Assembly (NCBI GenBank): GCA_963662715.1
Contig: OY759724.1
Location: 2,843,339-2,907,338, forward strand
Direction of reading: 5' to 3'
Length of the DNA: 64,000 nucleotides
DNA from: Candidatus Omnitrophota bacterium
Lineage (GTDB): Bacteria > Omnitrophota > Gorgyraeia > Zapsychrales > JANLHA01
The translations under genes were made by a program, and so were the position numbers. The notes beneath the pieces were generated by a model. The model saw only the letters and a list, made by a program, of their open reading frames with translations. It made no database searches and was not told where the DNA came from. Shown piece after piece: positions 1 through 64,000 of this stretch. Within the stretch, counting starts at the first letter, position 1. Every line of letters starts with the position of its first letter.

Positions 1-364
1 GTTAAAAATCTCGCGCAGTTCCTGCGGGAATTTTATCTTTCCATTAGTTGCTTTGCTGACAGTGACGTGAATGATTTTTCCCCTGGCGACCATCATCCCT
101 TCGGCGGACAAGACGTGAAATAATAACGTCAGGGAGGATTCCCCGATCCTGCCCAAAGACATTTCAATCAGCAGTTTATCTCCGGTTTTGACCGGGATAA
201 GGAAGTCCCCTTCGGCATGAACGACAGGCAGAGCATATGCTTTGCTGTGGAGCATTTCTTCTATGCGGAACCCTTCTGATTTCAGAAAGGCCTCCAACGT
301 GTCATGAAACAGGATGTAGAGGTTTGCGTAAAAGAAGGACTGTGCGGCGTCCATGTGGTACATT
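1..364 (-). CDS. Acyl-CoA thioesterase, hotdog/4HBT (YbgC-like) family; 3' end truncated by window edge
   Basis: Manual reverse-complement translation starts MYHMDAAQSFFYANLYILFHDTLEAFLKSEGF...LPVVHAEGDFLIPVKTGDKL..., typical of 4-hydroxybenzoyl-CoA thioesterase-like hotdog proteins. No stop codon before position 1, which is why it is absent from the ORF track. Confidence 0.5.
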
Positions 365-713
365 CTGACGTTTGTGTGGTGTTGAAACACGTTCCGCTCC
401 TTTCAGTGATCTTATATTCTAGCATTGATTTGAGATTGAAAGAACATAATTTTCCTCTCAATCCTGTCAGCCATTGGTGTTTGTTTCATTATCATGCCAG
501 AAGCAAGGGCCGGTTGTCCCGGTCCCCGCGTATTTGAAATGGGGAGTTTTTCCTGCCCCTATCTGCCTGAGACGGCCTGGTTCTCCCACAAGATCGTGTG
601 TTCCCCAGGACGGAGTGGAGCAGAGGGCTGTTTTTATCTGTGATTTCAAGAATATAAATAATCATTCTGTGGCAAAGGCGGGTATGTTATAATTATAAAA
701 AAGAGGAGGCGAT

Positions 714-1127
714 ATGCCCTGCCAGGACAGTTCTGCCAATATGATCATTAAATTGAATAATGATGATCATTTGGATTATTTTTATTTTACAAAATTAGCT
801 TGCGGAAGCCCTATTGATGCTCAGACAGGTTTTCAGGATTATTGTAAGGGGAAAAAGGCTTTGGAAATCCTTGATTTTGATTTTTCCGGTATTGTAAATG
901 AGCTGGGGCTTGAAAATGAGGAGCAGCAATTTATTTTGTACTTGGAATGGGATGCCTTGCGTGCTTCTTTAGCCGCTTTTTTCGGAATAGAAAAAGACAC
1001 GATTGATGCCGAACGTTGCCGGATTACTTCCATTAAGCATGATGAGGACGGCATCCTTATTTCAGAAATTGTTTTACCCCCGCGGGACCTTCCGGATTTG
1101 ATCCCCTGTCATTTACGTTCTGATTGA
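714..1127 (+). CDS. Hypothetical protein (137 aa)
   Basis: ORF preceded by a strong Shine-Dalgarno (AAGAGGAGG, 8 nt upstream of the ATG). No recognisable family. Confidence 0.4.
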   Translation: MPCQDSSANMIIKLNNDDHLDYFYFTKLACGSPIDAQTGFQDYCKGKKALEILDFDFSGIVNELGLENEEQQFILYLEWDALRASLAAFFGIEKDTIDAERCRITSIKHDEDGILISEIVLPPRDLPDLIPCHLRSD

Positions 1128-1149
1128 AAATCTAGGGAAGAAGAGAGGC

Positions 1150-1662
1150 TTAGGTTTCTGAATGACCTGAAGCCATAACGACTTTTCCGGTCCGCACCAT
1201 TTCCAAAATACCGTATTTTTTCATTAAGGCTTCAAATTCATCCAGTTCAGTCGTCGATCCCGTTTGTTCAATGATCACGGTCTTGTCAGAATCATCCAGG
1301 ATTTTTGTCCGGTATTTCTTCATTAATTTGAAAATGATGGGACGGTTGGTCGGGGTGCACTTGATCTTGATTAAAGCCAATTCCGTATGGACAGAATCCA
1401 GCCCGGTATGTTCGCTGGCGTGAATGACATCAATCAATTTATTCACTTGTTTAATGATCTGCTCTAATGTTTCCGGGTCGCCCTGGGCCGTGATCGTCAT
1501 GCGGGAATAGCGGGGGTTATAGGCCGGTGACACAACCAAAGAGTCGATATTATAACCCCGCCTGGCAAAGACATGAGCGATGCGAACCAGAACCCCGGGT
1601 TTATTGGCTACGGTCATACTAATAGTATGGACATTTTTTCGTTCGGCGTTTTCAGATTGCAT
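1150..1662 (-). CDS. ilvN: Acetolactate synthase small (regulatory) subunit, ACT domain
   Basis: 170 aa. ISMTVANKPGVLVRIAHVFARRGYNIDSLVV... is the classic IlvH/IlvN ACT-domain signature. Lies immediately downstream of the large subunit on the same strand. Confidence 0.85.
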   Translation of the reverse strand: MQSENAERKNVHTISMTVANKPGVLVRIAHVFARRGYNIDSLVVSPAYNPRYSRMTITAQGDPETLEQIIKQVNKLIDVIHASEHTGLDSVHTELALIKIKCTPTNRPIIFKLMKKYRTKILDDSDKTVIIEQTGSTTELDEFEALMKKYGILEMVRTGKVVMASGHSET

Positions 1663-1673
1663 GATTAACCTCT

Positions 1674-3401
1674 TTATGTGCTGCCTGTTGGTTTTTCTAA
1701 CTTTGTTTTTGGAGGTTCAATGATCATATGATAAGCAGATTTCCCTGCCGGCACCATAGGAAAGACATTGTCCTCCTTGATGACCTCGCAGTGAATCAGT
1801 GCCGGACCTTTATGCTTGAGGGCGGCCTGTAAGACTTTTTCCACTTCATTGACCTGGCCGATATGGAAGCCCTTCACCTGATAGGATTCCGCAAGTTTAA
1901 CGAAATCAGGGTTCCCTTCCAGATCAACGCCGGAGAGCCTGTTGTCGAAAAACAGTTCCTGCCACTGGCGCACCATTCCCAAATATTTATTATCAATAAC
2001 GATAATTTTAACCGGCAGTTTATGAATGAAAGCGGTTGCTAATTCGTATAATGTCATCTGAAAACCACCGTCACCCACAATCGCGGCAACAATTTCTTTC
2101 GGACGGCCGAACTGCGCTCCTAAGGCAGCCGGGAATCCATATCCCATGGTGCCCGCGCCACCGGAAGAAAGCCATTGATCGCTCCGGTCGCAAAGATAAA
2201 ATTGCGCGGCCCACATTTGATGCTGTCCCACGTCCGTGATAACGATGGCTTTGCCTTTTGTCAGGCGGTAAAGCGTGTCTATAATAAACTGCGGGGTGAG
2301 GCCTTTGCTGTTGTCGTAATGAAGCGGGAATTCGGTTTTATAATACGCGACCTCTTTAACCCAGTCTTCCGTATTCAGCGGCGCAACATGTTTGATCAGC
2401 TCGTCAAGAATCAGTTTGGCGTCCCCGATTAAATAATTATCCGGCTTGATAATTTTCCCTATTTCCGCCGGATCGATATCGATATGCAGTTTTTTGGCTC
2501 CTATACAGAATTCCTCGGTGTTGCCATTGATGCGGTCGTCAAAACGGGAGCCGATAGAGCAGATAAGGTCGCAATTGATTAAGGCTTTGTTGGCATACGG
2601 CGTTCCGTGCATGCCGACCATCCCGAGAGCATAGGGATGGGTTTCCGGAAAGACGCCTTTGCCTAGAAGCGTGTCGATGACCGGCGCCCGGAGTTTTTCC
2701 GCCAGGGCTTTGACCTGGTGATCCGCTTTGGCGATAACCGCGCCGTGCCCCACTAATAAAAGAGGGCGTTTGGACCCTTTGAACAGTTTGGCAAACGCCT
2801 TGATGTCCTTGAGGGGAGGTTTTGTCGGCACAGAATAGCCCGGCAGATCCATAGCCGGGGATAAGGTTTTGCCTGTGAAAGGCCCGGCGGAAACGTCTTT
2901 AGGCAGATCAATGAGAACAGGGCCGGGCCGGCCGGTATTAGAAATATAAAATGCTTCTTTGATGATCCGGGGGATGTCATTGGTGTCTTTGACAAGATAA
3001 CTGTGTTTAACCACCGGCATGGTGATTCCGGAAATGTCCGCTTCTTGAAAAGCGTCTTTCCCTAGCAGCGGCCGGATGGTTTGTCCGGTCAGGACAATGA
3101 CCGGGACAGAATCCATCATCGCTGTCATGATGCCGGTCACGGCATTCGTGGCTCCGGGGCCGCTGGTAACACAGGCAACACCGGGTTTGCCTGTCACCCG
3201 GGCATAGCCGTCGGCCATATGAACCGCGGCCTGTTCATGCCGTACAAGGATCAGTTTTATTTTTGAATTTACGAGCGCGTCAAAGATGGGGATGACCGCT
3301 CCGCCGGAAAGGCCGAAAATATATTCAACCCCTTGAGCTTCCAAACATTGGATCAGGACTTCAGCGCCGTTGTACTGCTTTTTTGTGGATTTTTTTGCCA
3401 T
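1674..3401 (-). CDS. ilvB: Acetolactate synthase large (catalytic) subunit, TPP-dependent
   Basis: 575 aa. N-terminus [32 protein letters not shown] and the TPP-binding motif GDGGFQM...NN are diagnostic of biosynthetic AHAS. Confidence 0.9.
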
Positions 3402-3510
3402 AGAACCCTCAGTATAAATATTATATTATAAATAAAACGAGTTTCATCTTATCAAAACCACTCCGGGAATGCAAGTTTTTTTACCCCGGCGGAGAGTTGC
3501 CATGGACAGA

Positions 3511-3750
3511 TTAAACAGAACGATTTTCTCTCAGCCAGTCCACAATCAGATCTGATTCATACAGCGCTTCTCCGTTAATGAGCAGGCAAGGGACCTGGGT
3601 CTTCCCGCCTATTTCAAGAAGTTCTCTGCGGAATTCGCTGTTTTGATCAATATCCTTAAGCGGCAGTTCAATGCCTTGCGTGTCCATGAATTGGAGGACT
3701 TTTTGACAAAAAGGACAGGTCGGTTTGTAAAATAGCAGCAACTCGTTCAT
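3511..3750 (-). CDS. Glutaredoxin
   Basis: 79 aa. CPFC active-site motif in YKPTCPFCQKV with a thioredoxin-fold length. Last gene of the gshA-gshB-grx minus-strand run. Confidence 0.75.
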   Translation of the reverse strand: MNELLLFYKPTCPFCQKVLQFMDTQGIELPLKDIDQNSEFRRELLEIGGKTQVPCLLINGEALYESDLIVDWLRENRSV

Positions 3751-3753
3751 GAA

Positions 3754-4725
3754 TCACTCCTTTTGCCCGGGGGCATGAGACGGTTTGTTTTTTATAAGAC
3801 GTTCTATAAAATCAAGGATATCCTTTTCCAGCTTGACCTGGCCCAGGCGGTTCATTTCCTGCAGGCAGGTCGGAGAGGTGACATTGACTTCAATAAGGAA
3901 ATCTCCAATAATATCAATACCTACAAAATAAAGTCCCAAGCGGAATAAATGAGGTTTGAGGGTCCGGATAATGTGCCGGTCGCGGTCCGAGATATCGGCC
4001 GGGTGAGGCTGGCCGCCGGAGAAAAAATTGTTGCGGTGGTCCGTCGGAGGGTGGCGTCTCAAGACCGCTCCGAGCGGTTCGCCGTTCAGAAGAAGAATGC
4101 GTTTGTCCCCGTGCCCGGCCTCCGGAACATATGGCTGCAGGATAATGTCGCGGGTAAAGCCGTGTGTTAATGTCTCCAAAATGACATTTTTGTTTGAGTC
4201 GTCCGCCAGGATACGAAAGACCGCCTGCCCGCCGAAGCCGTCCGTGGGTTTTCCTATAACGCTGTTATGCTTTTGAATGAAATCAGACAAAATTCCCTTG
4301 TCCCGGGATAAAAGGGTCGGAGGGATTAAGTCCGGGAACTGCATCGGCCAGATTTTTTCATTGGCTGTCCTGATGCCTTCAGGGCGGTTTATGATGGTGA
4401 TGTTCTCCGGCAACTGCTGTAAAAGCCAGGTATGCATCAGGTAGTCATAATCAAAGGGCGGGTCTGTGCGGATCATGAGGCCGTCGAGATTTTCGTCGTT
4501 TAAAAGGGCGGGGCCTTTAATAAGGAAGGGGGTGTTTTTATCATCCTGAGGAATGACTTCCTGCCCCCGGAATTTAAAACAGCCGGGACTTTCATGAGAG
4601 ATCCCCCCTTTAGGCAAGAAAAAAACCCGGTGTCCCCGGCGGTAAGCTTCAAGCATTATGACAAAAGTCGTGTCTTTTTCAAAGATCACTGACTCGAGGG
4701 GATCCATCAGGAAGGCGAGGTTCAT
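3754..4725 (-). CDS. gshB: Glutathione synthetase (prokaryotic ATP-grasp type)
   Basis: 323 aa. N-terminus MNLAFLMDPLESVIFEKDTTFVIMLEAYRRGH matches the GshB N-domain, followed by an ATP-grasp C-terminal region (...LEVNVTSP...). Confidence 0.8.
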   Translation of the reverse strand: MNLAFLMDPLESVIFEKDTTFVIMLEAYRRGHRVFFLPKGGISHESPGCFKFRGQEVIPQDDKNTPFLIKGPALLNDENLDGLMIRTDPPFDYDYLMHTWLLQQLPENITIINRPEGIRTANEKIWPMQFPDLIPPTLLSRDKGILSDFIQKHNSVIGKPTDGFGGQAVFRILADDSNKNVILETLTHGFTRDIILQPYVPEAGHGDKRILLLNGEPLGAVLRRHPPTDHRNNFFSGGQPHPADISDRDRHIIRTLKPHLFRLGLYFVGIDIIGDFLIEVNVTSPTCLQEMNRLGQVKLEKDILDFIERLIKNKPSHAPGQKE

Positions 4726-6005
4726 TTTATTCCTGCCTCAAGGTAGATGATTTCCCTGTGGGCGGCCAGAGCCGCAATCCGGGCCAGCAGGCGGTACACA
4801 TCGAATATATTGATGTCATGCGGCACGCCGCAGTCATTGTATTGCGGAAGATGAGGGCACATTTTTTTAAAGCCCATGCCTTTGGAATTGAGGTTGTCCC
4901 GGTTGCTTTTCCCGGAGTGATAGCGGTAAAATCCGCCCAGCAGATTATTTTCAACCTGGTAAATGACGACCTCGCTGACCTGTTGATCAACATGGTGGAT
5001 CGTGGGGACCCCTTCCTGCAGAAGATAGGTGTCTATGGCCTGGGCCCCTTTCCCTTTATAAAGTTTATTGCGTTTTTTCCGGCTAAGCTGGAGGATTTGC
5101 GCCGGTTCCTCGAGAGCCATCACCCCCATACCATAGGTCCCGGAATCAGCTTTAAGGACAATATACGGTTTTTCTTTGACATGATGTTCCTGATATTTCA
5201 GGGTGATTTCATGGAACAAATCTCCGGCAGCGCGGTACAGCTTTAAACGGTCCTGTTCCTGGTTGATGTCAACATGCTTTACGGAAGTGTACAGGCAGGA
5301 AAAGAACCAGGGGTCCAGGTTTATCAGGCCTGCGAACTCATGAAGGAGTTCATTGCTTAATTGGAAATGATGTGATTTCTTCCTCGAATGCCATCCGGCC
5401 TGGGTGGAAGGGTAGATCGGGATCCGGGACTGTTTAAGAATGTCGGGTATCCCGTTGATGAGGTCGTTGTTCATGATAATCAGATCAAAGGCTATTTCCT
5501 GTTTTTCAAAATCCTGCAGTAATTTCCTGAAACAATGGATTTTTACCGACTCTCCGGTTGCTGTCTCCAAAACAACATAACTTGTTTTTTCACAGAAACG
5601 CGGTTCAACGGTCAAAAATGTGGCGATCTTGCTGGAGAACCCTGCATCTCTGATGATTTTTTGCAGGACAAGAATATTTTGTAAATACCAGGTGTTCCGC
5701 GTATGTTCTTCCGCGATGATCAGAACGTTCTGGCAGTGAGGAACGCGCCGTAAGATCGCTTCCCGCATGAAATGGACGGAGTCGCTTAAACCATGTTCAC
5801 AGAGATTGTTGAATCCGGCCGGGAAAAGGTTGGTATCCACCACCGCCGTTTTAAATCCGGAATCCCGGATATCAACGGAAGAATATAAAGGCAGTTCCAG
5901 GACGGATTCGTATTTCTGGAGCCAGGCAAGGATTTGGTCCTGTTTGCTTTTGATCCGTTCGATAAATAACGGGTAGATTTGGCTGTCGGCCAGCGTTGAA
6001 TTCAT
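4722..6005 (-). CDS. gshA: Glutamate--cysteine ligase, GshA family of the PF08886 type (not E. coli-like GshA)
   Basis: 427 aa. The ...SVDIRDSGFKTAVVDTNLFPAGFNNL... region resembles the alternative prokaryotic gamma-glutamylcysteine synthetase family. Its stop overlaps the gshB start (ATGA), consistent with an operon. Confidence 0.55.
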   Translation of the reverse strand: MNSTLADSQIYPLFIERIKSKQDQILAWLQKYESVLELPLYSSVDIRDSGFKTAVVDTNLFPAGFNNLCEHGLSDSVHFMREAILRRVPHCQNVLIIAEEHTRNTWYLQNILVLQKIIRDAGFSSKIATFLTVEPRFCEKTSYVVLETATGESVKIHCFRKLLQDFEKQEIAFDLIIMNNDLINGIPDILKQSRIPIYPSTQAGWHSRKKSHHFQLSNELLHEFAGLINLDPWFFSCLYTSVKHVDINQEQDRLKLYRAAGDLFHEITLKYQEHHVKEKPYIVLKADSGTYGMGVMALEEPAQILQLSRKKRNKLYKGKGAQAIDTYLLQEGVPTIHHVDQQVSEVVIYQVENNLLGGFYRYHSGKSNRDNLNSKGMGFKKMCPHLPQYNDCGVPHDINIFDVYRLLARIAALAAHREIIYLEAGIK

Positions 6006-6097
6006 CGTTCGCCTTTTTGATATTTTAGTTTATTATGATATAAAACACTGTTTATGTCGATGTTTTTCCCGAAGTCTTACATGCTTTTCCCGGACGC

Positions 6098-7093
6098 TTA
6101 ATAACACTTTTGGAGTTCCGTTAATTTTTGTCGCAGTTTATCCAAATCGTTTACTTTCATCAGTTCCGAGCGGATATATCCTGCCTCGGGGAATCCCCTT
6201 AGGTAACCGATAAAATGCTTGCGAAGATGAACGGTCCCCCATCGGGGGCCTTTGTAATGAGCCGCCAATTCCAAATGTTTCAAACAAAGATCAAAACGGT
6301 CCCGGATAGACGGCCGGGGCGGCTCCTGTCCGGTTGTCAGGAAATGTTTTGTCATCTGGAAAATCCAGGGATTGACGACGGCTTCCCGGCCGATCATAAC
6401 CCCGTCACAGCCCATATTGAACAACGTTGCTGCATCAAAACAGGACCGGACATCTCCGTTGCCTATAACGGGAATGGAAACGGCTTTTTTGATTTTTTCC
6501 AGCCAAGACCAGTCCGCCCGGCCTTTATAGGCCTGACTGCGTGTCCGGCAATGAACCGAAAGGAACTGGACCCCGGCTTGTTCTGCCATCCGGGCGACGT
6601 CCAGGACGACGATGCTGTTCTGATCCCATCCCAGCCGGGTTTTAACCGTGACAGGAATTTGAGAGCTTTTTACAACGGCCTTTAGGATCCGTTCCAGCAG
6701 AGGCAGATCCCTGAGCAGCCCGGCGCCTTCTCCCCGCTGGGCATGATTTTTAGCCCAGCATCCGCAGTTAATATCAATAAAGTCCGGGTGCTGCCGGGCG
6801 GCCATTTCAGCCGCCTGCTGCACAGAGTCTTCGCGGCTTCCAAAGAGCTGAATCCCGATGGGCCGCTCATCCCCGAGAATCTTAATGCGTTGTTCGGCTT
6901 TGGGTATACGGCGGATCAAGGCTTCACAGCTGGTGAACTCGGTCATAAGCACATCCGCCCCCAATTGTTTGCATATGGCGCGAAACGGGATATCCGTAAT
7001 ATCATCCATAGGGGCTAAAAAGAGCGGGTTTTTAATTTCCGTTGATCCTATTCTCATGATGGTAGTCCGGGCTTTAATTTGGAATTCGACCAA
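6098..7093 (-). CDS. dus: tRNA-dihydrouridine synthase (Dus family, TIM-barrel flavoenzyme)
   Basis: 331 aa. LAPMDDITDIPFRAICKQLGADVLMTEF... and the C-terminal helical domain are typical of DusB/DusA. Confidence 0.85.
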   Translation of the reverse strand: MVEFQIKARTTIMRIGSTEIKNPLFLAPMDDITDIPFRAICKQLGADVLMTEFTSCEALIRRIPKAEQRIKILGDERPIGIQLFGSREDSVQQAAEMAARQHPDFIDINCGCWAKNHAQRGEGAGLLRDLPLLERILKAVVKSSQIPVTVKTRLGWDQNSIVVLDVARMAEQAGVQFLSVHCRTRSQAYKGRADWSWLEKIKKAVSIPVIGNGDVRSCFDAATLFNMGCDGVMIGREAVVNPWIFQMTKHFLTTGQEPPRPSIRDRFDLCLKHLELAAHYKGPRWGTVHLRKHFIGYLRGFPEAGYIRSELMKVNDLDKLRQKLTELQKCY

Positions 7094-7211
7094 TTATACT
7101 TGATTTACCATTGTTTGCAAACATTTCATAAATAGTGTATATGTATATTTAATCCGAGTTATGATAATATGAATTCATGAATACGGAAAATTTTGTCCCA
7201 GGAAGGATGCC

Positions 7212-8513
7212 ATGATTTTAAAACAACCGACCGTTTCCTTTTATACCCTAGGCTGCCGGGTGAATCAATCCGAGACGGCCGTTCTGCAAAATATGCTGGA
7301 AGACGACGGCTTCCGGGTCGTTGATTTTGAATCTCCGGCTCAGATTGTTGTGATCAATACCTGCACTGTTACGGCCCGGGGGGATGCTGATACAAAACGC
7401 ATGGTGAACCGGATCAGCCGAAAACACCATCAGACAAAAATTGCTTTGATCGGATGTCAGTCTCAGGTTCAGGGCGCCCGGCTGGCCTCTTTGAAAAATG
7501 TGTGCTGGATCGTTGGCACAGAAGCTAAAATGGATTTGGGAGCCATTTTGAAAAACCGGCCGCAGCCGGATTCGGGGCCGCAGGTCTTTGTTTCTCCTAT
7601 ACGCCGCAAAAAATTCACCATGCCTTCGGGAGGGGCAGACCGTCAGCATACAAGGGCCAATTTGAAAATTCAGGACGGGTGTGATTTTTTCTGTTCGTAT
7701 TGTGAAATCCCTTATGCCCGGGGCCGGCCCCGCAGCCGGGTGTATCAGGACTTGCTCAAGGCCGCCCAGAATTTGGCCGAGGCCGGGCATAAAGAGATTG
7801 TTTTAACCGGAATCAATTTGGGGTTGTACCGTGACGGGAATTATACTTTAAAGGATGTGATCGGAGATATGCAGTCCATCCCGGGACTCGCGCGGATACG
7901 GATTTCTTCCGTTGAATTCAATACGTTCCCCGACCTCTTGCTGAAACACATGTTCCCCAAAGGGAAATTATGCCGTTATCTGCATGTGCCTTTGCAAAGC
8001 GGAGAGGATGATGTTCTGCAAAGAATGAACCGGCGCTATACGACCGGAGAGTTCTCTGCCTGGCTTAAGCATGCCCGTAAACAGGTGCCGTATCTGTGTG
8101 TGGGGACAGACGTTATTGTGGGGTTCCCGGGGGAGGATGGCGATGCCTTTGATCGAACTTATGAATTTCTGAAATCCCAGCCTTTTCAATATTTTCATGT
8201 TTTCAGTTATTCGAAAAGACAGCGGGCTAAAAGCCGGAATTTCTCCGGAGAGATTCCGGCGCATACGATTCGTAAAAGGAGTGAAATCCTCCGGGCCTTA
8301 TCTCTGCAGAAAAGAAGAGCTTTCTTTGAATCGTTGGAGGGCAAGGTTGAACCGGTCCTTTTTGAAGAGGAGAAAAACGGATGCTGGTCCGGGTTGAGTG
8401 ATAATTTTGTCCGGGTAAGAGTTAAAAGCCCTTTGAACCTGAAAAATCAAATCATTCCTGTCAGGTTGGAAAAACCTGTTCAACAATATATGGTAGGGAC
8501 CATGGTCCGTTGA
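7212..8513 (+). CDS. mtaB: tRNA (t6A37) methylthiotransferase, MtaB type, with TRAM domain
   Basis: 433 aa. MTTase N-domain (FYTLGCRVNQSETAV, NTCTVT), radical SAM motif CDFFCSYC, and a C-terminal TRAM-like beta region. Confidence 0.75.
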   Translation: MILKQPTVSFYTLGCRVNQSETAVLQNMLEDDGFRVVDFESPAQIVVINTCTVTARGDADTKRMVNRISRKHHQTKIALIGCQSQVQGARLASLKNVCWIVGTEAKMDLGAILKNRPQPDSGPQVFVSPIRRKKFTMPSGGADRQHTRANLKIQDGCDFFCSYCEIPYARGRPRSRVYQDLLKAAQNLAEAGHKEIVLTGINLGLYRDGNYTLKDVIGDMQSIPGLARIRISSVEFNTFPDLLLKHMFPKGKLCRYLHVPLQSGEDDVLQRMNRRYTTGEFSAWLKHARKQVPYLCVGTDVIVGFPGEDGDAFDRTYEFLKSQPFQYFHVFSYSKRQRAKSRNFSGEIPAHTIRKRSEILRALSLQKRRAFFESLEGKVEPVLFEEEKNGCWSGLSDNFVRVRVKSPLNLKNQIIPVRLEKPVQQYMVGTMVR

Positions 8514-8537
8514 CGAAATTTTACGAGGGCAAGGAAA

Positions 8538-9419
8538 ATGTCAGTCTTTAATTTTTTTAAGCAAATTTTTCAAACCTCAAAGAAGACCGCCACAGGAAAA
8601 GAAGATGATCCTTTAACGGAGAACCCTGTGGCGCCTGCGGATTTGACGGGTGAGCCTAAGCCGGAAACAGCAATTTTGGAGAGTCCGGCGCAAACGGATT
8701 CCCGCGAAGAGCCTGAGGCCGTGGCTGAAACAGCCCCTTCAGCGCCAACAGGGGAATCAGCCCGGGAAGCAGCGGAAGCCTCGGCTGCCGTTGCGGATGG
8801 AGTTGAAGAAACATCAGAGGATCAAACCCCGCCGAATGAATCAAAAGAACCGGCGCCGGCGGCCCAGGAGAACGGGGAGGCCGCTCTTGAAAGCGAGCCC
8901 CAGGGGCAGGCTCCGGATACGAATCAGCCGACAGAGGCAAAAACAGATCAGGCTCCGAAAGCAGACCTTCAGCCTCCCAAACAGCTGTTGAAAAAAGTGT
9001 TCTTCCTGGGAAGCGGACACGAAAAATTGAACCACAGAATTAAAGATGAACTGAAAAAACTCGGCTTTTCTTATGTCGATTTGTCGGACAGTTACACGGA
9101 AATATCTTTGGATGAAATTACCAACTCGCATCGGGGTGTGTTTTTCAGTATTGTCACTTTATCCGGGGATGAATTCATTTACGACAAAAACGGCAAACCG
9201 GCCCAGGCTCAATTGGGGGCAAAACAGGATGTTGTTTTCAAGCTGGGCTACTTAATCGGCAAATATGGCAAAATGAACTGTTATGTCCTTTTCAAGGAAC
9301 AAAAGAGTTTTGCTCTGCCCACAAGTCTGCTGCACGGTACTTTTACGGTGCTGGATGATGATGCCCGCTGGCGGGACATTTTAAGACATCGGCTTACGGG
9401 CAGCGGTTATTCGTTATGA
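8538..9419 (+). CDS. Two-part protein: ~150 aa acidic/Pro/Ala/Glu-rich disordered N-terminal region, then a TIR-like nucleotide-binding domain (COG4271 / Cap12-PycTIR-like)
   Basis: The C-terminal ~140 aa, KKVFFLGSGHEKLNH...VFFSIVTLSGDEF...QDVVFKLGYLIGKYGKMNCYVLFKEQ, follows the KVFIVHGHD...VIFELGYFIGKLG pattern of COG4271 TIR-like domains. The N-terminal part is low-complexity. Confidence 0.5.
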   Translation: MSVFNFFKQIFQTSKKTATGKEDDPLTENPVAPADLTGEPKPETAILESPAQTDSREEPEAVAETAPSAPTGESAREAAEASAAVADGVEETSEDQTPPNESKEPAPAAQENGEAALESEPQGQAPDTNQPTEAKTDQAPKADLQPPKQLLKKVFFLGSGHEKLNHRIKDELKKLGFSYVDLSDSYTEISLDEITNSHRGVFFSIVTLSGDEFIYDKNGKPAQAQLGAKQDVVFKLGYLIGKYGKMNCYVLFKEQKSFALPTSLLHGTFTVLDDDARWRDILRHRLTGSGYSL

Positions 9420-9979
9420 TGAACAGATCTCCTTTTTATAACAATCTGGCTGTGTTTTCCTTCCTTGTTCTTACGGCGGTTTCCTTTTTGTGCTGTTGCC
9501 CCTTCCAGCTTTTTGCCGAGGATCCTTCTCCGACCAGCGTTGATCTTATCGAATGCGGGGACCGGAAACTGGCATTTAAGATGTTCTGCAATCCCCGCTG
9601 GCAGACCAGCCGAAAAACATTAAGTTTAAAACTTGTGATTGACGGGACCCCCCAGAGAGAAGTGTCTGTCACGGTTTCCAAATCCGAGGAGGTGGGGCTT
9701 TCTTATGAAGACCTGAAGCCGGTGGCCTTAAAACGGGTTTTTGAATATGCCGATGAGTTTAAATATGCCAAGACGTATGTGAATTGGAACAGGGTTATCC
9801 GGGTGGAAGCTCAGCCTCAGGGCCAGCCGGAAACATACCTGTTGGATTATTTTTTGATACGGGACAGTCAATTATACCGGATCAGTTATTCCGCCCAAAG
9901 CCGGGAGCAGTTCAGGAAATATCTGCCGTTGTTCGCTGAAATGATGCGCAGCTTTGAATTCATTAATGTCGGACGGTGA
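9416..9979 (+). CDS. Hypothetical signal-peptide/membrane-anchored protein (187 aa)
   Basis: Start overlaps the stop of the upstream TIR-like gene (ATGA). N-terminal hydrophobic segment LAVFSFLVLTAVSFLCCC. No recognisable family. Confidence 0.4.
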   Translation: MMNRSPFYNNLAVFSFLVLTAVSFLCCCPFQLFAEDPSPTSVDLIECGDRKLAFKMFCNPRWQTSRKTLSLKLVIDGTPQREVSVTVSKSEEVGLSYEDLKPVALKRVFEYADEFKYAKTYVNWNRVIRVEAQPQGQPETYLLDYFLIRDSQLYRISYSAQSREQFRKYLPLFAEMMRSFEFINVGR

Positions 9980-10055
9980 TCTTTTATGTCGGAAAATAAG
10001 ATAATGTAATGGCCCATAGACAAGAAAGGGAGTTTGTGATATACATTAAGTAACT

Positions 10056-10595
10056 ATGAGAGTATCTATTTTAATACTGTTCAGTTTACTCTTGCTGGTT
10101 TTTCTTCATAACCCCGGTTATGCGGAGATGGTTCATTATTTTGACGAGAACGGGCAGATCCACTATGTGAATACGGCTGTGACCAATGTCCCGGAGAAGT
10201 ATATGAACCAGGTCCGCCCGCAACTGGAAAAGGCGAGACAGCAGGAAGGCGAAAGCAACGTCACAGAAAAAAAGGAGGAGGCTCAAAACTCCATGGATAT
10301 GGGGACAGAACTCTTTGAAGAAAGTGACGCGGCACCCGAGCCTCCTGACAGAATTGTCGTTGACGTCTTAAGAAAGGCGGACTGCAAATCCTGTCTGAAA
10401 CTGTTCTCTGTGTTGAGGCAAAGCAAGATACTTTTCCAGTCCCGTAATGTGGATATTGACCCCAGGGGGAAAGAGCTGTATGAAAAGTATCCGGATATGG
10501 AACTGCCGATTACAGTCGTGGGGGATCAAGCTGTCTCGGGGCTTGATTTTTTTAAAATCAAGCAACTTGTGCGTGAATTGAAAAATCAGCAGTAA
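10056..10595 (+). CDS. Secreted DUF4124-like protein with C-terminal glutaredoxin-like (CxxC) domain
   Basis: 179 aa. Signal peptide, then MVHYFDENGQIHYVNTAV (DUF4124-like), then CKSC...PITVVGDQAVSGLDFFKIKQL, a glutaredoxin-like fold. Confidence 0.5.
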   Translation: MRVSILILFSLLLLVFLHNPGYAEMVHYFDENGQIHYVNTAVTNVPEKYMNQVRPQLEKARQQEGESNVTEKKEEAQNSMDMGTELFEESDAAPEPPDRIVVDVLRKADCKSCLKLFSVLRQSKILFQSRNVDIDPRGKELYEKYPDMELPITVVGDQAVSGLDFFKIKQLVRELKNQQ

Positions 10596-10638
10596 ATGGT
10601 CTTGAATATCGTAAACGGAACTATAAACTAAGGACCAA

Positions 10639-11028
10639 GTGATGGGTAAGAAAACTGGTTTTACGCTAGTTGAGGTGATGATTGTTGTCGCTATCATCGC
10701 CCTTTTAGCCGTTATTGCAATTCCTAACCTTTACCGGGCAAGAGTGCAGGCCAATCAGTCAACAGCTCAGGCCCACTTGAAATCTATCGCGAATTCCCTG
10801 GAAAACTACGCAGCGATTCATAGTATTTATCCTTCGGATACAACACAACTTTTAGGCGCCAGCCCCCCGTACCTCAGCATTGACTTTTTTTCCGGATTTC
10901 ACGCCGGATACAGTTTTACCAGTCAGCTGGGAGATTATTATTATACAATTACGGCCACCCCTGCGACTTCAGGCGCTGGAACGAGCACGTATACCTTAAC
11001 GACAGGTGGCGTTATTTCTGCCATCTAA
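10639..11028 (+). CDS. Prepilin-type (type IV pilin / T2SS pseudopilin) protein
   Basis: 129 aa. N-terminus GFTLVEVMIVVAIIALLAVIAIPNL is the canonical prepilin peptidase cleavage/methylation motif plus a hydrophobic helix. Confidence 0.75.
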   Translation: MMGKKTGFTLVEVMIVVAIIALLAVIAIPNLYRARVQANQSTAQAHLKSIANSLENYAAIHSIYPSDTTQLLGASPPYLSIDFFSGFHAGYSFTSQLGDYYYTITATPATSGAGTSTYTLTTGGVISAI

Positions 11029-11111
11029 TTCTCAAGCCTCCTAAAAAAACTGAATTTTTGACAAGAATTTTTAATTGGGATTTAAAATAAGTCAATAATA
11101 GAAGTATTTCC

Positions 11112-11140
11112 TTGACAATCTTTCGGCAAACCTTAATATA
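11112..11140 (+). promoter_or_regulatory. Candidate sigma70-type promoter (TTGACA-N16-TAATAT) upstream of the large island
   Basis: TTGACA at 11112-11117 and TAATAT at 11134-11139 with a 16 nt spacer. A second, weaker TTGACA lies at 11058-11063. It sits in the 396 bp AT-rich gap before the first island gene, which starts at 11425. Confidence 0.3.
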
Positions 11141-11424
11141 GTATAAGTGGTTTAAACAGGATGGGATAAGAGAAATGAGGGGCGGGGTCAGCCTAAAAGC
11201 CTGTTTTTTTTTGCCCTGGGGTTATCTGTCAGCATAAAACAGAGAGAGGGAAATTGTGCTATAATGATAAGTATTAAAACTTATTAAGAATAAATCTTTA
11301 TTACAGTAATATTTATTTTAAACTATAATGACTGCATCTGAAACACCGAATAGATGATAAGGTTAAAGAGGAGCCCCGGGAAAGACTTGGGTATAGCTTA
11401 GAACATGGGAATTAATATAGGAGC

Positions 11425-12492
11425 ATGATCGAACATTCAAAACCAACACTTGGATTAGAAGAGAAGAAAGCTGTTTTAGACACCCTTGACACAAATTATA
11501 TCGCGGAAGGGCCACAGGTCCGCTCTTTTGAGGATGAGGTTGCCGCGTATATAGGCTCCGTTGGGGGTGTAGCCACCTCCACGGGCACATTAGGTCTCCA
11601 CCTGGCGCTGCTCTGCTTTGACCTCACCCGGAAAGACGAAGTTCTTATCCCGAGTTATACTTGCCGGTCGGTTTTAAATGCCGTTTTATATTCTGGAGCC
11701 CGGCCCGTATTATGCGATGTCAATAAAGACGATTATAACTTATCTCTGACAGAGGTTAAGAATAAGATAACATCAAAAACAAAGGTGATAATCGTTCCGC
11801 ATATGTTTGGCTGTCCGGCCCCCGTGGACCGCTTCAAAGAGCTGGGGATACCCATTATTGAAGACTGCGCCCACGCTATCGGGGCGGAATATCAGGGCCG
11901 GAAAGTAGGATGTTGGGGGGACCTGGCGCTGTTTTCATTCGAGGGTACGAAGTATATCGTTACGGGCGAAGGGGGTATGGTTCAGGCCAATTCTCAGGTC
12001 ATGCTCGATAAACTTCGAAAACTAAAAGAGAGCGATTCTTTTGATTTTTTAACGAAATATACTTACCGGATGACTGATTTGCAGGCGGCCGTGGGCCGGG
12101 CTCAACTCAGGAAATTAGACGGTTTTATAGAGAAAAGAAGGTCTATCGCTGAAATCTACAATAAAGCTTTTCGGACCTTGCCCGTGACCGGCCCAGAGGA
12201 TAACTTGAAAGAGGGGCATATTTATCAGCGTTATATGATTCAAATCGGCGGGGGTATTCAGGCTTTCATGGAAAAATGCTATAAGAAAGGGATCAAGGTC
12301 AAACAGCCTGTTAAACCCTATGCGCTTCATTCGTATCTGAGGGTGTCTGCCCGGAGGTATCCTCATACGGAATATATTATGCATTCAGCCGTTTCTGTCC
12401 CCATTTATCCGTCGTTAACAGCCGAACAAACGGTTTATATAACTGAAACTTTAAGGGAACTATTAACAGAACATCATGCGAAATCCCCATAA
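11425..12492 (+). CDS. DegT/DnrJ/EryC1/StrS (ArnB-like) PLP-dependent sugar aminotransferase
   Basis: 355 aa. DegT family pattern with the putative PLP-lysine in FSFEGTKYIVTGEGGMV. N-terminal LGLEEKKAVLDTLDTNYIAEGPQVRSFEDE. Confidence 0.85.
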   Translation: MIEHSKPTLGLEEKKAVLDTLDTNYIAEGPQVRSFEDEVAAYIGSVGGVATSTGTLGLHLALLCFDLTRKDEVLIPSYTCRSVLNAVLYSGARPVLCDVNKDDYNLSLTEVKNKITSKTKVIIVPHMFGCPAPVDRFKELGIPIIEDCAHAIGAEYQGRKVGCWGDLALFSFEGTKYIVTGEGGMVQANSQVMLDKLRKLKESDSFDFLTKYTYRMTDLQAAVGRAQLRKLDGFIEKRRSIAEIYNKAFRTLPVTGPEDNLKEGHIYQRYMIQIGGGIQAFMEKCYKKGIKVKQPVKPYALHSYLRVSARRYPHTEYIMHSAVSVPIYPSLTAEQTVYITETLRELLTEHHAKSP

Positions 12493-13450
12493 CACAACTG
12501 TTTCTCACTATGGTTTTTTGACAGAAAAGGCCAAACGCTTTCCTCCGATGATTGTCGTTGAGATCACCAACGTTTGCAATCTGGAGTGCATCCATTGTCC
12601 GCATGCCTTTATATCCAAGGAGCCCGGGTACCAGCCACGCTATATGGGCTGGGCTCTTTACAAAAAAATCGTCGATGAAGTTTCGCAATATCCCGGAACG
12701 ATTTTCCGGCTGCTGTGTGACGGGGAGCCCTTATGCCATCCGCGCTTTATTGATATGCTCCGTTATGCGAAGGAGAAAAATGTCCGGCCCGTAAATTTCA
12801 TTACCAACGGTCTCCTGCTGGATTCTTCCAAGGCAGAGGCTGTTCTGCAATCCGGAGTTGAGGCTGTGGAATTCAGTCTTGATGCGCTTCACAAAGAGAC
12901 CTACGAGAAGATCCGGGTGGGATCGGATTTTGAAAAGGTTATGCATAATGTCCACCAGTTTATTGAAATGCGCGACCGGCTTAAGGCGCAGACCAAAATT
13001 TTTGTGAGCATTATCGATCAGCCGGAAGCCGAACAGGAACTGGAGGCCTTCCTCGCTTATTGGACGCCGAAGGTCGACCGTGTTCTGACGAGGATGTATA
13101 CCTCTATCCGGGGTTTGGTCGATACGAGAAAGATTAAGATCGACCCCGACCTGACCCGCTGGCCATGTCCGGATCTCTGGCGGCGTTTTTTTATCAACGT
13201 GGACGGCCTGGCGGAATTTTGTGTGGAAGACTGGTATGACCAGTCTGTTATCGGTGACGTGACCCAGGCCGGCATTCATGCTATTTGGCGGTCTCCCGCC
13301 TATGAGCGGATCAGGGGCCTGCATTTGCAGGGGAAATTTGAAGAGGTGTCTTATTGCCACCACTGTTTAGACTGGCGGGCCCGTGACTGGCATTATGATT
13401 ATTTCCTGGCCCTTAAAGAAGTTTTGAATCATGAAACAAAGACGGAGTAA
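12476..13450 (+). CDS. Radical SAM enzyme with C-terminal SPASM/twitch auxiliary-cluster domain
   Basis: 324 aa. CNLECIHC (CX3CX2C) radical SAM motif near the N-terminus. C-terminal Cys cluster (CPDLW...FCVEDW...YCHHC). Confidence 0.75.
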   Translation: MRNPHNTTVSHYGFLTEKAKRFPPMIVVEITNVCNLECIHCPHAFISKEPGYQPRYMGWALYKKIVDEVSQYPGTIFRLLCDGEPLCHPRFIDMLRYAKEKNVRPVNFITNGLLLDSSKAEAVLQSGVEAVEFSLDALHKETYEKIRVGSDFEKVMHNVHQFIEMRDRLKAQTKIFVSIIDQPEAEQELEAFLAYWTPKVDRVLTRMYTSIRGLVDTRKIKIDPDLTRWPCPDLWRRFFINVDGLAEFCVEDWYDQSVIGDVTQAGIHAIWRSPAYERIRGLHLQGKFEEVSYCHHCLDWRARDWHYDYFLALKEVLNHETKTE

Positions 13451-13452
13451 AC

Positions 13453-14841
13453 ATGGGAGCTGCGATATCCCCCAAGACAATAAGAACAACCCGGAGTGTC
13501 TGCCCCAAATGCCTTCAGACGATTGATGCCTTTATTGTGGAAAAGGATAACAAGGTTTTCATGCAGAAGACCTGTCAGCTGCACGGGTTTTTTGAGATAT
13601 TGCTCTCAGAGACAGCCCCGTATTATTCTGAACTGGAACAGTATTATTTTGACCTGGCGGACGAGCGCAACGAGGTGCCGGAATATGAGATCTGGCCGAC
13701 CTATAAATGCAACATTGATTGCTCTATTTGCTGTTTCGGGAAACAAAATCATGAGATGGAGGACCAGGACGCTTCTCTCTCCCAAATCGAACAGTTCATC
13801 AAAAACAGTTCCAAACGCTTTTTTATCCTTTCCGGGGGAGATCCGACCTGCCGGGATGACCTCGATCAGATCATAAAATTATTCCGGAAATACGGTAAAA
13901 CGGTCACGATCAACACCAACGGCCTGAAATGCGCGAGCATAAACTATCTTAAAAAACTTAAAGAGGCTGGCCTGGACCGCCTTAACCTGCAGTTTGACGG
14001 TTTTGACCGCAAGGCCTATATTGCGCTGCGGCGTCAGGACTATCTGGATGTGAAGTTGAAGGTTATTGAAAATTTGAAAACCCTCAATATCCAGACGACG
14101 TTCAACGCAACCATAGCCAAGAATCTTAATGAGAACGCCGTTAAAGATTTAATAGATTTCGCCGCAAAGCATCCGTTTATCAACGGGGTAAACTTTTTTA
14201 CGATTTGCTACCTGGGCGGCGCCAGGGACTGGGGCCCGGATAACTATATTATGCCTGATGAAATTGTCGACTTGCTGCAGCAACAGACGGATCATAAGGT
14301 CAGCAAAGAAAATGTCTTTATATTTCAGAAACTTCATCTGGCCATAAAATCCTTTTTATCCCAGAAATGGTGTTTTTACAATCAGGTTTATCTTTTTGTC
14401 CGTGACCGGGGTTCTTATCAGCCGATCGACCGGTATTTGAACCTGGCCAAAGCCGGCCCCTGGCTGGATAAGTACCGGGACGCTTTTATCAGGAAAAAGT
14501 TCTTGTCCCGTTTTTATCTTGGCATGGCGGTTGTGTGTCTGTTCCTGAAGAAAGAATCTTTGGTCATTTTTAAGGAAATCCTTTTAAGGGGGCTGTCTTA
14601 TTTCTTGAAAACCCAGCATTATCTGAAAGGCAGCCGTTTCTTTTCCGTCAGTTTTTCGACCGGGTGCGATCCGTATAAATTTGATCATGATATTGTCAAA
14701 CATTGTCAAAATGAGATTATCGCGGCTCAGGATGCGACAGGGATCCTGACGGAACTGGGGAGCGACGGAATTTACTGCATGAATTTAGAGAGAAGACATT
14801 TAAACAAAACCTTAAACCAGGAAAGGACGGCGTCCCCTTAA
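13453..14841 (+). CDS. Radical SAM protein with N-terminal Cys-rich ribbon; COG1964 / Tes-GDGT-MAS-like family (paralog 1 of 3)
   Basis: 462 aa. N-terminal CPKC...TCQLHG, then CNIDCSIC (CX3CX2C). Shares LQFDGFD and NxTIAKN motifs and a C-terminal CDPYKFD motif with its two paralogs. Confidence 0.65.
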   Translation: MGAAISPKTIRTTRSVCPKCLQTIDAFIVEKDNKVFMQKTCQLHGFFEILLSETAPYYSELEQYYFDLADERNEVPEYEIWPTYKCNIDCSICCFGKQNHEMEDQDASLSQIEQFIKNSSKRFFILSGGDPTCRDDLDQIIKLFRKYGKTVTINTNGLKCASINYLKKLKEAGLDRLNLQFDGFDRKAYIALRRQDYLDVKLKVIENLKTLNIQTTFNATIAKNLNENAVKDLIDFAAKHPFINGVNFFTICYLGGARDWGPDNYIMPDEIVDLLQQQTDHKVSKENVFIFQKLHLAIKSFLSQKWCFYNQVYLFVRDRGSYQPIDRYLNLAKAGPWLDKYRDAFIRKKFLSRFYLGMAVVCLFLKKESLVIFKEILLRGLSYFLKTQHYLKGSRFFSVSFSTGCDPYKFDHDIVKHCQNEIIAAQDATGILTELGSDGIYCMNLERRHLNKTLNQERTASP

Positions 14842-14842
14842 T

Positions 14843-16108
14843 ATGCTCAAGGCCTACCCCCGACATTCCGTGGATATTACAAAGCATGATTATAAACGGA
14901 TGCTTGCTTTTTTGTTCGCCCCCCGGTCCGTCAAAGCCGGATATCTGAAGCGGTTCGAGCAATCATTCGCCGGATATATCGGGACGCGGTTCGCTTTGTC
15001 CATGCCTTCCGCCAGGCTCGGTCTTTATGTCGTGTTGAAATATTTTAATTTCCCCGAGGGGACGGAAGTTATTATCACGCCTTTCACCCATCAGAGTATC
15101 TTCACGGTTCTCAAAACATTCCGGCTGAAGCCTGTTTTTGTTGACATAGACCCCAAGACCCATAACACCAATCCTTCTTTGGTCAAACAGTGTATCTCAG
15201 AAAAAACGCGCCTTATGGTTTTGACCCACATGTGGGGGCAGGCCTGTGATATGGACGCTTTTATGACGCTGAAAGAGGAATACGGCCTGAAAATCATTGA
15301 AGACTGCGCCATGGCGGCCGGGGCCGTTTATAAAGGCAAAAAAGTAGGCAGTTACGGAGATGCCAGCATATTTAGTTTCGGGAAGGCGAAAGCCATTTGT
15401 GCTTTCGGAGGAGGAATGTTGTGCCTGAATGACGAGAAGATGCATGAGTTTGTCGCTTCGGTCATTAAGGATTTTCAGCCGCCCCGGCCGTTTTCTCTGG
15501 TCTTTTCCGTGATCAATTCCGTGGTCGCCAATGTCCTCACCCGTCCGCGATGTTTTTTCCTGTCGCTTTATCCGGTTATGCGGCTTTTTAATCTCAGAGA
15601 CCCCTACAATCCGGTTGAGCATAAAAAGGATTCCGAAGTCATTCTGGAGCAGATGCCGGAAGAATGGAAAGTCCGGTTATCGTCTTTTCAGGCGGCCATA
15701 GGCCTTGAACAGCTTAAGACTTTGGAAGAACGCAATGACCGCAGAACCCAAAATGCCCGGATTTTGAACTATGCCTTGAAGGACGTCCCGGATATTGGTC
15801 TGCCGGAGACGTCAGAACGCGGGCAGCATATTTATCTCTACTATGCGGTTCACATAAAGAAGAAAACCGATCTGGACAATCTCCGGAAGAAACTGTTGGC
15901 GCGGGCCGTGGATACCCAGCTGAATGAATTGACGAATCCCGAGCAGTTAAGCATTTTTGGCGCGGACAGCGGGTCTTTTCCGGTCTTTGACAAGATCTCT
16001 CCCAACATTCTTGTTATTCCCAACGGAATAATGCTGAATGAGCAGGATATCCATGCGGTGGCACAGGCGGTCAGGGAATGCCTTGGGCCCGGCGGGGGTG
16101 AGATGTAA
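14843..16108 (+). CDS. DegT/DnrJ/EryC1 (ArnB-like) PLP-dependent aminotransferase
   Basis: 421 aa. DegT family pattern with the putative PLP-lysine in FSFGKAKAICAFGGGML. Confidence 0.8.
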   Translation: MLKAYPRHSVDITKHDYKRMLAFLFAPRSVKAGYLKRFEQSFAGYIGTRFALSMPSARLGLYVVLKYFNFPEGTEVIITPFTHQSIFTVLKTFRLKPVFVDIDPKTHNTNPSLVKQCISEKTRLMVLTHMWGQACDMDAFMTLKEEYGLKIIEDCAMAAGAVYKGKKVGSYGDASIFSFGKAKAICAFGGGMLCLNDEKMHEFVASVIKDFQPPRPFSLVFSVINSVVANVLTRPRCFFLSLYPVMRLFNLRDPYNPVEHKKDSEVILEQMPEEWKVRLSSFQAAIGLEQLKTLEERNDRRTQNARILNYALKDVPDIGLPETSERGQHIYLYYAVHIKKKTDLDNLRKKLLARAVDTQLNELTNPEQLSIFGADSGSFPVFDKISPNILVIPNGIMLNEQDIHAVAQAVRECLGPGGGEM

Positions 16109-16111
16109 GAT

Positions 16112-17425
16112 ATGATAAAGGATGATAAGTTCAGTCACATCGTCAGGGCGACTGAAAGCGTGTGTCCGGTTTGTCTGGACTCCGTTCAGGCATTGGTGCA
16201 AATCCGGGGGGAGTCTGTTTATCTTGAAAAGACATGTCCCCGGCACGGAGATTTCCGCGTCCTCTTATCGAAACACGCCAAAGATTATAAGGAGTTGTCG
16301 GATTGCTATTTCTATTTTATCCCGCAGGCTTTGGTGCAGAAAGAATATTACCTCTGCGCAACCATGCAGTGCAATATCTCCTGCCCGATTTGTTTTCTGG
16401 ATTACTGTCAGGACAGGCAGGACCTCTCTTTTGAACGTCTGGCAGACAACCTCCGCGATAAAACAGACGTGGAAAGATTTACTTTTTCCCATGGCGAACC
16501 GACCGTCAGTCCGCAATTACCCGATATGATCCGGGCTTTGAAACGGGCGAATAAACTGGTTAACATTCATACCAACGGCGTCAGACTGGCGGATTATGAT
16601 TATGCGCTTTCCTTGAGGAACGCCGGGCTCGACCATGTCAGCCTGCAGTTCGATGGTTTCCGGGACGAGATTTATCAGGCTCTCCGGGGGGCGCGGTTAT
16701 TGGATGTTAAATTAAAAGCTCTGGAGAACCTCAAACGTTTATCCTTGCCGGTCACTTTAAATGTCACGGTGGCCAAGGAGGTGAACGATGATGAATGCGG
16801 CCGGATCTTCGATTATGTCGTTAAAAATGATTTCATGAAAGACCTGAGTTATATCACTTATTGCCATTATTCTCCTGACGATAAGGATATGGAACGTTAT
16901 ATGATGCCCGATGATCTTTTGGTTATTCTGGAAAAACACACCCAAGGCCGGCTGCAAAGAGAAAATATCATCCATTTTCAGAAACTATATTATGCTTATC
17001 TCAGTGCGTCGCATAAGAGAAAATGCTTCAATTATTATCATTATTTTATCGTCCGGACAAAGACAGGCTATCGCGGAATCGACCAGTACCTGGATTTAAA
17101 AAAGATCGCGCGGGCCATAGACCGCTGCAAAGATCAAAAGAAGAAGATGACGCGCTGGAGGCTTTATAAAATATTGCTGACATCCTTGAAAAAATCCAGC
17201 CTGTTTTTGATCCCTTATGGGGTGTCCCTGGTGTTGAGAGGGGGATATCCCAAAAAACCGGGACGGTTCCTGGTGGTGACCTTTGCCAGTATCTGTGACC
17301 CTTATAAGTATGATGCCACGGTCGCTTTGAATTGCGGGCAGGGGATTGTGACGCAGAAAAATGAACAGGAAAGTTACGGTTCATATATTATCGAAGAAAT
17401 GAAAACTTTAAGAGTCCAGTCATGA
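16112..17425 (+). CDS. Radical SAM protein with N-terminal Cys-rich ribbon; COG1964 / Tes-GDGT-MAS-like family (paralog 2 of 3)
   Basis: 437 aa. CPVC...TCPRHG, then CNISCPIC. LQFDGFRDEIY. C-terminal ICDPYKYD. Confidence 0.65.
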   Translation: MIKDDKFSHIVRATESVCPVCLDSVQALVQIRGESVYLEKTCPRHGDFRVLLSKHAKDYKELSDCYFYFIPQALVQKEYYLCATMQCNISCPICFLDYCQDRQDLSFERLADNLRDKTDVERFTFSHGEPTVSPQLPDMIRALKRANKLVNIHTNGVRLADYDYALSLRNAGLDHVSLQFDGFRDEIYQALRGARLLDVKLKALENLKRLSLPVTLNVTVAKEVNDDECGRIFDYVVKNDFMKDLSYITYCHYSPDDKDMERYMMPDDLLVILEKHTQGRLQRENIIHFQKLYYAYLSASHKRKCFNYYHYFIVRTKTGYRGIDQYLDLKKIARAIDRCKDQKKKMTRWRLYKILLTSLKKSSLFLIPYGVSLVLRGGYPKKPGRFLVVTFASICDPYKYDATVALNCGQGIVTQKNEQESYGSYIIEEMKTLRVQS

Positions 17426-18999
17426 AAATTGCCTTTGTCAATGATTCCTGCGAACGGTTAGGCGTGGAGTACATTTCGGCCGTCCTTAAACAACACGGCC
17501 ACACCGTTAAGCTCTTCGCCGATCCCCAGCTGTTTAATGACGAAAATTTCACCATCGCTCCTTTCGCAAGGTTTTTTGACTATACGGAAGAACTTGTCGC
17601 GGATATCAAGGCGTTTCAGCCGGATTTAATCGCATTTTCCGTCGTGACCGACTTTTATCAATGGGCCTGCCGCCTGGCCAGGCGGATTAAGTCTGAGATG
17701 GATGTCCCGGTCCTTTTCGGCGGTATTCATGCCACTTCCGTACCTGAAAAAGTCCTGCAGCAGGATTGTGTCGATATGGTCTGCCGGGGGGAGGGGGAAT
17801 ACGCTCTTTTGGATCTTGTCACGAGTATGGAGCGGGGGGCGATAGATTATGCCACCCGGAATATTTGGTTTAAAAAAGACGGCCGGGTTATTAGGAATGA
17901 AGTCCGCCCGTTGATAGAGAACCTGGATGAGCTTCCTTTTGCGGACAAAGATCTTTTTTACGAAGCCAGCGCCCATTTTTCCCGGTGTTATTTCTTAATG
18001 ACCAACCGCGGGTGCGCCTATGCCTGTAGTTATTGCTGCAATTCGTTCCTTAAAAAATTTTATCAGGACAAGGGGAAATATCTGCGGTTCCGCAGCGTCT
18101 CTAACGTTATCCGGGAACTGGTATGGGCCAAGGAAAAGTACGGTATCCGCATGATCCGTATCCACGACGATGATTTCCTGACCCATGACGTCAAGTGGTT
18201 CGAAGAATTTTCCGGGCAGTATGCCGGGCGGATCAAAGCCCCGTTCGCCTGTTTTACTCATCCCAACAGCGTGACGGAACGCAAGGCCGCTCTTCTTAAG
18301 AAAGCGGGCTGTCATGATATCGAAGTGGGGGTCCAGTCCATCTCCGCCAAAACACGTTACGAGGTCTTAAACCGCCGTGTTTCCGATGAGCAGTTAAGCA
18401 AAGCCATCCGCATCTTAAAAGACGCCGGGATCAAAGTTATCACGGATAATATCCTGGGGCTCCCGCACCAAAGTGATCAGGAACTGCTGGATCTTATGAG
18501 ATTTTATAATAAAAACCGGATCATGAAGATTTACTGTTTTGGGTTCCGGCACTACCCGGCCACGGATATCGTGGAGTATTCCCGAAAAGCCTCTTTGCTG
18601 ACCCGGGAGGATGTTGAGAACCTGGAAAACGGCGTGAATGTCAAAACATTCATCCAGAGCGGGGATATCTTAAGCCGGGAAGCCAAACAGCTGCAGACTT
18701 TCTTTGCGTTTCTGCTTTATCTTCCGGAATCCTTTAACAATTTTATACTGAACAGAAAATTGTACCGTTTTTTCATTCCGTTACCGTATTATATTCTTGT
18801 TATTTTCTCCAACTGGCTGAGGATCCCGTATCGTTACAACTGGGCGTTGCACATTACGGTTTGCCGTTACGGCACATATATTTTCAGGCGTTTCAAGAGC
18901 AAGCTGCGGTTTCCCGGGATGTTTGCCCGGGGAAAAAGAACTGATTTTATTCTTAAACATCCCGTAGGGCAGGAATGCGGTTCAGGAGAGAGGGCTTGA
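17422..18999 (+). CDS. Cobalamin-binding-domain radical SAM enzyme (class B-like), tandem paralog 1
   Basis: 525 aa. N-terminal B12-binding Rossmann domain (MKIAFVNDSCERLGVEYISAVLK...FGGIHATSVPE...CRGEGEY), then radical SAM CAYACSYC. Start overlaps the upstream stop (ATGA). Confidence 0.85.
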   Translation: MKIAFVNDSCERLGVEYISAVLKQHGHTVKLFADPQLFNDENFTIAPFARFFDYTEELVADIKAFQPDLIAFSVVTDFYQWACRLARRIKSEMDVPVLFGGIHATSVPEKVLQQDCVDMVCRGEGEYALLDLVTSMERGAIDYATRNIWFKKDGRVIRNEVRPLIENLDELPFADKDLFYEASAHFSRCYFLMTNRGCAYACSYCCNSFLKKFYQDKGKYLRFRSVSNVIRELVWAKEKYGIRMIRIHDDDFLTHDVKWFEEFSGQYAGRIKAPFACFTHPNSVTERKAALLKKAGCHDIEVGVQSISAKTRYEVLNRRVSDEQLSKAIRILKDAGIKVITDNILGLPHQSDQELLDLMRFYNKNRIMKIYCFGFRHYPATDIVEYSRKASLLTREDVENLENGVNVKTFIQSGDILSREAKQLQTFFAFLLYLPESFNNFILNRKLYRFFIPLPYYILVIFSNWLRIPYRYNWALHITVCRYGTYIFRRFKSKLRFPGMFARGKRTDFILKHPVGQECGSGERA

Positions 19000-20333
19000 T
19001 GAAGACCTATTTTATAACAGCTTCGACATTCTGCATGGAAAGAATGCTGGACTGCCAGAAAATTTCCGATTACTTAAAAATGAACGGCTGGCGGCCGGTG
19101 AGGCGGATCAAGAAAGCCGGTTTGATTATTGTCAGCACATGTTCTTTCGGCCGGGAAGAAGACGATAGCTCGCTCGATTATATCCGGTTTTACCTGCGCC
19201 GGAAGTTGCCTGAAGCACAATTTTTTATCATCGGGTGCGTGCCGGCGATCAATCCCGAACAGCTTGCCTCTCTGGGCGATATCCCCACGCTTTCTCCCAC
19301 CACGTTGTCCCGGCTCGACACTTTGCTGCAGCCGTCTGTGAAATTCGCGGATGTCCCGGAGCCGAACAAGATTCTTGCCGCGGAGGTCATGCACAGCGTT
19401 TTTTTGAAAAAAGCTCTCTGGCTCCGGTCCTACGTGCGGCAGGCCTTGAAGGATGTCCCGCCCGGCCCGGCGGTTCTGAGAAAAGGGGGGCAAGCGCTGA
19501 AAACCGGGATCAAGTACTTTCCGGTGCTGAAATCACACATTAATCCTTTCCTCTCCTGCAACCGGAACGGATTTTATTATCTGCGGATTTCCAAAGGGTG
19601 TCTGGGGAGCTGCAGCTACTGTGCCAAGAGACATTCTACCGGGCGGCTCAGGAGCAAACCGGATGATATGATCGTTCAGGAGTTTCAAAAAGGATTGCAA
19701 GCCGGGGAGAAAAGGTTCTACCTCTTAACGGAAGACGTCGGGTGCTACGGAATTGATCAGGAAACGACTGTCATGGCTCTGCTGAAAAGGATATTTGCTG
19801 TGGGGCATGCCCAGGAATTCCGGATTGTTGTTTCCAATTTTAACGCCCGCTGGTTTGTCAAGTATTATGACGAACTGGAAGAGCTCTTTGTGAAATATCA
19901 GACCAAAATTCTTTATGTGCAGATTCCGATCCAATCCGGGAGTACGCGGATTTTAGGGCTGATGGACCGGCATTATACGGCGGAAGACCTGAAAGAAAAA
20001 CTGCTGGCTTTAAGGCGCAAGGCCCCGGCGCTTAACCTAACGACAGACATGATTGCCGGTTTTCCCGGAGAAACCGATGAGGATTTTGAATTAACCAAGC
20101 AGTTCGTCTCTGAAATCCGGTTTCAGCATATTGATATTTTTGGATATGAACACCGGCCCAACACCCGGGCGGGGGCCCTGACGGGGCAGCTTTCCCAGGA
20201 AGTGATAGACCAAAGGGTTTTCGAACTCGCCCGATGGCAGAATAAATATTCCCAAACAAGGACTGTCATCGGCAAATTGATCGAGGTGGCCAAGGAAAAT
20301 GCGCAGCGGTACCGGACGAATTCAAGACAATAA
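18999..20333 (+). CDS. MiaB/RimO-family methylthiotransferase-like radical SAM protein with no evident TRAM domain
   Basis: MTTase N-domain cysteines (TFCMER...STCSF...GCVPA) and radical SAM motif CLGSCSYC. The C-terminus is short with no TRAM beta-barrel. Start chosen as MKTYFITAS at 18999, which overlaps the upstream stop by 1 nt (TGATG). An in-frame ATG also exists at 18975. Confidence 0.65.
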   Translation: MKTYFITASTFCMERMLDCQKISDYLKMNGWRPVRRIKKAGLIIVSTCSFGREEDDSSLDYIRFYLRRKLPEAQFFIIGCVPAINPEQLASLGDIPTLSPTTLSRLDTLLQPSVKFADVPEPNKILAAEVMHSVFLKKALWLRSYVRQALKDVPPGPAVLRKGGQALKTGIKYFPVLKSHINPFLSCNRNGFYYLRISKGCLGSCSYCAKRHSTGRLRSKPDDMIVQEFQKGLQAGEKRFYLLTEDVGCYGIDQETTVMALLKRIFAVGHAQEFRIVVSNFNARWFVKYYDELEELFVKYQTKILYVQIPIQSGSTRILGLMDRHYTAEDLKEKLLALRRKAPALNLTTDMIAGFPGETDEDFELTKQFVSEIRFQHIDIFGYEHRPNTRAGALTGQLSQEVIDQRVFELARWQNKYSQTRTVIGKLIEVAKENAQRYRTNSRQ

Positions 20334-20335
20334 AC

Positions 20336-21844
20336 ATGATGAAGAAAAAAGGTTTGAAAATTGCTTTTGTCAATGATTCCTGCGAGCATTTAGGGGTTGA
20401 GTATATATCAGCCGTCTTGAAGGCCGCAGGCCATCAGACGCAACTGTTTGTCGACCCCTTGTTATTTGATGATGAATTTATTACGGTCAAAGCCCTAAGC
20501 AAGTGTTTTGATTATAAAACGAAAATTATCAAGGAATTAAAAAGTTACGGGCCTGACCTTATCACCATGTCGGTTGTCTCCAGTTTTTATCCCTGGGCTT
20601 CCGGTATGGCGCGTTTAATCAAACAGGAGATTCCTGTTCCCGTCATTATGGGCGGCGCTCATCCCACGGCTGTCCCGGAGAGGGTCATTCAGAATGAGTT
20701 TGTTGATATGGTCTGTGTCGGAGAAGGGGAGTATTCTATGCTGGAGCTGGCCAACAGCATGGCGGCGGGCAAGGTCGATACCACTATTAAGAATATCTGG
20801 TTTAAACAAGACGGACGGATCATACGCAATGAGCTGCGGCCCCTTATCGATAACCTGGATGAGCTTCCCATGCCGGATAAGGAGCTTTACTATTCCGCCA
20901 GCCCGCATTTTTCCCAAAGCTATTATATTACCGCCAGCCGGGGGTGTCCTTATGCCTGCAGTTATTGCTGCAACTCTTACCTGCGGTCCCTGTATAAAGG
21001 GCTGGGGCCTTATCGTCGTCAGCGCAGCCCAGGTCATGTGATCGGGGAATTGGTCGAGGCGAAAAAACGCTTTGCCATTGATCCGGTTTTCTTCCTGGAT
21101 GACTGCTTTGCCTACGATCTTCAGTGGCTTAAAGAGTTTGCCCCGGCCTACCGGAAGCAGGTCGGCATAAGATTTTATTGTATGATGTTCCCTGACGATA
21201 AAATGGAGGAAGCCTTAAAATATCTGAAATTAGCCGGATGCGGAGAGATTGAAATCGGGGTGCAGTCCTGGGATGAAGATGTCCGGCGGAATATTTTTCA
21301 CCGCCGTGTTTCAAACGAGACGATGATCCGGACGATGAAGCTTATTAAAAAAGAGAATATCAATCTGGTGACCGGAGATATTCTGGGCTACCCGGGACAA
21401 AGAGAAGAGCATATCCTGAAGGCCGCGCATATTTATACGGAGATAAAACCCAGCCGGACCTATTCTTTTATCCTGAAATATTTCCCCAAAACACAGATCA
21501 CGGAAGAGGCGGTTAAAAAGGGCCAGCTAAAAGGTGAGGATGTGGAAAAGATCCTGGACGGGCATTACGGGAAATATCTGTCGAAAGACGGGAGCATGAC
21601 GGAAAAAGAGGTGATGCAGTATCTGTTCCTTTTCCTGCTTGTGCGCATCCTGCCCGTCCGGATGGCGCGGGCTGTTATCCGTAAACGTCTCTACCGGAAA
21701 TTTCCGGTGGTTCTTACGCCGGCCGCCATCTCCATTTTGAACAATTTTTCGACATCCACTTTTGAATCTAAAATTAACCGGCGAAGCGCATGGCACCGGT
21801 ATATTTATTTTTTAAAGAAGATGTTCTTTAAAGGCAAACGATGA
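20336..21844 (+). CDS. Cobalamin-binding-domain radical SAM enzyme (class B-like), tandem paralog 2
   Basis: 502 aa. KIAFVNDSCEHLGVEYISAVLK. CPYACSYC. Confidence 0.85.
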   Translation: MMKKKGLKIAFVNDSCEHLGVEYISAVLKAAGHQTQLFVDPLLFDDEFITVKALSKCFDYKTKIIKELKSYGPDLITMSVVSSFYPWASGMARLIKQEIPVPVIMGGAHPTAVPERVIQNEFVDMVCVGEGEYSMLELANSMAAGKVDTTIKNIWFKQDGRIIRNELRPLIDNLDELPMPDKELYYSASPHFSQSYYITASRGCPYACSYCCNSYLRSLYKGLGPYRRQRSPGHVIGELVEAKKRFAIDPVFFLDDCFAYDLQWLKEFAPAYRKQVGIRFYCMMFPDDKMEEALKYLKLAGCGEIEIGVQSWDEDVRRNIFHRRVSNETMIRTMKLIKKENINLVTGDILGYPGQREEHILKAAHIYTEIKPSRTYSFILKYFPKTQITEEAVKKGQLKGEDVEKILDGHYGKYLSKDGSMTEKEVMQYLFLFLLVRILPVRMARAVIRKRLYRKFPVVLTPAAISILNNFSTSTFESKINRRSAWHRYIYFLKKMFFKGKR

Positions 21845-23337
21845 AAATCGCATTTATCAATGATTCCGCTCAGCAGCTGGGCATTCAGTACATGTCCGCT
21901 GTGCTGAAACAGCACGGCCATGATGTGAGGCTGTTTATGGACCCCCAGCTGTTTGCTGACGATGTTATACAGATCAAAAGGCTCAACCGCCTGCTTGACA
22001 TGAGAAAAGACATCGTCCGGCGGGTCAAGGACTATGCTCCGGATCTGGTCGGCATATCCGTTGTCACTGATTTTTATCAATGGGCCAGCCAGATAGCCCG
22101 GATGATCAAGGATGAAATGGATGTCCCTATCATTGCCGGAGGCATCCATCCGACCTCGGTTCCGGAACGGGTCCTGCAGGATGAATGCTTTGACATGGTG
22201 TGCCTGGGGGAGGGGGAATTTCCGCTTTTGGAATTAGCCGACAGCATGCAAAGAGGAAAAATGGACACCTCCATCCCGAATATCTGGTTTAAAGAAAACG
22301 GCCGGATCATTAAAAATGAACTCCGGCCGCTTCTTGAAGACCTTGACGCTTTGCCGCTGCCGGACACGGACTTGTATTATTCCGTCAGCCCTCATTTTAG
22401 AAGGACCGGGTTGTATATTACGATGACGTCCCGCGGCTGTCCGAATGCCTGCAGTTACTGCTGTTTCTCCTATCTGCAGGACCTGTATAAAGGCAAGGGC
22501 AAACGGATCAGGCAGCGCAGCGTTCAAAATGTGATTGAAGAGTTGAGAATCAATAAGGCAAAATATAAAATAAAGTTTATCGCGTTTATGGATAACTGTT
22601 TCGGGTATGATGTGAAATGGCTCAGGGAATTCACCCCGGTTTACCGTTCGGAAATCGGCATAAAGTTCTGGTGCATCATGCACCCCAAAGACGTTACAGA
22701 AGAAACCCTCCGGCACCTCAAACAGGCCGGATGCCATACCATTGACATGGGCGTGCAGTCCTGGAACGAGGATATACGAAAAGAAGTCCTTCACCGGGAT
22801 GTCGATAACGATACGATGGCCCGGGCTATTCAGATCGTTAAGGATGCCGGGATCGAAATTATGACCGACAGCATTTTTGACCTGCCCGGGCAGACAGAAG
22901 AGGATGTCCTGGAAAGCGCCCGGAGATACGTTGAGATCAGGCCGAAGCGGATATATTTTTACATGTTACGGCATTATCCGAACACCCTCATAACCCGGTT
23001 GGCCAAACAAGATCAGCGGCTTGCGCCGGCCAGGTATGAAGAAGTGATGAGCGGGGTGAATGTCACGTCCTTTACGGTCGGCGGAGACCAGGTCAACCAG
23101 AGAATGATTCAGTTCCAAATCCTGTTTTATTTGATTGATCTGATCCCCAAAAGCATAAGCCGGTATATCATTCGCAAAAGACTTTATCGGTATTTCCCTG
23201 TGGCTTTGGGGCCGGCTATTATTGTCATCCTGCGCAATCTTTTGGCTTTTGATATGAATGCGCGGCTTCAACGCGCCTGGGCTTTTAATCGCTACGCCTA
23301 TTTTATCTGGCAGAAATTAAAACCTTTAAAGAAATAA
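21841..23337 (+). CDS. Cobalamin-binding-domain radical SAM enzyme (class B-like), tandem paralog 3
   Basis: 498 aa. MKIAFINDSAQQLGIQYMSAVLK. CPNACSYC. ATGA overlap with the upstream gene. Confidence 0.85.
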   Translation: MKIAFINDSAQQLGIQYMSAVLKQHGHDVRLFMDPQLFADDVIQIKRLNRLLDMRKDIVRRVKDYAPDLVGISVVTDFYQWASQIARMIKDEMDVPIIAGGIHPTSVPERVLQDECFDMVCLGEGEFPLLELADSMQRGKMDTSIPNIWFKENGRIIKNELRPLLEDLDALPLPDTDLYYSVSPHFRRTGLYITMTSRGCPNACSYCCFSYLQDLYKGKGKRIRQRSVQNVIEELRINKAKYKIKFIAFMDNCFGYDVKWLREFTPVYRSEIGIKFWCIMHPKDVTEETLRHLKQAGCHTIDMGVQSWNEDIRKEVLHRDVDNDTMARAIQIVKDAGIEIMTDSIFDLPGQTEEDVLESARRYVEIRPKRIYFYMLRHYPNTLITRLAKQDQRLAPARYEEVMSGVNVTSFTVGGDQVNQRMIQFQILFYLIDLIPKSISRYIIRKRLYRYFPVALGPAIIVILRNLLAFDMNARLQRAWAFNRYAYFIWQKLKPLKK

Positions 23338-23352
23338 GCGGACTGGCAAATC

Positions 23353-24882
23353 ATGAAAATCGCTTTTGTCAATGATTGTATTGAACGGCTCGGCGTCGAA
23401 TATATTTCCGCTCTTCTGAAGAACGCGGGACACGACGTTAAGCTTTTCGTCGATCCGCAGCTGTTTGATGATGTCCATATTCATCACAAGGCGTTAAACC
23501 GATATTTCGACCACAAGCAAAAGATCATCGCGGACCTGCTGGAATACCGGCCGGACCTGATCGCTTTCTCCGTGGACACAGAATCCTATGCCTGGGCCAG
23601 CGGCATGGCCCGGGCCGTTAAATCCCGCATGGAGGCGCCTGTTATATTTGGCGGGATCCACCCTTCATCCGTTCCTGACCATGTCATCAGGAACGACGCC
23701 GTCGATATCCTGTGCGTCGGCGAGGGGGAATACCCCATGCTGGAACTTGCGGAAAGCATGGCCAGAGGGGAAATGGACACACATATTAGCAATTTGTGGT
23801 TTAAACAGCAGGGAAAGATTGTCAGAAATCCTCTGCGCCCGTTGCTCAAGGACCTCGATGTTCTGCCTTACGCCGATCATGATCTTTTCTACAGTCACAG
23901 CCCGTATTTTCAGCAAGGGTACGGCACCATAGTCTCCCGGGGGTGCCCTTACACTTGCAGTTACTGCTGTCATTCCTATTTGCGCAAGCTCTATCAGGCA
24001 AACGGGACATATCTCCGTCTGCGCAGCGTGAGTAATGTGATTGAAGAATTGAAAGATCATGTGGCGAAATATGATGTCGGGACGATCACTTTTTTTGATG
24101 ATAATTTCGGCTATAATTTCAAATGGCTGGAAGAATTTTCCCGTGAATATGCCCGGGCCATTAAGAAAAGGTTTAAAGTGACGACTCATCCGGAGATTGT
24201 GTCCCGCGAATATATCCGTCTGCTGAAAGACGCGGGCTGCTGTTCGGTGGATCTGGGCATCCAGTCCTGGGATCGGCAGGTGAGACGCTATTGGTTCCAG
24301 AGAGATGTTGAAACAGGCGTGATGCGGCGGGCGATGGAGCTTATCAAAGAAGCACGCCTGGAATTGATCTGCGATAATATTTTTAACGTCCCTGCGCAGG
24401 ATGATGAACAGTATATTCAGACGCTGTTGCCGTATACGGATATTAAACCGCATCGGATCATATTTAACCAGTTGAAATATTATCCCGGCGTGGCCATCAC
24501 CGAAAAGGCCAAAAGGGAGGGGTTCATCGGCGAGGAAAGATACCGCATGATATTGGACGGGGCGGATCAAAAGGGGGTTTATTTGGACGAAGTCGTGCTG
24601 AAAGAGCGGGAACGGAAGAGTTTTGTTAAAATGAAAGTTTTTTTGTATCTCATGGATTGTTTCCCCAAGAAATTTTCCCGCTATGTCATCATGAAAAAGA
24701 TTTACCGTTATTTCCCCGGTATTTTTAACCCGGCGTTTTTTCTGATGTTCCGGACCCTTTTTTCCTCTGATTCCGACACGCAATATTTAAAACAAAGAAC
24801 CTTGGCGAGATACCGTTATCATATCGGCAGACGGCTAAGGTTGAAATTATTTTCAAGGAGACATAATGAACAGTCAAAGTGA
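23353..24882 (+). CDS. Cobalamin-binding-domain radical SAM enzyme (class B-like), tandem paralog 4
   Basis: 509 aa. MKIAFVNDCIERLGVEYISALLK. CPYTCSYC. Confidence 0.85.
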   Translation: MKIAFVNDCIERLGVEYISALLKNAGHDVKLFVDPQLFDDVHIHHKALNRYFDHKQKIIADLLEYRPDLIAFSVDTESYAWASGMARAVKSRMEAPVIFGGIHPSSVPDHVIRNDAVDILCVGEGEYPMLELAESMARGEMDTHISNLWFKQQGKIVRNPLRPLLKDLDVLPYADHDLFYSHSPYFQQGYGTIVSRGCPYTCSYCCHSYLRKLYQANGTYLRLRSVSNVIEELKDHVAKYDVGTITFFDDNFGYNFKWLEEFSREYARAIKKRFKVTTHPEIVSREYIRLLKDAGCCSVDLGIQSWDRQVRRYWFQRDVETGVMRRAMELIKEARLELICDNIFNVPAQDDEQYIQTLLPYTDIKPHRIIFNQLKYYPGVAITEKAKREGFIGEERYRMILDGADQKGVYLDEVVLKERERKSFVKMKVFLYLMDCFPKKFSRYVIMKKIYRYFPGIFNPAFFLMFRTLFSSDSDTQYLKQRTLARYRYHIGRRLRLKLFSRRHNEQSK

Positions 24883-26206
24883 CAGAATGATCCGGGAAAC
24901 GCAAAGTCTATGCCCGGTGTGCGGCCGTAAAATCCAGGCGGCTATTGTCGAGTCGGAAGGCCGTGTTTATTTGAAAAAAAACTGCGGCGAGCACGGCATG
25001 TTCCGGATCAGGGTTTCCAGGCACGCCTGGTACTACAAGGCGCTGACGGACTATTATTTCAGGGTTATGCCGGAGACTATGCCTCAAAAACGTTTTTATA
25101 TTTATTTCAGCAACCGCTGCAATCTGCATTGCCCGATCTGTCTGCTGGAGCCCAACCAGGATAAAATGGCGGATATCGATCTGGAACGTTTTAAAAAGGT
25201 TATCAGGGAAAACCCGAAGTTCCGTTATTACATTTACGGCGCGGAGCCGACATTGCGTCAGGATCTGCCGGAGTGGATCCGGCTGCTGAAAGATTACGGG
25301 AATATGGTCAATATTCACAGTAACGGCATTAAGCTGGATGATTTTGAATATTTGCAGGAACTGCAGGCATGCGGGCTGGATTATCTGAGCCTGCAGTTTG
25401 ACGGTTTTGACGATGATATTTATCTCCGGTTGAGAAACCAGAAGCTGCTGGACAGGAAAATGAAAGTCCTGGAAAATCTGGAAAAGCTGAATATCCCTAC
25501 CGGGCTGAATGTCACAATCGCCAAAAACGTCAACGAAGCCCAGGTGAAGCCCATTATTGATTATGCCGTTAAAAGGCCGTTTATCCGGGATGTGAGTTTC
25601 GCCTCGGTGTCCTTCCTGGGGGATGCGGAAAAGAATTTTTCTGCCGAAGATCTGCTCATGCCGGACGACTTGGTCGACATGGCCGAGGAGCAAACTCAGG
25701 GGGAGATTTCCCGGCGCAGTATGTATCTGTTTCAAAAGTTATATTATGCCGTTTTATCTGTTTTTAACATCCGGCGCTGTTATAATTTTCACCATATGGC
25801 CCTGGTGCGTGACCGGCAAGGTTACCAGACATTTGATGCCCTGTTTGATTTGGCGGATTTTGAAAAGGTCCTGGACAGATATTCTCAATGGGCGGGGAAA
25901 AGCAAAACCAAAGCCTCGTTATATTTCTGGGGGCAGCTTGTGCTGAATATGTTGACCAAAAAGCCCTTTGAAAAATTAAAGACTCTGCCGCTCAACATGC
26001 TTCTGCCGGGGAATATCCGAAGCCCCAAGATCCCGTCGAAAATCTTGCTGGTCAGCTTCGGAACGGTTTGCGACAAGTATAAATATGATTCCGGTATTTC
26101 CAAATACTGCGGACAGGGTTTTGTATTCAATCAAAATGAGGATATCGTTTTGTCCGATTCGATATCCGATGTGACGCTTTTACGTGAGGACCGGCAGTGT
26201 TTGTAG
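24866..26206 (+). CDS. Radical SAM protein with N-terminal Cys-rich ribbon; COG1964 / Tes-GDGT-MAS-like family (paralog 3 of 3)
   Basis: 446 aa. CPVCGRK...NCGEHG, then CNLHCPIC. LQFDGFDDDIY. C-terminal VCDKYKYD. Overlaps the upstream gene by 17 nt. Confidence 0.65.
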   Translation: MNSQSDRMIRETQSLCPVCGRKIQAAIVESEGRVYLKKNCGEHGMFRIRVSRHAWYYKALTDYYFRVMPETMPQKRFYIYFSNRCNLHCPICLLEPNQDKMADIDLERFKKVIRENPKFRYYIYGAEPTLRQDLPEWIRLLKDYGNMVNIHSNGIKLDDFEYLQELQACGLDYLSLQFDGFDDDIYLRLRNQKLLDRKMKVLENLEKLNIPTGLNVTIAKNVNEAQVKPIIDYAVKRPFIRDVSFASVSFLGDAEKNFSAEDLLMPDDLVDMAEEQTQGEISRRSMYLFQKLYYAVLSVFNIRRCYNFHHMALVRDRQGYQTFDALFDLADFEKVLDRYSQWAGKSKTKASLYFWGQLVLNMLTKKPFEKLKTLPLNMLLPGNIRSPKIPSKILLVSFGTVCDKYKYDSGISKYCGQGFVFNQNEDIVLSDSISDVTLLREDRQCL

Positions 26207-26239
26207 TGCGAAACGTTTTTTATTACCGAGCGGGGTACG

Positions 26240-27760
26240 ATGAAAATAGCCTTTGTGAATGATTCCTGTGAACGTTTGGGGGTGGGGTATATTGCCGCCC
26301 TTTTAAGATCCCGCGGGCATGAGGTCCGGATATATATTGACCCGCAATATTTTAAAGACGAAAATATCAACATCAAATATCTGCAGAATATTTGTGATCG
26401 TCAGGCCCGGCTGATATCCCGTCTCAAAACCTATAACCCCGACCTTATCGGCTTTTCTGTTGTCTCCGATTTTTACCCCTGGGCCTGTGCCTTGGCGCAG
26501 TCCATTAAACGGGAGATGGCCGCGCCGATCATCTTTGGGGGGATTCATCCGTCTTCCGTCCCGGACCGCGTTATTCAGAAAGATTTTGTGGATATGGTCT
26601 GTGTGGGGGAGGGGGAATACCCCATGCTGGAGCTTGCGGAGAGCCTGGAACGGGGCAAGATAGATACTTCGATCAAAAATATCTGGTTTAAAAAGAACGG
26701 TACGGTCATAAAGAATGAACAGCGCCTTTTACTGACCGACCTGGACCGGCTCCCGTTTCCGGAAAAAGATCTTTTTTACGCCTCGAGCCCGTATCTGTCG
26801 CGGTGTTACTATATTATGGCGAGCCGGGGATGCGCGTATTCCTGCAGTTACTGCTGTCATTCCTACCTCAGACAAATGTGTCAGGGGAAAGGCCCGTACT
26901 TCAGGCAAAGAAGCGTTGATAATGTCTTGGCGGAACTGATTGAAGCTAAAAACAGGTACCCGGTCAAGTATGTGAGATTTTTTGACGACAGCCTGGGACT
27001 GAATCTCAAATGGCTTAAGGAATTTTCTGAAAAATACCCGAAAACCGTGGGGCTGCCTTTCATGTGTTATATGTATCCCAGCCATATTTCAGAGGTGACG
27101 GCGCACTACCTGAAACAGGCCGGGTGCTGCGAAGTGGAGATCGGTGTTCAGAGTCTTAACGAGGATTTAAGCCGGAATGTTTTGCATCGCAACCTGTCTG
27201 AACAGCAGATCGCGCAAGCTATCGATATCCTTAAAAAGGAAAAAATCCGCCTGGTGGCGGATAACATTGTCGGCCTGCCCGGACAGGAAGAATCGGATAT
27301 CCTTCATATGGCGGAATTTTACAATAAACGGAGAGTGAACAGGATTTATTTTTTCTGGCTGCGTTATTATCCCGGAACAGTGATTGCGGAATATGCCAAA
27401 GAACAGGGGTACCTGAGTGAAGAAGAATATAACAGCATCATGGACGGTCGGCCGAGCCGGCCTTTTTCAAGGGGAGGGAATACTCTGAACCGAAAATGGC
27501 TGGGCCTGCAATTTCTGTTATTTCTTCTTCCTTTTCTCCCGCCACGGATTGTGAACTGGATCATCGAGAAAAAGATTTACAGGCATTTTAATAAAATCCG
27601 TTCTCCGGGGATTTTTACCGCCCTGACAAGTTTGTTCTCAACAGCGTATAATGATAAAATTCTTATCAGGCGGGAACTGGCCCGTTACAGCTGTTTGTTT
27701 AAAAGGCTGCGTGAACCTCAAAAAACGAAAAAAAATCTCCAACGGCCTCCTGTTTTTTAA
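26240..27760 (+). CDS. Cobalamin-binding-domain radical SAM enzyme (class B-like), tandem paralog 5
   Basis: 506 aa. MKIAFVNDSCERLGVGYIAALLR. CAYSCSYC. Confidence 0.85.
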   Translation: MKIAFVNDSCERLGVGYIAALLRSRGHEVRIYIDPQYFKDENINIKYLQNICDRQARLISRLKTYNPDLIGFSVVSDFYPWACALAQSIKREMAAPIIFGGIHPSSVPDRVIQKDFVDMVCVGEGEYPMLELAESLERGKIDTSIKNIWFKKNGTVIKNEQRLLLTDLDRLPFPEKDLFYASSPYLSRCYYIMASRGCAYSCSYCCHSYLRQMCQGKGPYFRQRSVDNVLAELIEAKNRYPVKYVRFFDDSLGLNLKWLKEFSEKYPKTVGLPFMCYMYPSHISEVTAHYLKQAGCCEVEIGVQSLNEDLSRNVLHRNLSEQQIAQAIDILKKEKIRLVADNIVGLPGQEESDILHMAEFYNKRRVNRIYFFWLRYYPGTVIAEYAKEQGYLSEEEYNSIMDGRPSRPFSRGGNTLNRKWLGLQFLLFLLPFLPPRIVNWIIEKKIYRHFNKIRSPGIFTALTSLFSTAYNDKILIRRELARYSCLFKRLREPQKTKKNLQRPPVF

Positions 27761-27798
27761 AGAAATGTTGGCCTTTTGAAAAGAAAGTTTCTGCATCC

Positions 27799-29409
27799 AT
27801 GCGAAAATTCAATTTGTTAGCCGTTTTCTTGAAATACCGCATCCTGTTGCTCGTATTGCTGTTGATTGATATTCTACGAAATCCTTTTTATCTTAATTTT
27901 GTTGAGTCCTCGGACCGCCTGCGGGAATTCTCCAAATACATTTTCTTGAGATCAGCCGTTTTAAATCAAATTATTGACAACGGGGTAACGGTTTTAAATA
28001 AGCAATTTCATTTGTTGCAGGGTGCGTTCACCAATATTTTGCTTTATTTCGGCGGCTATGTTTTGCTGTGTGTCATCTCTGCGGTTTCCCGGAAGAATGC
28101 GGACCGCCGCGCCCATCCGTCCCTTGTCCCGGGAATACTGATTATCCTGTGGTCTTTTATTTACGTTTTTTGTCTGAAGGATTTTCCTCCCGGCATAAGT
28201 TTCTGCCTTATGGCCTGTATGGTCGGGGTTGCGGGCATGGATTTCATCCTTTTTTTCAGGGAAGGTTTTTTCGATAATAAATCTAATAAAAACATTTTTG
28301 CCGGTTTTTTTACGTCCGTTATTTTTCTGAGTGAATTGTTCTGCGCCCCGCTCTATTGGCAATTTTTATGTGTGTTGCAGGGGAAGAAATTCCCGAAAAA
28401 GATTTCCGTTGTTATTCAGCACGGGCATTTTATGCTCTTTATGGCTGTGGCGCTGATTTTCCTGTCTCCCCTTGAGAGCCCGTCCATTATTGAGATGCGA
28501 CAGATCAAAAAAGGCCAGTACTATGGTCTGCAGTATTATAAGGATAATATCCTGGTGGCGCTTAATGATTTCGAAGGACAGGTGGAACGTATCCACGTGG
28601 GTCATGATGTGTCTACAAAGGTCATTTACCGTTCGACGTTTCCCCGGGGCACGGAGGAGGCCATGGGGGAGAGGCTGGCTTTGAGCCCTGAGAGAGAAGA
28701 GGTGTATTTTACGGACAGGAAACAAAGCCAGCTGATCGTTGCGGATGACCGCAGTCAGAAAATAAAAGCAATGATTTCTTCCGATGTCTTCGATATGGGG
28801 GATAATGCTCTTGCTTACATGAACGGTCACGTTTATGGACTTACGGAAGAAAAACTGTGCGTTTATAAAATTGATATGTCGAGCGCCGCTCCCCAACATG
28901 TCCCGCGTTATTGCATCAATGAAGGAGAGGGAGGGATCATCCTGCCTAACGGGCCGCGTAATGTTTTATATGCCGCGAACTGGAATGATCCGGAAAACCG
29001 ATTTTTTATTTATGAGATTGACGGCCAGACACTGGATATTCACAGACGTTTCCCGATGCCGGCTGCCGGAGTGGCTATGGCCGCCGAAAACGGCAAAAAA
29101 CTGTATTGTATCTGGCCAAGGAATCTTTATGTTTTAGATGCCGGGAATTTTCGTGTTGTTGATAAAATGAAGCTTTCTTACGGCCTGATGAACACGTTTT
29201 CCCTGGATGATACGAATCAATTGGTATTCGGGGCGAACCATTTCACCAATATCATCGAAGTCATCGATTTAAAGACCAAGAAAACAGTGCAATATTTCCG
29301 GGCGGGGATCGGCAATTCCCATATCAGCAGAATCACGGTTGATGCGGAGAATAAAAATTTTTATGCCACGGTATTCCGCGACGGCATTTATATGGGGCAT
29401 TATGAATAG
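27799..29409 (+). CDS. Hypothetical polytopic membrane protein with C-terminal predicted beta-propeller-like soluble domain
   Basis: 536 aa. About 6 hydrophobic segments in the first ~230 aa, then repeated beta-strand-rich segments (...LYAANWNDPENRFFIYEIDGQ...LYCIWPRNLYVLDAGNFRVVD...). Confidence 0.35.
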   Translation: MRKFNLLAVFLKYRILLLVLLLIDILRNPFYLNFVESSDRLREFSKYIFLRSAVLNQIIDNGVTVLNKQFHLLQGAFTNILLYFGGYVLLCVISAVSRKNADRRAHPSLVPGILIILWSFIYVFCLKDFPPGISFCLMACMVGVAGMDFILFFREGFFDNKSNKNIFAGFFTSVIFLSELFCAPLYWQFLCVLQGKKFPKKISVVIQHGHFMLFMAVALIFLSPLESPSIIEMRQIKKGQYYGLQYYKDNILVALNDFEGQVERIHVGHDVSTKVIYRSTFPRGTEEAMGERLALSPEREEVYFTDRKQSQLIVADDRSQKIKAMISSDVFDMGDNALAYMNGHVYGLTEEKLCVYKIDMSSAAPQHVPRYCINEGEGGIILPNGPRNVLYAANWNDPENRFFIYEIDGQTLDIHRRFPMPAAGVAMAAENGKKLYCIWPRNLYVLDAGNFRVVDKMKLSYGLMNTFSLDDTNQLVFGANHFTNIIEVIDLKTKKTVQYFRAGIGNSHISRITVDAENKNFYATVFRDGIYMGHYE

Positions 29410-29458
29410 AGCCCAAGATGCAAGCGGGGGAAACTTTACAAGAAACGGATGAGGCAAC

Positions 29459-30499
29459 GTGAGAGAAACGAGAACTCTTTATAAAACAATTATGATGTTT
29501 CTTGTCCCGACCTGCCTTACGGTCGTCGTCCTGTATCTGTTATTCAGAAAAGTGGATCTGCCGATGATGTGGGCTTCTATGCGGCAGATCCATCCTGTGT
29601 TTCTTTTAACAGCGTTTTCAATTTCTGTTTTCTGTAACATCGCGGTTTATGCGCTGATTCGGTGTAAGATATGGCGGATCATGGGCGTTCCGGTCTCTTA
29701 CCGGGAATCGGTTTTTATCAGGCTGGGAAGCCTGCCGTTTCAGGCGATCCCGACATTTAAAGATACCGGCTTAGCCAAGGCCATATACCTGAAAAAATTT
29801 TTTGCCATGCCGATGACGGAAGGAGTTCTATCAAATATTATTGCCAATATTTTCAGCGTGACGGCAATAATATCTTTGGCGGTCGCCGGCGCTCTGGCGA
29901 ACGGAATCAATGTGATGCATATGTCTCAGATCAACCAGCCGCTTCTGCTCAGAGTGGTCCCGGTTATCGGGGTGATCAGCTTCGTCCTTTATGCGTTTTA
30001 TTTTCATCAGCCCTTTGGGAAAAAAATGCTTTTTCATGTCTGCTTCAAAAGAAACCCGGACCTGTACCGTATTTTTGAAAAAAATATGCATCTCTGGAAA
30101 AAACTTCCCGGGGTCCGGCTCTTCAGCTTTTTTGCCCTGGCCCTTGCTTTTAAGTTAGCCGAGGTGTCTATTTTTTTTGTCTTAGCGCAGGCGTATTCTT
30201 TGAATATCCCCTTTTCGGCTATTTTACTTTTTGTCCCTTTGGCCATGATTATCAGCGAGTCGCCGGCCAATATCTCCGGACTTGGGGTCAGGGAAGGGGC
30301 CCTTGTGCTGTTTTTCTGGAATTTTGCGGCCAAGGAAACCCTTGTGGCCATGGCTGTGCTGGTTTTTGTTTTTAACCGGCTCTGTCCGTTAATACTGGGA
30401 CTTGTGTTTTGTTATCCGTTTTTTTCCAGGTTAGGGGTATCATGGAAAAGCGTCAGGGCCATGGCGGGCCGGGAAGGAATAAATTCATTTTCTACATAA
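29459..30499 (+). CDS. Flippase-like / lysylphosphatidylglycerol-synthase-TM-region family membrane protein
   Basis: 346 aa, ~8 TM segments. The pattern resembles the TIGR00374/PF03706 family that is usually paired with GT2 polyprenol-phosphate glycosyltransferases. Confidence 0.55.
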   Translation: MRETRTLYKTIMMFLVPTCLTVVVLYLLFRKVDLPMMWASMRQIHPVFLLTAFSISVFCNIAVYALIRCKIWRIMGVPVSYRESVFIRLGSLPFQAIPTFKDTGLAKAIYLKKFFAMPMTEGVLSNIIANIFSVTAIISLAVAGALANGINVMHMSQINQPLLLRVVPVIGVISFVLYAFYFHQPFGKKMLFHVCFKRNPDLYRIFEKNMHLWKKLPGVRLFSFFALALAFKLAEVSIFFVLAQAYSLNIPFSAILLFVPLAMIISESPANISGLGVREGALVLFFWNFAAKETLVAMAVLVFVFNRLCPLILGLVFCYPFFSRLGVSWKSVRAMAGREGINSFST

Positions 30500-30517
30500 A
30501 AAGGCCATTGTTGATTC

Positions 30518-31246
30518 ATGCTAAATCAAACGATTTCTCTGGTTGTTCCTGTTTATAATGAGGCGGAAATCATCGCGGAAACAGTTGCCGTTTTTGACGA
30601 CGCCTTAAGGAGCATCTGCCGGGATTACGAAATCATTATCGTGGACGACGGAAGCGTTGATGAAACCCCGGGGATTCTTCAGCGCCTCTGTTCCCAGCAC
30701 GTTCGTTTAAAGATTATGCATAATTCTGCCAATATCGGAAGCGGGGCCAGCCTTTGGCGGGGCTTTCAGCAGGCGGGCAAAGACCTTGTCGTCAGCAATT
30801 TCGCGGACAGGCCTTTTGATGTTACGGAGCTGGGAAGAATTATCCCGTCCGTTGATTTCAGCGCCACAGACTTCGTCGTGGTTGTCCGGCAGGACAGAAG
30901 CGCAAACACACCCTATCGTAAGATCACGTCTTTGACGAATTATTGGCTTATCCGATGCCTTTTCCGAATTGAGATTTCTGATTTCCAATTTGTGCAGATT
31001 TACAGGCGGGACATCCTGAAGGGCGTTCGCATTGACTCCCAGGAAACATTTGTTCCCCCCGAGCTTATGATCAGGCTGATTCAAAAGGGATATCGGTATC
31101 AGGAGGTTGTTTCTTCTTTTTATAGACGGCCCGGGGGCCAGCCCAAGTGCGGTCATCCCGGGAAAATCATGAAAAGTATATTTGATATTTTAAAATTTTG
31201 GATATCCTGGGAAATCTTGGGGAAAAAGGACGGAGGGGAGCGATGA
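30518..31246 (+). CDS. GT2 glycosyltransferase, polyprenol-phosphate sugar transferase type (ArnC/DPM1-like)
   Basis: 242 aa. N-terminus SLVVPVYNEAEIIAETVAVF...YEIIIVDDGSVDETPGIL is the GT-A DXD region of ArnC/DPM1-like enzymes. Confidence 0.8.
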   Translation: MLNQTISLVVPVYNEAEIIAETVAVFDDALRSICRDYEIIIVDDGSVDETPGILQRLCSQHVRLKIMHNSANIGSGASLWRGFQQAGKDLVVSNFADRPFDVTELGRIIPSVDFSATDFVVVVRQDRSANTPYRKITSLTNYWLIRCLFRIEISDFQFVQIYRRDILKGVRIDSQETFVPPELMIRLIQKGYRYQEVVSSFYRRPGGQPKCGHPGKIMKSIFDILKFWISWEILGKKDGGER

Positions 31247-31941
31247 GAATCAGCATTATGCAACCCGGGTATTTACCCTGGCTGGGTTTCTTTGACCTGA
31301 TGGCCCGCTGTGAACTGTTTGTGATACTCGATGACGTCCGGTTTGCCCCAAGGGACTGGCGTAGCCGTAACCGGATCCGCACCAAAGACGGATGGGTCTG
31401 GTTGACGGTCCCGGTTTTATCCAAAGGCCGGGCCGGGCAAAACATTCTAGACGCTCAAATCAATAATGATATCAACTGGCGTCATACTCATTTGAACTGT
31501 TTGAGAATTCATTATGCGAAGGCCCCGTATTTTAAGGATTACATCCGATTGTTCGAGGATGTTTACACCCGACAGTGGAACAGCCTGCTGGAGCTGGATA
31601 TGGCCCTGATTTCCTCCCTGTCCCGGCAAATGAAGATTGAGACCCCTGTCATGCACTCGTCATCTTTATCTCTTACGGATGTCTCCGGCAATGAACGTAT
31701 CATTAAAATCTGTCAAGAACTGGACGCCCAAGAGCTTTACGACAGTCAGGGCGCTAAGCCGTTTATCCAAATGCCTCTATTTGAGGAAGCGAATATCCGG
31801 GTGGTTTTTCAGGATTACCGGCATCCGGAATATCAACAAGTTTATGAACCGTTTTTACCGTATATGTCTGTCGTTGATTTATTGTTTAACGAAGGGCCGC
31901 GGAGCAAGGATGTTCTGCTGCGTGATGGCCCTTCCGGTTAA
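31243..31941 (+). CDS. WbqC-family protein (polysaccharide-cluster associated)
   Basis: MRISIMQPGYLPWLGFFDLMARCELFVILDDV matches the WbqC family N-terminus. Start set at the ATG that overlaps the upstream stop (ATGA), not the track's upstream ATG at 31198. Confidence 0.6.
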   Translation: MRISIMQPGYLPWLGFFDLMARCELFVILDDVRFAPRDWRSRNRIRTKDGWVWLTVPVLSKGRAGQNILDAQINNDINWRHTHLNCLRIHYAKAPYFKDYIRLFEDVYTRQWNSLLELDMALISSLSRQMKIETPVMHSSSLSLTDVSGNERIIKICQELDAQELYDSQGAKPFIQMPLFEEANIRVVFQDYRHPEYQQVYEPFLPYMSVVDLLFNEGPRSKDVLLRDGPSG

Positions 31942-31971
31942 AGGGTAGACAAGGAAAAGGAAGATGGTTTT

Positions 31972-33807
31972 ATGAAGAAATATCCCTGGATGCCGTTTTT
32001 CATATTATTGGCTGTTGCGTTGGGCTTTGCGGCCCCTGTCTTGAAAAACATCCATTACTGGGGCCATATGGACTGGGACCAGTTTACATTCTGGCATGCC
32101 GTCCCGCGGGAAACAATTTTAAAATACCGTCAGTTCCCGCTTTGGAATCCTTATGTCAACGGCGGAAATGTCCTGCTGGCCCATCCTCATTCGGCTTTTT
32201 TATCCCCTTTTTTTATTTGTGTTCTGATCTGGGGGCCGGTTATCGGCCTTAAGCTGGAGATAGTGCTCCATCTGTTTGCCGGGCTGACGGGGATGTACAC
32301 GCTGTCGAGATATATGAAGATGAACGAACGGGCCGCTTATCTCTCTTCTTTTGTCTATATGTTAAGTTCGATTTTCCCGTTGCACTTGGGGGAAGGACAA
32401 GCCGAGTGGCTTTCCCTGGCTTTTGTCCCCTGGTTTTTTTTGTTTTTTTTGAAAACAATAGATGCGGACATGGCCCGTCGGACGGTTACGGCTGAATCAT
32501 CCGGAAGGACAGACCTTGCTTCCGGACCGGTGAGGCATGGGAATCCTTTGGCGGGAATAAAGAATTTTACGGCTGCCGTATTTTTTTTGGGCATGATTTT
32601 GGTGAGCGGGGTATATGTCTTTAACATCCTCTTCGTATTTTTGTGCTTGTATTCTCTCCTGAAATCGGTCCGAGAGAAGAGCCCGGCGCCCCTTAAAATT
32701 TTCAGCGTCATTCTCCTGGGGGCATGTTTGTTGTGCGCTGTTAAACTGCTGCCCATGCTGGAATTTTTAAACCAGTATCCCCGGCTGATCGACCAAAAGA
32801 GCGGGCTGGGCTGGGACACATTAGGAACCATGCTTTTCAGCCGGCAACAGGCCCTTTTGGACATGCGTCTCTGGGAAACGGTTCTTCTTGAGACAGGGGA
32901 ATATCAGTACGGCTGGCATGAATACGGAGCCTATGTCGGATTTCTGCCTTTCTTTTTGTTCCTTTACGGGGTTTTCAAAAGATATAAGAAGAACTGGCCT
33001 TTAATCCTCACCGCCGTTATCTGCCTACTGATTGTTTTGGGGGCGCGCGCTCCCGTCAATATCTGGGGCTTCCTTCGTCATTTCCCGGTCTATAAATCCC
33101 TTACGGTACCCTCGAGATTTATTTTTTGTTTCATTTTTCCGTTTGCCTTGTTGGCGGGCTGGGGGCTGTTTTGTTTGGAATCGTATTTGCCGCAGAGGGC
33201 TAAATCATTATCCGTCATGATTGTTCTGCTGGTCCTCACGGATTTATGGCAGGTCAATGCTCCGATCTTTAAAAATGTTTTCAGAATACCTCCGGTTAAG
33301 GTGTCCAGCGCCGGAGAGTTCCGGCAGCGGTACGACAAGATTAATTTTTATGAGGATAAAGATATCAACCGCAGTTCTCAATACCCGGTTTTCCTGAGTC
33401 ATAGCGGGATTCTGGATGCTTACGAATGCGTGCAGGTCAAACGGGGCGATGTCCGTGCGCTGACCGATCCCGGATACCGGGGGGAGATTTATTTTAAAGA
33501 CAATAAGGGGGACATTTTAAGCCAACAGTTTTCTCCCAATAAAATTACCGTTGATATTGAAACAGAAGAGCAGGATGTCCTGGTCATCAACCAGAATTAT
33601 TATCGGGGATGGCGTCTCCGCTATAACGGACGTAAACAGCAGCCTGTCAGTTACAACGGGTTGATCGCGGCTTCTGTCCCGCCGGGCCGTCACCGCATAA
33701 TTTTTTATTATTTGCCTTGGAGTTTCATCCTGGGGCTGGGGGTGAGTTTGGCTTTTATCGGCGGAATCCTTTTTTGTTTTATCAAAAATTCCCAATATCG
33801 GGGATAG
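31972..33807 (+). CDS. Large polytopic membrane protein, possibly a GT-C-fold / YfhO-like glycosyltransferase
   Basis: 611 aa. More than 10 hydrophobic segments plus a C-terminal periplasmic-like domain and a final TM segment. No confident family assignment. Confidence 0.4.
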   Translation: MKKYPWMPFFILLAVALGFAAPVLKNIHYWGHMDWDQFTFWHAVPRETILKYRQFPLWNPYVNGGNVLLAHPHSAFLSPFFICVLIWGPVIGLKLEIVLHLFAGLTGMYTLSRYMKMNERAAYLSSFVYMLSSIFPLHLGEGQAEWLSLAFVPWFFLFFLKTIDADMARRTVTAESSGRTDLASGPVRHGNPLAGIKNFTAAVFFLGMILVSGVYVFNILFVFLCLYSLLKSVREKSPAPLKIFSVILLGACLLCAVKLLPMLEFLNQYPRLIDQKSGLGWDTLGTMLFSRQQALLDMRLWETVLLETGEYQYGWHEYGAYVGFLPFFLFLYGVFKRYKKNWPLILTAVICLLIVLGARAPVNIWGFLRHFPVYKSLTVPSRFIFCFIFPFALLAGWGLFCLESYLPQRAKSLSVMIVLLVLTDLWQVNAPIFKNVFRIPPVKVSSAGEFRQRYDKINFYEDKDINRSSQYPVFLSHSGILDAYECVQVKRGDVRALTDPGYRGEIYFKDNKGDILSQQFSPNKITVDIETEEQDVLVINQNYYRGWRLRYNGRKQQPVSYNGLIAASVPPGRHRIIFYYLPWSFILGLGVSLAFIGGILFCFIKNSQYRG

Positions 33808-33818
33808 GAGGGGGGAAG

Positions 33819-35312
33819 TTACCAGTAGTTGCCCAAAGGCCGCTTTTGCTCTTCGACGCATCGGAAAGGTTCGTATGTCGCTGATCTGACGAGACGGTAT
33901 TTCCCGGAAGAGGCCGATCTGATATAATCCACTTCTTGAACATCGATGTCGATACGGTCCCCCAGCAGGGATTTTATGCCTTTTTTTATCTGTTCGATGT
34001 CCAGCCGGACTGAGGGATCGTCCTTGACAACTTTAAAGTCTATGGTCTCAGCGTTGCGTTGAATGCACTGAAAAAGCTTAACGCCGGGGTAATCAAGAAA
34101 AGCACCGATCACTTCCTTTGAAGGAATCGGGGCCCCTTCCCGGCTGATGATCAAGTCCTGCAGCCGGCCTGCCACGTCCATAAGTTGACTTGTCCTTCGG
34201 CAGGCACAGGACTGGTTGTGAAATTTTCCGACGTCGCCGTGTTCGTAGCGGATAAACGGCATGCCGTAGGAATTTAATGCTGTCACGATAATATTCGCCA
34301 GTTCTCCTTCCTGCGCTTTTTCCCCGGAATTCTTTATGAACTCGATATAACATTGCTCTTCCAGGATGTGCATCAACCCGTCGCTGTGCGGACAGGAACT
34401 GGCAATCCGACCCAGTTCGCATCCTCCGTAACTTTGAAACACAGGAGCATGAAATTGTTCGCCGATAAATTGTCTCATGGCGCGGGTGGATACCCCGGCC
34501 GTCAGGTCTATGCCTTTGCAGGCAGGGAGCCGGCAGGGATGCTTCTGCAGGTATCGGGCACACAAATAGAGATAAACAGGGTAGCCGGTGATGATTTGAG
34601 GCCGGAATCGCTGGATCTCTTTAATATAGGCTAATATGTCATTATCTGTAAAATCCGCTTCTAATGGAGGAGGAAAACGCCGGTTGTTGATAAGACTGTT
34701 GGCGATATGCCTTTCGACAAAGATATAATACGCTTGCCTTCTGTATTTATGGCGGCTTAGCGCCATTTGCAGATATTGACGCAGCCCCACTTCAGGGCTT
34801 TGTCCGTCGGGCAGGCAGGGTTGACATTCATTGGGGGCTAACCGCAGGATAGAGTCATTCACATCACAGCCCATCAAATAGCGGCTTCTTAATTTTGAGG
34901 CATATTTGTAATTGATATCCTCATGATCATGCACCAGCATTAAACCGGCCCCGGTCGTCCCTGAGGTGTTTGAAAATCGCATGAATTCTTTAGGGTAATT
35001 CTGCGCGATGACATTTTTAGGGAAAAATTCCCGCAGCTCCTTTTTTGTGATAACAGGCAGTCTCCTGAAATCCTCTTCGCATCGGATGTCTGCGGGGGTG
35101 ATCCCCGCCTCATCGTATTTTTTGCGGTAAAAGGGGACATTTTGGTATGCGTGGTCAACCACCCGCATGAGTTTTGCCCAGCGTCTTTTTCTCCTGATCT
35201 CCGCCGGATCAAAATCAGCCTGGATATATTGGCCGTAATAATCCCAGCCTTTGTTGGAACTGCATTTTGCCGCAAGAGGCAGCATAATATTTTTTAAGAT
35301 ATATTTGCGCAT
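33819..35312 (-). CDS. Adenylate-forming enzyme of the phenylacetate-CoA ligase / coenzyme F390 synthetase / CapK family
   Basis: 497 aa. ...FYRKKYDEAGITPADIRCEEDFRRLPVITKKELREFFPKN... with ANL-superfamily architecture typical of CapK/PaaK-like proteins. Confidence 0.7.
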   Translation of the reverse strand: MRKYILKNIMLPLAAKCSSNKGWDYYGQYIQADFDPAEIRRKRRWAKLMRVVDHAYQNVPFYRKKYDEAGITPADIRCEEDFRRLPVITKKELREFFPKNVIAQNYPKEFMRFSNTSGTTGAGLMLVHDHEDINYKYASKLRSRYLMGCDVNDSILRLAPNECQPCLPDGQSPEVGLRQYLQMALSRHKYRRQAYYIFVERHIANSLINNRRFPPPLEADFTDNDILAYIKEIQRFRPQIITGYPVYLYLCARYLQKHPCRLPACKGIDLTAGVSTRAMRQFIGEQFHAPVFQSYGGCELGRIASSCPHSDGLMHILEEQCYIEFIKNSGEKAQEGELANIIVTALNSYGMPFIRYEHGDVGKFHNQSCACRRTSQLMDVAGRLQDLIISREGAPIPSKEVIGAFLDYPGVKLFQCIQRNAETIDFKVVKDDPSVRLDIEQIKKGIKSLLGDRIDIDVQEVDYIRSASSGKYRLVRSATYEPFRCVEEQKRPLGNYW

Positions 35313-36793
35313 GATTTATTCCCGACAGCCCTGAGGATTTTCCGGGGATAATGTTGTATATATATGATAAAACGTCTGTCTTTGTTTTTAAGAGCCAGAA
35401 GGGTCATGAGTATTATAATGAAAAAGTTGGGGATATAGCGGAATTTTTTCCAATGATTTTTTCTCTGCAAAAAAATCCTGAAATTTCGCGGCAGAAGGGG
35501 AAGGACTTTGAAATATTTTTGGAAACACGCGTTGATCTCCCTCAGTTCTCTCGCCCCGGCAACTTCGGAGAAGAAATCTTCATGATAATCGGCATTGTCC
35601 TTGATGCCCTCCGGAGAATAATCATAGATATCCGCATGGCGGTAAAAAACCAGATTATGGCATTTGATCCTGTTGAGATACTTCTGCCGTCCGTAAATTT
35701 CAGCCGCTTTTTTGTGATCGCCCTGCGTTTCCCCGGGTATCCCGAAAAGATGGTCCGCATCATACATGAGCCGGTGCCGTTCACACATGGCAAAAGCCTT
35801 TAAAATATTTTCTGTCTTTTCCTCCCGCGAAAGGACTCTTTCTTTCAGCGATTCATTGAATGTCTGCACCCCGAATTCGACACAGTAGCAGCGGCTTTGT
35901 TTAAGCATCCCGGCTGTTTCGTCGTCGAAACTTTCGGCTTTGCCGAAACATTTAAAAGGCAGACGGATATCTTCCCGGTATCGCGGCAGGTATTCTCTGA
36001 GCCAGCTTTTATTTAAGGCAAAAATAGAATCTTTATAGATGACTTCCTGAATGTCGTATTTCACGCGGGCTGCTTTGAGTTCGGCGATGACATGAGCCGG
36101 GTCCCGTCTGCGGAAAAACTGCGGCCCGAAATTGTTCTTCAGTACGGTTTCCAGACAGTAAGAACAGCTGCACGGACAGCCTTTGCTCGTGTAAATGAGA
36201 TAGCTGCTTTTAAAAGAAATGTGCCCGGAAAAAAGATCCTTGTCCGGAGGAGGCAATTCATTGAGGTCTGCCATGGCCGTAGACCGGAAGACTTTGCAGT
36301 TTTTCCCGATGTGATCGTCCCTCAGGAAAATATTAAAGGTATATTCCGGTTCTCCGATCAGGGTGAAGTCAAAATGAGGGCGTGACGGATTTTCAATATA
36401 AGACAAATAAACAGTTCTGACATCGGGGCGTTTGCGTTTTACGGTTTTCAATACATCGTTGACCCATGCTTCATTTTGATGGATAGCGTCATAAAAGACA
36501 ATCAAATCCGGGGAGGTGATGAGGAAGTTGTCCGTGAACCGCTCCATATTACGAATAAAGCTGTGAAGCCGGCGTGAAGAGATGACGTTGTCCGAAACCC
36601 CGAAAATGTCCTGGTCGTAGGCCAGAGAAGTTTTATGCCCAAACTGCTTGGCGATGGCCGAGAGGGTTTCGGTGACCACCGCATCCTGCAAAAAATACCG
36701 GCCTTTGTACAAAAATAAAATATTCATAACTGGTAGCTGTTGCCCCCCCTGTGCGGCTTTCTGGAAATTTAAAGGCTCCGTTAACGTTAACAA
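35294..36793 (-). CDS. Cobalamin-binding-domain radical SAM enzyme (class B-like)
   Basis: 499 aa. N-terminal B12-binding domain (MNILFLYKGRYF...), then radical SAM CPCSCSYC. Overlaps the downstream CapK-like gene by 19 nt on the minus strand. Confidence 0.8.
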   Translation of the reverse strand: MLTLTEPLNFQKAAQGGQQLPVMNILFLYKGRYFLQDAVVTETLSAIAKQFGHKTSLAYDQDIFGVSDNVISSRRLHSFIRNMERFTDNFLITSPDLIVFYDAIHQNEAWVNDVLKTVKRKRPDVRTVYLSYIENPSRPHFDFTLIGEPEYTFNIFLRDDHIGKNCKVFRSTAMADLNELPPPDKDLFSGHISFKSSYLIYTSKGCPCSCSYCLETVLKNNFGPQFFRRRDPAHVIAELKAARVKYDIQEVIYKDSIFALNKSWLREYLPRYREDIRLPFKCFGKAESFDDETAGMLKQSRCYCVEFGVQTFNESLKERVLSREEKTENILKAFAMCERHRLMYDADHLFGIPGETQGDHKKAAEIYGRQKYLNRIKCHNLVFYRHADIYDYSPEGIKDNADYHEDFFSEVAGARELREINACFQKYFKVLPLLPRNFRIFLQRKNHWKKFRYIPNFFIIILMTLLALKNKDRRFIIYIQHYPRKILRAVGNKSCANIS

Positions 36794-37149
36794 TAAACGG
36801 GCTGTTTTTCAGTGAATTCGCGGTGCCCTTGAACGGGAACTGTAAAGTGCGGGCATTAACTTAAAGTTGATTTTATGATACTAAAAACAAAGACATTAAA
36901 CTAGAACAAAATTTGCAATTTCAGCTCTTGCCCCTCCGCCGTGTTTCGCCTGGAAGAGTTTTCCGTTATCACAACATAGTCGAGAAAAGCCTGGAAATAA
37001 AAAACAGAATCGCTTTTGCTATTAATATTTAGTATAATATTATGACAAATAAAAATTTTAAATATGATTCATCTAAAGAAATTATTTTCAAAGACATGAA
37101 GGATAGCGGCGATCCTAATAGCCAATGAGAGAGGAGAAATAAAGGTCAT
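36794..37149. promoter_or_regulatory. AT-rich divergent intergenic region between the minus-strand B12-rSAM/CapK pair and the plus-strand HEAT-repeat gene
   Basis: 356 bp non-coding, AT-rich, with several TATAAT/TTGACA-like hexamers on both strands. The only strand switch inside the island. Confidence 0.3.
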
Positions 37150-38322
37150 ATGAAAATCACGGGGCTAACTGTTTTAAAGCTGTTGTTATGGCTGTTTGTG
37201 TGTGTTTTGATTATATCTGCCAACGAATTCCTGACCCTGAATGATACAGACGAAGTCACTCCGCAGGACCAGGCTGTTTTTAAATACCGCGAGGATTTTA
37301 AACAAAAGAAAATCCATGACCCGAAGAAGCTCCGGGAAATCCTGTACCAGCAGCTCAACCATAAAAATATTCGGGTGAGAATGAATGCTGCTGAAGTTCT
37401 GGGTGAACTCGGGGGGGCGGGTATCCTTGAGGACCTCTGGAACATCTATCTCAGTGACGGCGGGCCTTCGATTAGAATCTCCGCTATTGCGGGTATTCTT
37501 AATCATGATACTCCGGACGGCTTGCCGTATTTGCTGCAATCTTTGTCCGATGAACACAAAGATGCCAGGAGGAAATCCTTGTACGGGGTCTCTATCTGGG
37601 GGGATGCTTCTCACCTGGACATCCTTGAAAAAATGTTCAACGAAGAGTCTGAGTATTTGAACCGGATCGCCGTGGCTGCGGTCATGTACAACTTCGGGGA
37701 CACGGAGAAAGCGGAATATATTAAAAATGTGCTGCTCAATGAACCCGGCATCGATGTGCGCAGATATACAGCCCATCTTCTGCAGGATTACCATATCGAG
37801 ATAGACAGTCAGATCGTTGTAGAAGCCCTGCAAACGGAACAGGACCCTTATGTCAGAATATGGTTGTCGGCTCTCTTGGTCGAGCGGGGTGATCAAAACG
37901 CGCTGTCCTATATAAAGAATGTTTTATCCAGCAGTGATGTCCCGGCTTTAAAATCCTGCGCGGCCCAGGCCCTGAACGCTTTATGTGAGAGAGAGTTCGC
38001 CTATCCCTACTTGCTCGATCTTCTAAAAGCGGAAGATGCCGATGTCCGGGAAAGAGCGGTTGAAGACCTGGTGGATTTCATGGAATTTCCTCTGCTCCCG
38101 GTGCTGGGCCGGGTGCTGAAGGAAGATTCGAGTATTATTGTCCGAGAGGTCGCGGCCTGGGCCATGGGGGAAAGAAAAGAGGCCGCTGCTTTGCCGTACC
38201 TGGAACCGGGACTTTATGATGAAAGCGCTTTTGTCCGGACCGGTGTTGTTGCCGCCATTTATAAAATTCTTACCAGCGAAGGCAAGAAGCCCCGTAACGA
38301 CAGGATGTGCCATTCAAAATAA
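37150..38322 (+). CDS. HEAT/PBS-lyase-type repeat protein with N-terminal signal/anchor
   Basis: 390 aa. Repeated ...RVRxxAAxxLGEL... HEAT-like units (NIRVRMNAAEVLGELGG, DVRRYTAHLL, VREVAAWAMGE). Hydrophobic N-terminus. Confidence 0.6.
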   Translation: MKITGLTVLKLLLWLFVCVLIISANEFLTLNDTDEVTPQDQAVFKYREDFKQKKIHDPKKLREILYQQLNHKNIRVRMNAAEVLGELGGAGILEDLWNIYLSDGGPSIRISAIAGILNHDTPDGLPYLLQSLSDEHKDARRKSLYGVSIWGDASHLDILEKMFNEESEYLNRIAVAAVMYNFGDTEKAEYIKNVLLNEPGIDVRRYTAHLLQDYHIEIDSQIVVEALQTEQDPYVRIWLSALLVERGDQNALSYIKNVLSSSDVPALKSCAAQALNALCEREFAYPYLLDLLKAEDADVRERAVEDLVDFMEFPLLPVLGRVLKEDSSIIVREVAAWAMGERKEAAALPYLEPGLYDESAFVRTGVVAAIYKILTSEGKKPRNDRMCHSK

Positions 38323-38385
38323 ACATGGCGCATGAAGGAAAGAACGGCACGTGGAATTCTGTAACTTATGGAAATTTGAGGCCCC

Positions 38386-39894
38386 ATGAAACTCTCCTTA
38401 ATTTTTAATCCGTTTTCCTATAAGGTTCATGAGGAAAATATAAGAGTCGTCCAGAAATATTTCGGACTGTTCCCGCCTTTGAGCCTCGCTTGGGTTGCTT
38501 CCATTGCCGAACAGGCGGGACACCAGGTTCAATTGGTTGATGCCCGCACTTTGAGACTTTCCATGGAAGCCACGCTCGAAAAAGTCCGGGATTTTCAGCC
38601 GGACATCATGGGATTCATGATGACGACATATATGTTCCAGGACACGTTGCTTTGGATCAAGTTCCTTAAACAGCATCTAAATATCCCGGTTCTTATCGGC
38701 GGATACAATCTGAGAGTTTATCCCCGGGAGTCTCTTTCTCATCCGGAAATCGATTTTGGTGTTGTTGAACATGCGTATTACACCGTTCCCCGGCTTTTGG
38801 AAGAGCTTGAAAGCGGCCGGCGTGATTTCGATAAAGTGCCCGGCCTGGTTTATAAACGCAACGGCCAGATCGTGGTCACGCCGCATCCGCAAAAAATAGA
38901 ATTTGATAAGTTCCCCAACCCGGCCCGGCATCTTTTACCCAATGAGCTTTATGCGGAATTCCCTACGGAGCGGAGGAACTTTACCGTCATGGTGACATCT
39001 CTCGGCTGTCCGTATGGTTGTACATTTTGTGAGGCAGGCCAGACGCCGTACAATCCCCGTTCTCCGGAGACAGTGGTCGCTGAGATGGAAGAATGCTACC
39101 GGAACTACGGGATAAGGGAAATTGATATCTTTGATTATGAGTTTACGGGTATCCGCAACCGTGTCATGCGGATTTGTCAATTGATAAAAAAGAAAGAGCT
39201 GGATATTATCTGGGCCTGCCGTTCCCGGATTGATACCGTTGACCGGGAGCTTCTGAAAGAAATGAAAGAAGCGGGATGCCGGCGAATATATTTTGGGGTG
39301 GAATCAGGCCGGCAGGAGCTCCTGGATAGAGTTCATAAAGGATATTCCATTGCCCAGATCAGGGACATTATCGCGGTGTGCTCTGATTTGGGTATCCGCA
39401 CTCTGGGCTTCTTTCTTATAGGAGCTCCGGGGGATACCCGGGAAACCGTGAAGGACACGGTGGCCTTTGCAAAAACACTTGATTTGGACTATGTCCAGTT
39501 TTCCAAATGTCTGGCCAAACCGTTAACGCCTTTGTGGAAGGAGATGGTCGCCCAGGAAAAGAAGGATTATTGGCGGGACTGGATTCTGGGCCGGGAGGTG
39601 GATCGGGAGTTGCCCCGTCCGTGGACAGAATTAACAAATCAGGAAATAGACCGGTTGGCCCGCTGGGCGTACGTTTCATACTATGCCAGACCCTTTTTCC
39701 TCTGGAAGCATTTATGCAAAATAGCTTCGTTTTCTGAATTGAAAAGAAAAGTTTTTGCCTTGTTCGATATGGTTTTTAAACAGGAATCCTATTCTCGTCC
39801 GGATGCCCATTTCGTGGCTTTTAACGAGAATCCCGGAATGAAACTGACGAAATATCAGACGTCAAAGGGCTGCCCTGACGACGGGGGCTTATGA
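38386..39894 (+). CDS. Cobalamin-binding-domain radical SAM enzyme (class B-like)
   Basis: 502 aa. B12-binding N-domain, then radical SAM CPYGCTFC. Confidence 0.8.
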   Translation: MKLSLIFNPFSYKVHEENIRVVQKYFGLFPPLSLAWVASIAEQAGHQVQLVDARTLRLSMEATLEKVRDFQPDIMGFMMTTYMFQDTLLWIKFLKQHLNIPVLIGGYNLRVYPRESLSHPEIDFGVVEHAYYTVPRLLEELESGRRDFDKVPGLVYKRNGQIVVTPHPQKIEFDKFPNPARHLLPNELYAEFPTERRNFTVMVTSLGCPYGCTFCEAGQTPYNPRSPETVVAEMEECYRNYGIREIDIFDYEFTGIRNRVMRICQLIKKKELDIIWACRSRIDTVDRELLKEMKEAGCRRIYFGVESGRQELLDRVHKGYSIAQIRDIIAVCSDLGIRTLGFFLIGAPGDTRETVKDTVAFAKTLDLDYVQFSKCLAKPLTPLWKEMVAQEKKDYWRDWILGREVDRELPRPWTELTNQEIDRLARWAYVSYYARPFFLWKHLCKIASFSELKRKVFALFDMVFKQESYSRPDAHFVAFNENPGMKLTKYQTSKGCPDDGGL

Positions 39895-41168
39895 TTTTTA
39901 GACCGATTCCAAGACAGAAATCTTCTAATTCCCTGAGCGACTTATGCCGTGTTTTTGAATTGATGCGGGAGAAAGGTTTTTTTCAGGGCGAAGGCATCAG
40001 GGCGTTTGAAACAGAGTTCGCGCAGGCTTACGGCGTCAGACATGCCTTGGCGACGGGATCCTGCCGTTCGGCCTTCTCGCTGGCGCTTGATGCTTTAGGG
40101 ATTCAAAGCGGGGACGAGGTGATACTGCCGGCCTTTAATATGCCGGCATTTCCAAAAATATTAAGATACAAGGGGATTAAACCGGTCTTTGTCGATATTC
40201 ATGAAAGGACGCTTAATATTGACGAGACATTGATAGAGGAAAAGATTACCGCCCGGACCAGGGCCATTGTTGCGGTGCATTTGTTCGGCAACACGTGTCC
40301 CATGGACCGGATCATGACTTTGGCCCGAAAGCACCGGCTGGTTGTTATTGAGGACTGTGCCAATGCTTTTAACACGCCGTATCAAGAACGTTTGGCCGGG
40401 ACTTACGGTGACGTGGCGTGTTTTAGCCTGGGTTCGACAAAAGATATCCCCACATGGGGTGGCGGGGTCATTATTACGAATGATTCCGCCCTTTTCAGCA
40501 AATGCGTCGATCTGTATGAACGAAATTTTGTGTTCCCTTCTTGGACCGAAGTGACAAAAAATCTTATTAAAGGAGCTTTGATGCAGTTGTTGTCATTGAA
40601 ATTTTCTTATCTTCTGTTAATTTTTCCCATGAACCTTTTCTGTTCACTCGTTCATTTTGACCCTTTGGACTATGTGATTGAAGAGAAGGACCGGGAGATG
40701 AGTTGTCTTCCGCAAAAGAAATACACCAACTTTCAAGCGCTTATTGGAATAAACAAATTCCAAAAGAGCCGGTTTTTTCAGGAAAAGCGCGGCGCTAACG
40801 CCCGGATTTTAAACGACCGTTTGTCTGAATGCCCGGCCATTGTCACACCCGGGGTTCTTGAAGGCGGTAGCCACGCCTACTGGAATTATCCTCTGCTGGT
40901 CCCTTGCCGGAGGCCGTTTGTCCGGGCATTGTTACGGCACGGCATCGGGACAAAGACGATTGACACTTATGACTGTAATGGATTGGATATCTTCCGGGAA
41001 TACCGGCAGATGTGCCCCAAAACAGAAGAGGTGGCCCAAAAGATTTTGGTTCTTCCTGTTTATCATCACTTGAATAAAAATGATGTGGAATTTATGGCCG
41101 CAATTCTTAAGAAGACATATTCTAAGCTGGCGCTCCAGGACCGGGGGGAGGGCTGCTCGGGGACATGA
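39891..41168 (+). CDS. DegT/DnrJ/EryC1 (ArnB-like) PLP-dependent aminotransferase
   Basis: 425 aa. Putative PLP-lysine in FSLGSTKDIPTWGGGVI. ATGA overlap with the upstream gene. Confidence 0.8.
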   Translation: MIFRPIPRQKSSNSLSDLCRVFELMREKGFFQGEGIRAFETEFAQAYGVRHALATGSCRSAFSLALDALGIQSGDEVILPAFNMPAFPKILRYKGIKPVFVDIHERTLNIDETLIEEKITARTRAIVAVHLFGNTCPMDRIMTLARKHRLVVIEDCANAFNTPYQERLAGTYGDVACFSLGSTKDIPTWGGGVIITNDSALFSKCVDLYERNFVFPSWTEVTKNLIKGALMQLLSLKFSYLLLIFPMNLFCSLVHFDPLDYVIEEKDREMSCLPQKKYTNFQALIGINKFQKSRFFQEKRGANARILNDRLSECPAIVTPGVLEGGSHAYWNYPLLVPCRRPFVRALLRHGIGTKTIDTYDCNGLDIFREYRQMCPKTEEVAQKILVLPVYHHLNKNDVEFMAAILKKTYSKLALQDRGEGCSGT

Positions 41169-42697
41169 ATGAAATGAATCTGAAAAACAGGCCTAAAATT
41201 CTGCTGCTGAGGTTATCGCCCGGTATTTATAAACATTCCCATCATCCCATCGGGCATCGGCCGCCCTATACGCTGAAATATATCGAAGCTTTGTTAAGGC
41301 AAGATCGGCACTGCGAGGTGAGGTTTATTGATCAGCGCGTTTCAAAGCTGTCGGTAACTGATATCGAAAAGGATATGAAACAATGGGGGCCGCAGTATGT
41401 TGTTTTTGATATTTCATCGTTAAACCTGGACATCAGTATAAAATTTTGTGAAAATATGACCCCTAAAAGCCCTTCCGCAAAGATCATAAGCCTTTGTGTC
41501 GGGCAATCGCCCAGCGCCGATATCCGCACTTTTAAAAGGCAGTACCGGCAGTTTGATTTTGCTTTGGCCGGCGAAGCTGAACTTGAAATCCATAAAATTC
41601 TTCAATGCCTTTATCAAGGCCGGTCCGTTGAAAATATTCAGCACATGTATCAACAGGAGGGGACCGCCGATCGCCTCTGGACGGTGGAAGATCCTGATCA
41701 GATGCCTTTCCCGGAATATGACGGGGAATCGTTGAAAGGATATTCTTTTGTTTATCCCTTAAGAATGGCTCAGCGGATTATCTGGGGGCATATGCTGAGC
41801 AGCCGGGGCTGCCCTCATCAATGCGTTTTCTGTTCCCAGATCATGCGAGAAAGCTACGGGAGACGCGTGCGCCTGCGGTCCGCATCTTCTGTCGTGGATG
41901 AGATGGAACACTTATTGGCCTCCGGGGCGAATGTCATCAGTTTTGATGACGATAATTTTACAAGTTCCCCTCAGCATGTGCAGTCTATCTGTGAGGAGAT
42001 ATTGCGCCGGAAATTAAAAATCCGCTGGATCGCCCATGCGCGCATTGATGAAATTAACGCCGATCTCTTGAAACTTATGGGACACAGCGGTTGTGTTCTG
42101 TTAAGATACGGGATTGAAACAGCCAGTGAGAGAATCCTGCATGTGTTGCACAAGACCCGTGAGACATCTCTCTGGTTGAAAAAAGCCCGGGAAGCTGTCC
42201 TGCTCTCCCGACAGAACGGTATTTCTGTCGCATGTTTATTTATGATCGGATGCCCGAGTGAGACACAGGAAGAGTTAAAGCAAACCATCCGGTTTGCTCA
42301 GGACATTAATCCGGACATTATCCAGGTGGCCTATTTTACGCCTTTTCCGGGTTCGCATTATTATAAAATTTTCCGGGAAACGTTTTCCCGGTATAACGTG
42401 ACACAGCTGTACCATTACAGTATCCCCAGTATCAATCTGAGTCACATGACGGAACGGGAATTCCGGTCGGCACAGAAATCGTTTTACAAAAGTTTTCTCC
42501 TGAGGCCGGCTTTTATCATAAATCATTTCCGGAAATACACTTTTTTTTACATGGCGAATCCCGATGTCTTTTTGAAATTGATTAAGGTTAAAAAACTGAC
42601 TCAGCAGAGAGGCCCGTTATCTCCGGAGGCAGGATGCTTTGAAAAAACACCCGGAAGGTCCCCCGCGGTCTGTCAGGAGTTGAAAGAACAGCCCTGA
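41165..42697 (+). CDS. Cobalamin-binding-domain radical SAM enzyme (class B-like)
   Basis: 510 aa. Radical SAM motif CPHQCVFC after an N-terminal Rossmann-like domain. ATGA overlap with the upstream DegT gene. Confidence 0.8.
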   Translation: MNEMNLKNRPKILLLRLSPGIYKHSHHPIGHRPPYTLKYIEALLRQDRHCEVRFIDQRVSKLSVTDIEKDMKQWGPQYVVFDISSLNLDISIKFCENMTPKSPSAKIISLCVGQSPSADIRTFKRQYRQFDFALAGEAELEIHKILQCLYQGRSVENIQHMYQQEGTADRLWTVEDPDQMPFPEYDGESLKGYSFVYPLRMAQRIIWGHMLSSRGCPHQCVFCSQIMRESYGRRVRLRSASSVVDEMEHLLASGANVISFDDDNFTSSPQHVQSICEEILRRKLKIRWIAHARIDEINADLLKLMGHSGCVLLRYGIETASERILHVLHKTRETSLWLKKAREAVLLSRQNGISVACLFMIGCPSETQEELKQTIRFAQDINPDIIQVAYFTPFPGSHYYKIFRETFSRYNVTQLYHYSIPSINLSHMTEREFRSAQKSFYKSFLLRPAFIINHFRKYTFFYMANPDVFLKLIKVKKLTQQRGPLSPEAGCFEKTPGRSPAVCQELKEQP

Positions 42698-42744
42698 TAG
42701 CCGGGTGTTTTCATCCATCTGCCCATAAGACAAGCGAGTCCAGG

Positions 42745-44151
42745 ATGAAACAGATATATCTATTGTATATTAATGCCGCCAGCGAAAGTTCCCTGGATTA
42801 CTCGGGATTGCTGCAGACGAATTTATTAAAGGTTGTCCCGAAACTGGGGCTGCAGTATTTACACGCGGTATTGCATCAGCATGATTTTCCGGCTGTATTA
42901 TTGGACCAGGAGATAGAACCTTTAACCCTTAAAATATTGTCTGATAAATTTCATGAACAGCCGCCTCTTTTCGTCGGGATTTATTCGTCGGAAAGGATCC
43001 GAAGCACGACGATCCGTTTTATTCAACAACTCCTGGCCGCCTGGCCGAGACTGATGATTATTGTCGGCGGGCCGGATTATTTCAGCTATGAAAGCTATCT
43101 TAAAGCCGGGTGCACCTTTGTCTGCCACGGGGAAGGGGAAAAAACAATTGTCGAAATAGCGAAATATGCCCGGGGCGAATTGGCCCTGGATGCCTTAAAA
43201 GGGGTTTATTACAGGAAAGGGACGGAGGTTGTCCGGACAGAACCGCAGGAGCTGATCGATGACTTGGACCGGCTTCCGTTTCCCCGAAGAGAGCATCTTC
43301 ACGCATACGCGGATTTTCATTATCTCGGCATGGTTAAGCCTTATGTGCACATGATAACATCCCGCGGCTGCGGCTGTTCCTGCAGTTATTGTTCGTCCCC
43401 TTATATCTGGGGCAGGCGGGTGCGGAGGAGAAGCATCGAGAATATCCTGGCTGAGATTGATGATCTTGTCGGCCGATGCCAGATCCGCTATATCAGTTTT
43501 AAAGATGACCGGTTCTTTTCGAATTTGGCTTGGCTGAGGACATTTTGTCATGCTTTGATTGAAAGAAAATATTCGTTGCGTTTTAACTGCAGCGCCTGCC
43601 CGTCAGATTTTAAAAATGACTGGGAAGAGAAGATTGACCTGCTGAAGGCGGCCGGCTGTGATGCCCTTATTTTGGGCCTGCAGTCAACAGACAAATCCAT
43701 ACTGCAGAAGATTCACCGTAATCCCGATGAAGTGGACTTTTTGAAGCCAGTTATCGCTTATGCGAATAAAGTCCGCCTTTTTACGATTGTGGAATTCATA
43801 TTCGGGCTGCCGGGGGATACGGAACAATCGCTTCAGCAGACGATTTCGTACGTGATGAAGATAAAGCCCTATTTTATCCAGTTCAACAGGCTGATGCTTT
43901 TTAAGGGGTCGGAGTTGAACGCTTTGAGGGAAGAGCCGGCGCCCTTTTGCGCCCTGACAACCCGGCAAATTAAAAGAATCATTTTAAAGGGATATCTGCG
44001 TTTCTATCTGCACCCGCAGGTTTTTTATAAAAATATCCGATATGTTTTGCGGCATAACCCCCGCTGGTTCGTGAACGCCCGGCGCGTGTGGTTATATCCC
44101 TTACTGCTCGGTTATAACTATTTTCACAGCATGAAAACTTTACATCGGTAA
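42745..44151 (+). CDS. Cobalamin-binding-domain radical SAM enzyme (class B-like)
   Basis: 468 aa. N-terminal B12-type domain (IVGGPDYFSYESYLKAGCTFVCHGEGE). Radical SAM motif CGCSCSYC. Confidence 0.8.
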   Translation: MKQIYLLYINAASESSLDYSGLLQTNLLKVVPKLGLQYLHAVLHQHDFPAVLLDQEIEPLTLKILSDKFHEQPPLFVGIYSSERIRSTTIRFIQQLLAAWPRLMIIVGGPDYFSYESYLKAGCTFVCHGEGEKTIVEIAKYARGELALDALKGVYYRKGTEVVRTEPQELIDDLDRLPFPRREHLHAYADFHYLGMVKPYVHMITSRGCGCSCSYCSSPYIWGRRVRRRSIENILAEIDDLVGRCQIRYISFKDDRFFSNLAWLRTFCHALIERKYSLRFNCSACPSDFKNDWEEKIDLLKAAGCDALILGLQSTDKSILQKIHRNPDEVDFLKPVIAYANKVRLFTIVEFIFGLPGDTEQSLQQTISYVMKIKPYFIQFNRLMLFKGSELNALREEPAPFCALTTRQIKRIILKGYLRFYLHPQVFYKNIRYVLRHNPRWFVNARRVWLYPLLLGYNYFHSMKTLHR

Positions 44152-44156
44152 AATTC

Positions 44157-45077
44157 ATGAACATCGCTTTTATGAAAAAAACACAAATCCTCCTGGCCCC
44201 GGCTCTGACCGCGGTTATTTTCGTGATCCTGTTCCGCTATATTTCTCTGACGGAGGTCGTCCGGATAACGAAAAATTGCCATATCAATATCCTTTTGTGG
44301 ACTTTAGTGGTCTCGGCAGGGTCAAATATTTATATCAATGCCTTAAGATTTCAGAATATTTTAAGGCAGCTGGGAATCCCTCTTTCGCTTTTCGAAACAA
44401 TACTGATCAAAGGGGGCGGTTCGCTGTTTAAAGTTTTTATGCCGGCCCGCAGCGGTGAATTCGTCATGATGGCTTACCTGAAACGGGTGAAAGACCTGTC
44501 TTATATCCAGTCCTTTTTTCTGATCATATCCGAATACATTCTCAACCTTTCGGCGCTGATCCTTTTTTTTCTTACAGGCTTCTTGTGGTCAATCAACCAG
44601 CCTGCTGTGAACCGGCATACCCTGGCCATGATTATTATGTTCCCCACGGAAGAAAATCCTTCTTCCCGGGGATTCCGGGCCGTTTTTCATAAATGGCTTC
44701 CGGATATTAAAGACAACGTCAGCCTTTTCCGCCGATTATGTTTCCGGAAAACCATTATTTTTTATACGCTGCTGTATATGGGAGCTGAAGTGCTGACATT
44801 TTATCTGTTGGCACACGCCCTGAACATTTTTATTCCTTTCGGTATTGTTCTCATGCTGATTCCGGCAGCCTTTTTGCTGAGCAGCCTTCCGCTCACTTTG
44901 GGAGGGCTGGGCCTGAGAGAGTGCGCCGTATTGTTTTTATTTTCATCCTATGCCCCGGCAGAAGAGCTGTTGTCTTTGGGCGTTCTTTATTCTTTTGTTG
45001 AAAACCTTTTCCCTTTGCTGATTAACGGATCTCTGTCCGGTCTTTTTCTTTCCAGGTTATTGAAAGGGGAGCAATGA
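44157..45077 (+). CDS. Flippase-like / LPG-synthase-TM-region family membrane protein
   Basis: 306 aa, multiple TM segments. Same family pattern as 29459..30499. Confidence 0.5.
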   Translation: MNIAFMKKTQILLAPALTAVIFVILFRYISLTEVVRITKNCHINILLWTLVVSAGSNIYINALRFQNILRQLGIPLSLFETILIKGGGSLFKVFMPARSGEFVMMAYLKRVKDLSYIQSFFLIISEYILNLSALILFFLTGFLWSINQPAVNRHTLAMIIMFPTEENPSSRGFRAVFHKWLPDIKDNVSLFRRLCFRKTIIFYTLLYMGAEVLTFYLLAHALNIFIPFGIVLMLIPAAFLLSSLPLTLGGLGLRECAVLFLFSSYAPAEELLSLGVLYSFVENLFPLLINGSLSGLFLSRLLKGEQ

Positions 45078-46066
45078 TAAGTTATAAAAAAATTTTTCCA
45101 ATTGTCGGACATATTTTGGCCGCTAAGATGTGTCATATCCCGTGCCCCCTGGCGGTCCGCTGGGCGTTAACTTATCGGTGCAATCAGCAGTGTTTGTATT
45201 GCGGTATCCCGCACCGGAAGGATTACTATGAATTGGATGCGGCCGGTATTTGCCGTATGCTGGATGATTTTGTGCGCCTGGGCACACAATGGATTTCTTT
45301 CTCCGGAGGGGAGCCTTTGCTCCGGGACGACCTTCCTGCGATTGTGAAGCATGCGAAAAAGCGGGGTTTTTTTGTGACACTCAGTACGAACGGAAGACTG
45401 CTGCCGGAAAAAATCCGGGATTTGCGATGTGTCGACCGCATCAAAATAAGCCTGGACGGCCCTCAAGATGTCCATGACCGCATCAAAGGCCAAGGGTCTT
45501 TTCAAAAGGTCATGGAGGCTTTGGCCTTATGTCAGGAACAGGCTATCCCGGTTGCTGTGGATTGTGTCATTTCGAAATTCAACGCCGATGTCATTGAGGA
45601 ATGTCTTGGGATCGCTGAGGCCCGTCATATCCCGATATCCTTTCAGCCGGCGACGATAAGGCGGTTGCCCCGGGATGAGGAGGAGGATTATCTGGTGCCG
45701 GCGGATAAATACAGAACGATTATAGAGCTTTTAATTGCCTTGAAAAAGAAGGGAGCCCGCATAGAAAACTCCGTGGCCGGGTTGCGCCATCTTGGGCATT
45801 GGCCTGTTCCTCGGTCTATCCCGTGTTCCATGGGATTATTAAGTTATAATGTGGAACCCAACGGGATCATCGGGGCTTGCATCGATAAATCCTATATTTA
45901 TGTGGGGCGGGATGAATCGCAAGGGCAGGAGTCCCTTCGGACAATCTTAAAAAACGCGAAGCCGCCGTCTTCTTGCCGGGAATGCTGGTGCGGAGCTATG
46001 GTGGAATTTAACCTGATAAATTCTTTCAACCTGGATGCTATTTTTAATCGCATGAAATATTCATGA
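45074..46066 (+). CDS. Radical SAM enzyme with SPASM/twitch C-terminal domain
   Basis: 330 aa. CNQQCLYC near the N-terminus. C-terminal Cys-rich tail (CSMG...CIDKSY...CRECWC). ATGA overlap with the upstream gene. Confidence 0.75.
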   Translation: MISYKKIFPIVGHILAAKMCHIPCPLAVRWALTYRCNQQCLYCGIPHRKDYYELDAAGICRMLDDFVRLGTQWISFSGGEPLLRDDLPAIVKHAKKRGFFVTLSTNGRLLPEKIRDLRCVDRIKISLDGPQDVHDRIKGQGSFQKVMEALALCQEQAIPVAVDCVISKFNADVIEECLGIAEARHIPISFQPATIRRLPRDEEEDYLVPADKYRTIIELLIALKKKGARIENSVAGLRHLGHWPVPRSIPCSMGLLSYNVEPNGIIGACIDKSYIYVGRDESQGQESLRTILKNAKPPSSCRECWCGAMVEFNLINSFNLDAIFNRMKYS

Positions 46067-46107
46067 TCCGGATTTTTATCCATTAGCGGTCTATAGCCGA
46101 TATTCTT

Positions 46108-47322
46108 ATGTTAAAAAAGTTTCCTAAAAGAAATATTTTTATATCCGAAAAAGAAATAAAAGCGGTATTGTCTTTTCTGTTTCGTCCGCGAGTCAGGGCT
46201 GAAGATTTTGTCAGAAAGTTTGAAGATAATTTCAGTCGGCACATCGGGGTAAAAGAGGCTATCGCTGTCGGCTCGGGCCGGTTCGCTTTGTCTTTAATCC
46301 TGAGATCCCTGGGAGTGCAAAGAGGCGATGCTGTTTTACTCAGCGCCTATAACTTTACCGGTGTGCCCGAATCGTTACGGCAGGAGGGGGTGGAGCCTCA
46401 TTTTGTTGACGCCGATCCGTCAACTTATCAAATGAACATCGATCTGATCCCGCAAAAAATCACTGAAAAAACTAAAGTTCTCCTGGCCACGCATCTTTTC
46501 GGGCAGCTATCCGACACGGACCGGCTGGCGGATCTGGCCCGGGAAAATCACCTCTACCTCATAGAAGATGCCGCGCAGGCTTTGGGAAGCTTTTATAAAA
46601 ACAGGCCGGCAGGAACACGGGCCGATATCGGGCTGTTCAGTTTTACGGGCAGTAAATTGCTTAATACGTCCTGGGGTGGGATGATCGTTACAAACAACGC
46701 AGACTTAGCCGGAAAGATCCGTCAGGAGTTGTCCCGTTATCCTGCTCTCGGCACAGCCCAGGCCGTTTTCTTCAGGGTGAAAACTTATGCCTATGCTTTG
46801 GCGACCCAGCGTGCTTTTTACAGTTATCTGGTCTATCCTCTGACGGTGTTGTTTTATTTGTGCGGTATTGACCTTTTTGCGGCTTATAAAATGTTTGACC
46901 GCCGGGTGTCTCCCTACAAGAGGAACGGGCTGAATAATTTGCAGGGGTATCTGGGCCTCGATCAGATGGACCGGCTTGAACAGTTTATAAAAAAGCGGAA
47001 AGAGTACGCCGGCAAACTTCTGGCCCAATTGGCCCCTGCGATATCTTTGCAGAAAGGCCCCCCGGACGCCGACCCGTGTTATTTTATGATCCCCCTGAAA
47101 GCAAAACACAAGGGGGAGGCCTATAAAAAACTGCTCCTTAAAGGGATTGACAGCAATATTCAGTATGCGGCCGATTGTTCGGGATTGACAGGGGTTCATA
47201 ATCCGTGCGCAGCGGATTTATCCCAACATATTTTAACGATGAATTTGCCTTTGCGCATGAGTGATCAGGATATAAATTATATGGCGCAATCCATAAATGA
47301 TTTAAAAGATATGTTAGAATGA
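46108..47322 (+). CDS. DegT/DnrJ/EryC1 (ArnB-like) PLP-dependent aminotransferase
   Basis: 404 aa. Putative PLP-lysine in FSFTGSKLLNTSWGGMI. Confidence 0.8.
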   Translation: MLKKFPKRNIFISEKEIKAVLSFLFRPRVRAEDFVRKFEDNFSRHIGVKEAIAVGSGRFALSLILRSLGVQRGDAVLLSAYNFTGVPESLRQEGVEPHFVDADPSTYQMNIDLIPQKITEKTKVLLATHLFGQLSDTDRLADLARENHLYLIEDAAQALGSFYKNRPAGTRADIGLFSFTGSKLLNTSWGGMIVTNNADLAGKIRQELSRYPALGTAQAVFFRVKTYAYALATQRAFYSYLVYPLTVLFYLCGIDLFAAYKMFDRRVSPYKRNGLNNLQGYLGLDQMDRLEQFIKKRKEYAGKLLAQLAPAISLQKGPPDADPCYFMIPLKAKHKGEAYKKLLLKGIDSNIQYAADCSGLTGVHNPCAADLSQHILTMNLPLRMSDQDINYMAQSINDLKDMLE

Positions 47323-47443
47323 AACGGTATAAATTTTTCAGCCTTAAAAAGTTTTATCTGAAAAATGCAAAAGCTGTTTGTCCGGGGGGCTTCCTTTCTC
47401 CGGGATATCCCATATGGATACAAAAGGCGGGTAACGGGAATTT

Positions 47444-48730
47444 ATGACTAAAAAAGTTGAAATGATTTTTTTGTTCCTTTGCTTCCTGGGGGCATTTTAT
47501 TTGCGCCTCCAGGCGTCCCTGAATGTTCCCTATGCTTCCGATGAAACTCTTAAGATCCGCGTCGCGAAAGAAATTAACTTAAAGAATTTTGAGCTCCCTT
47601 TGGGTAATGAAGAAACGCATAATGGCCCTTTGCTGCTTTATGTGATGAAGGCGAGCATGAGTCTTTTAGGAGAAAACAGAATGGGGGTGCGTCTTCCGTC
47701 ATTGATTTACAGTTTATTGACTTTGTGGCTTTTATATGTTTTGGTTAAGGAATCCCTGGATCAAAGAACGGCGATGTTGTCTCTGATTCTGCTGAGCCTG
47801 AGTCAGCTTCATATCGGCTTTACAAGAATTGTCGATGAAAACGGCTTCCTGATATTTTTTGTTGTCCTGACGCTTTTATTTATTCAAAAAGCCTTGCATG
47901 CCGGGCAAAAAAGATATATTTTTTTCGCAGGTTTATCCTTAGGGATGGGAAGCTTGGTGAAAGGCACCATGCTGACGATCCTTCCGGGAATCCTTTTATA
48001 TCTCTGGCTGTATAAAGGACACCGCCACCCTTTCTCCGGCAGAGATATTTTGCTGTTTCTTATAACCTGTGGGCTTGTCGTGTCTCCCAGTGTTTATTGG
48101 GACATGACTCACGGTTATACGGATTTTAAATATCATCTGGATAAATCAGGATTTTTTGCCTTCAGTTTTATTTCTTTGGCCCTTTTTTTGGGGGAATTAT
48201 TTATATGGAACTTGCATTACATCGATGAGATATCGCTGTCGCAAATCGTGTCTTATGAATATCCTTTTTGCAACTGGCTTATGGGGTTGATCTGTTTGGC
48301 GGGGGCGACATACTTTCTGAATAACAGAAAGAACGGGTTTACGGATTTGCTGTTGTGGATTTTTTGGTCTAATTTTATTTTTTTCTCTCTGGTCAGGTCA
48401 AACTCGGGAGGGGGGGCGGCTTTTCATCTGGATAATTTCTGGTGGGCTATTGTGGCTGTTATCCCGGGTTTTATCCTGGGGGGAGCCTTTCTTGCGGATT
48501 TATGCCGGAGATACAAACCTGTACGATATTTCATCCTCCCGTTGATACTGATTTATTTTGGGATAAACGGCATAAGTTTTGTCCGTTTCCCGGCCCTTTG
48601 CTGGATCCCCAACGATCGGGTAAAAATTTTGGAATTAAGTAAGACAGCCCAAAAGTACCGGGAGGAAGGTTTGCGGGAGGAAGCTTTAAAGGTGGAGCAA
48701 TATATCCAGGGCCGATACTATGGTTTGTGA
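47444..48730 (+). CDS. GT-C fold membrane glycosyltransferase (ArnT / PMT_2 / GT39-83-like)
   Basis: 428 aa polytopic protein. Acidic first-loop motif (ASDETLKIR) and the TM layout of undecaprenyl-phosphate-sugar-dependent transferases. Confidence 0.55.
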   Translation: MTKKVEMIFLFLCFLGAFYLRLQASLNVPYASDETLKIRVAKEINLKNFELPLGNEETHNGPLLLYVMKASMSLLGENRMGVRLPSLIYSLLTLWLLYVLVKESLDQRTAMLSLILLSLSQLHIGFTRIVDENGFLIFFVVLTLLFIQKALHAGQKRYIFFAGLSLGMGSLVKGTMLTILPGILLYLWLYKGHRHPFSGRDILLFLITCGLVVSPSVYWDMTHGYTDFKYHLDKSGFFAFSFISLALFLGELFIWNLHYIDEISLSQIVSYEYPFCNWLMGLICLAGATYFLNNRKNGFTDLLLWIFWSNFIFFSLVRSNSGGGAAFHLDNFWWAIVAVIPGFILGGAFLADLCRRYKPVRYFILPLILIYFGINGISFVRFPALCWIPNDRVKILELSKTAQKYREEGLREEALKVEQYIQGRYYGL

Positions 48731-50273
48731 AACAAAGACAATCAACATTTGGGATAAAAAGTTTATTTCTTGGATAACCGTTCTGTCTTTCGGAGTGTAT
48801 ATGTTCGGGACATACATTTTGAGCGTTCTCAGCCGTTCTGCATTTTTTGACGTATCTCTCTTCGGATCAAGCCAGGAAAACCCTGTCACGACCGTCATAA
48901 GCTTTCTTGTTTTCGGGGCCGGGTTCCTTATGCTTTTCATCCTTCCCGGGTGGATTTTTTCTCTTCATTTCAAGAGGTTGAAAAGCGATATGACGGTGTT
49001 TCTCGCTGTCTCCCTGGCGGCAAGTGTTATCGGCTTAATTTTTTCTGTGACGGTTTATAAAATCATCGGAGGGGAGACGTTAAACAGGACGAATTTTCTT
49101 GTGATATTGATCATGCTTCTGGGCGCCGGCTTGATTTCCTTACGGGCGCGGTTCCCCCAGCATAAAAACGCTCCGGGAGTGGCCCGGGTTTCCCTGCCCC
49201 GCATATCCGCTGTTTTCGTTTTTATCCTGATCCCTTTAATATTTCTTTCAACCTTGGGCCATAAACTTATAGACGGGAAACCGGTGTCTTTTGATTACAG
49301 TCAAGAGGCTGTCCTGGCCATCCCCTTAGGACATCAGTCAGACGCTCTGGAAACATTCGGTTTGGCGCATAGCCTCAAAGACCGTATCCTGCCTTATTGG
49401 GATTTGGAGTATGCCGACACTTTTGGCTTCGCCTTCACTGATCCTCCGTTGTATCCGTTTCTTTGTCTGTTTGCCGTATTGCTTTTTGGAGAAAGTTTTG
49501 CCACATTGTCTCTGATGTCGGCGGGGTTTATTATCCTTATGTTTTTGTTTGTTTGGGGACAGGGAACCCGTCCGTCTCCTCTGCGTTTTTTTATCAGCCT
49601 CATGTTTATGCTGTCATATCTATATTTTTTCCGAAACAATACTGTCGTTTTTGTGCTGCTTGAACATTTTTTTATGCTGCTGATATTCCTGACCTATATT
49701 TTCCTGTTGCGGGAAAACTACGGAATATTTTTTGTGTTCGCAACTTTGGCAACTTTGACGAGATTTTACGGTATTTTTTTTGTGTTGCTGGGATGGGGGG
49801 CCTGGGCTTTATTCTATAAAGACCGCAGGGATAAATCGTTCTGGATTCTGTCCCGGTACGGTTTTGTCGTGGCCGGTATCCTTTCCGGCGTGGCTTTCAT
49901 CGGGGTTTTGACCGGACACCTGGACACGTATCTAAAATGCATTTTAATCGAACACTTTAACAGGCTGGATTATTTTTCCGCACTGTCGGGCATTTATCCG
50001 GGAAACGTTGTCTCCCTGCCGGCAGCCTCCTTGCGCCAGGGCGTGCAATTCCTGGCCTGGTGTTTATATAGTACTGTATTTACGTTCCCGGTTCTGATAT
50101 ATTTCAGTAAGAGCAGAGAGGAAAATTTTTATTCATTTATCTGTCTTGTTTACTGTTTTCTTGTCGTTTCCAGTAAATACAGTTTGCCTAGATATGTTAT
50201 CCCGATGCTGCCTTTGGTGGCCATGATTTTTGCCAGTAAAGTTGAGCGGTTCATGGGAGCCGCTCTTCCCTAA
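48720..50273 (+). CDS. Hypothetical polytopic membrane protein (possible GT-C fold or polymerase-like)
   Basis: 517 aa, ~12 hydrophobic segments. Overlaps the upstream gene by 11 nt. Confidence 0.4.
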   Translation: MVCETKTINIWDKKFISWITVLSFGVYMFGTYILSVLSRSAFFDVSLFGSSQENPVTTVISFLVFGAGFLMLFILPGWIFSLHFKRLKSDMTVFLAVSLAASVIGLIFSVTVYKIIGGETLNRTNFLVILIMLLGAGLISLRARFPQHKNAPGVARVSLPRISAVFVFILIPLIFLSTLGHKLIDGKPVSFDYSQEAVLAIPLGHQSDALETFGLAHSLKDRILPYWDLEYADTFGFAFTDPPLYPFLCLFAVLLFGESFATLSLMSAGFIILMFLFVWGQGTRPSPLRFFISLMFMLSYLYFFRNNTVVFVLLEHFFMLLIFLTYIFLLRENYGIFFVFATLATLTRFYGIFFVLLGWGAWALFYKDRRDKSFWILSRYGFVVAGILSGVAFIGVLTGHLDTYLKCILIEHFNRLDYFSALSGIYPGNVVSLPAASLRQGVQFLAWCLYSTVFTFPVLIYFSKSREENFYSFICLVYCFLVVSSKYSLPRYVIPMLPLVAMIFASKVERFMGAALP

Positions 50274-50289
50274 ACCCCGGTCATTTAAA

Positions 50290-51765
50290 ATGAACTTTAT
50301 TCGTAATATTATTCTTATTAGAGCGGGCTATCTGCAAAGGAAAAAATTCGAACATCCTCTGCACTGTCCGCCGCCCTTGTCCCTGAAGTATGCCAAAGCC
50401 CTTCTGGAGACAAGCGGGGAATACAATGTTAAAATTGTCGACGGGTTGATCGACTGCGTGCCGGATGAAAACATCCTGAAGATGCTGTCTCAGTGGCCGG
50501 CACAATTTGTTTTTATTGAAATTGCTTCGCCGGCCAGCGAAAAGGGCCTGGCTTTATCTCAAAAGATCAGGAGCCAGTTCCAGGATATGGTTGTCGTGGC
50601 CGGAGGGTCGGATGTCAGTGAACGGTATCAGTTTTATCTGACGGCGAAGGACACTTTTGATGTCATCCTCCGCGGCGAATTTGAAAATGAATTAACCGTG
50701 CTGGTCAAACAGCTGCAAACAGCTGATAAGAAAGAAGATGTTCAAAAAATATACCTGGAAGAGAGAAACCGGCAGGTTTTGCTGGTCGAAGACCTGGATG
50801 TCCTGCCCTGTCTTGCCTGGACCAGGGCGGAATTAAAAAAATACCCTTATCGTTATCCTTTGAAATATGCCCGGCCGCTGTTGTCAGGTTATGTCTCGAC
50901 TTCGAGAGGGTGCCGGCACGGGTGCACCTTCTGTTCGCCGTCAGTCCGCAAAAGTTATGGAAAAAAACTGAGGCTGCGGTCTGCTTCGCATGTCGTCGCA
51001 GAGATAGAATATCTGCAGACATTGGGTGTCAATCTTGTCTCTTTTGAGGATGATGATTTTACCGGCAGCCGGGATCATTTACTTTCCATCTGTGAAGAGC
51101 TGATGAAAAAGAACACGAACATAAAATGGACCTGCCATGCCAGGATTGATGAAGTGTCCCCGGACATATTGAAAATTATGCGGCAGGCCGGCTGTATCTT
51201 AATTTTGTTTGGAGTAGAATCCGGTTCGCAGAACATTATACACACCCTGCATAAGAATTTTTCTGAAAGGGACTGGGGGGACCGGGCGCGGGAAACCTTC
51301 CTCAATGCAAGAGAGGCGGGTATCGCCACGTGCGCATTGTTCATGGTGGGGAACCCCGGTGAGACCCGCGATGATGTTAATGCCAGCATTCAACTGGCTT
51401 TTGACTTGCATCCGGATTTTATAAAAGTTCATAATTTCACGCTTTATCCCGGCTCAAAGGATTACGGCCGATACCAGTCCCAGCATGCCCCGGTTCTTTC
51501 TCAGCATCATTATCTGCAGCCGATCATTAATGTGAGCTGTTTGACAAATACCGAATTAAAAATTTTACAGCGGGAATTCTACCGCCGGTTTTTCTTCCGG
51601 GCCTCTTTTCTCATAAACCATACTTTAGGTTACGCTGTTTTTTATTTGCTGAATTGGCCGTGGAGCTTTAAGATGCTCGGAGAATTGTTGAGTTTTTTGT
51701 TCAGCAGGCATAAAAATGAGTCTCTTAAGGGGAACGACGCAGAGAATAGAAAAGGGGGGCTTTAA
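50290..51765 (+). CDS. Cobalamin-binding-domain radical SAM enzyme (class B-like)
   Basis: Radical SAM motif CRHGCTFC after an N-terminal Rossmann-like domain. Start moved to the ATG at 50290 (MNFIRNI), not the track's 50230, which overlaps the upstream gene by 44 nt. Confidence 0.75.
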   Translation: MNFIRNIILIRAGYLQRKKFEHPLHCPPPLSLKYAKALLETSGEYNVKIVDGLIDCVPDENILKMLSQWPAQFVFIEIASPASEKGLALSQKIRSQFQDMVVVAGGSDVSERYQFYLTAKDTFDVILRGEFENELTVLVKQLQTADKKEDVQKIYLEERNRQVLLVEDLDVLPCLAWTRAELKKYPYRYPLKYARPLLSGYVSTSRGCRHGCTFCSPSVRKSYGKKLRLRSASHVVAEIEYLQTLGVNLVSFEDDDFTGSRDHLLSICEELMKKNTNIKWTCHARIDEVSPDILKIMRQAGCILILFGVESGSQNIIHTLHKNFSERDWGDRARETFLNAREAGIATCALFMVGNPGETRDDVNASIQLAFDLHPDFIKVHNFTLYPGSKDYGRYQSQHAPVLSQHHYLQPIINVSCLTNTELKILQREFYRRFFFRASFLINHTLGYAVFYLLNWPWSFKMLGELLSFLFSRHKNESLKGNDAENRKGGL

Positions 51766-51766
51766 G

Positions 51767-53650
51767 ATGACCGATTTTATGGGAATGCTGTCATGGGATA
51801 AAGGGCTAAAGGCTGGCACCCGCCAGAAAATTATGAAAAATGATGATGTCCCGTCCCCTGCCGGCATTGAGACAAATCTGAACGGAGGGGGAGCGTTTAT
51901 CGGGGCGACAGGCTCTGTCGGAGCCCCCGGAACCTTCAGGGGCAAAGAGGTTCTGGGATACCATGTGATGTTCAACGGGCAGTTATACAACACCGAGGAA
52001 CTGTTCGCCGAAGGAGGAAGATCGGAAGAACGGCCCGCTTTGCCGAATCCTCCTGAACTTATAGCCGCGATGTTCCGGAAATACGGGGAACAATGTTTTT
52101 TGAGACTGAACGGAGTCTATTCCCTGGCCCTGCTTGATCCGGGGCGCAGGCTGTTTTTTCTGGGGACAGGAAAACTCAATCCCCAGACGATTTACTATCT
52201 TTATCAAGAGGAATGTCTTTATTTTGCAGATAAAATTGAAACCCTGGTAAGAATATCCGGCATGCCGCCGGAGCTTGACCATCAGTTCCTGCCCAAATAT
52301 TTTGCGCACGGCTTTGTCCCCAGCCCGCACACATTGCTGAAAGGAATACGCAAAATACCCACAGGAAGTTTTCTGCTTTTCCAGGAAGGCGGGCGGCTGT
52401 CTTTACAGCGTTACTGGGATATGCAATTCAGCGGGAAGGATGTCCCGGAACTCAGAGAAAAAGATTACAGCCGGAATATTTATAAAACATTGATCGACAC
52501 CACCCGCAGACGCCTTAATATTGATTCAAGACTGGGCGTGTTTCTAAGCGGAGGTCTTGATTCCGGATCCTTGGTTGCGGTCCTCAGTCAGTTGAAAGAG
52601 GGAAAGCCCCTGCATACCTTTACGGCGATCTTTGACGAGAAATCCTTCAGTGAAGCGAATCAGGCCAAGACTGTCGCGGCTCATTTCGGCACGAAACATT
52701 TTGAAATCCTTCTGACCCCTGAAAAGGCTCTGGAGTTTGTGAGGCGCTTAATCGGGAAAATTGACGACCCGTTTTCTGACGATGATGTCATCTGCGGGGG
52801 GGTGCTGTCCCCGGTCGCCTCTGAGCATGTCGATGACGTTTTCCTGGGAGACGGCCCCGATGAATTATTGATGGGGTACCCGTCCCTTTTAGCTCATAAA
52901 TTGTCCCGCATTTATGAAGCCGTTCCCGGGGCGCTCAGGAGAATTTTTGAGCGGGGGATGAACCGCCTGCCTGTTTCTTATGAATATTGTGCGTTTGACG
53001 CGCGGTTCAGGCAGTTTTTAGGAGGCGTGGGCTACCCGGCGGAACTCCGCGACGCGGCATGGTGGGGCCCTTTCCCGCCCCAGAATCAACCCGGCCTTTT
53101 TCACAGGGATATTCAGGAAAACCTGAACTTTGAATACCGGCAGATTTATTCTGAGGCTTTGGAGGAAATAGCCCGGGGTAATGCACATGGGATCATAGAA
53201 AAGATTTTAACATTATACATTCGGTGCCTGGGTGAACGCTGGTTCATGAAATTGAATGCCGTGAGTCAAAGCACGTCCATTCATTTTAAACTGCCTTACC
53301 TGGATGACCGTTTTGTGGAGTGCGCCAATGCCGTCCCGAGCCGGTATAAACAGAAATCGAAATATATTTTAAGAAAAGCGATGGAGACTGATTTGCCGAA
53401 GAGTATTTTATGGGGACGCAAAAGACCTTTCTTTGTCCCGTTGGCTCTGTGGATGAAGAATAATTTCAGAACATTGATTTTGGATGTCCTGACGGAAACG
53501 AATGTCCTGAAAGCGGGGTTGAACTATTCTTATGTTTCTCATATGCTTCAGCAGCATTTCTCCGGGGAAGCGAATCATGCCAAACAACTGTGGAATATCT
53601 TTATTTATGTGGCATGGGCTATCCGCCTGCCCAAGTGGGGCCGGGACTGA
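51767..53650 (+). CDS. Asparagine synthetase B-family amidotransferase / adenylating enzyme lacking the N-terminal catalytic Cys
   Basis: PP-loop SGGLDSGSLVAVL and AsnB C-domain architecture. Start taken at MTDFMGML, preceded by a GGGGGG SD. There is no Cys at position 2 and none upstream in frame. Confidence 0.75.
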   Translation: MTDFMGMLSWDKGLKAGTRQKIMKNDDVPSPAGIETNLNGGGAFIGATGSVGAPGTFRGKEVLGYHVMFNGQLYNTEELFAEGGRSEERPALPNPPELIAAMFRKYGEQCFLRLNGVYSLALLDPGRRLFFLGTGKLNPQTIYYLYQEECLYFADKIETLVRISGMPPELDHQFLPKYFAHGFVPSPHTLLKGIRKIPTGSFLLFQEGGRLSLQRYWDMQFSGKDVPELREKDYSRNIYKTLIDTTRRRLNIDSRLGVFLSGGLDSGSLVAVLSQLKEGKPLHTFTAIFDEKSFSEANQAKTVAAHFGTKHFEILLTPEKALEFVRRLIGKIDDPFSDDDVICGGVLSPVASEHVDDVFLGDGPDELLMGYPSLLAHKLSRIYEAVPGALRRIFERGMNRLPVSYEYCAFDARFRQFLGGVGYPAELRDAAWWGPFPPQNQPGLFHRDIQENLNFEYRQIYSEALEEIARGNAHGIIEKILTLYIRCLGERWFMKLNAVSQSTSIHFKLPYLDDRFVECANAVPSRYKQKSKYILRKAMETDLPKSILWGRKRPFFVPLALWMKNNFRTLILDVLTETNVLKAGLNYSYVSHMLQQHFSGEANHAKQLWNIFIYVAWAIRLPKWGRD

Positions 53651-53680
53651 AATAAAGATGTCTATGGGCAAGGGAGCCTC

Positions 53681-54979
53681 GTGAGCCGTATATTATTGTT
53701 AAAACCTTACTGGCCTTATCCTTACGGGAAGGGAGAGCATACATATAACCGTATCTGGGCGCCTTTGTCTTTATTGAACTGTGCCGCGATCCTTCAGCAG
53801 TCCGGACACCAGCCTTATATCTTGGATGCCCATGCCCTGCGCATAAAAGCGCGAAAGCTGCGGCCGTATTTACAGGGATTTGAAAAGATCGTTATTTCGT
53901 CTTCCTGTTTGGATAGATGGCAATGCCCCAACATTGATATCACGCCGTTTCTAGAGGCTGTGGAAAATCTCAAACAGGTCACCGCGGAATTTTATGTGAC
54001 AGGGTATCACGGGACAAGGTGTCCTGAGGATATGCTCAGAAAGACGGGAGCGAAAGCGGTCATCCGGGGGGAACCGGAATCCGTTATCCTGGATATTGCC
54101 AGCGGTAAAAGTCTTCAGGATATCCCCGGGATAACTTATGCCGGGCACAGCCGCATTGTTTCGAATCCTGACGCCTGTCTCCCGGATTTAAAAACATTAC
54201 CCGTGCCGGCCTACCGTTTGTTAAACCCCCGGAAGTATTTTTACGAAATCTTGGGCGGAAGATTCGCTTTGCTGGAATACAGCCGGGGATGTCAATACCA
54301 GTGCACATTCTGCAATAAGGTCATGTACGGTTCCGGATTGAGGCTCAAGTCTGCCCGCCAAATGATCGAGGAAATCCGGACCGTCGTCGAAGAATGTCAT
54401 TTCCGTTCCGGGTATTTTATCGATCTGGAATTCCTGTCCGACAGGGAAATGGTGGAGGATATCTGTGATTTTTTTATAACCGAAAATTACGATTTCAGAT
54501 GGTGCTGTCAGACCAGAGTTGACTCTTTGGACGGCGATATCCTGATGAAAATGAAGAAAGCCGGCTGCCAGCTGATTCATTTTGGGGTCGAAAGCGGCAA
54601 GCAGAAATTTTTAAATGAAACACGCAAAGGCTTTAAGCTGGACAGGGCCATGCCGTCAGTTAAACTCTGCAAAGATGCCGGGATAAAAACACTCGCTTTT
54701 TTTATCTTCGGATTTCAGGAGGAAACAGCCCGGGACAGGGCAGAGATACTCGAATACGCAAAGACTTTGGACACGGATTACGTCTCTTTTCATAAAATAT
54801 TCCCTTATGCGCAGGATAATGGAAGTGTCCCGGAATTCCGGCCGGATGAAATAGACGCGTTTATCCGTCAGGCTTTTTTGCAGTATTATTTAAGGCCGGC
54901 GTGCCTGAAAAAATTGGATTTTAATGTTCTGTTGCGCTCTGTGAGGTTGTTATGGGCCCGCATGACCTCATTGTCGTGA
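53681..54979 (+). CDS. Cobalamin-binding-domain radical SAM enzyme (class B-like)
   Basis: 432 aa. GTG start. Radical SAM motif CQYQCTFC. Confidence 0.75.
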   Translation: MSRILLLKPYWPYPYGKGEHTYNRIWAPLSLLNCAAILQQSGHQPYILDAHALRIKARKLRPYLQGFEKIVISSSCLDRWQCPNIDITPFLEAVENLKQVTAEFYVTGYHGTRCPEDMLRKTGAKAVIRGEPESVILDIASGKSLQDIPGITYAGHSRIVSNPDACLPDLKTLPVPAYRLLNPRKYFYEILGGRFALLEYSRGCQYQCTFCNKVMYGSGLRLKSARQMIEEIRTVVEECHFRSGYFIDLEFLSDREMVEDICDFFITENYDFRWCCQTRVDSLDGDILMKMKKAGCQLIHFGVESGKQKFLNETRKGFKLDRAMPSVKLCKDAGIKTLAFFIFGFQEETARDRAEILEYAKTLDTDYVSFHKIFPYAQDNGSVPEFRPDEIDAFIRQAFLQYYLRPACLKKLDFNVLLRSVRLLWARMTSLS

Positions 54980-55009
54980 CCTCTTTTAAAATACGGAATC
55001 AAGACAATA

Positions 55010-56626
55010 TTGATGAACGATGCGACACTAAAAAAATTTATTGCGGCGGCCGTTTTGCTGTGCATGACATTTTTGATCTTTTTTCATCTGGGACATTATG
55101 CTTTCTGGGATGACGAAGCTATCTGCGCTTTATTCGCCAAATCACTTTTTGAGCATGGGGATACGAGCGCTGTTTCAGGTCATAATCTGATTGCCTTCAA
55201 TGACGGCCGGGAACTGGAAAATCTTCATCAAAGATATGTCCCCCCGCTGCAGTTTTATTTTGCCGCTCCCTTTGTCGGGCAGGGAGGAGGCTCGACCTTC
55301 ATCGCCCGGTTCCCTTTTGCTGTTTGCGGTTTGCTGACGGTTGCCGTTATTTTCCTCTGGCTTTGGAGAAGCCGTGCTCCAGTTTATACCTGGCTTTTGA
55401 TGTCAGCCGGGATATTGGGAAACGTTTCCTTTATCCTCTCCTGTCGGCAATGCCGTTACTATGCCCTGAGCATGCTCCTGACTGTTCTTCTGGCATTTTT
55501 ATATTATTTTAGAACCCCCAAAAAACAGACCGTTTTGGCCATGGCAGGCGTGTCCTTGTTGCTTTTAGCTTCCAATTATTTGTGTTACGCGGCTGTTATG
55601 GGATGTTTGATCATGCATGACATCATCTGGGGCAGGAAGAGGCATGCCTCCAGCCGCTCGGATATTCTCCTTTTCTGGGGTATGCAGCTTTTCCTCGGGG
55701 GCCTCATTGTTTTGACGTATAATCCTTTGGGAAAAAATGTCTGGGATATCTCCTCGGATTCCTGGCTCAGGAACAGAACAGCTTTATTCTTCTGGAATTT
55801 TCGTGATTTGAACAGCTGTGAAATGGGCGTGGGGATTCTTATCGCTTTGTGCCCTTTTTTGTATTTTTACAAAAAAGACCGCCGTTTCCTGCAGTGTCCC
55901 GCTCTTATTGTGACATATATTTTGATCGTATCGTTATTCACCCCGCACCCTTTTGATATGCTGTGGGTCGCTTTTGTCCGTTATTTGTGTCCCTTAATCC
56001 CGCTCTGTATCTATACGGCTGTGCTGGTTATCCAGACTTTATCCGGGCACAGGCGCTGGCTGCTCATTCTTCTGGCTTTTCTGGCCTTCGGGACCAATGT
56101 TTTGCACGGAGGCCCGTTGACCAGGGTCAAACGGCACACAGCTTTCAGCCATGCCGTCGCTCACGGACATTTCCGTTCGACGTTTGTTGAATATTTCAAT
56201 GAATTGTTGACCGCAAGGCCCAATCCGTATCAATTAGTTTCTGACTGGATTAATGGCAACCTGCAGACCGGGGATACGGTCTGGGTCGTGCCGGGATACG
56301 CCAATTATCCTCTTATGTTTCACGCCCCCAAGGTTGTATATGCCTGGCAGCTCACGGAAAAACAAGGGCAGTTTTCGAACCTGCCGGATATTCATTTTAA
56401 AGGTGAGGAATGGCCTGATTACATTATCGCTTTCGGCCCGAACCTTCTGGATGTTTTTGCATTCTTTGAAAATAAAGAGGAGGCCTTTCCCTATGAAATG
56501 ATCGATCAGATAAACATTTTTTGGTCATCCTTGACCCGTCCGGAACTTTTTTGGCATTCATTCCGTGAGATTGAGAATTATTCCCTTGCGACGGAAGCCA
56601 TTTATATTTTTAAGTTTTCAGAATAA
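55010..56626 (+). CDS. GT-C fold membrane glycosyltransferase (ArnT / PMT_2-like)
   Basis: 538 aa polytopic protein. First periplasmic-loop motif FWDDEA, typical of the ArnT/PMT_2 catalytic loop. Confidence 0.55.
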   Translation: MMNDATLKKFIAAAVLLCMTFLIFFHLGHYAFWDDEAICALFAKSLFEHGDTSAVSGHNLIAFNDGRELENLHQRYVPPLQFYFAAPFVGQGGGSTFIARFPFAVCGLLTVAVIFLWLWRSRAPVYTWLLMSAGILGNVSFILSCRQCRYYALSMLLTVLLAFLYYFRTPKKQTVLAMAGVSLLLLASNYLCYAAVMGCLIMHDIIWGRKRHASSRSDILLFWGMQLFLGGLIVLTYNPLGKNVWDISSDSWLRNRTALFFWNFRDLNSCEMGVGILIALCPFLYFYKKDRRFLQCPALIVTYILIVSLFTPHPFDMLWVAFVRYLCPLIPLCIYTAVLVIQTLSGHRRWLLILLAFLAFGTNVLHGGPLTRVKRHTAFSHAVAHGHFRSTFVEYFNELLTARPNPYQLVSDWINGNLQTGDTVWVVPGYANYPLMFHAPKVVYAWQLTEKQGQFSNLPDIHFKGEEWPDYIIAFGPNLLDVFAFFENKEEAFPYEMIDQINIFWSSLTRPELFWHSFREIENYSLATEAIYIFKFSE

Positions 56627-56766
56627 CAATATGTTGATGTTGTTTTTGTCCGATATCTGATATAAAACAAAAAATGCATGGTATCCTTGAATATATGAGG
56701 TAAAATTTAAGATTAGACTTGATAAAGATATCCTGGCGATATCCGTTGTATGATTTATGTGAACAT

Positions 56767-57471
56767 ATGGACAGACAAGCCACCTCCATTTCGATTGTTC
56801 TTCCTGTTTTTAATGAGGCCGGTAATATTGAAACGACCATGCAGGAAACTGTGAACTTTTTTAAGCAGGAAAAATTTTTCCCCGAATATGAGATTATTAT
56901 TGTTGATGACGGCAGCACGGATAATTCTCCCCGAGTCTTGGACGGGCTCTCGGGAAAAATCGAACGGTTGTCTGTTGTCCGGCATGCCCAAAATCGGGGC
57001 TACGGAGCCGCTTTAGTGACTGGAATAAAGAAAGCCCGGCATCCCTGGATTCTGCTCATGGATGCAGACGGCCAGTTTAAAATCAATTCCATCCTGGACA
57101 TGATCCCCCGCATGAACAGCTGTGATGTCCTTGCCGGTTACCGGCGGAAGAGAACCGATTCCCGGATAAGGATTTTGCTGGGGAAGACTTATACTTATCT
57201 TGCGTTTTTGCTTTTTAAAGTAAAATTAAAGGATATTAACTGCGGATTTAAACTTCTGAGAAAAGATATCATTGATATTGATGCCGTGAGTTCTCATGGC
57301 GGGGCTTTTTATACGGATTTTTTTATCAAGACCCAGAAAAAAGGCTGCCGGATTGAGCAGGTCCCGGTCGAACATTTCCCCCGTTTAAAAGGGAAACAGA
57401 CCGGAGCGAGCTTCAAAGTTGTTTTGGCGGCGATGATTGATGTTTTTCGATTATTTTTTATTGATAGATAA
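56767..57471 (+). CDS. GT2 glycosyltransferase, polyprenol-phosphate sugar transferase type (ArnC/DPM1-like)
   Basis: ISIVLPVFNEAGNIETTMQETVNFF...YEIIIVDDGSTDNS. Start set at the first ATG (56767). The track begins at an upstream TTG (56719). The exact start is uncertain. Confidence 0.75.
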   Translation: MDRQATSISIVLPVFNEAGNIETTMQETVNFFKQEKFFPEYEIIIVDDGSTDNSPRVLDGLSGKIERLSVVRHAQNRGYGAALVTGIKKARHPWILLMDADGQFKINSILDMIPRMNSCDVLAGYRRKRTDSRIRILLGKTYTYLAFLLFKVKLKDINCGFKLLRKDIIDIDAVSSHGGAFYTDFFIKTQKKGCRIEQVPVEHFPRLKGKQTGASFKVVLAAMIDVFRLFFIDR

Positions 57472-57562
57472 TTTCTGCAAGATTGCTTACAATGTCTTTT
57501 GGGAAAACAGGGGCAGATGGCCTGTCCGTTAGAAAACGACCATCAATTTTAAAGAGTTTGTT

Positions 57563-58789
57563 ATGACGATAGGATTCATGCGGCGTATCGATTATTGGTT
57601 CGGGATCCCGGCGTGTTTTTTTCTTTCCATATTTCATGCCGTATTTAAAAAGCTGGCCCGTCCCAAACAGCCTCCGGCACCCATCAGAAAAATTCTCTTT
57701 TTAGAGCTGTCCGAGATCGGAAGCACCATCCTGTCTTATCCTGCCATCACCAAGGCCAAAGAGCTGTTCCCGGAGAGCGAGCTTTTTTTCTGGATTTTTG
57801 AATCCAACCAGGATGCTGTGCATGTCCTGAAAGTTATTGACCGAAAAAATGTTTTAACTGTTAGGACAAAAAATTTGTTCATCTCCGCAAAAGACCTGAT
57901 AAACAATTTACGGAGGATCCGCAGAGAAAAAATCGATGTTGTCCTTGACTTGGAATTGTTTTCCAGGTTCAGTTGTGTTTTATCCTTCCTGTCCGGAGCC
58001 CCCCGCCGGGTCGGGTTTCACTCATTCGCCCAGGAGGGGCTTTATCGCGGGAATCTTCATACGCACAGAGTCTCTTATAACCCTTACCAGCACATTTCCG
58101 TGAATTTTCTTTCTCTTGTCAGCGGGATCAATGCGCCGCTAGATCAAGTGCCCCTTGTCAAAGAATATTATGAAAAGAAGGGCTGCGATATCCTCCTGCC
58201 GAAGTTAAAATCAACGGGAGACGGGAAGAAAGCCATTTGGAAAAAGTTGAAACAGATTGCTCCGGATATTGACGAAAAGAAAACAATTGTTGTTATCCAT
58301 CCCGGGATCAAGGAAGCTTTGCCTTTGCGCCAATGGGCCTTAGGCCACTATTTGGAACTGACCCGGAGGTTGCTCCTGAATCCCAATGTCTTTATCGTTA
58401 TGGCCGGGGTGCTTTATGAATCGCTGGATAAAGATATTGTCGAGCAGTTGCGTATGCCCCGTTTGATAAATCTAATAGGGAAGACCTCGATCCCGGAGTT
58501 GATTGATTTGTTCAACGTATCTGATATGCTGATCAGCCATGACGGCGGTATTATTCATATCGCGTCTTTAACCCCCGTTCATATCATTGCCCTTTTCGGC
58601 CCGGAGACGCCTTCCTTGTACCAGCCGTTGACAGACAATAAGACAATTTTATATCGGCCTTTGTCCTGCAGCCCTTGTTTAACGGCCTACAATCACCGGA
58701 TTTCCATGTGCCGTGACAATCAGTGCGTTCGGGAGATTACTGTCGAAGAGGTTCTGGAAAAGGCTTTGTGTTCTTTGCCGGATGCCTGA
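57563..58789 (+). CDS. GT9 family glycosyltransferase (ADP-heptose:LPS heptosyltransferase-like)
   Basis: 408 aa. Typical GT9 two-Rossmann layout (...DVVLDLELFSRFS...VIHPGIKEALPLRQW...LISHDGGIIHIAS...). Confidence 0.7.
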   Translation: MTIGFMRRIDYWFGIPACFFLSIFHAVFKKLARPKQPPAPIRKILFLELSEIGSTILSYPAITKAKELFPESELFFWIFESNQDAVHVLKVIDRKNVLTVRTKNLFISAKDLINNLRRIRREKIDVVLDLELFSRFSCVLSFLSGAPRRVGFHSFAQEGLYRGNLHTHRVSYNPYQHISVNFLSLVSGINAPLDQVPLVKEYYEKKGCDILLPKLKSTGDGKKAIWKKLKQIAPDIDEKKTIVVIHPGIKEALPLRQWALGHYLELTRRLLLNPNVFIVMAGVLYESLDKDIVEQLRMPRLINLIGKTSIPELIDLFNVSDMLISHDGGIIHIASLTPVHIIALFGPETPSLYQPLTDNKTILYRPLSCSPCLTAYNHRISMCRDNQCVREITVEEVLEKALCSLPDA

Positions 58790-59244
58790 AAACGAACGGG
58801 GGAAGAAGCCTTTGCCGGGTAAAATTTGAATTCTTGGTGAAGAAATTTGGTGAAGGATTGTTGTTATTTCATTATTATCAGATGGTTATGAGAAAAGCAC
58901 CGTATTGAACCGTAATGGTTGCATCATTTGCCTGTTAACAATTATACTTGTTATATATAGAAAAACGGATCCCCTGTTTTTCTGACACAGGATTTGAGGG
59001 CCGTGACGTGCTATTTCTTAATAGGAGAGAGGAAAAGGTTGTTTGCAATAAGCAAAAAACTCTTTGATTTTTCCTTTTACCCATGATTAAATAGAATATA
59101 GAATACAAAAAGTATAAATCTTAAGATTTTCCGTTTATCGTAGGGCAAATACCCAGTCTATCTTAAGTCACAGTAAGAATAATGACTTAATAGTTTATAT
59201 AATAATTTGCAAAGTAAGATTTATATAATAAGGGAGGAAATACA

Positions 59245-59517
59245 ATGTGGCACAATAAACTATTTCGCTGGGCGATAATCCTCACGAGCCTGAACGTATT
59301 TATTGCGATGGGATTGTTCCTTGCCGGGCCGAAAGCCCCGGTACAAACGGTCACAGATGCCGACGCCCAATGTGTGCGTTTCTATTTAGCCAGTTGTTCA
59401 GGAAACGGCTGTACACCCAGCTGCGGTGCTGGATCGGCGGTTAATACTGTTATTACCGGTTACGTCAATGTTTACGGCGGACAGGCCCAGTACAGGACAT
59501 CATTATGTTCACAATAA
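59245..59517 (+). CDS. Small secreted/membrane-anchored Cys-rich peptide (90 aa)
   Basis: Strong SD (AGGGAGG) 6 nt upstream. N-terminal hydrophobic segment AIILTSLNVFIAMGLFLAG. C-terminal Gly/Ser/Cys-rich region with 5 Cys (QCVRFYLASCSGNGCTPSCGAGS...SLCSQ). Confidence 0.4.
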   Translation: MWHNKLFRWAIILTSLNVFIAMGLFLAGPKAPVQTVTDADAQCVRFYLASCSGNGCTPSCGAGSAVNTVITGYVNVYGGQAQYRTSLCSQ

Positions 59518-59719
59518 GCTGCTGATTTTTTATGCAGCTTCAACGTCTTGCAGGAACAGTAAATTTATTGATGTTGATTTTCTAAATCCACATCAATCTC
59601 TTCGGAAGAAGGTAATATTTCTTATATCTGCCCAATAGTTTTTTGCTAGAATACATGGGTTATTGATATTATTCAACCCGATAATCCCGTTTATCGCCAG
59701 CCATTCCAGTCCTTCATAG

Positions 59720-61420
59720 ATGCCAAGGGAAAAGAAACCACTTTTAAATTTTCGCCGCTTTGACTGGCAAAAAAATCCTTATATAAAATTTGGGGTCATA
59801 ATATTGCTCATTGCCTGCGCCGCAGCTTTACGCATGTATCGTGTGAGCTATTACGATATGTCTTTTGAGGAAATCGGGACCGAGGTGTATACGTTCCAGA
59901 ACTTAAACAGGATTTCCCAGGCAACAGGAATGTCCCAGTTTTCTCTGTTTTTCAAGAAAATGAAAAACGATCCCCATTCCAGTTTTTCTTATCTGTTGGT
60001 GTATTTCTTCAGCAAGGTGTTCGGTGACGGGAAGATATTAAGATATTTGTCCGTCATTTTCAGCCTCTGGGCATGCGTGATTTTTTACCGGCTGTCCCGT
60101 ATGTTATTTCCCCCCCGGGTAAGCCTGTATTCAACAATGATCCTGGCCATTCATCCGTTCCATATTTGGTATGCGCAGGAGGCGAGGATGTATGCGGCTA
60201 TGACGTGGATCTCTTTGTTGGCGTTCTATGCTTATTTCAAGGCGCTGAACACAAATAAACTTGTCCCCTGGATGAATTTTGCTCTGGCAAGTTTGCTGGC
60301 TTTCAATTTCAGTTATTTTTATGGATTATGGCTTTTGGCTTCAAGTGCGCCTTTTTTCTTTAAAAAATACCGGCCTTTTTTAAAAAAATGGCTTTTTTCT
60401 GTTGTGTTCGTTTTTTCTGTGCAAATATTCCTCTATCCTGTTTTTTTAAGCCAGTACGGGTTCGTGAAACACAGTTTCTGGATCCCTATTCCTACCCCAG
60501 AAACGTTGTTTTGGACTTTCCGGGTTTTTAATTTAGGCTACACGTCCTCTTATCCACAGTATCATTTAGCATTGTTCCTTTTTTCGTGTTTATTCGTGTT
60601 TGGGGCCTGCCGTTTGTATAAAAAAGACCACATTTTAACTGTAACGATATTAAGCTTTATTTTTTTCCCGATTCTTTCGGCCTTTGTTATTTCAAAACTT
60701 GTGGCCCCGGTTTATATTAACCGGCAATTGCTTATTTTTTCCCCTTTATATTATTTGTTCATTGCCTACGGTATCGACCGCCTGGCCCGGAAAGAACTCC
60801 GCGTATTCGTGTTTTTATTCGTTATTCTGCTTATTTCCACATCTCTTTACAATTATTATGGCGGCTACATGTTTTATCATCCTTTCCGGGCTAATCTCCT
60901 GGGCGGCGTCTTCCCCAAAAAGAGATATCTGCATTTATTCGACTCTTTAATGAAAGAATTCCGCCCGCACGATATCCTGGTGGCCGGAGACCTGCAGTCT
61001 TATATCCTCCTGCGGTCGTATCTTTTGAAAAACGACAAGACATGTCCTGTTTCCGTTGACCAGTTAAGGTTCCTTTTTTATCCGGAAGATCTTTTCCGCT
61101 TTTCGCAGCGTTATTTAAAGATCAACAACCTTATTGAACAAATGCCTGAGAAAGAACTGTCGGAATTGCATGAATTCCAGTTATTTGAAAATGATACCCG
61201 CCGGTTAAGAAAAAGCGACCTGGAAAAGGAATCTTTCCGGCGCATATGGCTTGTTCTGGCCAGCTGGGAGCCCGAAAGGCAATTGAGCGCAGAAGCGGGT
61301 GTTTTGCATGTTAAGTTGGCAGAGCAGTATCGTTATGTCTCTTGGCAGCAGAACGACGGGATATTTGTGGAGCTTTTTTTGCAGGATCGCAGGGGGGGCG
61401 CCGGGGAACCTATCCCTTGA
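59720..61420 (+). CDS. GT-C fold membrane glycosyltransferase (ArnT / PMT_2-like)
   Basis: 566 aa polytopic protein with ArnT-like topology. The C-terminal ~150 aa are soluble. Confidence 0.5.
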   Translation: MPREKKPLLNFRRFDWQKNPYIKFGVIILLIACAAALRMYRVSYYDMSFEEIGTEVYTFQNLNRISQATGMSQFSLFFKKMKNDPHSSFSYLLVYFFSKVFGDGKILRYLSVIFSLWACVIFYRLSRMLFPPRVSLYSTMILAIHPFHIWYAQEARMYAAMTWISLLAFYAYFKALNTNKLVPWMNFALASLLAFNFSYFYGLWLLASSAPFFFKKYRPFLKKWLFSVVFVFSVQIFLYPVFLSQYGFVKHSFWIPIPTPETLFWTFRVFNLGYTSSYPQYHLALFLFSCLFVFGACRLYKKDHILTVTILSFIFFPILSAFVISKLVAPVYINRQLLIFSPLYYLFIAYGIDRLARKELRVFVFLFVILLISTSLYNYYGGYMFYHPFRANLLGGVFPKKRYLHLFDSLMKEFRPHDILVAGDLQSYILLRSYLLKNDKTCPVSVDQLRFLFYPEDLFRFSQRYLKINNLIEQMPEKELSELHEFQLFENDTRRLRKSDLEKESFRRIWLVLASWEPERQLSAEAGVLHVKLAEQYRYVSWQQNDGIFVELFLQDRRGGAGEPIP

Positions 61421-61609
61421 CATGAATTTTCTTGAAATATATAATGCGAACAGTCCATAGGATAATTTTTTCCTTTAATAATCTATAATTTGTGATATTT
61501 TGGTTTGAGCATCCCGGATACTCATTGTATGATCGCTGACGCTGCGGTGTACGGGTTAAGGGAAGGGCGTTAAAATTCTGTTTTTCCGTAACTGTAAAAG
61601 GGGAGCATA

Positions 61610-63589
61610 ATGAAACTGATCAAATTTCGTATCTATAATTACAAATCAATCATCGACAGCGGATATTGTGACCTGTCCACGGATTTTACGATTCTTTTGG
61701 GAAAGAACGAGTCGGGAAAAACCGCGGTCCTGGAAGCCTTAAGGGATTTTGACAAACAGGTGGCGAATTTCCCGGAAGACGCTTTTCCTATCAGCGGTGA
61801 TTATGAATCCCCGAAACTTGAAATGTGCTTTCAGGTTGATGAGGCGGAACTGGATGCGATTCAAGATTCAACGGGAATTAAATTGAAGGGAGCGCTCGCG
61901 GATTATCTCATTGAGAAAGGTTTGTCCCTGGAGAAAAACTGTACCGGCGAGTATTCTATTAAAGACGAGACCCTGCTTCGGTTATTAGATGAGGTGAACC
62001 AGGGCCAGCGTCACTATATCCGTAAAGAGGAAAAGAAGATAAGGGCGCTGTTGACGGGATATTCGATCCCGGAGCTTGACCTGGAAGCCTCTGTCCCGGA
62101 AATCCAGGAACGTGTCCAGCAGCTATTCGTGACCATCAAATCCATTTTACCGCTGATCAAAGAGGAGGATATTCAGCAATCTGTTATAGAGGCTTTGCGT
62201 TTTATTAAGCAGGAATCCAAGGATTTATCGGAGCAGGAGAGTCAAGTCGATGCTAAGATGGCTTTTTTGGATAAAATTAAGGGCTTTTTGCCGCATTTTA
62301 TTTTCTTTAACGAATTCAATGATATCCTGCCCTTTGAAATCCCCCTGCAGGAACTCAGCCGAAACCAGGCCGTGCTTGATTTTGCCAAGATTGCCCGTTT
62401 GGATATTGATAAAATTATCAACACGCAGGACACCCAGAAACGCATTAATATTCTGAACCATCATTCTGCCGCTATCAGCGGGGAATTCCTGAATTTCTGG
62501 GGGCAGAACCAGATGGAGCTGATCATTCGTCCTGAAGGCGATAAACTGCTTTTCGGGGTCAAAGAGGCCAACAGGACGGAGCTGTTCAAAATCCAGCAAC
62601 GAAGCAAAGGTTTTCAGTGGTTCCTGTCTTTCTATCTGAGGCTCAACAGCCAAAAAGGCGCCTCTAATGTCATTCTTATTGATGAGCCCGGGATGAACCT
62701 GCATGCCAAGGCCCAGAACGAAATTATAAAGGTCCTGGAGCATTTGACTCTGCACGGGAATCAAATTGTATTCAGCACCCATTCACCTTATCTTTTGGAT
62801 GATCTTCGGCTGGACAGGATACGTCTTGTTCTTAAAGACCCGGCCAGCGGGACAGTTTTGGAGAGTAATTTAAGTATGGCTACCGACGATGAAACATTAA
62901 CGCCTCTTATTTCCTTGTTTAAGCTGGGCCTTTCGCATCGTCTTTCCATGCTGGAAACCGGAAAAATAAATGTTATTGTTGACGGGCTTGCCAATTATTA
63001 CTTCTTGGACGGGATGCAATGCTTTGATGAAAATGTCCCTTGGGCCGATTATCACTTCATCCCCGCTTCCGATATCTCTGAAATCCGGCAGATGGCGTCC
63101 TTGATGGTGGGCTCAAAAATGAATTTCCTGATTCTTCTGGATTTCAATCAGGATAGCGAAAAGCTTGCGAATATCCTGCAGGAAACATTGGGATTGGACG
63201 CGACACAGATTATCTTTATCAATGCCGCTCTTGATCAGAGAGTGGAGGACCTTTTTTCAAAAGAGGATTTCTGCAGAATTCTCATAGGCGAAGATCCGGA
63301 CGAAGAAAGTACGCTGTCAAATTCGACTTATCTTAAGACGCACAATAAAAACCGTGTTTGGCTGGCGAAAAAATTTACGGATTTATCTCATAAAAAGGAC
63401 AGGCTGCTTTTATCTCAGGAAACGTTATCTTCTTTCAGGCAGTTTATAAACCGTGTGTTCAGAAGCGGAGAAGATAATGCCCCACCTCAGGACAGGAAAG
63501 AAAAATCCTTGTTCTCAGAAATCAGGCGCTTTCCATTTTTCCCGAAATTCGGAAAACGGCCTGAACTTACACAAGACAGCAAAAAATAA
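61610..63589 (+). CDS. OLD-family (overcoming lysogenization defect) ATPase with C-terminal TOPRIM-like region; AAA_15/AAA_21 ABC-type ATPase
   Basis: 659 aa. Walker A LLGKNESGKTAVLEAL. ABC signature/Walker B ...VILIDEPGMNLHAKAQ...VFSTHSPYLLD. The C-terminal region has VIVDG/LLDFNQD acidic motifs consistent with a TOPRIM nuclease. Confidence 0.6.
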   Translation: MKLIKFRIYNYKSIIDSGYCDLSTDFTILLGKNESGKTAVLEALRDFDKQVANFPEDAFPISGDYESPKLEMCFQVDEAELDAIQDSTGIKLKGALADYLIEKGLSLEKNCTGEYSIKDETLLRLLDEVNQGQRHYIRKEEKKIRALLTGYSIPELDLEASVPEIQERVQQLFVTIKSILPLIKEEDIQQSVIEALRFIKQESKDLSEQESQVDAKMAFLDKIKGFLPHFIFFNEFNDILPFEIPLQELSRNQAVLDFAKIARLDIDKIINTQDTQKRINILNHHSAAISGEFLNFWGQNQMELIIRPEGDKLLFGVKEANRTELFKIQQRSKGFQWFLSFYLRLNSQKGASNVILIDEPGMNLHAKAQNEIIKVLEHLTLHGNQIVFSTHSPYLLDDLRLDRIRLVLKDPASGTVLESNLSMATDDETLTPLISLFKLGLSHRLSMLETGKINVIVDGLANYYFLDGMQCFDENVPWADYHFIPASDISEIRQMASLMVGSKMNFLILLDFNQDSEKLANILQETLGLDATQIIFINAALDQRVEDLFSKEDFCRILIGEDPDEESTLSNSTYLKTHNKNRVWLAKKFTDLSHKKDRLLLSQETLSSFRQFINRVFRSGEDNAPPQDRKEKSLFSEIRRFPFFPKFGKRPELTQDSKK

Positions 63590-63805
63590 TTATTTCTTTC
63601 TGTCTTCCTTTTGAATTTTTTTGTCTTTATTTATAATAAAATAAACTAATATTAATAATTATGTTTACTTTTTTAAACATTTATTATAAAAATTAGACAT
63701 TCATATTGCAAAAAAATACATATTTTTCTATTTATAAGTATAAGTTTGTAATAAATATTATAATGGCACATTTATTGCTATATATTTTGTTAAGGAGGAG
63801 TCAAC

Positions 63806-64000
63806 ATGAAAAAATATAGAGCCATTCTCATTATTTCTGTCGTTTTTTTTAGCCTTTTAGGGTCTGCTGCTGCGGAAGCCGGAACTTATTACGAATTTAT
63901 TCCTAGTCCTGATGCAGATTTAAATGACTTAGACCATTACAGATATAGTTTGTGGGGCATAACCTGGACCGTGCCCAGTAATGAAGAGATTGTCGGCGCC
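63806..64000 (+). CDS. Secreted hypothetical protein, 3' end truncated by window edge
   Basis: AGGAGG SD, then ATG. Signal peptide MKKYRAILIISVVFFSLLGSAAAEA. Open to the end of the window. Confidence 0.4.
   Translation, partial: MKKYRAILIISVVFFSLLGSAAAEAGTYYEFIPSPDADLNDLDHYRYSLWGITWTVPSNEEIVGA

Follow-up and report, generated by a model that had tools for sequence, protein, structure and literature searches.

The window analyzed here is a 64,000-nt stretch of DNA from Candidatus Omnitrophota bacterium GCA_963662715.1 (OY759724.1:2843339-2907338). It contains five genuine ORFs, all on the plus strand and encoding B12-binding radical SAM (rSAM) paralogs of 498-525 amino acids: B1 (17422..18999; 525 amino acids; PF02310, 68 bits; PF04055, 85 bits), B2 (20336..21844; 502 amino acids; 100% identical to P0085), B3 (21841..23337; 498 amino acids; 100% identical to P0050), B4 (23353..24882; 509 amino acids; 100% identical to P0113), and B5 (26240..27760; 506 amino acids; 100% identical to P0042). 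Each protein has both the B12-binding and the Radical_SAM Pfam domains above cut-off and an intact CxxxCxxC motif (at residue 198 in B1). The ORFs, their domains and a common N-terminal motif had been described from the DNA alone (hereafter, the sequence-only reading) and are borne out here, whereas a strictly tandem layout and an N-terminus of unique similarity are not. The two DNA strings it quoted match exactly, at 17422 and 26240, and its estimate of ~70% identity over the first ~80 nt agrees with the 63-75% nucleotide identity found over the first 27 codons. It should be noted that the B2 ORF begins MMKKKGLKIAF, with a TTG at 20354 as a possible start, and that B3 has Q at a position where the proposed N-terminal pattern demands E.

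Only B2, B3, and B4 are contiguous; B1 is split from B2 by U (18975..20333, plus strand), and B4 from B5 by H3 (24866..26206, plus strand). U encodes a MiaB/RimO-like rSAM protein with UPF0004 and rSAM domains and no TRAM match in Pfam; it scores 224 bits against TIGR00089 (cut-off 251), in a match that stops at model position 381 of 429, has cysteines at positions 20/27, 56, 88, and 209/213/216, and is only 23% identical to the MtaB of the window. U is kept at the same position in L081, L082, and L165, the other Omnitrophota genomes (MAGs) used for positional orthology. H3 encodes a Tes/GDGT-MAS-family rSAM protein (Zn_ribbon_HMPTM and rSAM domains, Pfam) that matches PDB 7tol with E = 1.5e-46 and stays below the NCBIfam cut-offs for Tes (161 bits; cut-off 450) and TrsS (180 bits; cut-off 490). 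Two further Tes-family rSAM genes were assigned with Pfam, H1 (13453-14841, plus strand) and H2 (16112-17425, plus strand), and the three H proteins share 34-40% identity. Neighboring genes overlap at H2/B1 (4 nt), B1/U (25 nt), B2/B3 (4 nt), and B4/H3 (17 nt).

B1-B5 lie within a predicted operon of 17 genes, 10 of which encode rSAM proteins: the five B paralogs, the three Tes-family proteins, the TRAM-less methylthiotransferase-like U, and a BtrN/DesII-like enzyme. The operon further includes two DegT aminotransferases, a polyprenyl-phosphate-type GT2, an LPG_synthase_TM protein, WbqC, and a YfhO-type membrane transferase. A single operon is supported by the short gene junctions (-49 to +49 nt) and by terminator-like sites that are no commoner than in shuffled sequence.

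At the operon start, a DegT aminotransferase gene (11425-12492, plus strand; Pfam) overlaps an rSAM-SPASM gene (12476-13450, plus strand; Pfam) encoding 324 amino acids with a full SPASM domain. This DegT is nearest to PseC, LegC, and ArnB, all below cut-off, and the only solved relatives found for the rSAM-SPASM protein are BtrN (E = 8e-10) and DesII (E = 7e-4). The pair is also adjacent in L081-L084 and in ERZ1426827. The second DegT gene (14843-16108, plus strand; Pfam) carries a hydrophobic insertion present in three DegT paralogs; the DegT proteins as a group are nearest to PseC, LegC, ArnB, and WecE. Downstream of B5 lies an export/transfer module (27799..33807, plus strand; Pfam and TM scan) comprising X (6 TM plus a soluble domain), the LPG_synthase_TM protein, a small GT2 (matching ArnC at 7e-15, DPMS at 4e-11, and GtrB at 5e-8), WbqC, and a YfhO-like 11-TM protein. 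In L165 the array is followed by these five genes as well. The operon was not found to encode a nucleotide-sugar 4,6-dehydratase, a nucleotidyltransferase or a member of any known flippase family.

The operon is part of an island of ~47 kb with 17 rSAM genes, to which the window adds one housekeeping MtaB. Beyond the operon, a CapK/PaaK-like adenylating enzyme (33819-35312, minus strand; NCBIfam below cut-off, CapK_C assignment; conserved in L165) forms a divergent pair with m2 (35294-36793, minus strand; NCBIfam below cut-off), a distant B12-rSAM-like protein with a CxxxCxxC motif and 25-27% identity to B1-B5. The rest of the island (38386..58789; Pfam, motif/junction table, and TM scan) is on the plus strand and includes five more B12-rSAM genes, B6-B10 (starting at 38386, 41165, 42745, 50230, and 53681), an rSAM gene (45074), two DegT genes (39891 and 46108), and genes for LPG_synthase_TM (44157), PMT_2 (47444), AsnB-like (51716), GT2 (56719), and GT9 (57563) proteins, along with two unassigned polytopic membrane proteins (48720 and 55010; TM scan). 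Both YfhO and PMT_2 exceed their own Pfam cut-offs. In L082, the operon is immediately preceded by a B6 ortholog, and a B6-like protein is fused to a GT2 in L084.

A five-protein alignment showed that B1-B5 are full-length paralogs with pairwise identities of 40.7-49.1% over their whole length. Mean pairwise identity reaches 74% in alignment columns 1-25, compared with 62-64% at columns 101-175 and 201-225. The N-terminal likeness is real, yet neither unique to that region nor a mark of recent duplication: ~120 database homologs, drawn from many genomes, have this motif as their consensus, in an uncharacterised subfamily that comprises more than 150 clusters at 50% identity. The motif is not a generic B12-domain consensus shared by unrelated clades either, since the paralogs belong to one subfamily and B6-B10 lack the motif. 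Any two of the five genes share exact nucleotide runs of 13-23 nt at most, no signal of gene conversion among them was found, and identity at synonymous codons is 38-62% in the N-terminal stretch, no clear excess over the 42-50% in the rest of the gene.

Each of the five has a one-to-one ortholog at the same position in L081 (61-84% identity), L082 (53-71%), and L165 (62-81%). In that order, the values are 84, 71, and 79% for B1; 78, 68, and 74% for B2; 83, 69, and 81% for B3; 61, 53, and 62% for B4; and 72, 59, and 74% for B5, whereas paralogs share 41-51% in the same comparison. The 120 database homologs likewise fall into five orthogroups that match B1-B5. Because same-position orthologs (53-84%) exist in other Omnitrophota MAGs, the duplications are ancient; by these comparisons, B1-B5 are old, individually conserved paralogs and no recent amplification. 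The sequence-only reading, which saw local amplification followed by divergence in a possibly recombination-prone region, is therefore upheld as to duplication and divergence, but a recent origin is contradicted for the core five, and a recombination-prone region finds no support, given exact matches of at most 23 nt, no clear excess of synonymous identity and a gene order kept across genomes. That the copies are young, partly redundant, prone to recombination and unstable in number is hardly credible. Copy number does vary between close relatives (5 per array in the window and in L082, 6 in L081, and 7 in L165), and a sixth subfamily copy, P0069, is sited elsewhere in the source genome. However, the variation is confined to accessory copies at the B5 end, which are themselves separate old orthogroups (44-49% identity), and the conserved core five are far closer to their positional orthologs than to each other, so that for these the sequence comparisons already contradict the young-copy reading.

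All five copies look functional, judging from the retained CxxxCxxC, cobalamin motifs and predicted fold. An AF2 model of B1 (pLDDT 92.7) has the class B rSAM fold and aligns with TsrM, CysS, MgmA, TokK, OxsB, and AprD4 in Foldseek (TM 0.58-0.64; E 1e-17 to 1e-21). Its architecture is that of these enzymes: a Rossmann-type cobalamin domain at the N-terminus, an rSAM domain that forms a partial TIM barrel and carries CxxxCxxC, and a helical cap at the C-terminus. The cobalamin motifs of class B enzymes (A-x-S-x-V on beta3-alpha3, GG, and GE) are invariant or nearly so in B1-B5, which are accordingly predicted to bind cobalamin. In contrast, the subfamily is only 14-16% identical to the six enzymes (profile at most 61 bits), and their known substrates (tryptophan, carbapenem, an acyl-carrier-bound aromatic, protein glutamine, dAMP, and paromamine) are unrelated to the context of B1-B5. 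AprD4, the cobalamin-independent relative among these structures, is the best PDB match of both the B1 sequence and the subfamily profile (E = 1e-15, remote). In NCBIfam, B1-B5 reached no curated family threshold; the top matches were HpnJ, ladderane-type B12, and BchE (~100 bits; cut-offs 360-578). Since the nearest characterized relatives comprise methylases (TsrM, CysS, TokK, and MgmA) and non-methylases (AprD4, OxsB, and HpnJ) that are similarly distant, the chemistry, for which the sequence-only reading had offered successive C-methylations as an example, is not readable from sequence or fold.

We identified 23 positions that are conserved inside each orthogroup and differ between orthogroups. 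They cluster at B1 residues 75-78, 250-251, 341-343, and 373-376, which in the AF2 model lie on the beta3-alpha3 loop that faces the cobalamin and where barrel strands end. These sites speak for subfunctionalisation of B1-B5 and lend indirect support to the earlier suggestion of successive or regiospecific tailoring, which is plausible. Elsewhere, subfamily members are fused to a GT4 glycosyltransferase (P0239), a Tes-like rSAM (P0180), SPASM rSAMs (P0139, P0165, and P0197), and class I SAM methyltransferases (P0130, P0156, P0195, and P0260), although some fusions could be frameshift read-throughs from metagenome assembly, as seems to be the case for P0007. The B-like genes of distant metagenome loci occur as single copies, with a GT2 alongside in only 10 of 32 cases.

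Several characterized systems resemble parts of this operon. In hpn clusters, HpnI, a GT2, and HpnL, a membrane protein of the LPG_synthase_TM family, accompany a B12-type rSAM, HpnJ, whose substrate is a lipid-linked amino-sugar in the pathway from hopanoid side-chain glucosamine to the cyclitol ether. Of the five paralogs, four have HpnJ as their best NCBIfam match, at 98-114 bits, albeit far under the 578-bit cut-off; genes for squalene-hopene cyclase, HpnH, and HpnG are absent from the window, and five or more paralogs plus Tes- and MiaB-like rSAMs stand here against a single enzyme there. The ArnC/DPMS/GtrB-like small GT2 and the GT-C-type YfhO and PMT_2 proteins recall the three-component polyprenyl-phosphate systems ArnC/ArnT, GtrB/GtrA/Gtr, and CsbB/GtcA/YfhO, and the DegT aminotransferases are comparable to ArnB. 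These systems differ in their flippase, as no GtrA- or ArnE/F-type protein was found here and LPG_synthase_TM is the sole candidate; to our knowledge, none includes ten rSAM enzymes. Finally, the overlapping DegT and rSAM-SPASM genes mirror the rSAM/transaminase pairing of BtrS/BtrN and DesI/DesII/DesV, with the differences that the similarity to BtrN and DesII is remote and that the operon's protein has a full SPASM domain.

Taken with the context of the operon, these likenesses lead us to favor, with moderate confidence, stepwise, site-specific radical tailoring by B1-B5 of a polyprenyl-phosphate-linked amino-sugar or glycolipid for the cell envelope. The DegT proteins and the hydrophobic insertion in three of them, the SPASM rSAM, the GT2 relatives, YfhO/PMT_2, and the export module kept in L165 point to such a sugar- or lipid-linked substrate. 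Counting against this reading, along with the gene families missing from the operon and the rarity of a GT2 beside distant B-like genes, we know of no precedent for ten radical steps on one sugar, and a hint of a different substrate, alkyl or lipid, comes from the three Tes-family enzymes. The operon might modify alkyl chains of membrane lipids as a bacterial counterpart to the tailoring of archaeal GDGTs, with the Tes-like proteins making C-C couplings, the B12-rSAMs acting like Grs ring synthases or Hgm/Gmm methylases at one position each, the SPASM enzyme resembling Gms/Hbs, and the sugar genes merely decorating a head group. The same combination of rSAM classes makes up the archaeal toolkit (Tes/GDGT-MAS, Gms/Hbs, GrsA/GrsB, and Hgm/Gmm; Grs, Hgm, and Gms likened by description), H1-H3 are genuine Tes homologs, as the 7tol match of H3 illustrates, and GrsA/GrsB are a precedent for position-specific paralogs. 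Furthermore, P0180 is a fusion to a Tes-like rSAM, B2 and B3 have hydrophobic C-terminal helices, and Mss and Hbs homologs have been reported from Omnitrophota MAGs. Nevertheless, we consider this unlikely: the H proteins fall well below the Tes cut-off, the nearest solved relatives of the SPASM enzyme are sugar/aminocyclitol enzymes, and the host belongs to the bacterial PVC group. The context is also of glycan rather than glycerolipid type, with sugar aminotransferases, polyprenyl-P-type GT2s, and GT-C-type proteins dominating the island and no glycerolipid, ether-lipid, fatty-acid or isoprenoid genes in its 47 kb.

An aminoglycoside- or aminocyclitol-like soluble product, a pseudo-oligosaccharide built by the DegT and BtrN-like pair with AprD4/GenK-like class B enzymes, seems improbable. 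BtrN and AprD4 are indeed the top PDB matches of the SPASM rSAM and of B1, several DegT aminotransferases lie in the island, and P0239 carries a GT4, but both PDB matches are remote, and the window has no 2-deoxy-scyllo-inosose synthase, resistance gene or dedicated exporter. Moreover, the operon end (ArnC/DPMS-like GT2, LPG_synthase_TM, and YfhO-type protein) is typical of envelope glycoconjugates, as are the PMT_2, GT9, and CapK-like genes of the island. Arrays of class B rSAMs are also found in proteusin-type RiPP clusters, and the B12-rSAMs could in principle be enzymes of PoyB/PoyC type that C-methylate a ribosomal precursor peptide repeatedly. We regard this as very improbable, since TIGR03975 and ApyD, the NCBIfam models for RiPP C-methyltransferases, are matched at only 51-97 bits (cut-offs 282-750), no plausible precursor ORF lies in or beside the operon (internal gaps of at most 49 nt), Pfam found no peptidase, leader-recognition (RRE) or ABC-exporter domain in the window, and the neighbors are carbohydrate enzymes.

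Under the favored reading of envelope amino-sugar tailoring, the sugar would be placed on, or handled as, an intermediate linked to polyprenyl phosphate or a nucleotide on the cytoplasmic side of the membrane, and the rSAM dehydrogenase and DegT pair may convert hydroxyl groups to amines. Each B paralog would then catalyze a radical step of its own at one specific site of the common scaffold, either C-methylation or rearrangement/deoxygenation, with the Tes-like and MiaB-like enzymes acting alongside. In this proposed order of steps, the finished unit would be flipped across the membrane, and the GT-C-type proteins would then transfer it to an acceptor in the envelope. Each of the B paralogs is most likely responsible for a different radical tailoring step on one lipid-linked amino-sugar.

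Our analysis identified five genes encoding B12-binding radical SAM (rSAM) proteins, all on the + strand and exactly at the positions claimed in the sequence-only reading: B1 (17422-18999, 525 aa), B2 (20336-21844, 502 aa), B3 (21841-23337, 498 aa), B4 (23353-24882, 509 aa) and B5 (26240-27760, 506 aa; lengths from ORF calls). That reading had described a tandem array; the five copies are real but not strictly tandem, as U, a MiaB/RimO-like rSAM, splits B1 from B2 and H3, a Tes-like rSAM, splits B4 from B5. Both DNA strings quoted in its support are exact matches, at 17422 and 26240, and the claimed N-terminal DNA likeness was borne out (63-75% nucleotide identity across the first 27 codons). 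The shared start pattern holds in general, except that B3 deviates at one position and the B2 ORF opens with MMKKKGLKIAF, in which the L is a TTG codon and a possible true start. All five paralogs carry a B12-binding domain (PF02310; 57-73 bits vs a Pfam cut-off of 32.1) followed C-terminally by a Radical_SAM domain (PF04055; 72-85 bits vs 29.5), and in all five the RGC-x3-C-x2-C sequence, the CxxxCxxC motif of the [4Fe-4S] cluster, is intact. Within a 63-sequence alignment, C202 and C205 of B1 are invariant and C198 nearly so. Three further cysteines of B1 (C121, C277 and C297) are invariant or nearly so in the subfamily alignment, position 277 being Val in the B4 orthogroup.

Pairwise alignment of the five proteins did not bear out a likeness limited to the N-terminus, as they align end to end at 40.7-49.1% identity. 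In bins of 25 columns, identity amounts to 74% at the N-terminus, 62-64% in columns 101-175 and 201-225, and 16-37% at the C-terminus. At identical residues, paralogs use the same codon in 38-62% of cases within the first 27 codons and in 42-50% further along the gene. Third codon positions agree at 41-52% vs 35-40%, and exact nucleotide matches between pairs of copies do not exceed 13-23 nt. These codon and exact-match data indicate that the N-terminal DNA likeness comes from protein conservation, and they rule out recent duplication or gene conversion at the N-terminus. Nor was the proposal of a recombination-prone region supported, copies with exact matches of 13-23 nt at most being poor substrates for homologous recombination. 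Nor is the shared N-terminus a generic B12-domain consensus: ~120 database homologs, drawn from many genomes, have MKIAFVNDSCERLGVEYISAVLK as their consensus motif, whereas B6-B10 (the other B12-rSAM genes of the same island) and m2 (a distant B12-rSAM-like protein) have only the generic Rossmann pattern in common with it. The motif is therefore a subfamily signature, neither a generic consensus nor a mark of youth.

The best database matches to B1 are Candidatus Omnitrophota MAGs, and three related contigs, L081, L082/L083 (Omnitrophica WOR_2 GWF2_38_59) and L165, share the gene order of the array. In L081, L082 and L165, respectively, orthologs show 84%, 71% and 79% identity for B1, 83%, 69% and 81% for B3, and 61%, 53% and 62% for B4; between-paralog identity is 41-51%, and the same-position ortholog of every gene is far closer than any paralog. 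The 120 homologs fall cleanly into five orthogroups (B1-B5), by the identity-based assignment from a neighbor-joining tree without bootstrap support. It follows from the same-position orthologs and the clean orthogroups that the five-fold duplication is older than the split of these lineages, and the positional orthology across L081, L082 and L165 contradicts the amplification as a recent event. Copy-number variation was found among accessory copies (six B genes in L081, seven in L165), while the core five are conserved. L081 has its sixth B gene 3' of B5, the extras of L165 lie between H3 and B5 and after B5, and a sixth subfamily copy of the source genome itself (P0069) lies outside the window. 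Database proteins identical to B2-B5 are encoded together on a contig of 3,360,633 bp, evidently that of the source genome. These extra copies, 44-51% identical to the paralogs of the window, represent separate old orthogroups, so that the subfamily holds at least eight orthogroups, of which five form the conserved core and the others an accessory set that varies. More distant relatives have one to four copies, arranged otherwise. The subfamily is large: in an exhaustive profile search (>150 clusters), the 150th representative at 50% identity still scored 487 bits over its full length.

By domain content and modelled fold, B1-B5 are assigned to class B (cobalamin-type) of the radical SAM superfamily, and cobalamin binding is predicted. 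An AlphaFold2 model of B1 built from the 63-sequence alignment reached a pLDDT of 92.7 and a pTM of 0.90, and a Foldseek search with it returned TsrM, CysS, MgmA, TokK, OxsB and AprD4, all at probability 1.00 (TM 0.58-0.64), with only 14-16% identity to these solved class B enzymes. AprD4 is cobalamin-independent, which shows that the class B fold can occur in the absence of cobalamin. The cobalamin-binding motifs of the class comprise a downstream motif on the β3-α3 loop, a GG, and a GE on α5 (PMC9204698). Their B1 counterparts, assigned by motif matching rather than structural superposition, are A71-x-S73-x-V75...Y79-x-W81-A82, G100-G101 and G123-E124-G125-E126, all invariant or nearly so in the 63-sequence alignment.

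None of the curated models of characterised methylases was reached by B1-B5 in the NCBIfam scan: KedN5 (58-71 bits vs a cut-off of 700), HpnR (41-53 vs 650), TIGR03975 (51-69 vs 282), the MgmA model TIGR04014 (36-73 vs 360) and TsrM (31-56 vs 500). The top scores, around 100 bits and all under cut-off, were to HpnJ (TIGR03471; 98-114 bits vs 577.6), the ladderane-type lipid B12-rSAM model TIGR04072 (84-109 vs 360) and BchE (TIGR02026; 67-100 vs 481). The window contains no shc, hpnH or hpnG, and hence no hopanoid gene context. By sequence, the best solved relative is AprD4 (E=3e-8 with B1 and 1e-15 with the subfamily profile), narrowly ahead of TsrM, OxsB and CysS; against the PDB, the subfamily profile scored 53 bits to CysS and 40 bits to TokK. 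With methylases and non-methylases equally distant, the chemistry of B1-B5 is not readable from sequence or fold, and class B has no sequence signature dividing the two. C-methylation is the commonest chemistry of the class (PMC9204698).

The paralogs differ at discrete sites. Conservation of ≥90% within every one of the five orthogroups applies to 85 positions. All groups have the same residue at 62 of these; the other 23 vary from group to group and cluster at B1 residues 75-78, 250-251, 341-343 and 373-376. Residues 75-78 are placed by the model on the β3-α3 loop, which bears the residue nearest cobalt in OxsB, TsrM and TokK (PMC9204698). The other three clusters are modelled at or just past the C-terminal ends of barrel strands E245-247, E338-345 and E369-374, which, judging from the fold, would be the usual substrate side of radical SAM barrels. 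Such a pattern would be expected of subfunctionalised enzymes that have a common cofactor machinery and act on a different substrate or site.

B1-B5 belong to an operon of 17 co-directional genes (11425-33807, + strand), 10 of which encode radical SAM proteins. Its order is DegT, rSAM-SPASM, H1, DegT, H2, B1, U, B2, B3, B4, H3 and B5, followed by X (a protein with 6 TM), LPG_synthase_TM, GT2, WbqC and a YfhO-like gene. Junctions range from -49 to +49 nt, including six overlaps, and terminator-like sites are no commoner within the operon than in shuffled sequence. Beyond the operon, the island extends to ~58.8 kb and encodes B6-B10 (five B12-rSAMs), another rSAM, two DegT proteins, a second LPG_synthase_TM, a PMT_2 protein (ArnT-like), an AsnB-like amidotransferase, a second GT2, a GT9 and two unknown polytopic membrane proteins. 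CxxxCxxC is present in all 17 rSAMs of the island. Also in the island, a CapK/PaaK-like adenylating enzyme overlaps m2 (33819-36793, - strand), and this pair is kept after the operon in L165; m2 has no Pfam B12 match, is 25-27% identical to B1-B5 and keeps CxxxCxxC. Upstream of the operon lies a housekeeping MtaB gene (7212-8513). No riboswitch or other RNA was detected in the window with Rfam, and an ilvB-like gene used as a contig-scan query matched PVC/Omnitrophota MAGs without a syntenic locus.

Several further genes surround the island. Directly upstream of the operon is a type IV pilin/pseudopilin-like gene with an N-terminal methylation motif (10639-11028, + strand). In neither L081 nor L082 is it conserved there. 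The island is flanked by a CAP12/Pycsar-type TIR-domain protein with a 187-aa ORF without assigned function after it (8538-9979, + strand), and by an AAA_15/AAA_21 ATPase (61610-63589, + strand); these flanking genes look like defence-system genes. Adjacent genes (3754-6005, - strand) for GshA (glutamate-cysteine ligase) and GshB (glutathione synthetase) indicate glutathione synthesis in a presumably anaerobic Omnitrophota genome.

The rSAMs interleaved with B1-B5 are of other classes. H1 (13453-14841), H2 (16112-17425) and H3 (24866-26206), all on the + strand, each carry a PF23545 Zn-ribbon and PF04055 and show 34-40% mutual identity. For H3 the match to 7tol has E=1.5e-46, and H1-H3 are assigned on sequence as true homologs of the archaeal tetraether synthase GDGT-MAS/Tes. 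H3, the only one scanned, falls below the Tes equivalog NF045702 (161 bits vs a cut-off of 450) and scores higher to TrsS (180 bits), under the cut-off of 490. U (18975-20333, + strand) combines a UPF0004 with an rSAM domain, retains the two cysteine sets of a methylthiotransferase and scores 224 bits to TIGR00089 (cut-off 251). As this match stops at model position 381 of 429, a TRAM RNA-binding domain was not detected. Lying in a glycan-type operon, with a normal MtaB encoded elsewhere in the window, U is a candidate methylthiotransferase that would act on neither tRNA nor protein.

Elsewhere, B1-B5 subfamily members are found fused to other domains: P0239 carries a GT4 glycosyltransferase, P0180 a Tes-like rSAM (a parallel to the overlap of B4 with H3 in the window), P0139, P0165 and P0197 SPASM rSAMs, and P0130, P0156, P0195 and P0260 class I SAM methyltransferases. 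Some of these fusions could be assembly or frameshift read-throughs. A further homolog, P0007 (764 aa, on a 232,035-bp contig), reads as a B5 ortholog (73% identical) coupled with the first half of a second subfamily member and is probably a read-through or assembly artefact, which calls for caution on the other fusions. A 753-aa protein of the related contig L084 (17535-19796) fuses a B12-rSAM, 44% identical to that at 38386-39894 of the window, to a DPM1-like GT2; it was set aside as evidence on the B1-B5 subfamily, since its rSAM part is a B6-type enzyme and it supports the island-level picture only. Metagenome loci recovered with the subfamily alignment are too distant (28-49% identity), and for the most part too short, to yield a strong co-occurrence statistic.

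The remaining operon and island genes are of sugar and membrane type. The DegT proteins are nearest to the nucleotide-sugar transaminases PseC, LegC, ArnB and WecE. Three paralogs (14843-16108, 39891-41168 and 46108-47322, + strand) have a hydrophobic insertion of ~55-65 residues after the PLP-lysine region, which is not present in a fourth (11425-12492). The insertion suggests membrane association, and these three may be membrane-associated sugar aminotransferases; we know of no description of enzymes of this type. For the rSAM-SPASM protein whose gene overlaps that of a DegT, BtrN and DesII are the only solved relatives; both are radical SAM partners of DegT-family transaminases on amino-sugars or aminocyclitols. 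The operon GT2 is nearest to the polyprenyl-phosphate glycosyltransferases ArnC, dolichol-P-mannose synthase (DPMS) and GtrB, below equivalog cut-offs. Pfam detected YfhO over the C-terminal part only (39 bits vs a cut-off of 28.5) and PMT_2 at 99 bits, both GT-C-type families using lipid-linked donors outside the cytoplasm. No recognised flippase family of a three-component polyprenyl-phosphate system was found, LPG_synthase_TM being a candidate only, and neither the YfhO-like nor the LPG_synthase_TM protein had a PDB match in a sequence search. The literature yielded nothing usable on WbqC function or in reviews treating BtrN, DesII and AprD4 together.

Taken together, we favor, with moderate confidence for the reading as a whole, B1-B5 as old, individually maintained enzymes that would each carry out a radical step of their own on one common glycosyl intermediate associated with the membrane; our confidence is higher for the evolutionary part and lower for the chemistry. 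The intermediate would most likely be a polyprenyl-phosphate-linked amino-sugar or a glycolipid head group. The DegT and BtrN-like pair would turn hydroxyls into amines with neither oxygen nor NAD-dependent oxidation, and the B, Tes-like and MiaB-like enzymes would attach or rearrange carbon and sulfur groups, possibly with C-methylation by the B enzymes; the intermediate would then be flipped and transferred to an envelope acceptor. The main rival, core-lipid tailoring like that of the archaeal Tes/Gms/Grs/Hgm toolkit, draws on the three Tes homologs, but glycerolipid genes are wholly absent from the ~47-kb island and every non-rSAM gene is of carbohydrate character, and we consider it unlikely. 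A soluble aminoglycoside-like metabolite, with which the BtrN and AprD4 matches agree, is harder to reconcile with the envelope-type transferases and is less likely again. A RiPP pathway appears very improbable, as a precursor-peptide ORF was looked for and none was found, and recent amplification, contradicted by positional orthology, is the least credible of these explanations.

A more novel and decidedly tentative reading, which we consider rather unlikely, is that the operon forms a previously unseen assembly line at the membrane. Its product would be an amino-glycolipid, built on polyprenyl phosphate as carrier, with heavy C-alkylation, cross-links and possibly methylthiolation. Ten rSAMs of four classes would take part: cobalamin-type paralogs (at least five), Tes-type enzymes making C-C couplings (three), and one each of TRAM-less methylthiotransferase and BtrN-like dehydrogenase. 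If true, Tes homologs and a MiaB-family enzyme would be acting for the first time on a glycan or lipid-carrier substrate, and archaeal GDGT tailoring would have a bacterial counterpart directed at an envelope glycoconjugate.

A literature search found no description of the cluster or the subfamily. The parts belong to known superfamilies, so no new category arises, and to our knowledge an envelope-glycan-type operon with ten rSAMs of four classes has no characterised precedent. This operon, which includes Tes homologs as well as a TRAM-less methylthiotransferase, is conserved across a phylum without cultured members. Class B rSAMs constitute one of the largest reservoirs of enzyme chemistry still unassigned, and the subfamily (>150 clusters at 50% identity) has no characterised members. 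It is unusually well suited to comparative work: its orthogroups number at least eight and keep a conserved order, residues near the active site are specific to single orthogroups, and members are fused to GT4, Tes-like, SPASM and methyltransferase domains. If each paralog performs a distinct step, the operon would be a natural system for the evolution of regiospecificity in cobalamin-dependent radical enzymes, and would show how anaerobes tailor envelope glycoconjugates without oxygen. Bacterial Tes homologs serve as genomic markers of producers of membrane-spanning lipids (brGDGT); our analysis suggests that they can sit in glycan-type clusters, which bears on biomarker source assignments. 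As Omnitrophota are uncultured, any envelope chemistry predicted from the genome gives enrichment-based lipidomics and glycomics a lead to follow.

Follow-up and report, generated by a model that had tools for sequence, protein, structure and literature searches.

Organisation of the operon

The window, a stretch of 64,000 nucleotides of a contig from Candidatus Omnitrophota bacterium, contains an operon of 17 genes on the plus strand (11425..33807, Table 1). Neighbouring genes are separated by gaps of -49 to +49 nt throughout. Promoter-like sites are located at 11112 and 11300 upstream of DegTa, and the only small gene upstream of the operon (10639..11028) encodes a type IV pilin-like protein and is not kept at other loci. 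A first-pass annotation had reported that a Cys-ribbon radical SAM (rSAM) gene followed by a B12-rSAM gene occurs twice, as Z2-B1 and as Z3-B5. All four open reading frames were found at exactly these coordinates, and their domains were confirmed. The B12-rSAM gene also follows within 40 nt, as described, with an overlap of 4 nt between Z2 and B1 and a gap of 33 nt between Z3 and B5. Both Cys-ribbon genes indeed abut or overlap the preceding gene (3-nt gap after DegTb, 17-nt overlap with B4); however, since all 17 genes are tightly packed, this holds for the operon in general and is not specific for Z. Three further B12-rSAM genes (B2, B3 and B4) and a gene for an MTTase-like rSAM lie between the two units. 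These and Z1, which is followed by an aminotransferase gene and not by a B12-rSAM gene, had been overlooked in the earlier reading.

Table 1. Genes of the operon, with positions in the window.
Gene	Position	Strand	Product	Domains and features
DegTa	11425..12492	+	DegT/DnrJ/EryC1-family sugar aminotransferase, first operon gene	PF01041 (Pfam, E 8e-83)
SPASM	12476..13450	+	SPASM-domain radical SAM enzyme	PF04055 + PF13186; CNLECIHC motif
Z1	13453..14841	+	third Cys-ribbon (rubredoxin-like) rSAM paralog	PF23545 + PF04055
DegTb	14843..16108	+	second sugar aminotransferase	PF01041 (E 6e-70)
Z2	16112..17425	+	Cys-ribbon rSAM of unit 1, 437 aa	PF23545 Zn_ribbon_HMPTM (N-terminal) + PF04055 Radical_SAM
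B1	17422..18999	+	cobalamin-binding rSAM of unit 1, 525 aa	PF02310 B12-binding + PF04055; CAYACSYC motif
MTT	18975..20333	+	MTTase-like rSAM, non-canonical (UPF0004 + rSAM)	PF00919 + PF04055
B2	20336..21844	+	cobalamin-binding rSAM paralog	PF02310 + PF04055; separate orthogroup
B3	21841..23337	+	cobalamin-binding rSAM paralog	PF02310 + PF04055; separate orthogroup (98%)
B4	23353..24882	+	cobalamin-binding rSAM paralog	PF02310 + PF04055; separate orthogroup (100%)
Z3	24866..26206	+	Cys-ribbon rSAM of unit 2, 446 aa	PF23545 Zn_ribbon_HMPTM (N-terminal) + PF04055
B5	26240..27760	+	cobalamin-binding rSAM of unit 2, 506 aa	PF02310 + PF04055; CAYSCSYC motif
	27799..29409	+	536-aa protein without assigned family	N-terminal half hydrophobic; C-terminal half with faint beta-propeller-like signal
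	29459..30499	+	LPG_synthase_TM (flippase-like) membrane protein	PF03706 (E 9e-21)
GT2	30518..31246	+	glycosyltransferase, polyprenyl-phosphate-sugar synthase type (ArnC-like)	PF00535 (E 3e-19)
WbqC	31198..31941	+	WbqC-family protein	PF08889 (E 5e-74); family occurs in O-antigen clusters
GT-C	31972..33807	+	GT-C-type membrane glycosyltransferase (YfhO/AftD-like), final operon gene	PF09586 (E 4e-10); PF11847 weak

Predicted functions of the encoded proteins

Z2 carries the motifs C18X2C21X20C42X2H45 and C87X3C91X2C94 and the invariant residues C305, C395 and C408. The Z profile matched GDGT-MAS with an E value of 1.9e-63 and identical spacing of the rubredoxin motif. The AF2 model of Z2 (pLDDT 88.5) aligned to 7tom with a TM score of 0.81, every other solved rSAM structure reaching at most 0.41. 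Judged by this model, the structural homology of Z to the tetraether synthase GDGT-MAS extends over the full length of the protein. The N-terminal auxiliary cluster of GDGT-MAS, however, is missing in Z, which also carries a Cys in place of the conserved Met439 and scores far below the cut-off of the Tes model. The AF2 model of B1 (pLDDT 87.1) matched TsrM, MgmA, CysS, OxsB, AprD4 and TokK with TM scores of about 0.6. The best NCBIfam matches of the B proteins were HpnJ and the ladderane lipid B12-rSAM, far below cut-off, and weak matches to the RiPP methyltransferase models ApyD and rSAM_ocin_1 were found as well. The chemistry proposed by the first-pass annotation, C-C bond formation or activation followed by methylation, fits the predicted GDGT-MAS and class B rSAM fold homologies.

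The SPASM protein has BtrN (E 8e-10) and DesII as its best PDB matches and, going by sequence, is probably a BtrN-like alcohol dehydrogenase partnering an aminotransferase; with 324 aa it is short and BtrN/DesII-like, in contrast to the extended Gms. The solved structures nearest to DegTa are sugar and scyllo-inositol aminotransferases and ArnB, its best NCBIfam matches being PseC, LegC and ArnB, all under cut-off, and the best PDB match of DegTb is glutamine--scyllo-inositol transaminase. GT2 matched ArnC best in NCBIfam (E 1.4e-18, under cut-off). The MTTase-like rSAM reached 223.6 bits with TIGR00089 (cut-off 251), and a domain search gave no TRAM match in it. For the 536-aa protein only sub-threshold DUF6923 and YncE matches were obtained.

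Conservation of the operon in Omnitrophota

Among 185,579 species-representative genomes, all carriers of this Z subfamily were Omnitrophota-type MAGs. The order DegTa-SPASM-Z1-DegTb-Z2-B1-MTT-B2-B3-B4-Z3-B5 recurs on independent Omnitrophota contigs (L001, L002, L004, L006, L007, L010 and L011), and in L002 the MTTase-like rSAM is fused in frame to B1. B1 directly follows Z2 in ten of the 13 distinct loci, and a B12-rSAM gene stands directly after Z3 in 12 of them; outgroup PF23545 rSAM genes of other phyla do not adjoin B12-rSAM genes. The DegTa-SPASM-Z1 triad is kept in related loci, the order DegTb-(Z1a/Z1b)-Z2 is present wherever a locus covers this region, and DegTb stands upstream of Z2 more constantly than any other gene. 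Exceptions are L003 (Z2 followed by DegT), L021 (Z2 followed by Z1b), L019 (Z3-Z1b-B5) and the rearranged locus L015 (Z2-B3 and Z3-B1'). B6 copies are located directly after Z3 in five loci, the number of B6 copies after Z3 varies from 0 to 3 between genomes, and B2 and B3 are swapped in L003 and L005. In a pair of contigs sharing 99.97% identity over 20 kb, the gene immediately 3' of Z3 differs.

A minimal, divergent cluster (L027) encodes a natural 950-aa B12-rSAM~Z fusion protein (P0249), which is identical on six contigs from at least three samples. The same cluster contains an adjacent Z-B pair with a 4-nt overlap, a GT2 that is a 50% identical ortholog of the operon GT2, and a counterpart of the operon GT-C (22% identical); it thus keeps rSAMs, GT2 and GT-C, and has no aminotransferase. 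The fusion beside a second Z-B pair supports functional coupling of Z and B, as had been suggested for the two units. Since its two B domains group together outside B1-B7 as lineage-specific paralogs and its free Z is unplaced, L027 is unusable as a pre-duplication outgroup.

Relationship between the two units

The first-pass annotation had interpreted the repeated gene pair as a segmental duplication. When the gene order was shuffled with three Z and five B genes, 36% of the permutations of the 12-gene block and 19% of those of the 17-gene operon contained at least two Z-B adjacencies; the repeated order by itself is thus not above chance. A megablast comparison of 16112..18999 with 24866..27760 gave no match, and blastn detected only matches of 65-71% between the units, in parts conserved among all paralogs (B1 versus B5: 68.9% over 440 nt). 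Within the island, blastn matched B2 and B5 most strongly (70.9% over 433 nt). At the protein level, B1 and B5 are 48% identical, compared to 41-49% for every other B pair, and Z2 and Z3 are 40% identical, compared to 34-37% for other Z pairs. A recent segmental duplication of the 2.9-kb two-gene block in this genome is refuted by the missing megablast match, the best nucleotide match being B2/B5 and these protein identities, which fall within the spread of other paralog pairs; each copy moreover has orthologs in many other genomes. Only the collinear gene order speaks for it, and we regard it as practically ruled out. Elevated similarity between the units was therefore barely detectable in the window alone; orthologs from other Omnitrophota changed this picture.

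Trees including about 15 further versions of the operon from Omnitrophota (23 loci) were calculated by neighbour joining (NJ) and by a home-made maximum likelihood (ML) procedure (Gonnet-derived matrix + G4; NNI alternatives only). The orthologs of each paralog fall into a separate orthogroup; support is 86-100% for most of these groups and weak for B4 in the broad sense. All paralog duplications are therefore older than the divergence of the sampled lineages. Z1 belongs to a separate superclade (100% support) that includes extra Z1a/Z1b copies in other genomes. Z2 and Z3 are sisters in NJ (74-78%) and ML trees (dlnL 9.0-9.4, RELL 0.93), the ML difference being only about 1.6 SD and the support thus moderate. 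The Z2-Z3 hhalign score (802 versus 683 and 686 for the other Z pairs) and the number of exclusive conserved residues (11 versus 4 and 2) agree with this pairing. B1 is sister to B5 with 87-96% NJ support (92-100% across five distance corrections, comprising p, Poisson, Kimura and gamma) and a dlnL of 29-30 in ML (SD 11; 2.6-2.7 SD; RELL 0.999). Both members of both pairs are thus congruent sisters, as expected from an ancient en-bloc duplication. It is these phylogenies, and not the gene order, that argue for a real relationship of the units; the proposed segmental duplication is supported in part, as a probable ancient event and not as a recent one.

The B1+B5 signal comes from the rSAM core only (alignment columns 170-380, 96%), while the N- and C-terminal regions give 0% for any pairing and resolve nothing. 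Functional convergence or old gene conversion could therefore explain it, and so could an erroneous tree topology due to the rapid evolution of B1, which is on a long branch. Other measures do not single out this pair: by mean distance, B5 is closer to B3 (0.836) and B2 (0.850) than to B1 (0.891), the hhalign scores of B2-B3 (1360) and B3-B5 (1310) exceed that of B1-B5 (1259), and B1 and B5 have only three exclusive residues in common, level with another pair. All B genes share stretches of 50-60 nt (about 83% identical) at their 5' ends that could seed recombination between them; however, no B1-B5 nucleotide tract is more alike than is common to all paralogs. The clade moreover holds under all distance corrections and ML with gamma, and long-branch attraction would draw B1 to the outgroup and not to B5. 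We consider an origin of the B1+B5 affinity by conversion, convergence or artefact improbable. Separate single-gene duplications that gave rise to Z2/Z3 and to B1/B5, with the repeated order as a by-product of a B-rich operon in which B12-rSAM genes are frequently duplicated, moved and lost, are a weightier alternative, though still rather unlikely. The random gene orders, the variable B6 copy number, the B2/B3 swap, the L015 rearrangement, the nearly identical contigs that differ directly after Z3 and the lineage-specific B paralogs of L027 all agree with such a history, and by our own estimate the chance coincidence of both sister pairs is about 0.04 (three Z and about six B groups). Against it, two independent trees join Z2 with Z3 and B1 with B5 as closest paralog groups, Z2-B1 is widely retained, and the very divergent L027 cluster again has both a Z-B pair and a B~Z fusion. 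An en-bloc duplication is thus what we infer in preference to separate events.

Proposed pathway

The neighbouring sugar aminotransferases, ArnC-like GT2, WbqC, flippase-like protein and GT-C indicate tailoring of a lipid-linked sugar. Alternatively, the rSAM battery may modify the hydrocarbon chains of lipids, either of the membrane or of a carrier, and not a sugar, Z coupling or bridging the chains, the B12-rSAMs methylating or cyclising them and the glycosyl genes only adding a head group. The operon would then be a bacterial counterpart to the archaeal Tes/Gms/Grs/Gmm toolkit. The sole full-length structural relative of Z, GDGT-MAS, couples lipids, Tes or Mss occurs together with SPASM and B12-binding rSAMs in lipid clusters of archaea and bacteria (PMC11214058; bioRxiv 10.1101/2023.10.20.563219), the HpnJ and ladderane matches of the B proteins point the same way, and L027 does without an aminotransferase. 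We regard this lipid-chain chemistry as possible but less probable, because Z differs from GDGT-MAS in its auxiliary cluster and Met439 and scores far below the Tes cut-off, the SPASM protein does not resemble Gms, no lipid synthesis gene is present within the operon, and the sugar-type aminotransferases, WbqC, the ArnC-like GT2 and the GT-C indicate glycan chemistry. Maturation of a ribosomal peptide, comparable to proteusin-type clusters, which have several B12-rSAM C-methyltransferases, is very improbable. It would agree with the weak ApyD and rSAM_ocin_1 matches and with the aminotransferases known from some RiPP pathways; however, we detected no conserved small precursor ORF, protease or ABC exporter, the sole small upstream gene being pilin-like and not conserved, and glycan-type genes are conserved alongside the rSAMs.

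Our preferred explanation as a whole, to which we give somewhat better than an even chance, is that the two units are ancient paralogous Z-B modules in a conserved operon for a sugar-lipid pathway. An ancestral adjacent pair of a rubredoxin-ribbon rSAM (Z, GDGT-MAS/Tes-like) and a cobalamin-binding rSAM (B) would most likely have been duplicated en bloc before the sampled Omnitrophota diverged, yielding Z2-B1 and Z3-B5, while B2-B4 (B6/B7 elsewhere) and Z1 (Z1a/Z1b elsewhere) may have arisen by single-gene tandem duplications. The substrate and every catalytic step are deduced from homology. A sugar would be oxidised and aminated by the DegT aminotransferases and the BtrN-like SPASM rSAM, and loaded onto a polyprenyl-phosphate-type lipid by the ArnC-like GT2. 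The Z enzymes could then functionalise or couple unactivated sp3 carbons, using a 5'-deoxyadenosyl radical and a C-terminal auxiliary Fe-S cluster, and the partner B12-rSAM would methylate or rearrange a neighbouring position. Export and attachment to an envelope acceptor would be carried out by the flippase-like protein and the GT-C transferase. The putative product of the operon is thus probably a heavily modified surface sugar-lipid.

Organization of the operon

The two gene pairs in question each combine a Z gene, coding for a Cys-ribbon protein with a radical SAM (rSAM) domain, and a B gene, coding for a B12-binding rSAM protein. Both pairs, Z2-B1 (unit 1) and Z3-B5 (unit 2), lie within a run of 17 tightly packed plus strand genes extending from 11425 to 33807, with intergenic gaps of −49 to +49 nt. 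The genes of this operon were assigned by comparison with Pfam, NCBIfam and PDB (see the table). The DegT proteins are nearest to sugar/scyllo-inositol aminotransferases and ArnB, the GT2 is nearest to ArnC, and the CX3CX2C motif is kept in all rSAM proteins of the operon.

Coordinates and assignments of the operon, the second island and the minimal cluster (window positions unless a locus is named)
Feature	Position	Strand	Remarks
DegTa, aminotransferase	11425	+	
SPASM rSAM	12476	+	best PDB match BtrN, E 8e-10; also DesII
Z1	13453	+	PF23545 + Radical_SAM
DegTb, aminotransferase	14843	+	
Z2	16112	+	PF23545 + Radical_SAM
B1	17422	+	PF02310 + Radical_SAM
MTTase-like rSAM	18975..20333	+	UPF0004 + rSAM
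B2	20336	+	PF02310 + Radical_SAM
B3	21841	+	PF02310 + Radical_SAM
B4	23353	+	PF02310 + Radical_SAM
Z3	24866	+	PF23545 + Radical_SAM
B5	26240	+	PF02310 + Radical_SAM
Unknown 536-aa protein	27799	+	N-terminal half hydrophobic
LPG_synthase_TM flippase-like protein	29459	+	
ArnC-like GT2	30518	+	
WbqC-family protein	31198	+	
GT-C transferase	31972	+	
Second island	38386..58789		similar logic
B12-binding rSAMs of the island	38386, 41165, 42745, 50230, 53681		
DegT aminotransferases of the island	39891, 46108		
Second LPG_synthase_TM protein (island)	44157		
330-aa rSAM (island)	45074		
PMT_2 GT-C (island)	47444		
Asparagine synthase (island)	51716		
GT2 (island)	56719		
GT9 (island)	57563		
Minimal 8-gene cluster	L027 9020..20998 (also L028, L029)		divergent lineage

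The MTTase-like protein has UPF0004 and rSAM domains, and was rejected as a canonical MiaB/RimO methylthiotransferase because a search for a TRAM domain gave no match and its TIGR00089 score (223.6 bits) is below the cut-off of 251. A canonical-looking MiaB/MtaB-type methylthiotransferase (UPF0004 plus rSAM) is encoded upstream of the operon at 7212..8513; it is only 23% identical to the MTTase-like protein, and its ortholog is also found upstream of the cluster in three related loci from other genomes (L002, L004 and L011). Minus strand ORFs inside B4 (23665..24783, 372 aa) and Z3 (24908..25735, 275 aa) are most likely shadow ORFs, and the antisense ORFs at 17626..17976 (in B1) and 26729..27085 (in B5) were treated as such; none of them has a Pfam match. 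An Rfam scan of the whole window for riboswitches or other RNA control yielded zero matches at the gathering threshold, and promoter-like sites upstream of 11425 were the sole informative output of promoter and terminator scans.

A first-pass annotation had described the Cys-ribbon rSAM gene followed by a B12-rSAM gene as a functional pair that was duplicated as a segment. Its gene calls and junction descriptions are correct and the Z-to-B order does recur, but it overlooked a third Z gene as well as the three B12-rSAM genes located between the units. The Z genes do abut or overlap the preceding gene as described, but this is common to every gene of the operon. Given three Z and five B genes, at least two Z-to-B adjacencies arise in 36% of random orders of the 12-gene block and in 19% of random orders of the 17-gene operon; the repeated order is therefore not significant alone.

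Z proteins are full-length homologs of the tetraether lipid synthase GDGT-MAS

The Z proteins are full-length homologs of GDGT-MAS (Tes; M. jannaschii MJ0619; PDB 7TOL/7TOM; NCBIfam NF045702; N-terminal ribbon Pfam PF23545, Zn_ribbon_HMPTM); no other enzyme is known, to our knowledge, to couple a pair of inert methyl groups of lipids. The Z profile aligns with GDGT-MAS over almost the whole length (E 1.9e-63, 22% identity), and the AF2 model of Z2 (pLDDT 88.5) matches 7tom in Foldseek with a TMq of 0.81 (E 2e-31), while other solved rSAMs match this model in the core only (TM 0.41 or less). Z1-Z3 share with GDGT-MAS the rSAM motif CX3CX2C, which reads C87NISC91PIC94 in Z2, and a domain at the C-terminus that bears Cys residues. 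The "Cys ribbon" of the first-pass annotation is a rubredoxin-type iron site: the (nearly) invariant C18-X2-C21-X20-C42-X2-H45 of Z has a spacing identical to that of the GDGT-MAS rubredoxin motif C9X2C12X20C33X2H36 (PMC9433317).

The auxiliary clusters differ. The segment of GDGT-MAS that carries the N-terminal auxiliary [4Fe-4S] cluster (C73/C77/C80/His, "CpYdcglcpnh") is without counterpart in Z, and the family alignment contains no conserved Cys between the ribbon and the rSAM motif. At the C-terminal auxiliary cluster, GDGT-MAS has a fully conserved labile Met439 (PMC9433317); this position ("HFMDAY") aligns with the invariant Cys C395 of Z ("iCDpYkyD"). Since C305, C395 and C408 are invariant in Z and a Cys occupies the Met439 position, a C-terminal auxiliary cluster is likely, with a ligation that differs from that of GDGT-MAS.

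The scores of Z1, Z2 and Z3 with NF045702 are 156, 124 and 161 bits against a cut-off of 450, and the best NCBIfam match is the uncharacterised TrsS model (170-180 bits, cut-off 490). With the N-terminal cluster segment absent, Cys in place of Met439 and scores far below the cut-off, Z was rejected as a Tes ortholog. Unlike GDGT-MAS/Tes, Z is also found with sugar aminotransferases and glycosyltransferases and without archaeal lipid genes, and there are three or more Z paralogs per operon. In three distant Z relatives (P0274, P0282 and P0338) hemerythrin domains precede the ribbon-rSAM in the same polypeptide, and one of the three also includes a P-type ATPase, which suggests that O2 or metal sensing is coupled to the ribbon-rSAM family elsewhere.

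B proteins resemble the class B cobalamin-dependent rSAM enzymes

B1-B5 match PF02310 with E values of 2e-15 to 3e-20 and also PF04055, and their CX3CX2C motifs are located at residues 198-205. They share with class B cobalamin-dependent rSAMs an N-terminal B12-binding Rossmann domain followed by the rSAM core. Compared with the methylases TsrM, MgmA, CysS and TokK and with OxsB and AprD4, a structural model of B1 (pLDDT 87.1) gave TM values of 0.58-0.63, with E values of 1e-16 to 5e-20 for TsrM, MgmA, CysS, OxsB and TokK; this model predicts a generic cobalamin-rSAM fold without a specific nearest relative. By sequence, HpnJ and BchE are also among the closest known systems. No class B subfamily fits the B proteins, all NCBIfam matches being 5-6 fold under the cut-off, and PDB sequence matches are at E 1e-8 or weaker, with AprD4 the best for B1. 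OxsB, AprD4, BchE and HpnJ are class B members that are not methylases, and the B proteins, as putative cobalamin enzymes, may methylate carbon, cyclise or rearrange. The presence of five to eight tandem B paralogs per operon is unusual.

The B proteins of the second island are only distant relatives of B1-B5 and served as the outgroup. Two minus strand genes convergent with the operon end are located at 33819..36793: one encodes a 497-aa protein without Pfam match, the other a 499-aa rSAM (CPCSCSYC) that weakly resembles the HpnJ and B12-rSAM lipid models, is about 28-30% identical to B-family relatives and in which no B12-binding domain was detected.

The units are not a recent duplication

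As an equivalent of a dot-plot, megablast and blastn were run with both units and with the 11-58 kb region against itself. Megablast of 16112..18999 against 24866..27760 gave no match, and sensitive blastn gave only matches of 65-71% in regions conserved among all B paralogs; the best blastn pair in the island was B2/B5. Protein identity is 40% for Z2/Z3 (Z1/Z3 37%, Z1/Z2 34%) and 48% for B1/B5 (all B pairs 41-49%), which places the unit-to-unit values within or just above the range of other paralog pairs, and in raw distance both B2 and B3 lie closer to the B5 group than B1 does. A recent segmental duplication is rejected, since the nucleotide self-comparison shows family-level similarity only; by the dot-plot check that the first-pass annotation had named, the units are not more alike than other paralog combinations.

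Paralog trees are consistent with an ancient duplication of the pair

Related loci (23) were collected, all from Omnitrophota-type MAGs, a few of which were labelled Planctomycetes by their depositors; several share the order DegTa-SPASM-Z1-DegTb-Z2-B1-MTT-B2-B3-B4-Z3-B5. A total of 176 complete Omnitrophota genomes have been reported (bioRxiv 10.64898/2026.06.07.730766). Trees were built from 63 Z and from 72 B sequences, and every paralog of the window falls into its own orthogroup with orthologs from many genomes, showing that all duplications predate the divergence of the sampled lineages. Further orthogroups (Z1a, Z1b, B6 and B7) occur outside the window.

Maximum likelihood (ML) support was obtained with our own implementation (Gonnet-derived matrix, 4 gamma categories), which compared NNI alternatives and is not a full ML search. 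Z2 and Z3 are sisters with an NJ bootstrap of 74-78% and an ML dlnL of about 9 (RELL 0.93); their hhalign score is 802, compared to 683 and 686 for the other Z pairs, and they share 11 exclusive conserved residues, compared to 4 and 2. B1 and B5 are sisters with an NJ bootstrap of 87-96% (92-100% under five distance corrections) and an ML dlnL of 29-30 (SD 11; RELL 0.999).

The members of unit 1 are thus sister to the matching members of unit 2, which is the outcome predicted by one ancient en-bloc duplication of the Z-to-B pair, and on balance we favor this reading by a modest degree. Separate duplications of the Z and B genes are a possible but clearly less probable explanation; by a rough estimate, both sister relationships would coincide by chance in about 4% of cases. 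The paralog/ortholog distance ratios of the two duplications, about 1.4 and 1.7, are alike, but saturated. An artefact or gene conversion could also account for the affinity of B1 and B5: B1 is a fast-evolving group, hhalign profile scores and exclusive-residue counts do not single out B1+B5, and when the N-terminal, core and C-terminal parts of the B alignment are taken separately, the B1+B5 signal is confined to the rSAM core. The bootstrap and likelihood values speak for a true sister relationship, and we consider the artefact or conversion unlikely. The divergent minimal cluster L027, used as a pre-duplication outgroup, does not date the duplication, because its two B domains group with each other, outside B1-B7, and its free Z has no clear placement. 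The segmental duplication suggested in the first-pass annotation is therefore supported in part, as an ancient event and not a recent one; its en-bloc origin is plausible, not proven. The duplication itself is ordinary gene-family evolution.

Stability of the Z-B adjacency

Adjacencies were counted in 13 loci after removal of duplicates. All four unit genes (Z2, Z3, B1 and B5) are complete in only about 5 genomes, whose 10 species pairs are too few to give a mirror-tree test of co-evolution any power. Z2 is followed by B1 in 10 of them (exceptions L003, L015 and L021), and Z3 directly by B5 in five. In five loci, one to three B6 copies follow Z3, with B5 after them in L016; the gene after Z3 is B1-like in L015 and Z1b, with B5 next, in L019, while L020 has there a B12-rSAM fragment whose length does not allow assignment. 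The most constant neighbors of the Z genes are not the B12-rSAMs but DegTb, located upstream of Z2 in each locus that shows this stretch, and SPASM, located upstream of Z1.

The contigs L004 and L011 are 99.97% identical over 20 kb and split about 30 nt past the Z3 stop (at ~20070 and ~20058), where B5 continues one contig and a B6-type B12-rSAM the other; this divergence points to the junction between Z3 and B as a hot spot at which B genes are gained and lost. The difference is a strain-level B12-rSAM copy-number polymorphism at the Z3 junction, or possibly an assembly chimera. In L016 (9314..13867) three B6 copies lie between Z3 and B5, where the window has zero.

In-frame fusions of neighboring genes were seen in single assemblies, namely B1 with the MTTase-like gene in L002 (11323..14133, 936 aa) and Z1b with Z2 in L007 (8582..11338, 918 aa). 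In L004, a close relative of L002, a stop codon and 30 nt lie between the same-frame B1 and MTTase-like genes. Both fusions may be read-through mutations or sequencing errors.

A natural fusion joins a B12-rSAM to a Z protein

An exhaustive search of 1.84 billion representative proteins revealed 196 relatives at E<=1e-30. One of them, the 950-aa protein P0249, consists of a complete B12-rSAM joined to a complete Z, and the identical fusion gene is present on 6 contigs, which derive from three or more samples. It is part of the minimal cluster of L027, which has the order SPASM rSAM, B~Z fusion, two unknown proteins (one GT-C-like), Z, B12-rSAM, GT2 and membrane protein. The second Z overlaps the second B12-rSAM by 4 nt, and the GT2 is 50% identical to that of the window; aminotransferase, MTTase-like, WbqC and flippase-like genes are absent from these eight genes. 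The fusion has the order B to Z, the reverse of the Z-to-B gene order. This very divergent version thus also has two Z/B pairs, no more and no fewer, and in one of them the partners are covalently linked. Both observations speak for cooperation between the two types of enzyme, be it physical or sequential, and support the functional pair that the first-pass annotation had proposed.

No B12-rSAM partner was found near outgroup PF23545 proteins of other phyla in the neighborhoods examined, showing that the Z+B pairing is specific to this cluster type. The closest Z relative outside Omnitrophota (32-34% identity) is encoded in an Undinarchaeales MAG (L024, 4723..8317), where its neighbors are an aminotransferase gene transcribed divergently, another, small rSAM and a polyprenyl synthase; the aminotransferase beside it echoes the DegTb-Z2 association of the window.

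Comparison with known systems and proposed pathway

By domain, all four protein types of Arn/Gtr three-component glycosylation (ArnB, ArnC GT2, flippase, and ArnT or YfhO GT-C) are present in the operon, with none of its aminotransferase, GT2, flippase-like and GT-C proteins at an equivalog cut-off. The UDP-sugar dehydrogenase, decarboxylase and formyltransferase of Arn/Gtr are absent from the operon and, unlike in Arn/Gtr, ten rSAM enzymes sit between the aminotransferases and the transfer machinery; we know of no described Arn or Gtr system with such an insertion. The overlapping DegTa-SPASM rSAM gene pair resembles the aminotransferase and BtrN of the butirosin BtrS/BtrN logic, and B12-type rSAMs acting on amino sugars have precedents in aminoglycoside GenK and AprD4. 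The likeness to butirosin and aminoglycoside systems is weak, and neither 2-deoxy-scyllo-inosose synthase nor another aminoglycoside core gene was found in the window. Archaeal GDGT-tailoring clusters (Gms with Grs/Gmm, Tes elsewhere) and bacterial tes/mss-hbs clusters bring together the same three rSAM classes (Tes-like, SPASM and B12-binding). In contrast to the GDGT-tailoring clusters, the SPASM rSAM of the operon has no Gms-type extension, its Z proteins are not Tes orthologs, and the rSAMs are coupled to sugar-modifying and GT-C genes.

The mechanism that we infer as most likely is an Arn/Gtr-like lipid-carrier glycosylation route with an inserted battery of rSAM tailoring enzymes. SPASM and DegT would oxidise and transaminate a sugar, which the GT2 would move onto a polyprenyl-phosphate-type lipid; Z would carry out radical functionalisation or C-C coupling at unactivated carbons, and the partner B12-rSAMs would methylate or rearrange. 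The flippase-like protein would then flip the product, and the GT-C would transfer it to an envelope acceptor. The main functional rival, in which the rSAMs act on lipid chains instead, draws on the GDGT-MAS homology of Z and on the published Tes/Gms/Grs/Gmm-type lipid clusters; we give this rival a minor though appreciable chance. A RiPP role of the cluster is unlikely, since no precursor-like conserved small ORF was found and the small gene upstream of the operon is pilin-like.

We tentatively put forward an undescribed pathway, doubtful as a whole, in which repeated Z+B modules would work iteratively on unactivated carbons, either in an amino sugar linked to polyprenyl phosphate or in its lipid. 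Each module would consist of a Tes-like C-C/C-S forming rSAM and a cobalamin rSAM, and the natural fusion would be a sign that the two enzymes form a physical complex. The expected product is an Omnitrophota-specific glycolipid of the envelope with heavy C-methylation and/or cross-links.

The gene directly upstream of the operon (10639..11028) is type IV pilin-like, with GFTLVE as its N-terminal methylation motif, and lacks conservation at the other loci; pilins are frequently glycosylated. A protein with a CAP12/Pycsar-type TIR effector domain (8538..9419, E 1e-10) and an AAA_15/AAA_21 (AbiEii-like) ATPase (61610..63589) are possible defence genes flanking the region.

Significance for Omnitrophota

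Literature searches (Omnitrophota and radical SAM, Tes and B12, TrsS, WbqC) revealed no description of this operon. An Omnitrophota-specific operon with ten rSAMs, three of them relatives of GDGT-MAS, in which Tes-like enzymes are wired to glycan-transfer genes, is more interesting than the duplication. Omnitrophota are abundant nanobacteria, for the most part uncultured, some of which are predators or depend on a host. Radical SAM enzymes are used where ordinary chemistry fails, and the product of a conserved operon with ten of them must therefore be chemically unusual. Z and B12-rSAM genes that appear to travel, duplicate and even fuse as pairs provide a concrete handle on this system, and the minimal cluster of L027 is a good candidate for heterologous expression to find the product. 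Having no N-terminal cluster and a Cys for Met439, Z is a natural variant for testing the proposed C-S intermediate mechanism of the tetraether synthase. Should the product prove to be a lipid, the reading of sedimentary lipid biomarkers may also be affected. If the proposed pathway is true, it would amount to a bacterial equivalent of the toolkit with which archaea tailor GDGTs, connected to Arn-like export and transfer.

Follow-up and report, generated by a model that had tools for sequence, protein, structure and literature searches.

Candidate transmembrane glycosylation modules set among radical-SAM genes in an uncultured Omnitrophota-type bacterium

In mycobacteria, PpgS/Rv3632/Rv3779 lead from polyprenyl-P-GalNAc to GalN on arabinogalactan; PpgS is a GT2 protein of ~230-240 aa without transmembrane (TM) helices, and its polyprenyl-phosphate amino sugar is used by a GT-C. 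Experimental support exists for CsbB/GtcA/YfhO as a three-component system (PMC5836110, PMC7389260). In this system (Bacillus, Listeria), as in PgfS/PgfM1/PgfM2 of Streptococcus mutans, an ArnC/DPM1-like GT2 stands beside a YfhO-type GT-C, and single sugars are moved outside the membrane (PMC5836110, PMC7389260, PMC8035078). In archaea, genes for UPF0104, PMT/STT3-like and AglD-like GT2 proteins form a conserved neighbourhood, and AglD GT2::UPF0104 fusions also occur; in the MJ_1079/MJ_1080 neighbourhood, the UPF0104 protein is predicted to flip a lipid-linked sugar (PMC5898192). In the HpnI/HpnJ/HpnK/HpnL (hopanoid cyclitol-ether side chain) and GpgSDF (GlcN-phosphatidylglycerol) pathways, a glycosyltransferase likewise accompanies a membrane protein of the LPG_synthase_TM (LPG_TM) family. 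Omnitrophota are abundant bacteria; most are uncultured and many are very small, and we know of nothing reported on their surface chemistry.

We analysed a 64,000-nt stretch of DNA (the window) from an Omnitrophota-type uncultured bacterium, scanning its main ORFs for domains with the Pfam and NCBIfam cut-offs. Seventeen radical-SAM enzymes of the island it carries surround modules made of GT2 proteins, flippase-like proteins and GT-C glycosyltransferases (Table 1), with two GT2s and two flippase-like proteins to at least four GT-Cs. The original prediction read this island as repeated Arn-like modules, and every ORF it named was present in the position and superfamily it had assigned; the radical-SAM setting and the missing nucleotide-sugar genes described below were not part of it. 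The general scheme of loading a sugar onto a lipid, flipping it and transferring it on the outside is well supported. We consider it fairly probable that the island's products make up multi-component transmembrane glycosylation systems like ArnC/ArnT, GtrB/GtrC and CsbB/GtcA/YfhO. No cluster type like this was found described for Omnitrophota in the literature.

Table 1. Features of the island, with positions in the window and the main sequence or model evidence.
Feature	Coordinates	Strand	Evidence and context
DegT	11425..12492	+	PF01041 279 bits; overlaps SPASM radical-SAM gene 12476-13450
DegT	14843..16108	+	PF01041 237 bits; MJ0619/Tes-like radical-SAM gene on both sides
Membrane protein, first gene of module A	27799..29409	+	~6 N-terminal TM helices, C-terminal beta-propeller-like domain
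LPG_synthase_TM/PplT, module A flippase candidate	29459..30499	+	PF03706 75 bits; ~7 TM helices
GT2a	30518..31246	+	242 aa, ArnC/DPM1-like, no TM helices; PF00535 70.2 bits
WbqC-like protein	31243..31941	+	PF08889 249 bits; between GT2 and GT-C
YfhO-like GT-C, module A	31972..33807	+	C-terminal YfhO match only (Pfam); model pLDDT 91.3
PaaK/CapK/F390-synthetase-like adenylating enzyme	33819..35312	-	NCBIfam PaaK 137 bits, below cut-off
Divergent B12-type radical-SAM	35294..36793	-	Radical_SAM 29.4 bits; CxxxCxxC intact; position conserved
Signal-anchored HEAT-repeat protein	37150..38322	+	HEAT_2 118 bits; kept in L001, L010
B12 radical-SAM B12_6	38386..39894	+	Best NCBIfam HpnJ, 174 bits, below cut-off
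DegT	39891..41168	+	PF01041 251 bits; flanked by B12 radical-SAM genes
LPG_synthase_TM/PplT, module B	44157..45077	+	PF03706 111.7 bits
Radical-SAM, module B	45074..46066	+	PF04055 95.7 bits; CxxxCxxC intact
DegT, module B	46108..47322	+	PF01041 201 bits; SFTGSK lysine motif
PMT_2-type GT-C, module B	47444..48730	+	PF13231 99.1 bits, cut-off 26.1
Polytopic membrane protein	48720..50273	+	At least 10 TM helices; no Pfam match
B12 radical-SAM, module C	53681..54979	+	Pfam; best NCBIfam HpnJ 136 bits, below cut-off; directly 5' of ArnT-like GT-C
ArnT-like GT-C, module C	55010..56626	+	No family match; AlphaFold model pLDDT 90.9
GT2b, module C	56767..57471 (alternative start 56719)	+	234 aa, ArnC/DPM1-like; PF00535 106 bits
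GT9 (heptosyltransferase family)	57563..58789	+	PF01075 64.6 bits; kept in L005, L009
PMT_2-type GT-C, module C	59720..61420	+	PMT_2 25.2 bits, under cut-off 26.1

The genes of module A are packed in an operon-like manner, with short gaps (18 and 30 nt) and an ATGA overlap joining the stop of GT2a to the start of the WbqC-like gene; in module B, the LPG_TM stop and the radical-SAM start share an ATGA overlap as well. The module A order, from the first membrane protein through LPG_TM, GT2 and WbqC to the YfhO-like GT-C, is kept in four genomes (L001, L010, L011, L012), in three of which (L010, L011, L012) the homologue of the first gene lies immediately 5' of LPG_TM. That first protein has weak DUF6923 and YNCE matches only, and neither a solved relative nor a known function was found for WbqC. 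The LPG_TM/GT2/GT-C trio recurs in another order in L019 and L032 (Chloroflexota). By raw count, a full-length ArnC-like GT2 lies within 10 kb in 27 of 80 YfhO-like loci, which represent many phyla, and within 1.5 kb in 16; LPG_TM adjoins the YfhO-like gene in only four. Because the order is kept in four genomes and a GT2 lies near 27 of the 80 YfhO-like loci, the arrangement of the module is not due to chance. Within the island, the full contiguous trio occurs once. The earlier pairing of GT2 genes with flippase-like neighbours holds for the LPG_TM gene of module A, the only one to adjoin a GT2, and fails for that of module B, which is followed by radical-SAM, DegT and GT-C genes. In module C, the B12 radical-SAM adjoins the ArnT-like GT-C, as it also does in L005 and L009; in L006, the GT-C is instead followed by a set of radical-SAM, AsnB and B12 radical-SAM genes. 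An Rfam scan gave no match, cobalamin riboswitches included, promoter and terminator counts were about those of shuffled sequence, and the two junctions of a 42.7-kb block had no 10-mers in common.

Judged by sequence, both short GT2s belong with the polyprenol-phosphate transferases ArnC, DPMS and GtrB and not with processive polysaccharide synthases, in agreement with the original prediction. As single sequences, both ranked ArnC first in the PDB, then DPMS and GtrB. The GT2 family profile matched ArnC (1e-41), DPMS (1e-31) and GtrB (7.5e-31) over profile positions 4-229, whereas processive synthases and other GT2s aligned to its N-terminal half only. The profile alignment to ArnC stops at ArnC residue 226 of 322, and GT2a and GT2b have no TM helices, unlike ArnC and GtrB. 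The catalytic domain thus matches ArnC/DPM1/GtrB at full length and includes a C-terminal R..G.SK-type motif. Invariant residues of the GT2a family are D44, D48, D97 and, within the RxxGxxK motif, R204 and G207; D97 is the second Asp of the DAD motif, which is canonical in GT2b and reads FAD in the GT2a clade, a clade without the D..GF motif. PgfS, PpgS and ArnC are among the best four NCBIfam matches of GT2b, whose second match, the processive synthase PgaC, covers the N-terminal part only, and PgfS is the best or third-best match of the GT2s. Equivalog-level scores were low, at 64 bits for GT2b against PpgS (positions 3-195 of 226; cut-off 370) and at 67 and 62.5 bits for the two GT2s against ArnC (cut-off 529). 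Like PpgS, the island GT2s are short and TM-less; unlike PpgS, they have a different type of partner membrane protein. The carrier of the GT2 sugar would be polyprenol phosphate. A hydrophobic-moment scan singled out no C-terminal amphipathic helix in the GT2s, and exact-sequence look-up returned no record for GT2a or P0001. Distant homologues of GT2a (L002-L004) lie among radical-SAM genes, with no LPG_TM or GT-C nearby.

All four GT-C candidates are assigned to GT-C, one by Pfam, one via its homologues and two by structure models, which bears out the predicted count of at least four, with the YfhO-like protein included, and sets them apart from unrelated transporters. Searches of the PDB with the candidates (single-sequence and profile) gave no match, and comparing them among themselves by hhalign and BLAST yielded nothing significant; the assignment was made instead by fold search and by Pfam scans of homologues. 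Among a diverse set of homologues of the module C PMT_2-type protein, 38 of 40 match PMT_2. For the model of the ArnT-like protein, Foldseek placed ArnT (5ezm and 5f15) on top (E 6.4e-7, TM 0.56-0.59), and the first 33 matches were all GT-C enzymes. The YfhO-like model retrieved AglB, PglB, STT3, AftA and ArnT (E 3e-5 to 8e-4), its first 16 matches being GT-C enzymes throughout, and the only NCBIfam matches of this protein are PgfM1/M2. Each of the four carries acidic residues 9-13 residues past TM1, behind a positively charged N-terminus: D36 (invariant) and D34 (nearly so) in the YfhO-like protein, D35 and E36, invariant together with W33, in the ArnT-like protein, D33-E34 in the module B protein, and invariant E51 with conserved D/E50 in the module C PMT_2-type protein, where E154 is also invariant. 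The extracytoplasmic topology of these loops follows from the positive-inside rule only.

These assignments bear on the possibility of a conventional O-antigen or exopolysaccharide locus, whose GT2s would extend an Und-PP-linked oligosaccharide and whose polytopic proteins would be polymerases or ligases. WbqC and DegT are typical of such clusters (PMC5532660), the island has a GT9 gene (77.5 bits against heptosyltransferase II, cut-off 134.6), and Wzy_C proteins adjoin GT2 genes in L002-L004. The polytopic protein downstream of module B has no family match; like the first protein of module A, it obtained no family assignment in a Pfam scan up to E 10 and no significant hhalign match to GT-C, and in L019, L049 and L061 its homologues are found together with genes for GT-C and radical-SAM proteins. 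However, the GT2s match ArnC/DPMS/GtrB over their full length, lipid-phosphate-type motif included, fold or family assigns the polytopic proteins to GT-C, and domain scans of the window turned up neither an initiating phosphoglycosyltransferase nor Wzx, Wzy_C, Wzz or an ABC exporter. We regard such a locus as quite improbable.

Both LPG_TM proteins score well above the PF03706 gathering cut-off (33.4); they are 27% identical to each other, and the module A copy also weakly matches the TIGR00374 flippase-like domain. A contig scan with a single LPG_TM query sequence found no relatives. We predict that the LPG_TM protein is a flippase; for stand-alone members of the family, GpgF included, lipid translocation is likewise a prediction, and members also serve end-product glycolipids, as in GpgSDF (PMC12713373). 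Possibly, it also anchors the TM-less GT2 at the membrane. The window has no small GtrA/GtcA-type flippase (PF04138); the island has a PplT-type protein instead. The island resembles CsbB/GtcA/YfhO and PgfS/PgfM1/PgfM2 in its gene pairing, but differs in its MprF-type flippase candidate, its TM-less GT2s and its radical-SAM setting, and its likeness to YfhO is mostly at the level of fold. Since this PVC-group host is a diderm, lipoteichoic acid is an unlikely acceptor here, unlike in CsbB/GtcA/YfhO. The archaeal neighbourhood comprises the same three families; the island, however, is bacterial and keeps the three genes separate, while the archaeal case is itself a prediction and was described without a radical-SAM context.

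In the mechanism that we propose, GT2a and GT2b, as soluble or peripheral proteins, would load polyprenol phosphate with a single sugar, taken from a nucleotide sugar, on the cytoplasmic side of the membrane. The MprF-flippase-like PplT/LPG_synthase_TM protein would then flip this lipid-linked sugar into the outer leaflet, where the four GT-Cs, with their acidic motif in the predicted first periplasmic loop, would draw on it as the donor for decorating an acceptor in the envelope. The acceptor may be LPS/lipid A-core or a surface protein. Pilin was considered as acceptor and not adopted, its adjacency being confined to close syntenic relatives.

Like the Arn pathway, the island brings DegT, an ArnC-like GT2 and an ArnT-like GT-C together in one locus; for both GT2s the best solved-structure match is ArnC, and for the ArnT-like protein of module C the best fold match is ArnT. 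The four predicted DegT aminotransferases were recovered (PF01041 201-279 bits), all with the PLP lysine motif. Unlike in Arn, the GT2s lack ArnC's two C-terminal TM helices, the flippase candidate is from another family, and every Arn equivalog cut-off is missed: the DegTs reach 116-192.5 bits against ArnB (cut-off 631), with PseC and LegC models scoring higher, and the best sequence score against ArnT is 27.4 bits (cut-off 567). ArnE/F, which the original prediction included, is absent, as are ArnA and ArnD, from the domains of every main ORF. Its logic of loading, flipping and periplasmic transfer stands, but its ArnB/C/T/EF aminoarabinose framing does not. Domain scans also found no nucleotide-sugar dehydratase, epimerase or nucleotidyltransferase in the island, so that the DegTs cannot act like ArnB on a keto-sugar nucleotide made by island genes.

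The sugar is probably tailored by the radical-SAM, DegT and AsnB enzymes encoded nearby. L002, L003 and L004 all retain the DegT-SPASM pair. Downstream of module A, the PaaK-like gene keeps its position (CapK_C homologue in L001, L010), the divergent B12-type radical-SAM is 25-27% identical to its B12 paralogues, and the HEAT-repeat protein has a counterpart in a relative's 984-aa protein, P0175, in which a YfhO-like GT-C is fused to a HEAT region. The relative L002 has the B12_6 orthologue and a DPM1-like GT2 in a single fused gene (16096-18357), and B12_6 is 44% identical to the N-terminal part of this fusion. Because a relative fuses a B12 radical-SAM to a DPM1-like GT2, the suggestion arises that sugars are tailored while lipid-linked, possibly by oxidation and transamination, C-methylation or ring chemistry.

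Extended to the whole island, this suggestion would place the diversification of sugars on the carrier lipid, not at the nucleotide-sugar stage. A TM-less DPM1-like GT2 would first make the polyprenol-phosphate sugar, which B12-dependent HpnJ/AprD4-like, MJ0619/Tes-like and SPASM dehydrogenase-like radical-SAMs, partnered by DegT transaminases and an AsnB amidotransferase, would remodel by anaerobic oxidation and amination, C-methylation and possibly ring contraction. The PplT flippase would export the product, and several GT-Cs would place it on the envelope. We offer this full route tentatively, as rather doubtful.

The same enzymes could instead belong to a glycolipid head-group pathway like GpgSDF, HexSDF or HpnI/J/K/L, in which the GT2 would glycosylate a membrane lipid, for instance a hopanoid-like polyol or a phospholipid, the head group would be remodelled by radical-SAM and DegT enzymes, and LPG_TM would flip the finished lipid, an end product and not a donor. 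A UPF0104 flippase-like protein is indeed coupled to a glycosyltransferase and a deacetylase for GlcN-PG (PMC12713373), and HpnL is in the same InterPro family (10.1101/2025.07.29.667474). As in Hpn, whose B12 radical-SAM acts on a lipid-linked amino sugar, there are B12 radical-SAMs here: HpnJ is the best match of B12_6 (174 bits) and B12_10 (136 bits), albeit far from its cut-off of 577.6. Three radical-SAMs carry an MJ0619/Tes-type zinc ribbon, a feature of a lipid-modifying enzyme (PMC9433317), yet Tes scores also fall far short. The distant GT2a homologues without a neighbouring GT-C would fit as well. However, Hpn and GpgSDF make end-product lipids without a GT-C, and the island has four, one of them kept beside GT2, WbqC and LPG_TM in four genomes; these count against the pathway because an end-product lipid needs none. 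Moreover, Hpn and GpgSDF have a deacetylase, whereas domain scans detected none in the island, and the GT2s resemble ArnC/DPMS and not the GT4 protein GpgS. We judge a head-group pathway unlikely.

Finally, the radical-SAMs might mature a ribosomal, RiPP-like peptide or protein, such as the upstream pilin or a small Cys-rich exported ORF, with GT2 and GT-C only glycosylating it. The B12 radical-SAMs weakly match ApyD and a RiPP C-methyltransferase, the PMT family is one of protein O-glycosylation, the small exported ORF (59245-59517) holds its position in L005 and L009, and immediately upstream is a gene for a pilin whose C-terminus is rich in Ser/Thr. Nevertheless, this pilin adjacency is found in the close, fully syntenic relatives L005 and L009 and not in L006 or L008; the radical-SAM block has no precursor-like peptide beside it, no protease or exporter was found, and four sugar-type DegTs are interleaved with the radical-SAM genes. 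We see maturation of this kind as highly improbable.

Taken together, the locus indicates that Omnitrophota have the widespread scheme of lipid-linked monosaccharide, flip and GT-C transfer. It stands apart from textbook cases in its MprF-type flippase candidate, previously only predicted for archaea, and in its tight linkage to an exceptional radical-SAM set. If the radical-SAMs do not act on lipid-linked sugars, the modules would be ordinary envelope-decoration systems. If they do, radical chemistry would have a new site within glycan biosynthesis, and the system would be a source of novel envelope sugars; the full on-carrier route, if true, would give Omnitrophota and related uncultured phyla a nucleotide-sugar-independent radical route to unusual surface amino sugars.

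The window was annotated by listing its ORFs and scanning all main ORFs against Pfam and NCBIfam. The original prediction held that the island in this window repeats modules of the type known from the lipid A aminoarabinose (Arn) pathway; its observation is confirmed, every gene that it listed being present, while its interpretation is only partly supported. The island encodes four DegT aminotransferases, two flippase-like LPG_synthase_TM (PplT) proteins, two short GT2s (GT2a and GT2b) and six large polytopic membrane proteins, along with WbqC-like, PaaK-like adenylating, HEAT-repeat, AsnB-like amidotransferase and GT9 proteins. Homologues of the window's proteins carry the labels Candidatus Omnitrophota or PVC group.

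Features of the window, with positions in nucleotides (L005 and L009 are homologous loci in other genomes)
Feature	Position	Content or remark
Housekeeping genes	1-11 kb	ilvBN, gshAB, dus, MiaB-like gene, TIR-domain gene, type IV pilin
Housekeeping MiaB-like gene	7212-8513	
TIR domain protein	8538-9419	CAP12/Pycsar-effector type; between MiaB-like and pilin genes; kept in L005, L009
Type IV pilin	10639-11028	Ser/Thr-rich C-terminus; immediately upstream of island
Block with modules A and B	11022-53692	~42.7 kb
Island	11425-61420	about 50 kb; nearly all + strand
DegT/SPASM radical-SAM pair	11425-13450	overlapping genes
Radical-SAM genes of the island	12476-54979	17: 10 B12-binding, 1 divergent B12-type, 3 MJ0619/Tes zinc ribbon, 1 SPASM, 1 MiaB-like, 1 plain
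Zinc-ribbon radical-SAM genes	13453-14841, 16112-17425, 24866-26206	N-terminal ribbon
Tandem B12-binding paralogues	17422-18999, 20336-21844, 21841-23337, 23353-24882, 26240-27760	41-49% mutual identity
MiaB/RimO-family methylthiotransferase-like radical-SAM	18975-20333	224 bits (subfamily cut-off 251)
Module A	27799-33807	
unk27799	27799-29409	first gene of module A
First LPG_synthase_TM	29459-30499	
GT2a	30518-31246	
YfhO-like GT-C	31972-33807	
PaaK-like/radical-SAM pair	33819-36793	sole two minus-strand island genes; PaaK/DVU_1553-like adenylating enzyme, divergent B12-type radical-SAM
HEAT-repeat protein	37150-38322	
B12_6	38386-39894	B12 radical-SAM
Module B	44157-50273	flippase-like gene, radical-SAM, DegT, GT-C, membrane protein without assigned family; no GT2
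Second LPG_synthase_TM	44157-45077	
GT-C of module B	47444-48730	
Module C	53681-61420	B12 radical-SAM, ArnT-like GT-C, GT2, GT9, PMT_2 GT-C; no flippase-like gene
B12_10	53681-54979	B12 radical-SAM
ArnT-like GT-C	55010-56626	
GT2b	56767-57471	
Small ORF	59245-59517	90 aa; signal anchor, Cys-rich C-terminal part; between GT9 and last GT-C genes
Last GT-C	59720-61420	
AAA_15/AAA_21 (AbiEii-like) ATPase	61610-63589	directly after last GT-C gene; kept in L005, L009

Both LPG_synthase_TM proteins exceed the Pfam cut-off (75 and 111.7 bits versus 33.4), both GT2s match PF00535, and the four DegT proteins (201-279 bits) all retain the PLP lysine. Among the GT-C candidates, that of module B is a clear PMT_2 member (99 bits), and the last one scores 25.2 bits against a PMT_2 cut-off of 26.1, yet 38 of its 40 diverse homologues from an exhaustive search match this family. 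Family scans give no match at all for the ArnT-like GT-C; the best fold match of its alignment-based AlphaFold model (pLDDT 90.9) is ArnT (E 6.4e-7, TM 0.56-0.59), followed by ALG9, ALG12, STT3 and DPY19. The model of the YfhO-like protein (pLDDT 91.3), which had been listed tentatively, matches the folds of AglB, PglB, STT3, AftA, ALG12, ArnT and AftD. All four candidates have a positively charged N-terminus and conserved acidic residues 9-13 residues past TM1, which would be the arrangement expected of a GT-C catalytic loop, with the topology predicted from the positive-inside rule only.

The GT2s had been proposed to be lipid-carrier transferases and not processive synthases, and ArnC, DPMS and GtrB are indeed their closest solved structures, ArnC coming first when GT2a and GT2b were compared as single sequences. 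A GT2 family profile, which mixes subfamilies, aligns over the whole catalytic domain with ArnC (E 1e-41) and with DPMS and GtrB (about 1e-31); for chondroitin synthases, heparosan synthases and other GT2s, the alignment is confined to the nucleotide-binding N-terminal half. R204 and G207, both in the C-terminal RxxGxxK motif, are invariant, and FAD replaces DAD in the GT2a clade. The top NCBIfam matches, all far under cut-off, include the lipid-phosphate sugar transferases ArnC, PgfS and PpgS, with the processive synthase PgaC ranking second for both GT2s, aligned over its N-terminal part only. Neither GT2 has TM helices, both stopping where the membrane helices of ArnC would start; human DPM1 and PpgS likewise have none.

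The Arn label itself does not hold. Equivalog cut-offs are missed about 3- to 5-fold for ArnB, about 8-fold for ArnC and about 20-fold for ArnT, and ArnA, ArnD and ArnE/F were not found by Pfam/NCBIfam among the main ORFs of the window. The modules do not belong to the Arn pathway, and a complete contiguous trio occurs just once; modules B and C each lack a component. They are a variant of known multi-component transmembrane glycosylation systems, in which a PplT-type flippase candidate is combined with a TM-less GT2 and coupling to radical-SAM enzymes. Precedents are the experimentally supported three-component CsbB/GtcA/YfhO system (PMC5836110, PMC7389260, PMC8035078) and, in archaea, a conserved neighbourhood of UPF0104, PMT/STT3-like and AglD-like GT2 genes, AglD also forming GT2::UPF0104 fusions (PMC5898192). 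A reading of the island as a conventional O-antigen or EPS locus is opposed by the absence of all the usual assembly genes, the same scans having detected in it neither Wzx, Wzy or Wzz nor an initiating phosphoglycosyltransferase. A deacetylase was not detected there either.

Gene order in module A is tight: 18 nt separate the LPG_synthase_TM gene from GT2a, GT2a and the WbqC gene overlap by ATGA, and 30 nt lie between WbqC and the YfhO-like GT-C. The second LPG_synthase_TM gene overlaps the following radical-SAM gene, also by ATGA. L001, L010, L011 and L012 all share the order unk27799, LPG_synthase_TM, GT2, WbqC, YfhO-like, PaaK-like and radical-SAM (both on the opposite strand), HEAT, with identities to the window of 61-66% for GT2a (L001, L010) and 57-58% for the YfhO-like match (L011, L012). 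The LPG_synthase_TM/GT2/YfhO-like trio reappears, reordered, in L019 and the Chloroflexota locus L032. The PaaK-like/radical-SAM pair is kept in the same four loci and in L016; its radical-SAM member best matches a 'lipid biosynthesis B12-binding/radical SAM' (ladderane-type) model (57 bits). A 984-aa homologue (P0175) joins a YfhO-like GT-C to HEAT repeats, which ties the HEAT-repeat protein functionally to the GT-C.

The survey was then widened to 80 loci, drawn from a collection with one genome per species, that each encode a YfhO-like homologue. By raw counts, a GT2 lies within 10 kb of the YfhO-like gene in 37 loci, and a full-length ArnC-like GT2 within 10 kb in 27 and within 1.5 kb in 16. 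With a few such GT2s per genome, co-location by chance would be expected in only a few percent of loci. DegT and radical-SAM genes were each found in 24 of the 80, and a YfhO-like, GT2, DegT, DegT set recurs in Zixibacteria and Ignavibacteriales. There (L065, L068, L070, L071, L074, L078), a divergently oriented ArnC-like GT2 lies 16-83 nt from the YfhO-like GT-C, with one to three DegT genes and no radical-SAM gene, forming a compact aminotransferase/GT2/GT-C set. Other Omnitrophota (L008, 5045-21085; L014; L017) present four to six successive GT-C genes of PMT_2, YfhO-like, ArnT-like (55010-type) and PMT+TPR types, in L008 alongside DegT, SDR and SPASM radical-SAM genes.

The island is in fact two blocks brought together by rearrangement. 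By BLASTN, the collinearity of L005 and L009 with the window extends to 11021, at the end of the pilin gene, and resumes at 53693, so that in these loci the pilin gene is followed directly by the B12 radical-SAM and ArnT-like GT-C genes. The intervening block, which holds modules A and B together with most of the radical-SAM genes, is thus absent from that site, and its counterparts lie elsewhere: L011 on the contig of L009, ~25 kb off, and L001 on a different contig of the sample that holds L005. No repeats were found at the two junctions of the block, and island and flanks do not differ in GC content. In L005 and L009, the pilin gene is immediately upstream of a radical-SAM, GT-C, GT2, GT9, GT-C block; the pilin could be a glycosylation acceptor, with this adjacency confined to close syntenic relatives. 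ORFs of 88-90 aa occupy the position of the small ORF in both loci, and no family match was found for the latter.

The CxxxCxxC motif is intact in all of the island's radical-SAM enzymes, and none reaches a curated family cut-off. Three of them have the zinc ribbon known from MJ0619, which is GDGT-MAS/Tes and makes archaeal tetraether lipids; they score 124-161 bits with the Tes model and 170-180 bits with TrsS, where the cut-offs are 450 and 490, and their homologues recur in related clusters. The MiaB/RimO-family enzyme is distinct from the housekeeping MiaB-like one. Every DegT gene adjoins a radical-SAM gene, and the DegT/SPASM pair is kept in distant relatives (L002, 5025-7033; L003, 3605-5634). 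In BtrN/BtrS, radical-SAM alcohol oxidation is followed by transamination. Since the Pfam/NCBIfam scans of all main ORFs detected no nucleotide-sugar dehydratase in the island, nor any epimerase or nucleotidyltransferase, it is plausible by analogy that such oxidation and transamination supply the amino groups. A RiPP-like pathway, by comparison, would have no precursor here and would leave the sugar aminotransferases unexplained.

In L002 (16096-18357), a B12_6 orthologue (44% identity) is fused into one 753-aa protein with a DPM1-like GT2 whose MDADxSH motif is canonical. The best NCBIfam match of B12_6 and B12_10 is HpnJ, an enzyme thought to remodel lipid-linked glucosamine. B12 radical-SAM genes accompany the ArnT-like GT-Cs of the 55010 type, joined by AsnB in the window and in L006/L007. 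Taken together, the DegT/radical-SAM pairing, the L002 fusion, the HpnJ matches and this last association suggest a coupling of radical-SAM tailoring to the stage at which the sugar is lipid-linked.

Going beyond the observed family and fold assignments and conserved linkage, we infer the lipid, flipping, sugars and acceptor of the most likely mechanism, in which GT2a and GT2b would each put one sugar on polyprenol phosphate at the cytoplasmic face, the PplT-type protein would flip the lipid-linked sugar and might in addition serve as the membrane anchor of the TM-less GT2, and the GT-Cs would, outside the cytoplasm, pass the sugar on to an acceptor in the envelope. The GT9 gene and ArnT-like fold suggest LPS or lipid A-core as a candidate acceptor; a surface protein is suggested by the PMT family and by the upstream pilin, whose tail is Ser/Thr-rich. 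Were the glycolipid itself the end product, as in pathways of the GpgSDF or HpnIJKL type, the usage of the LPG_synthase_TM family would fit (PMC12713373; 10.1101/2025.07.29.667474), but the four GT-Cs and the missing deacetylase would be left unexplained. If the radical-SAM enzymes act on carrier-lipid-linked sugars, the modules would be of greater interest.
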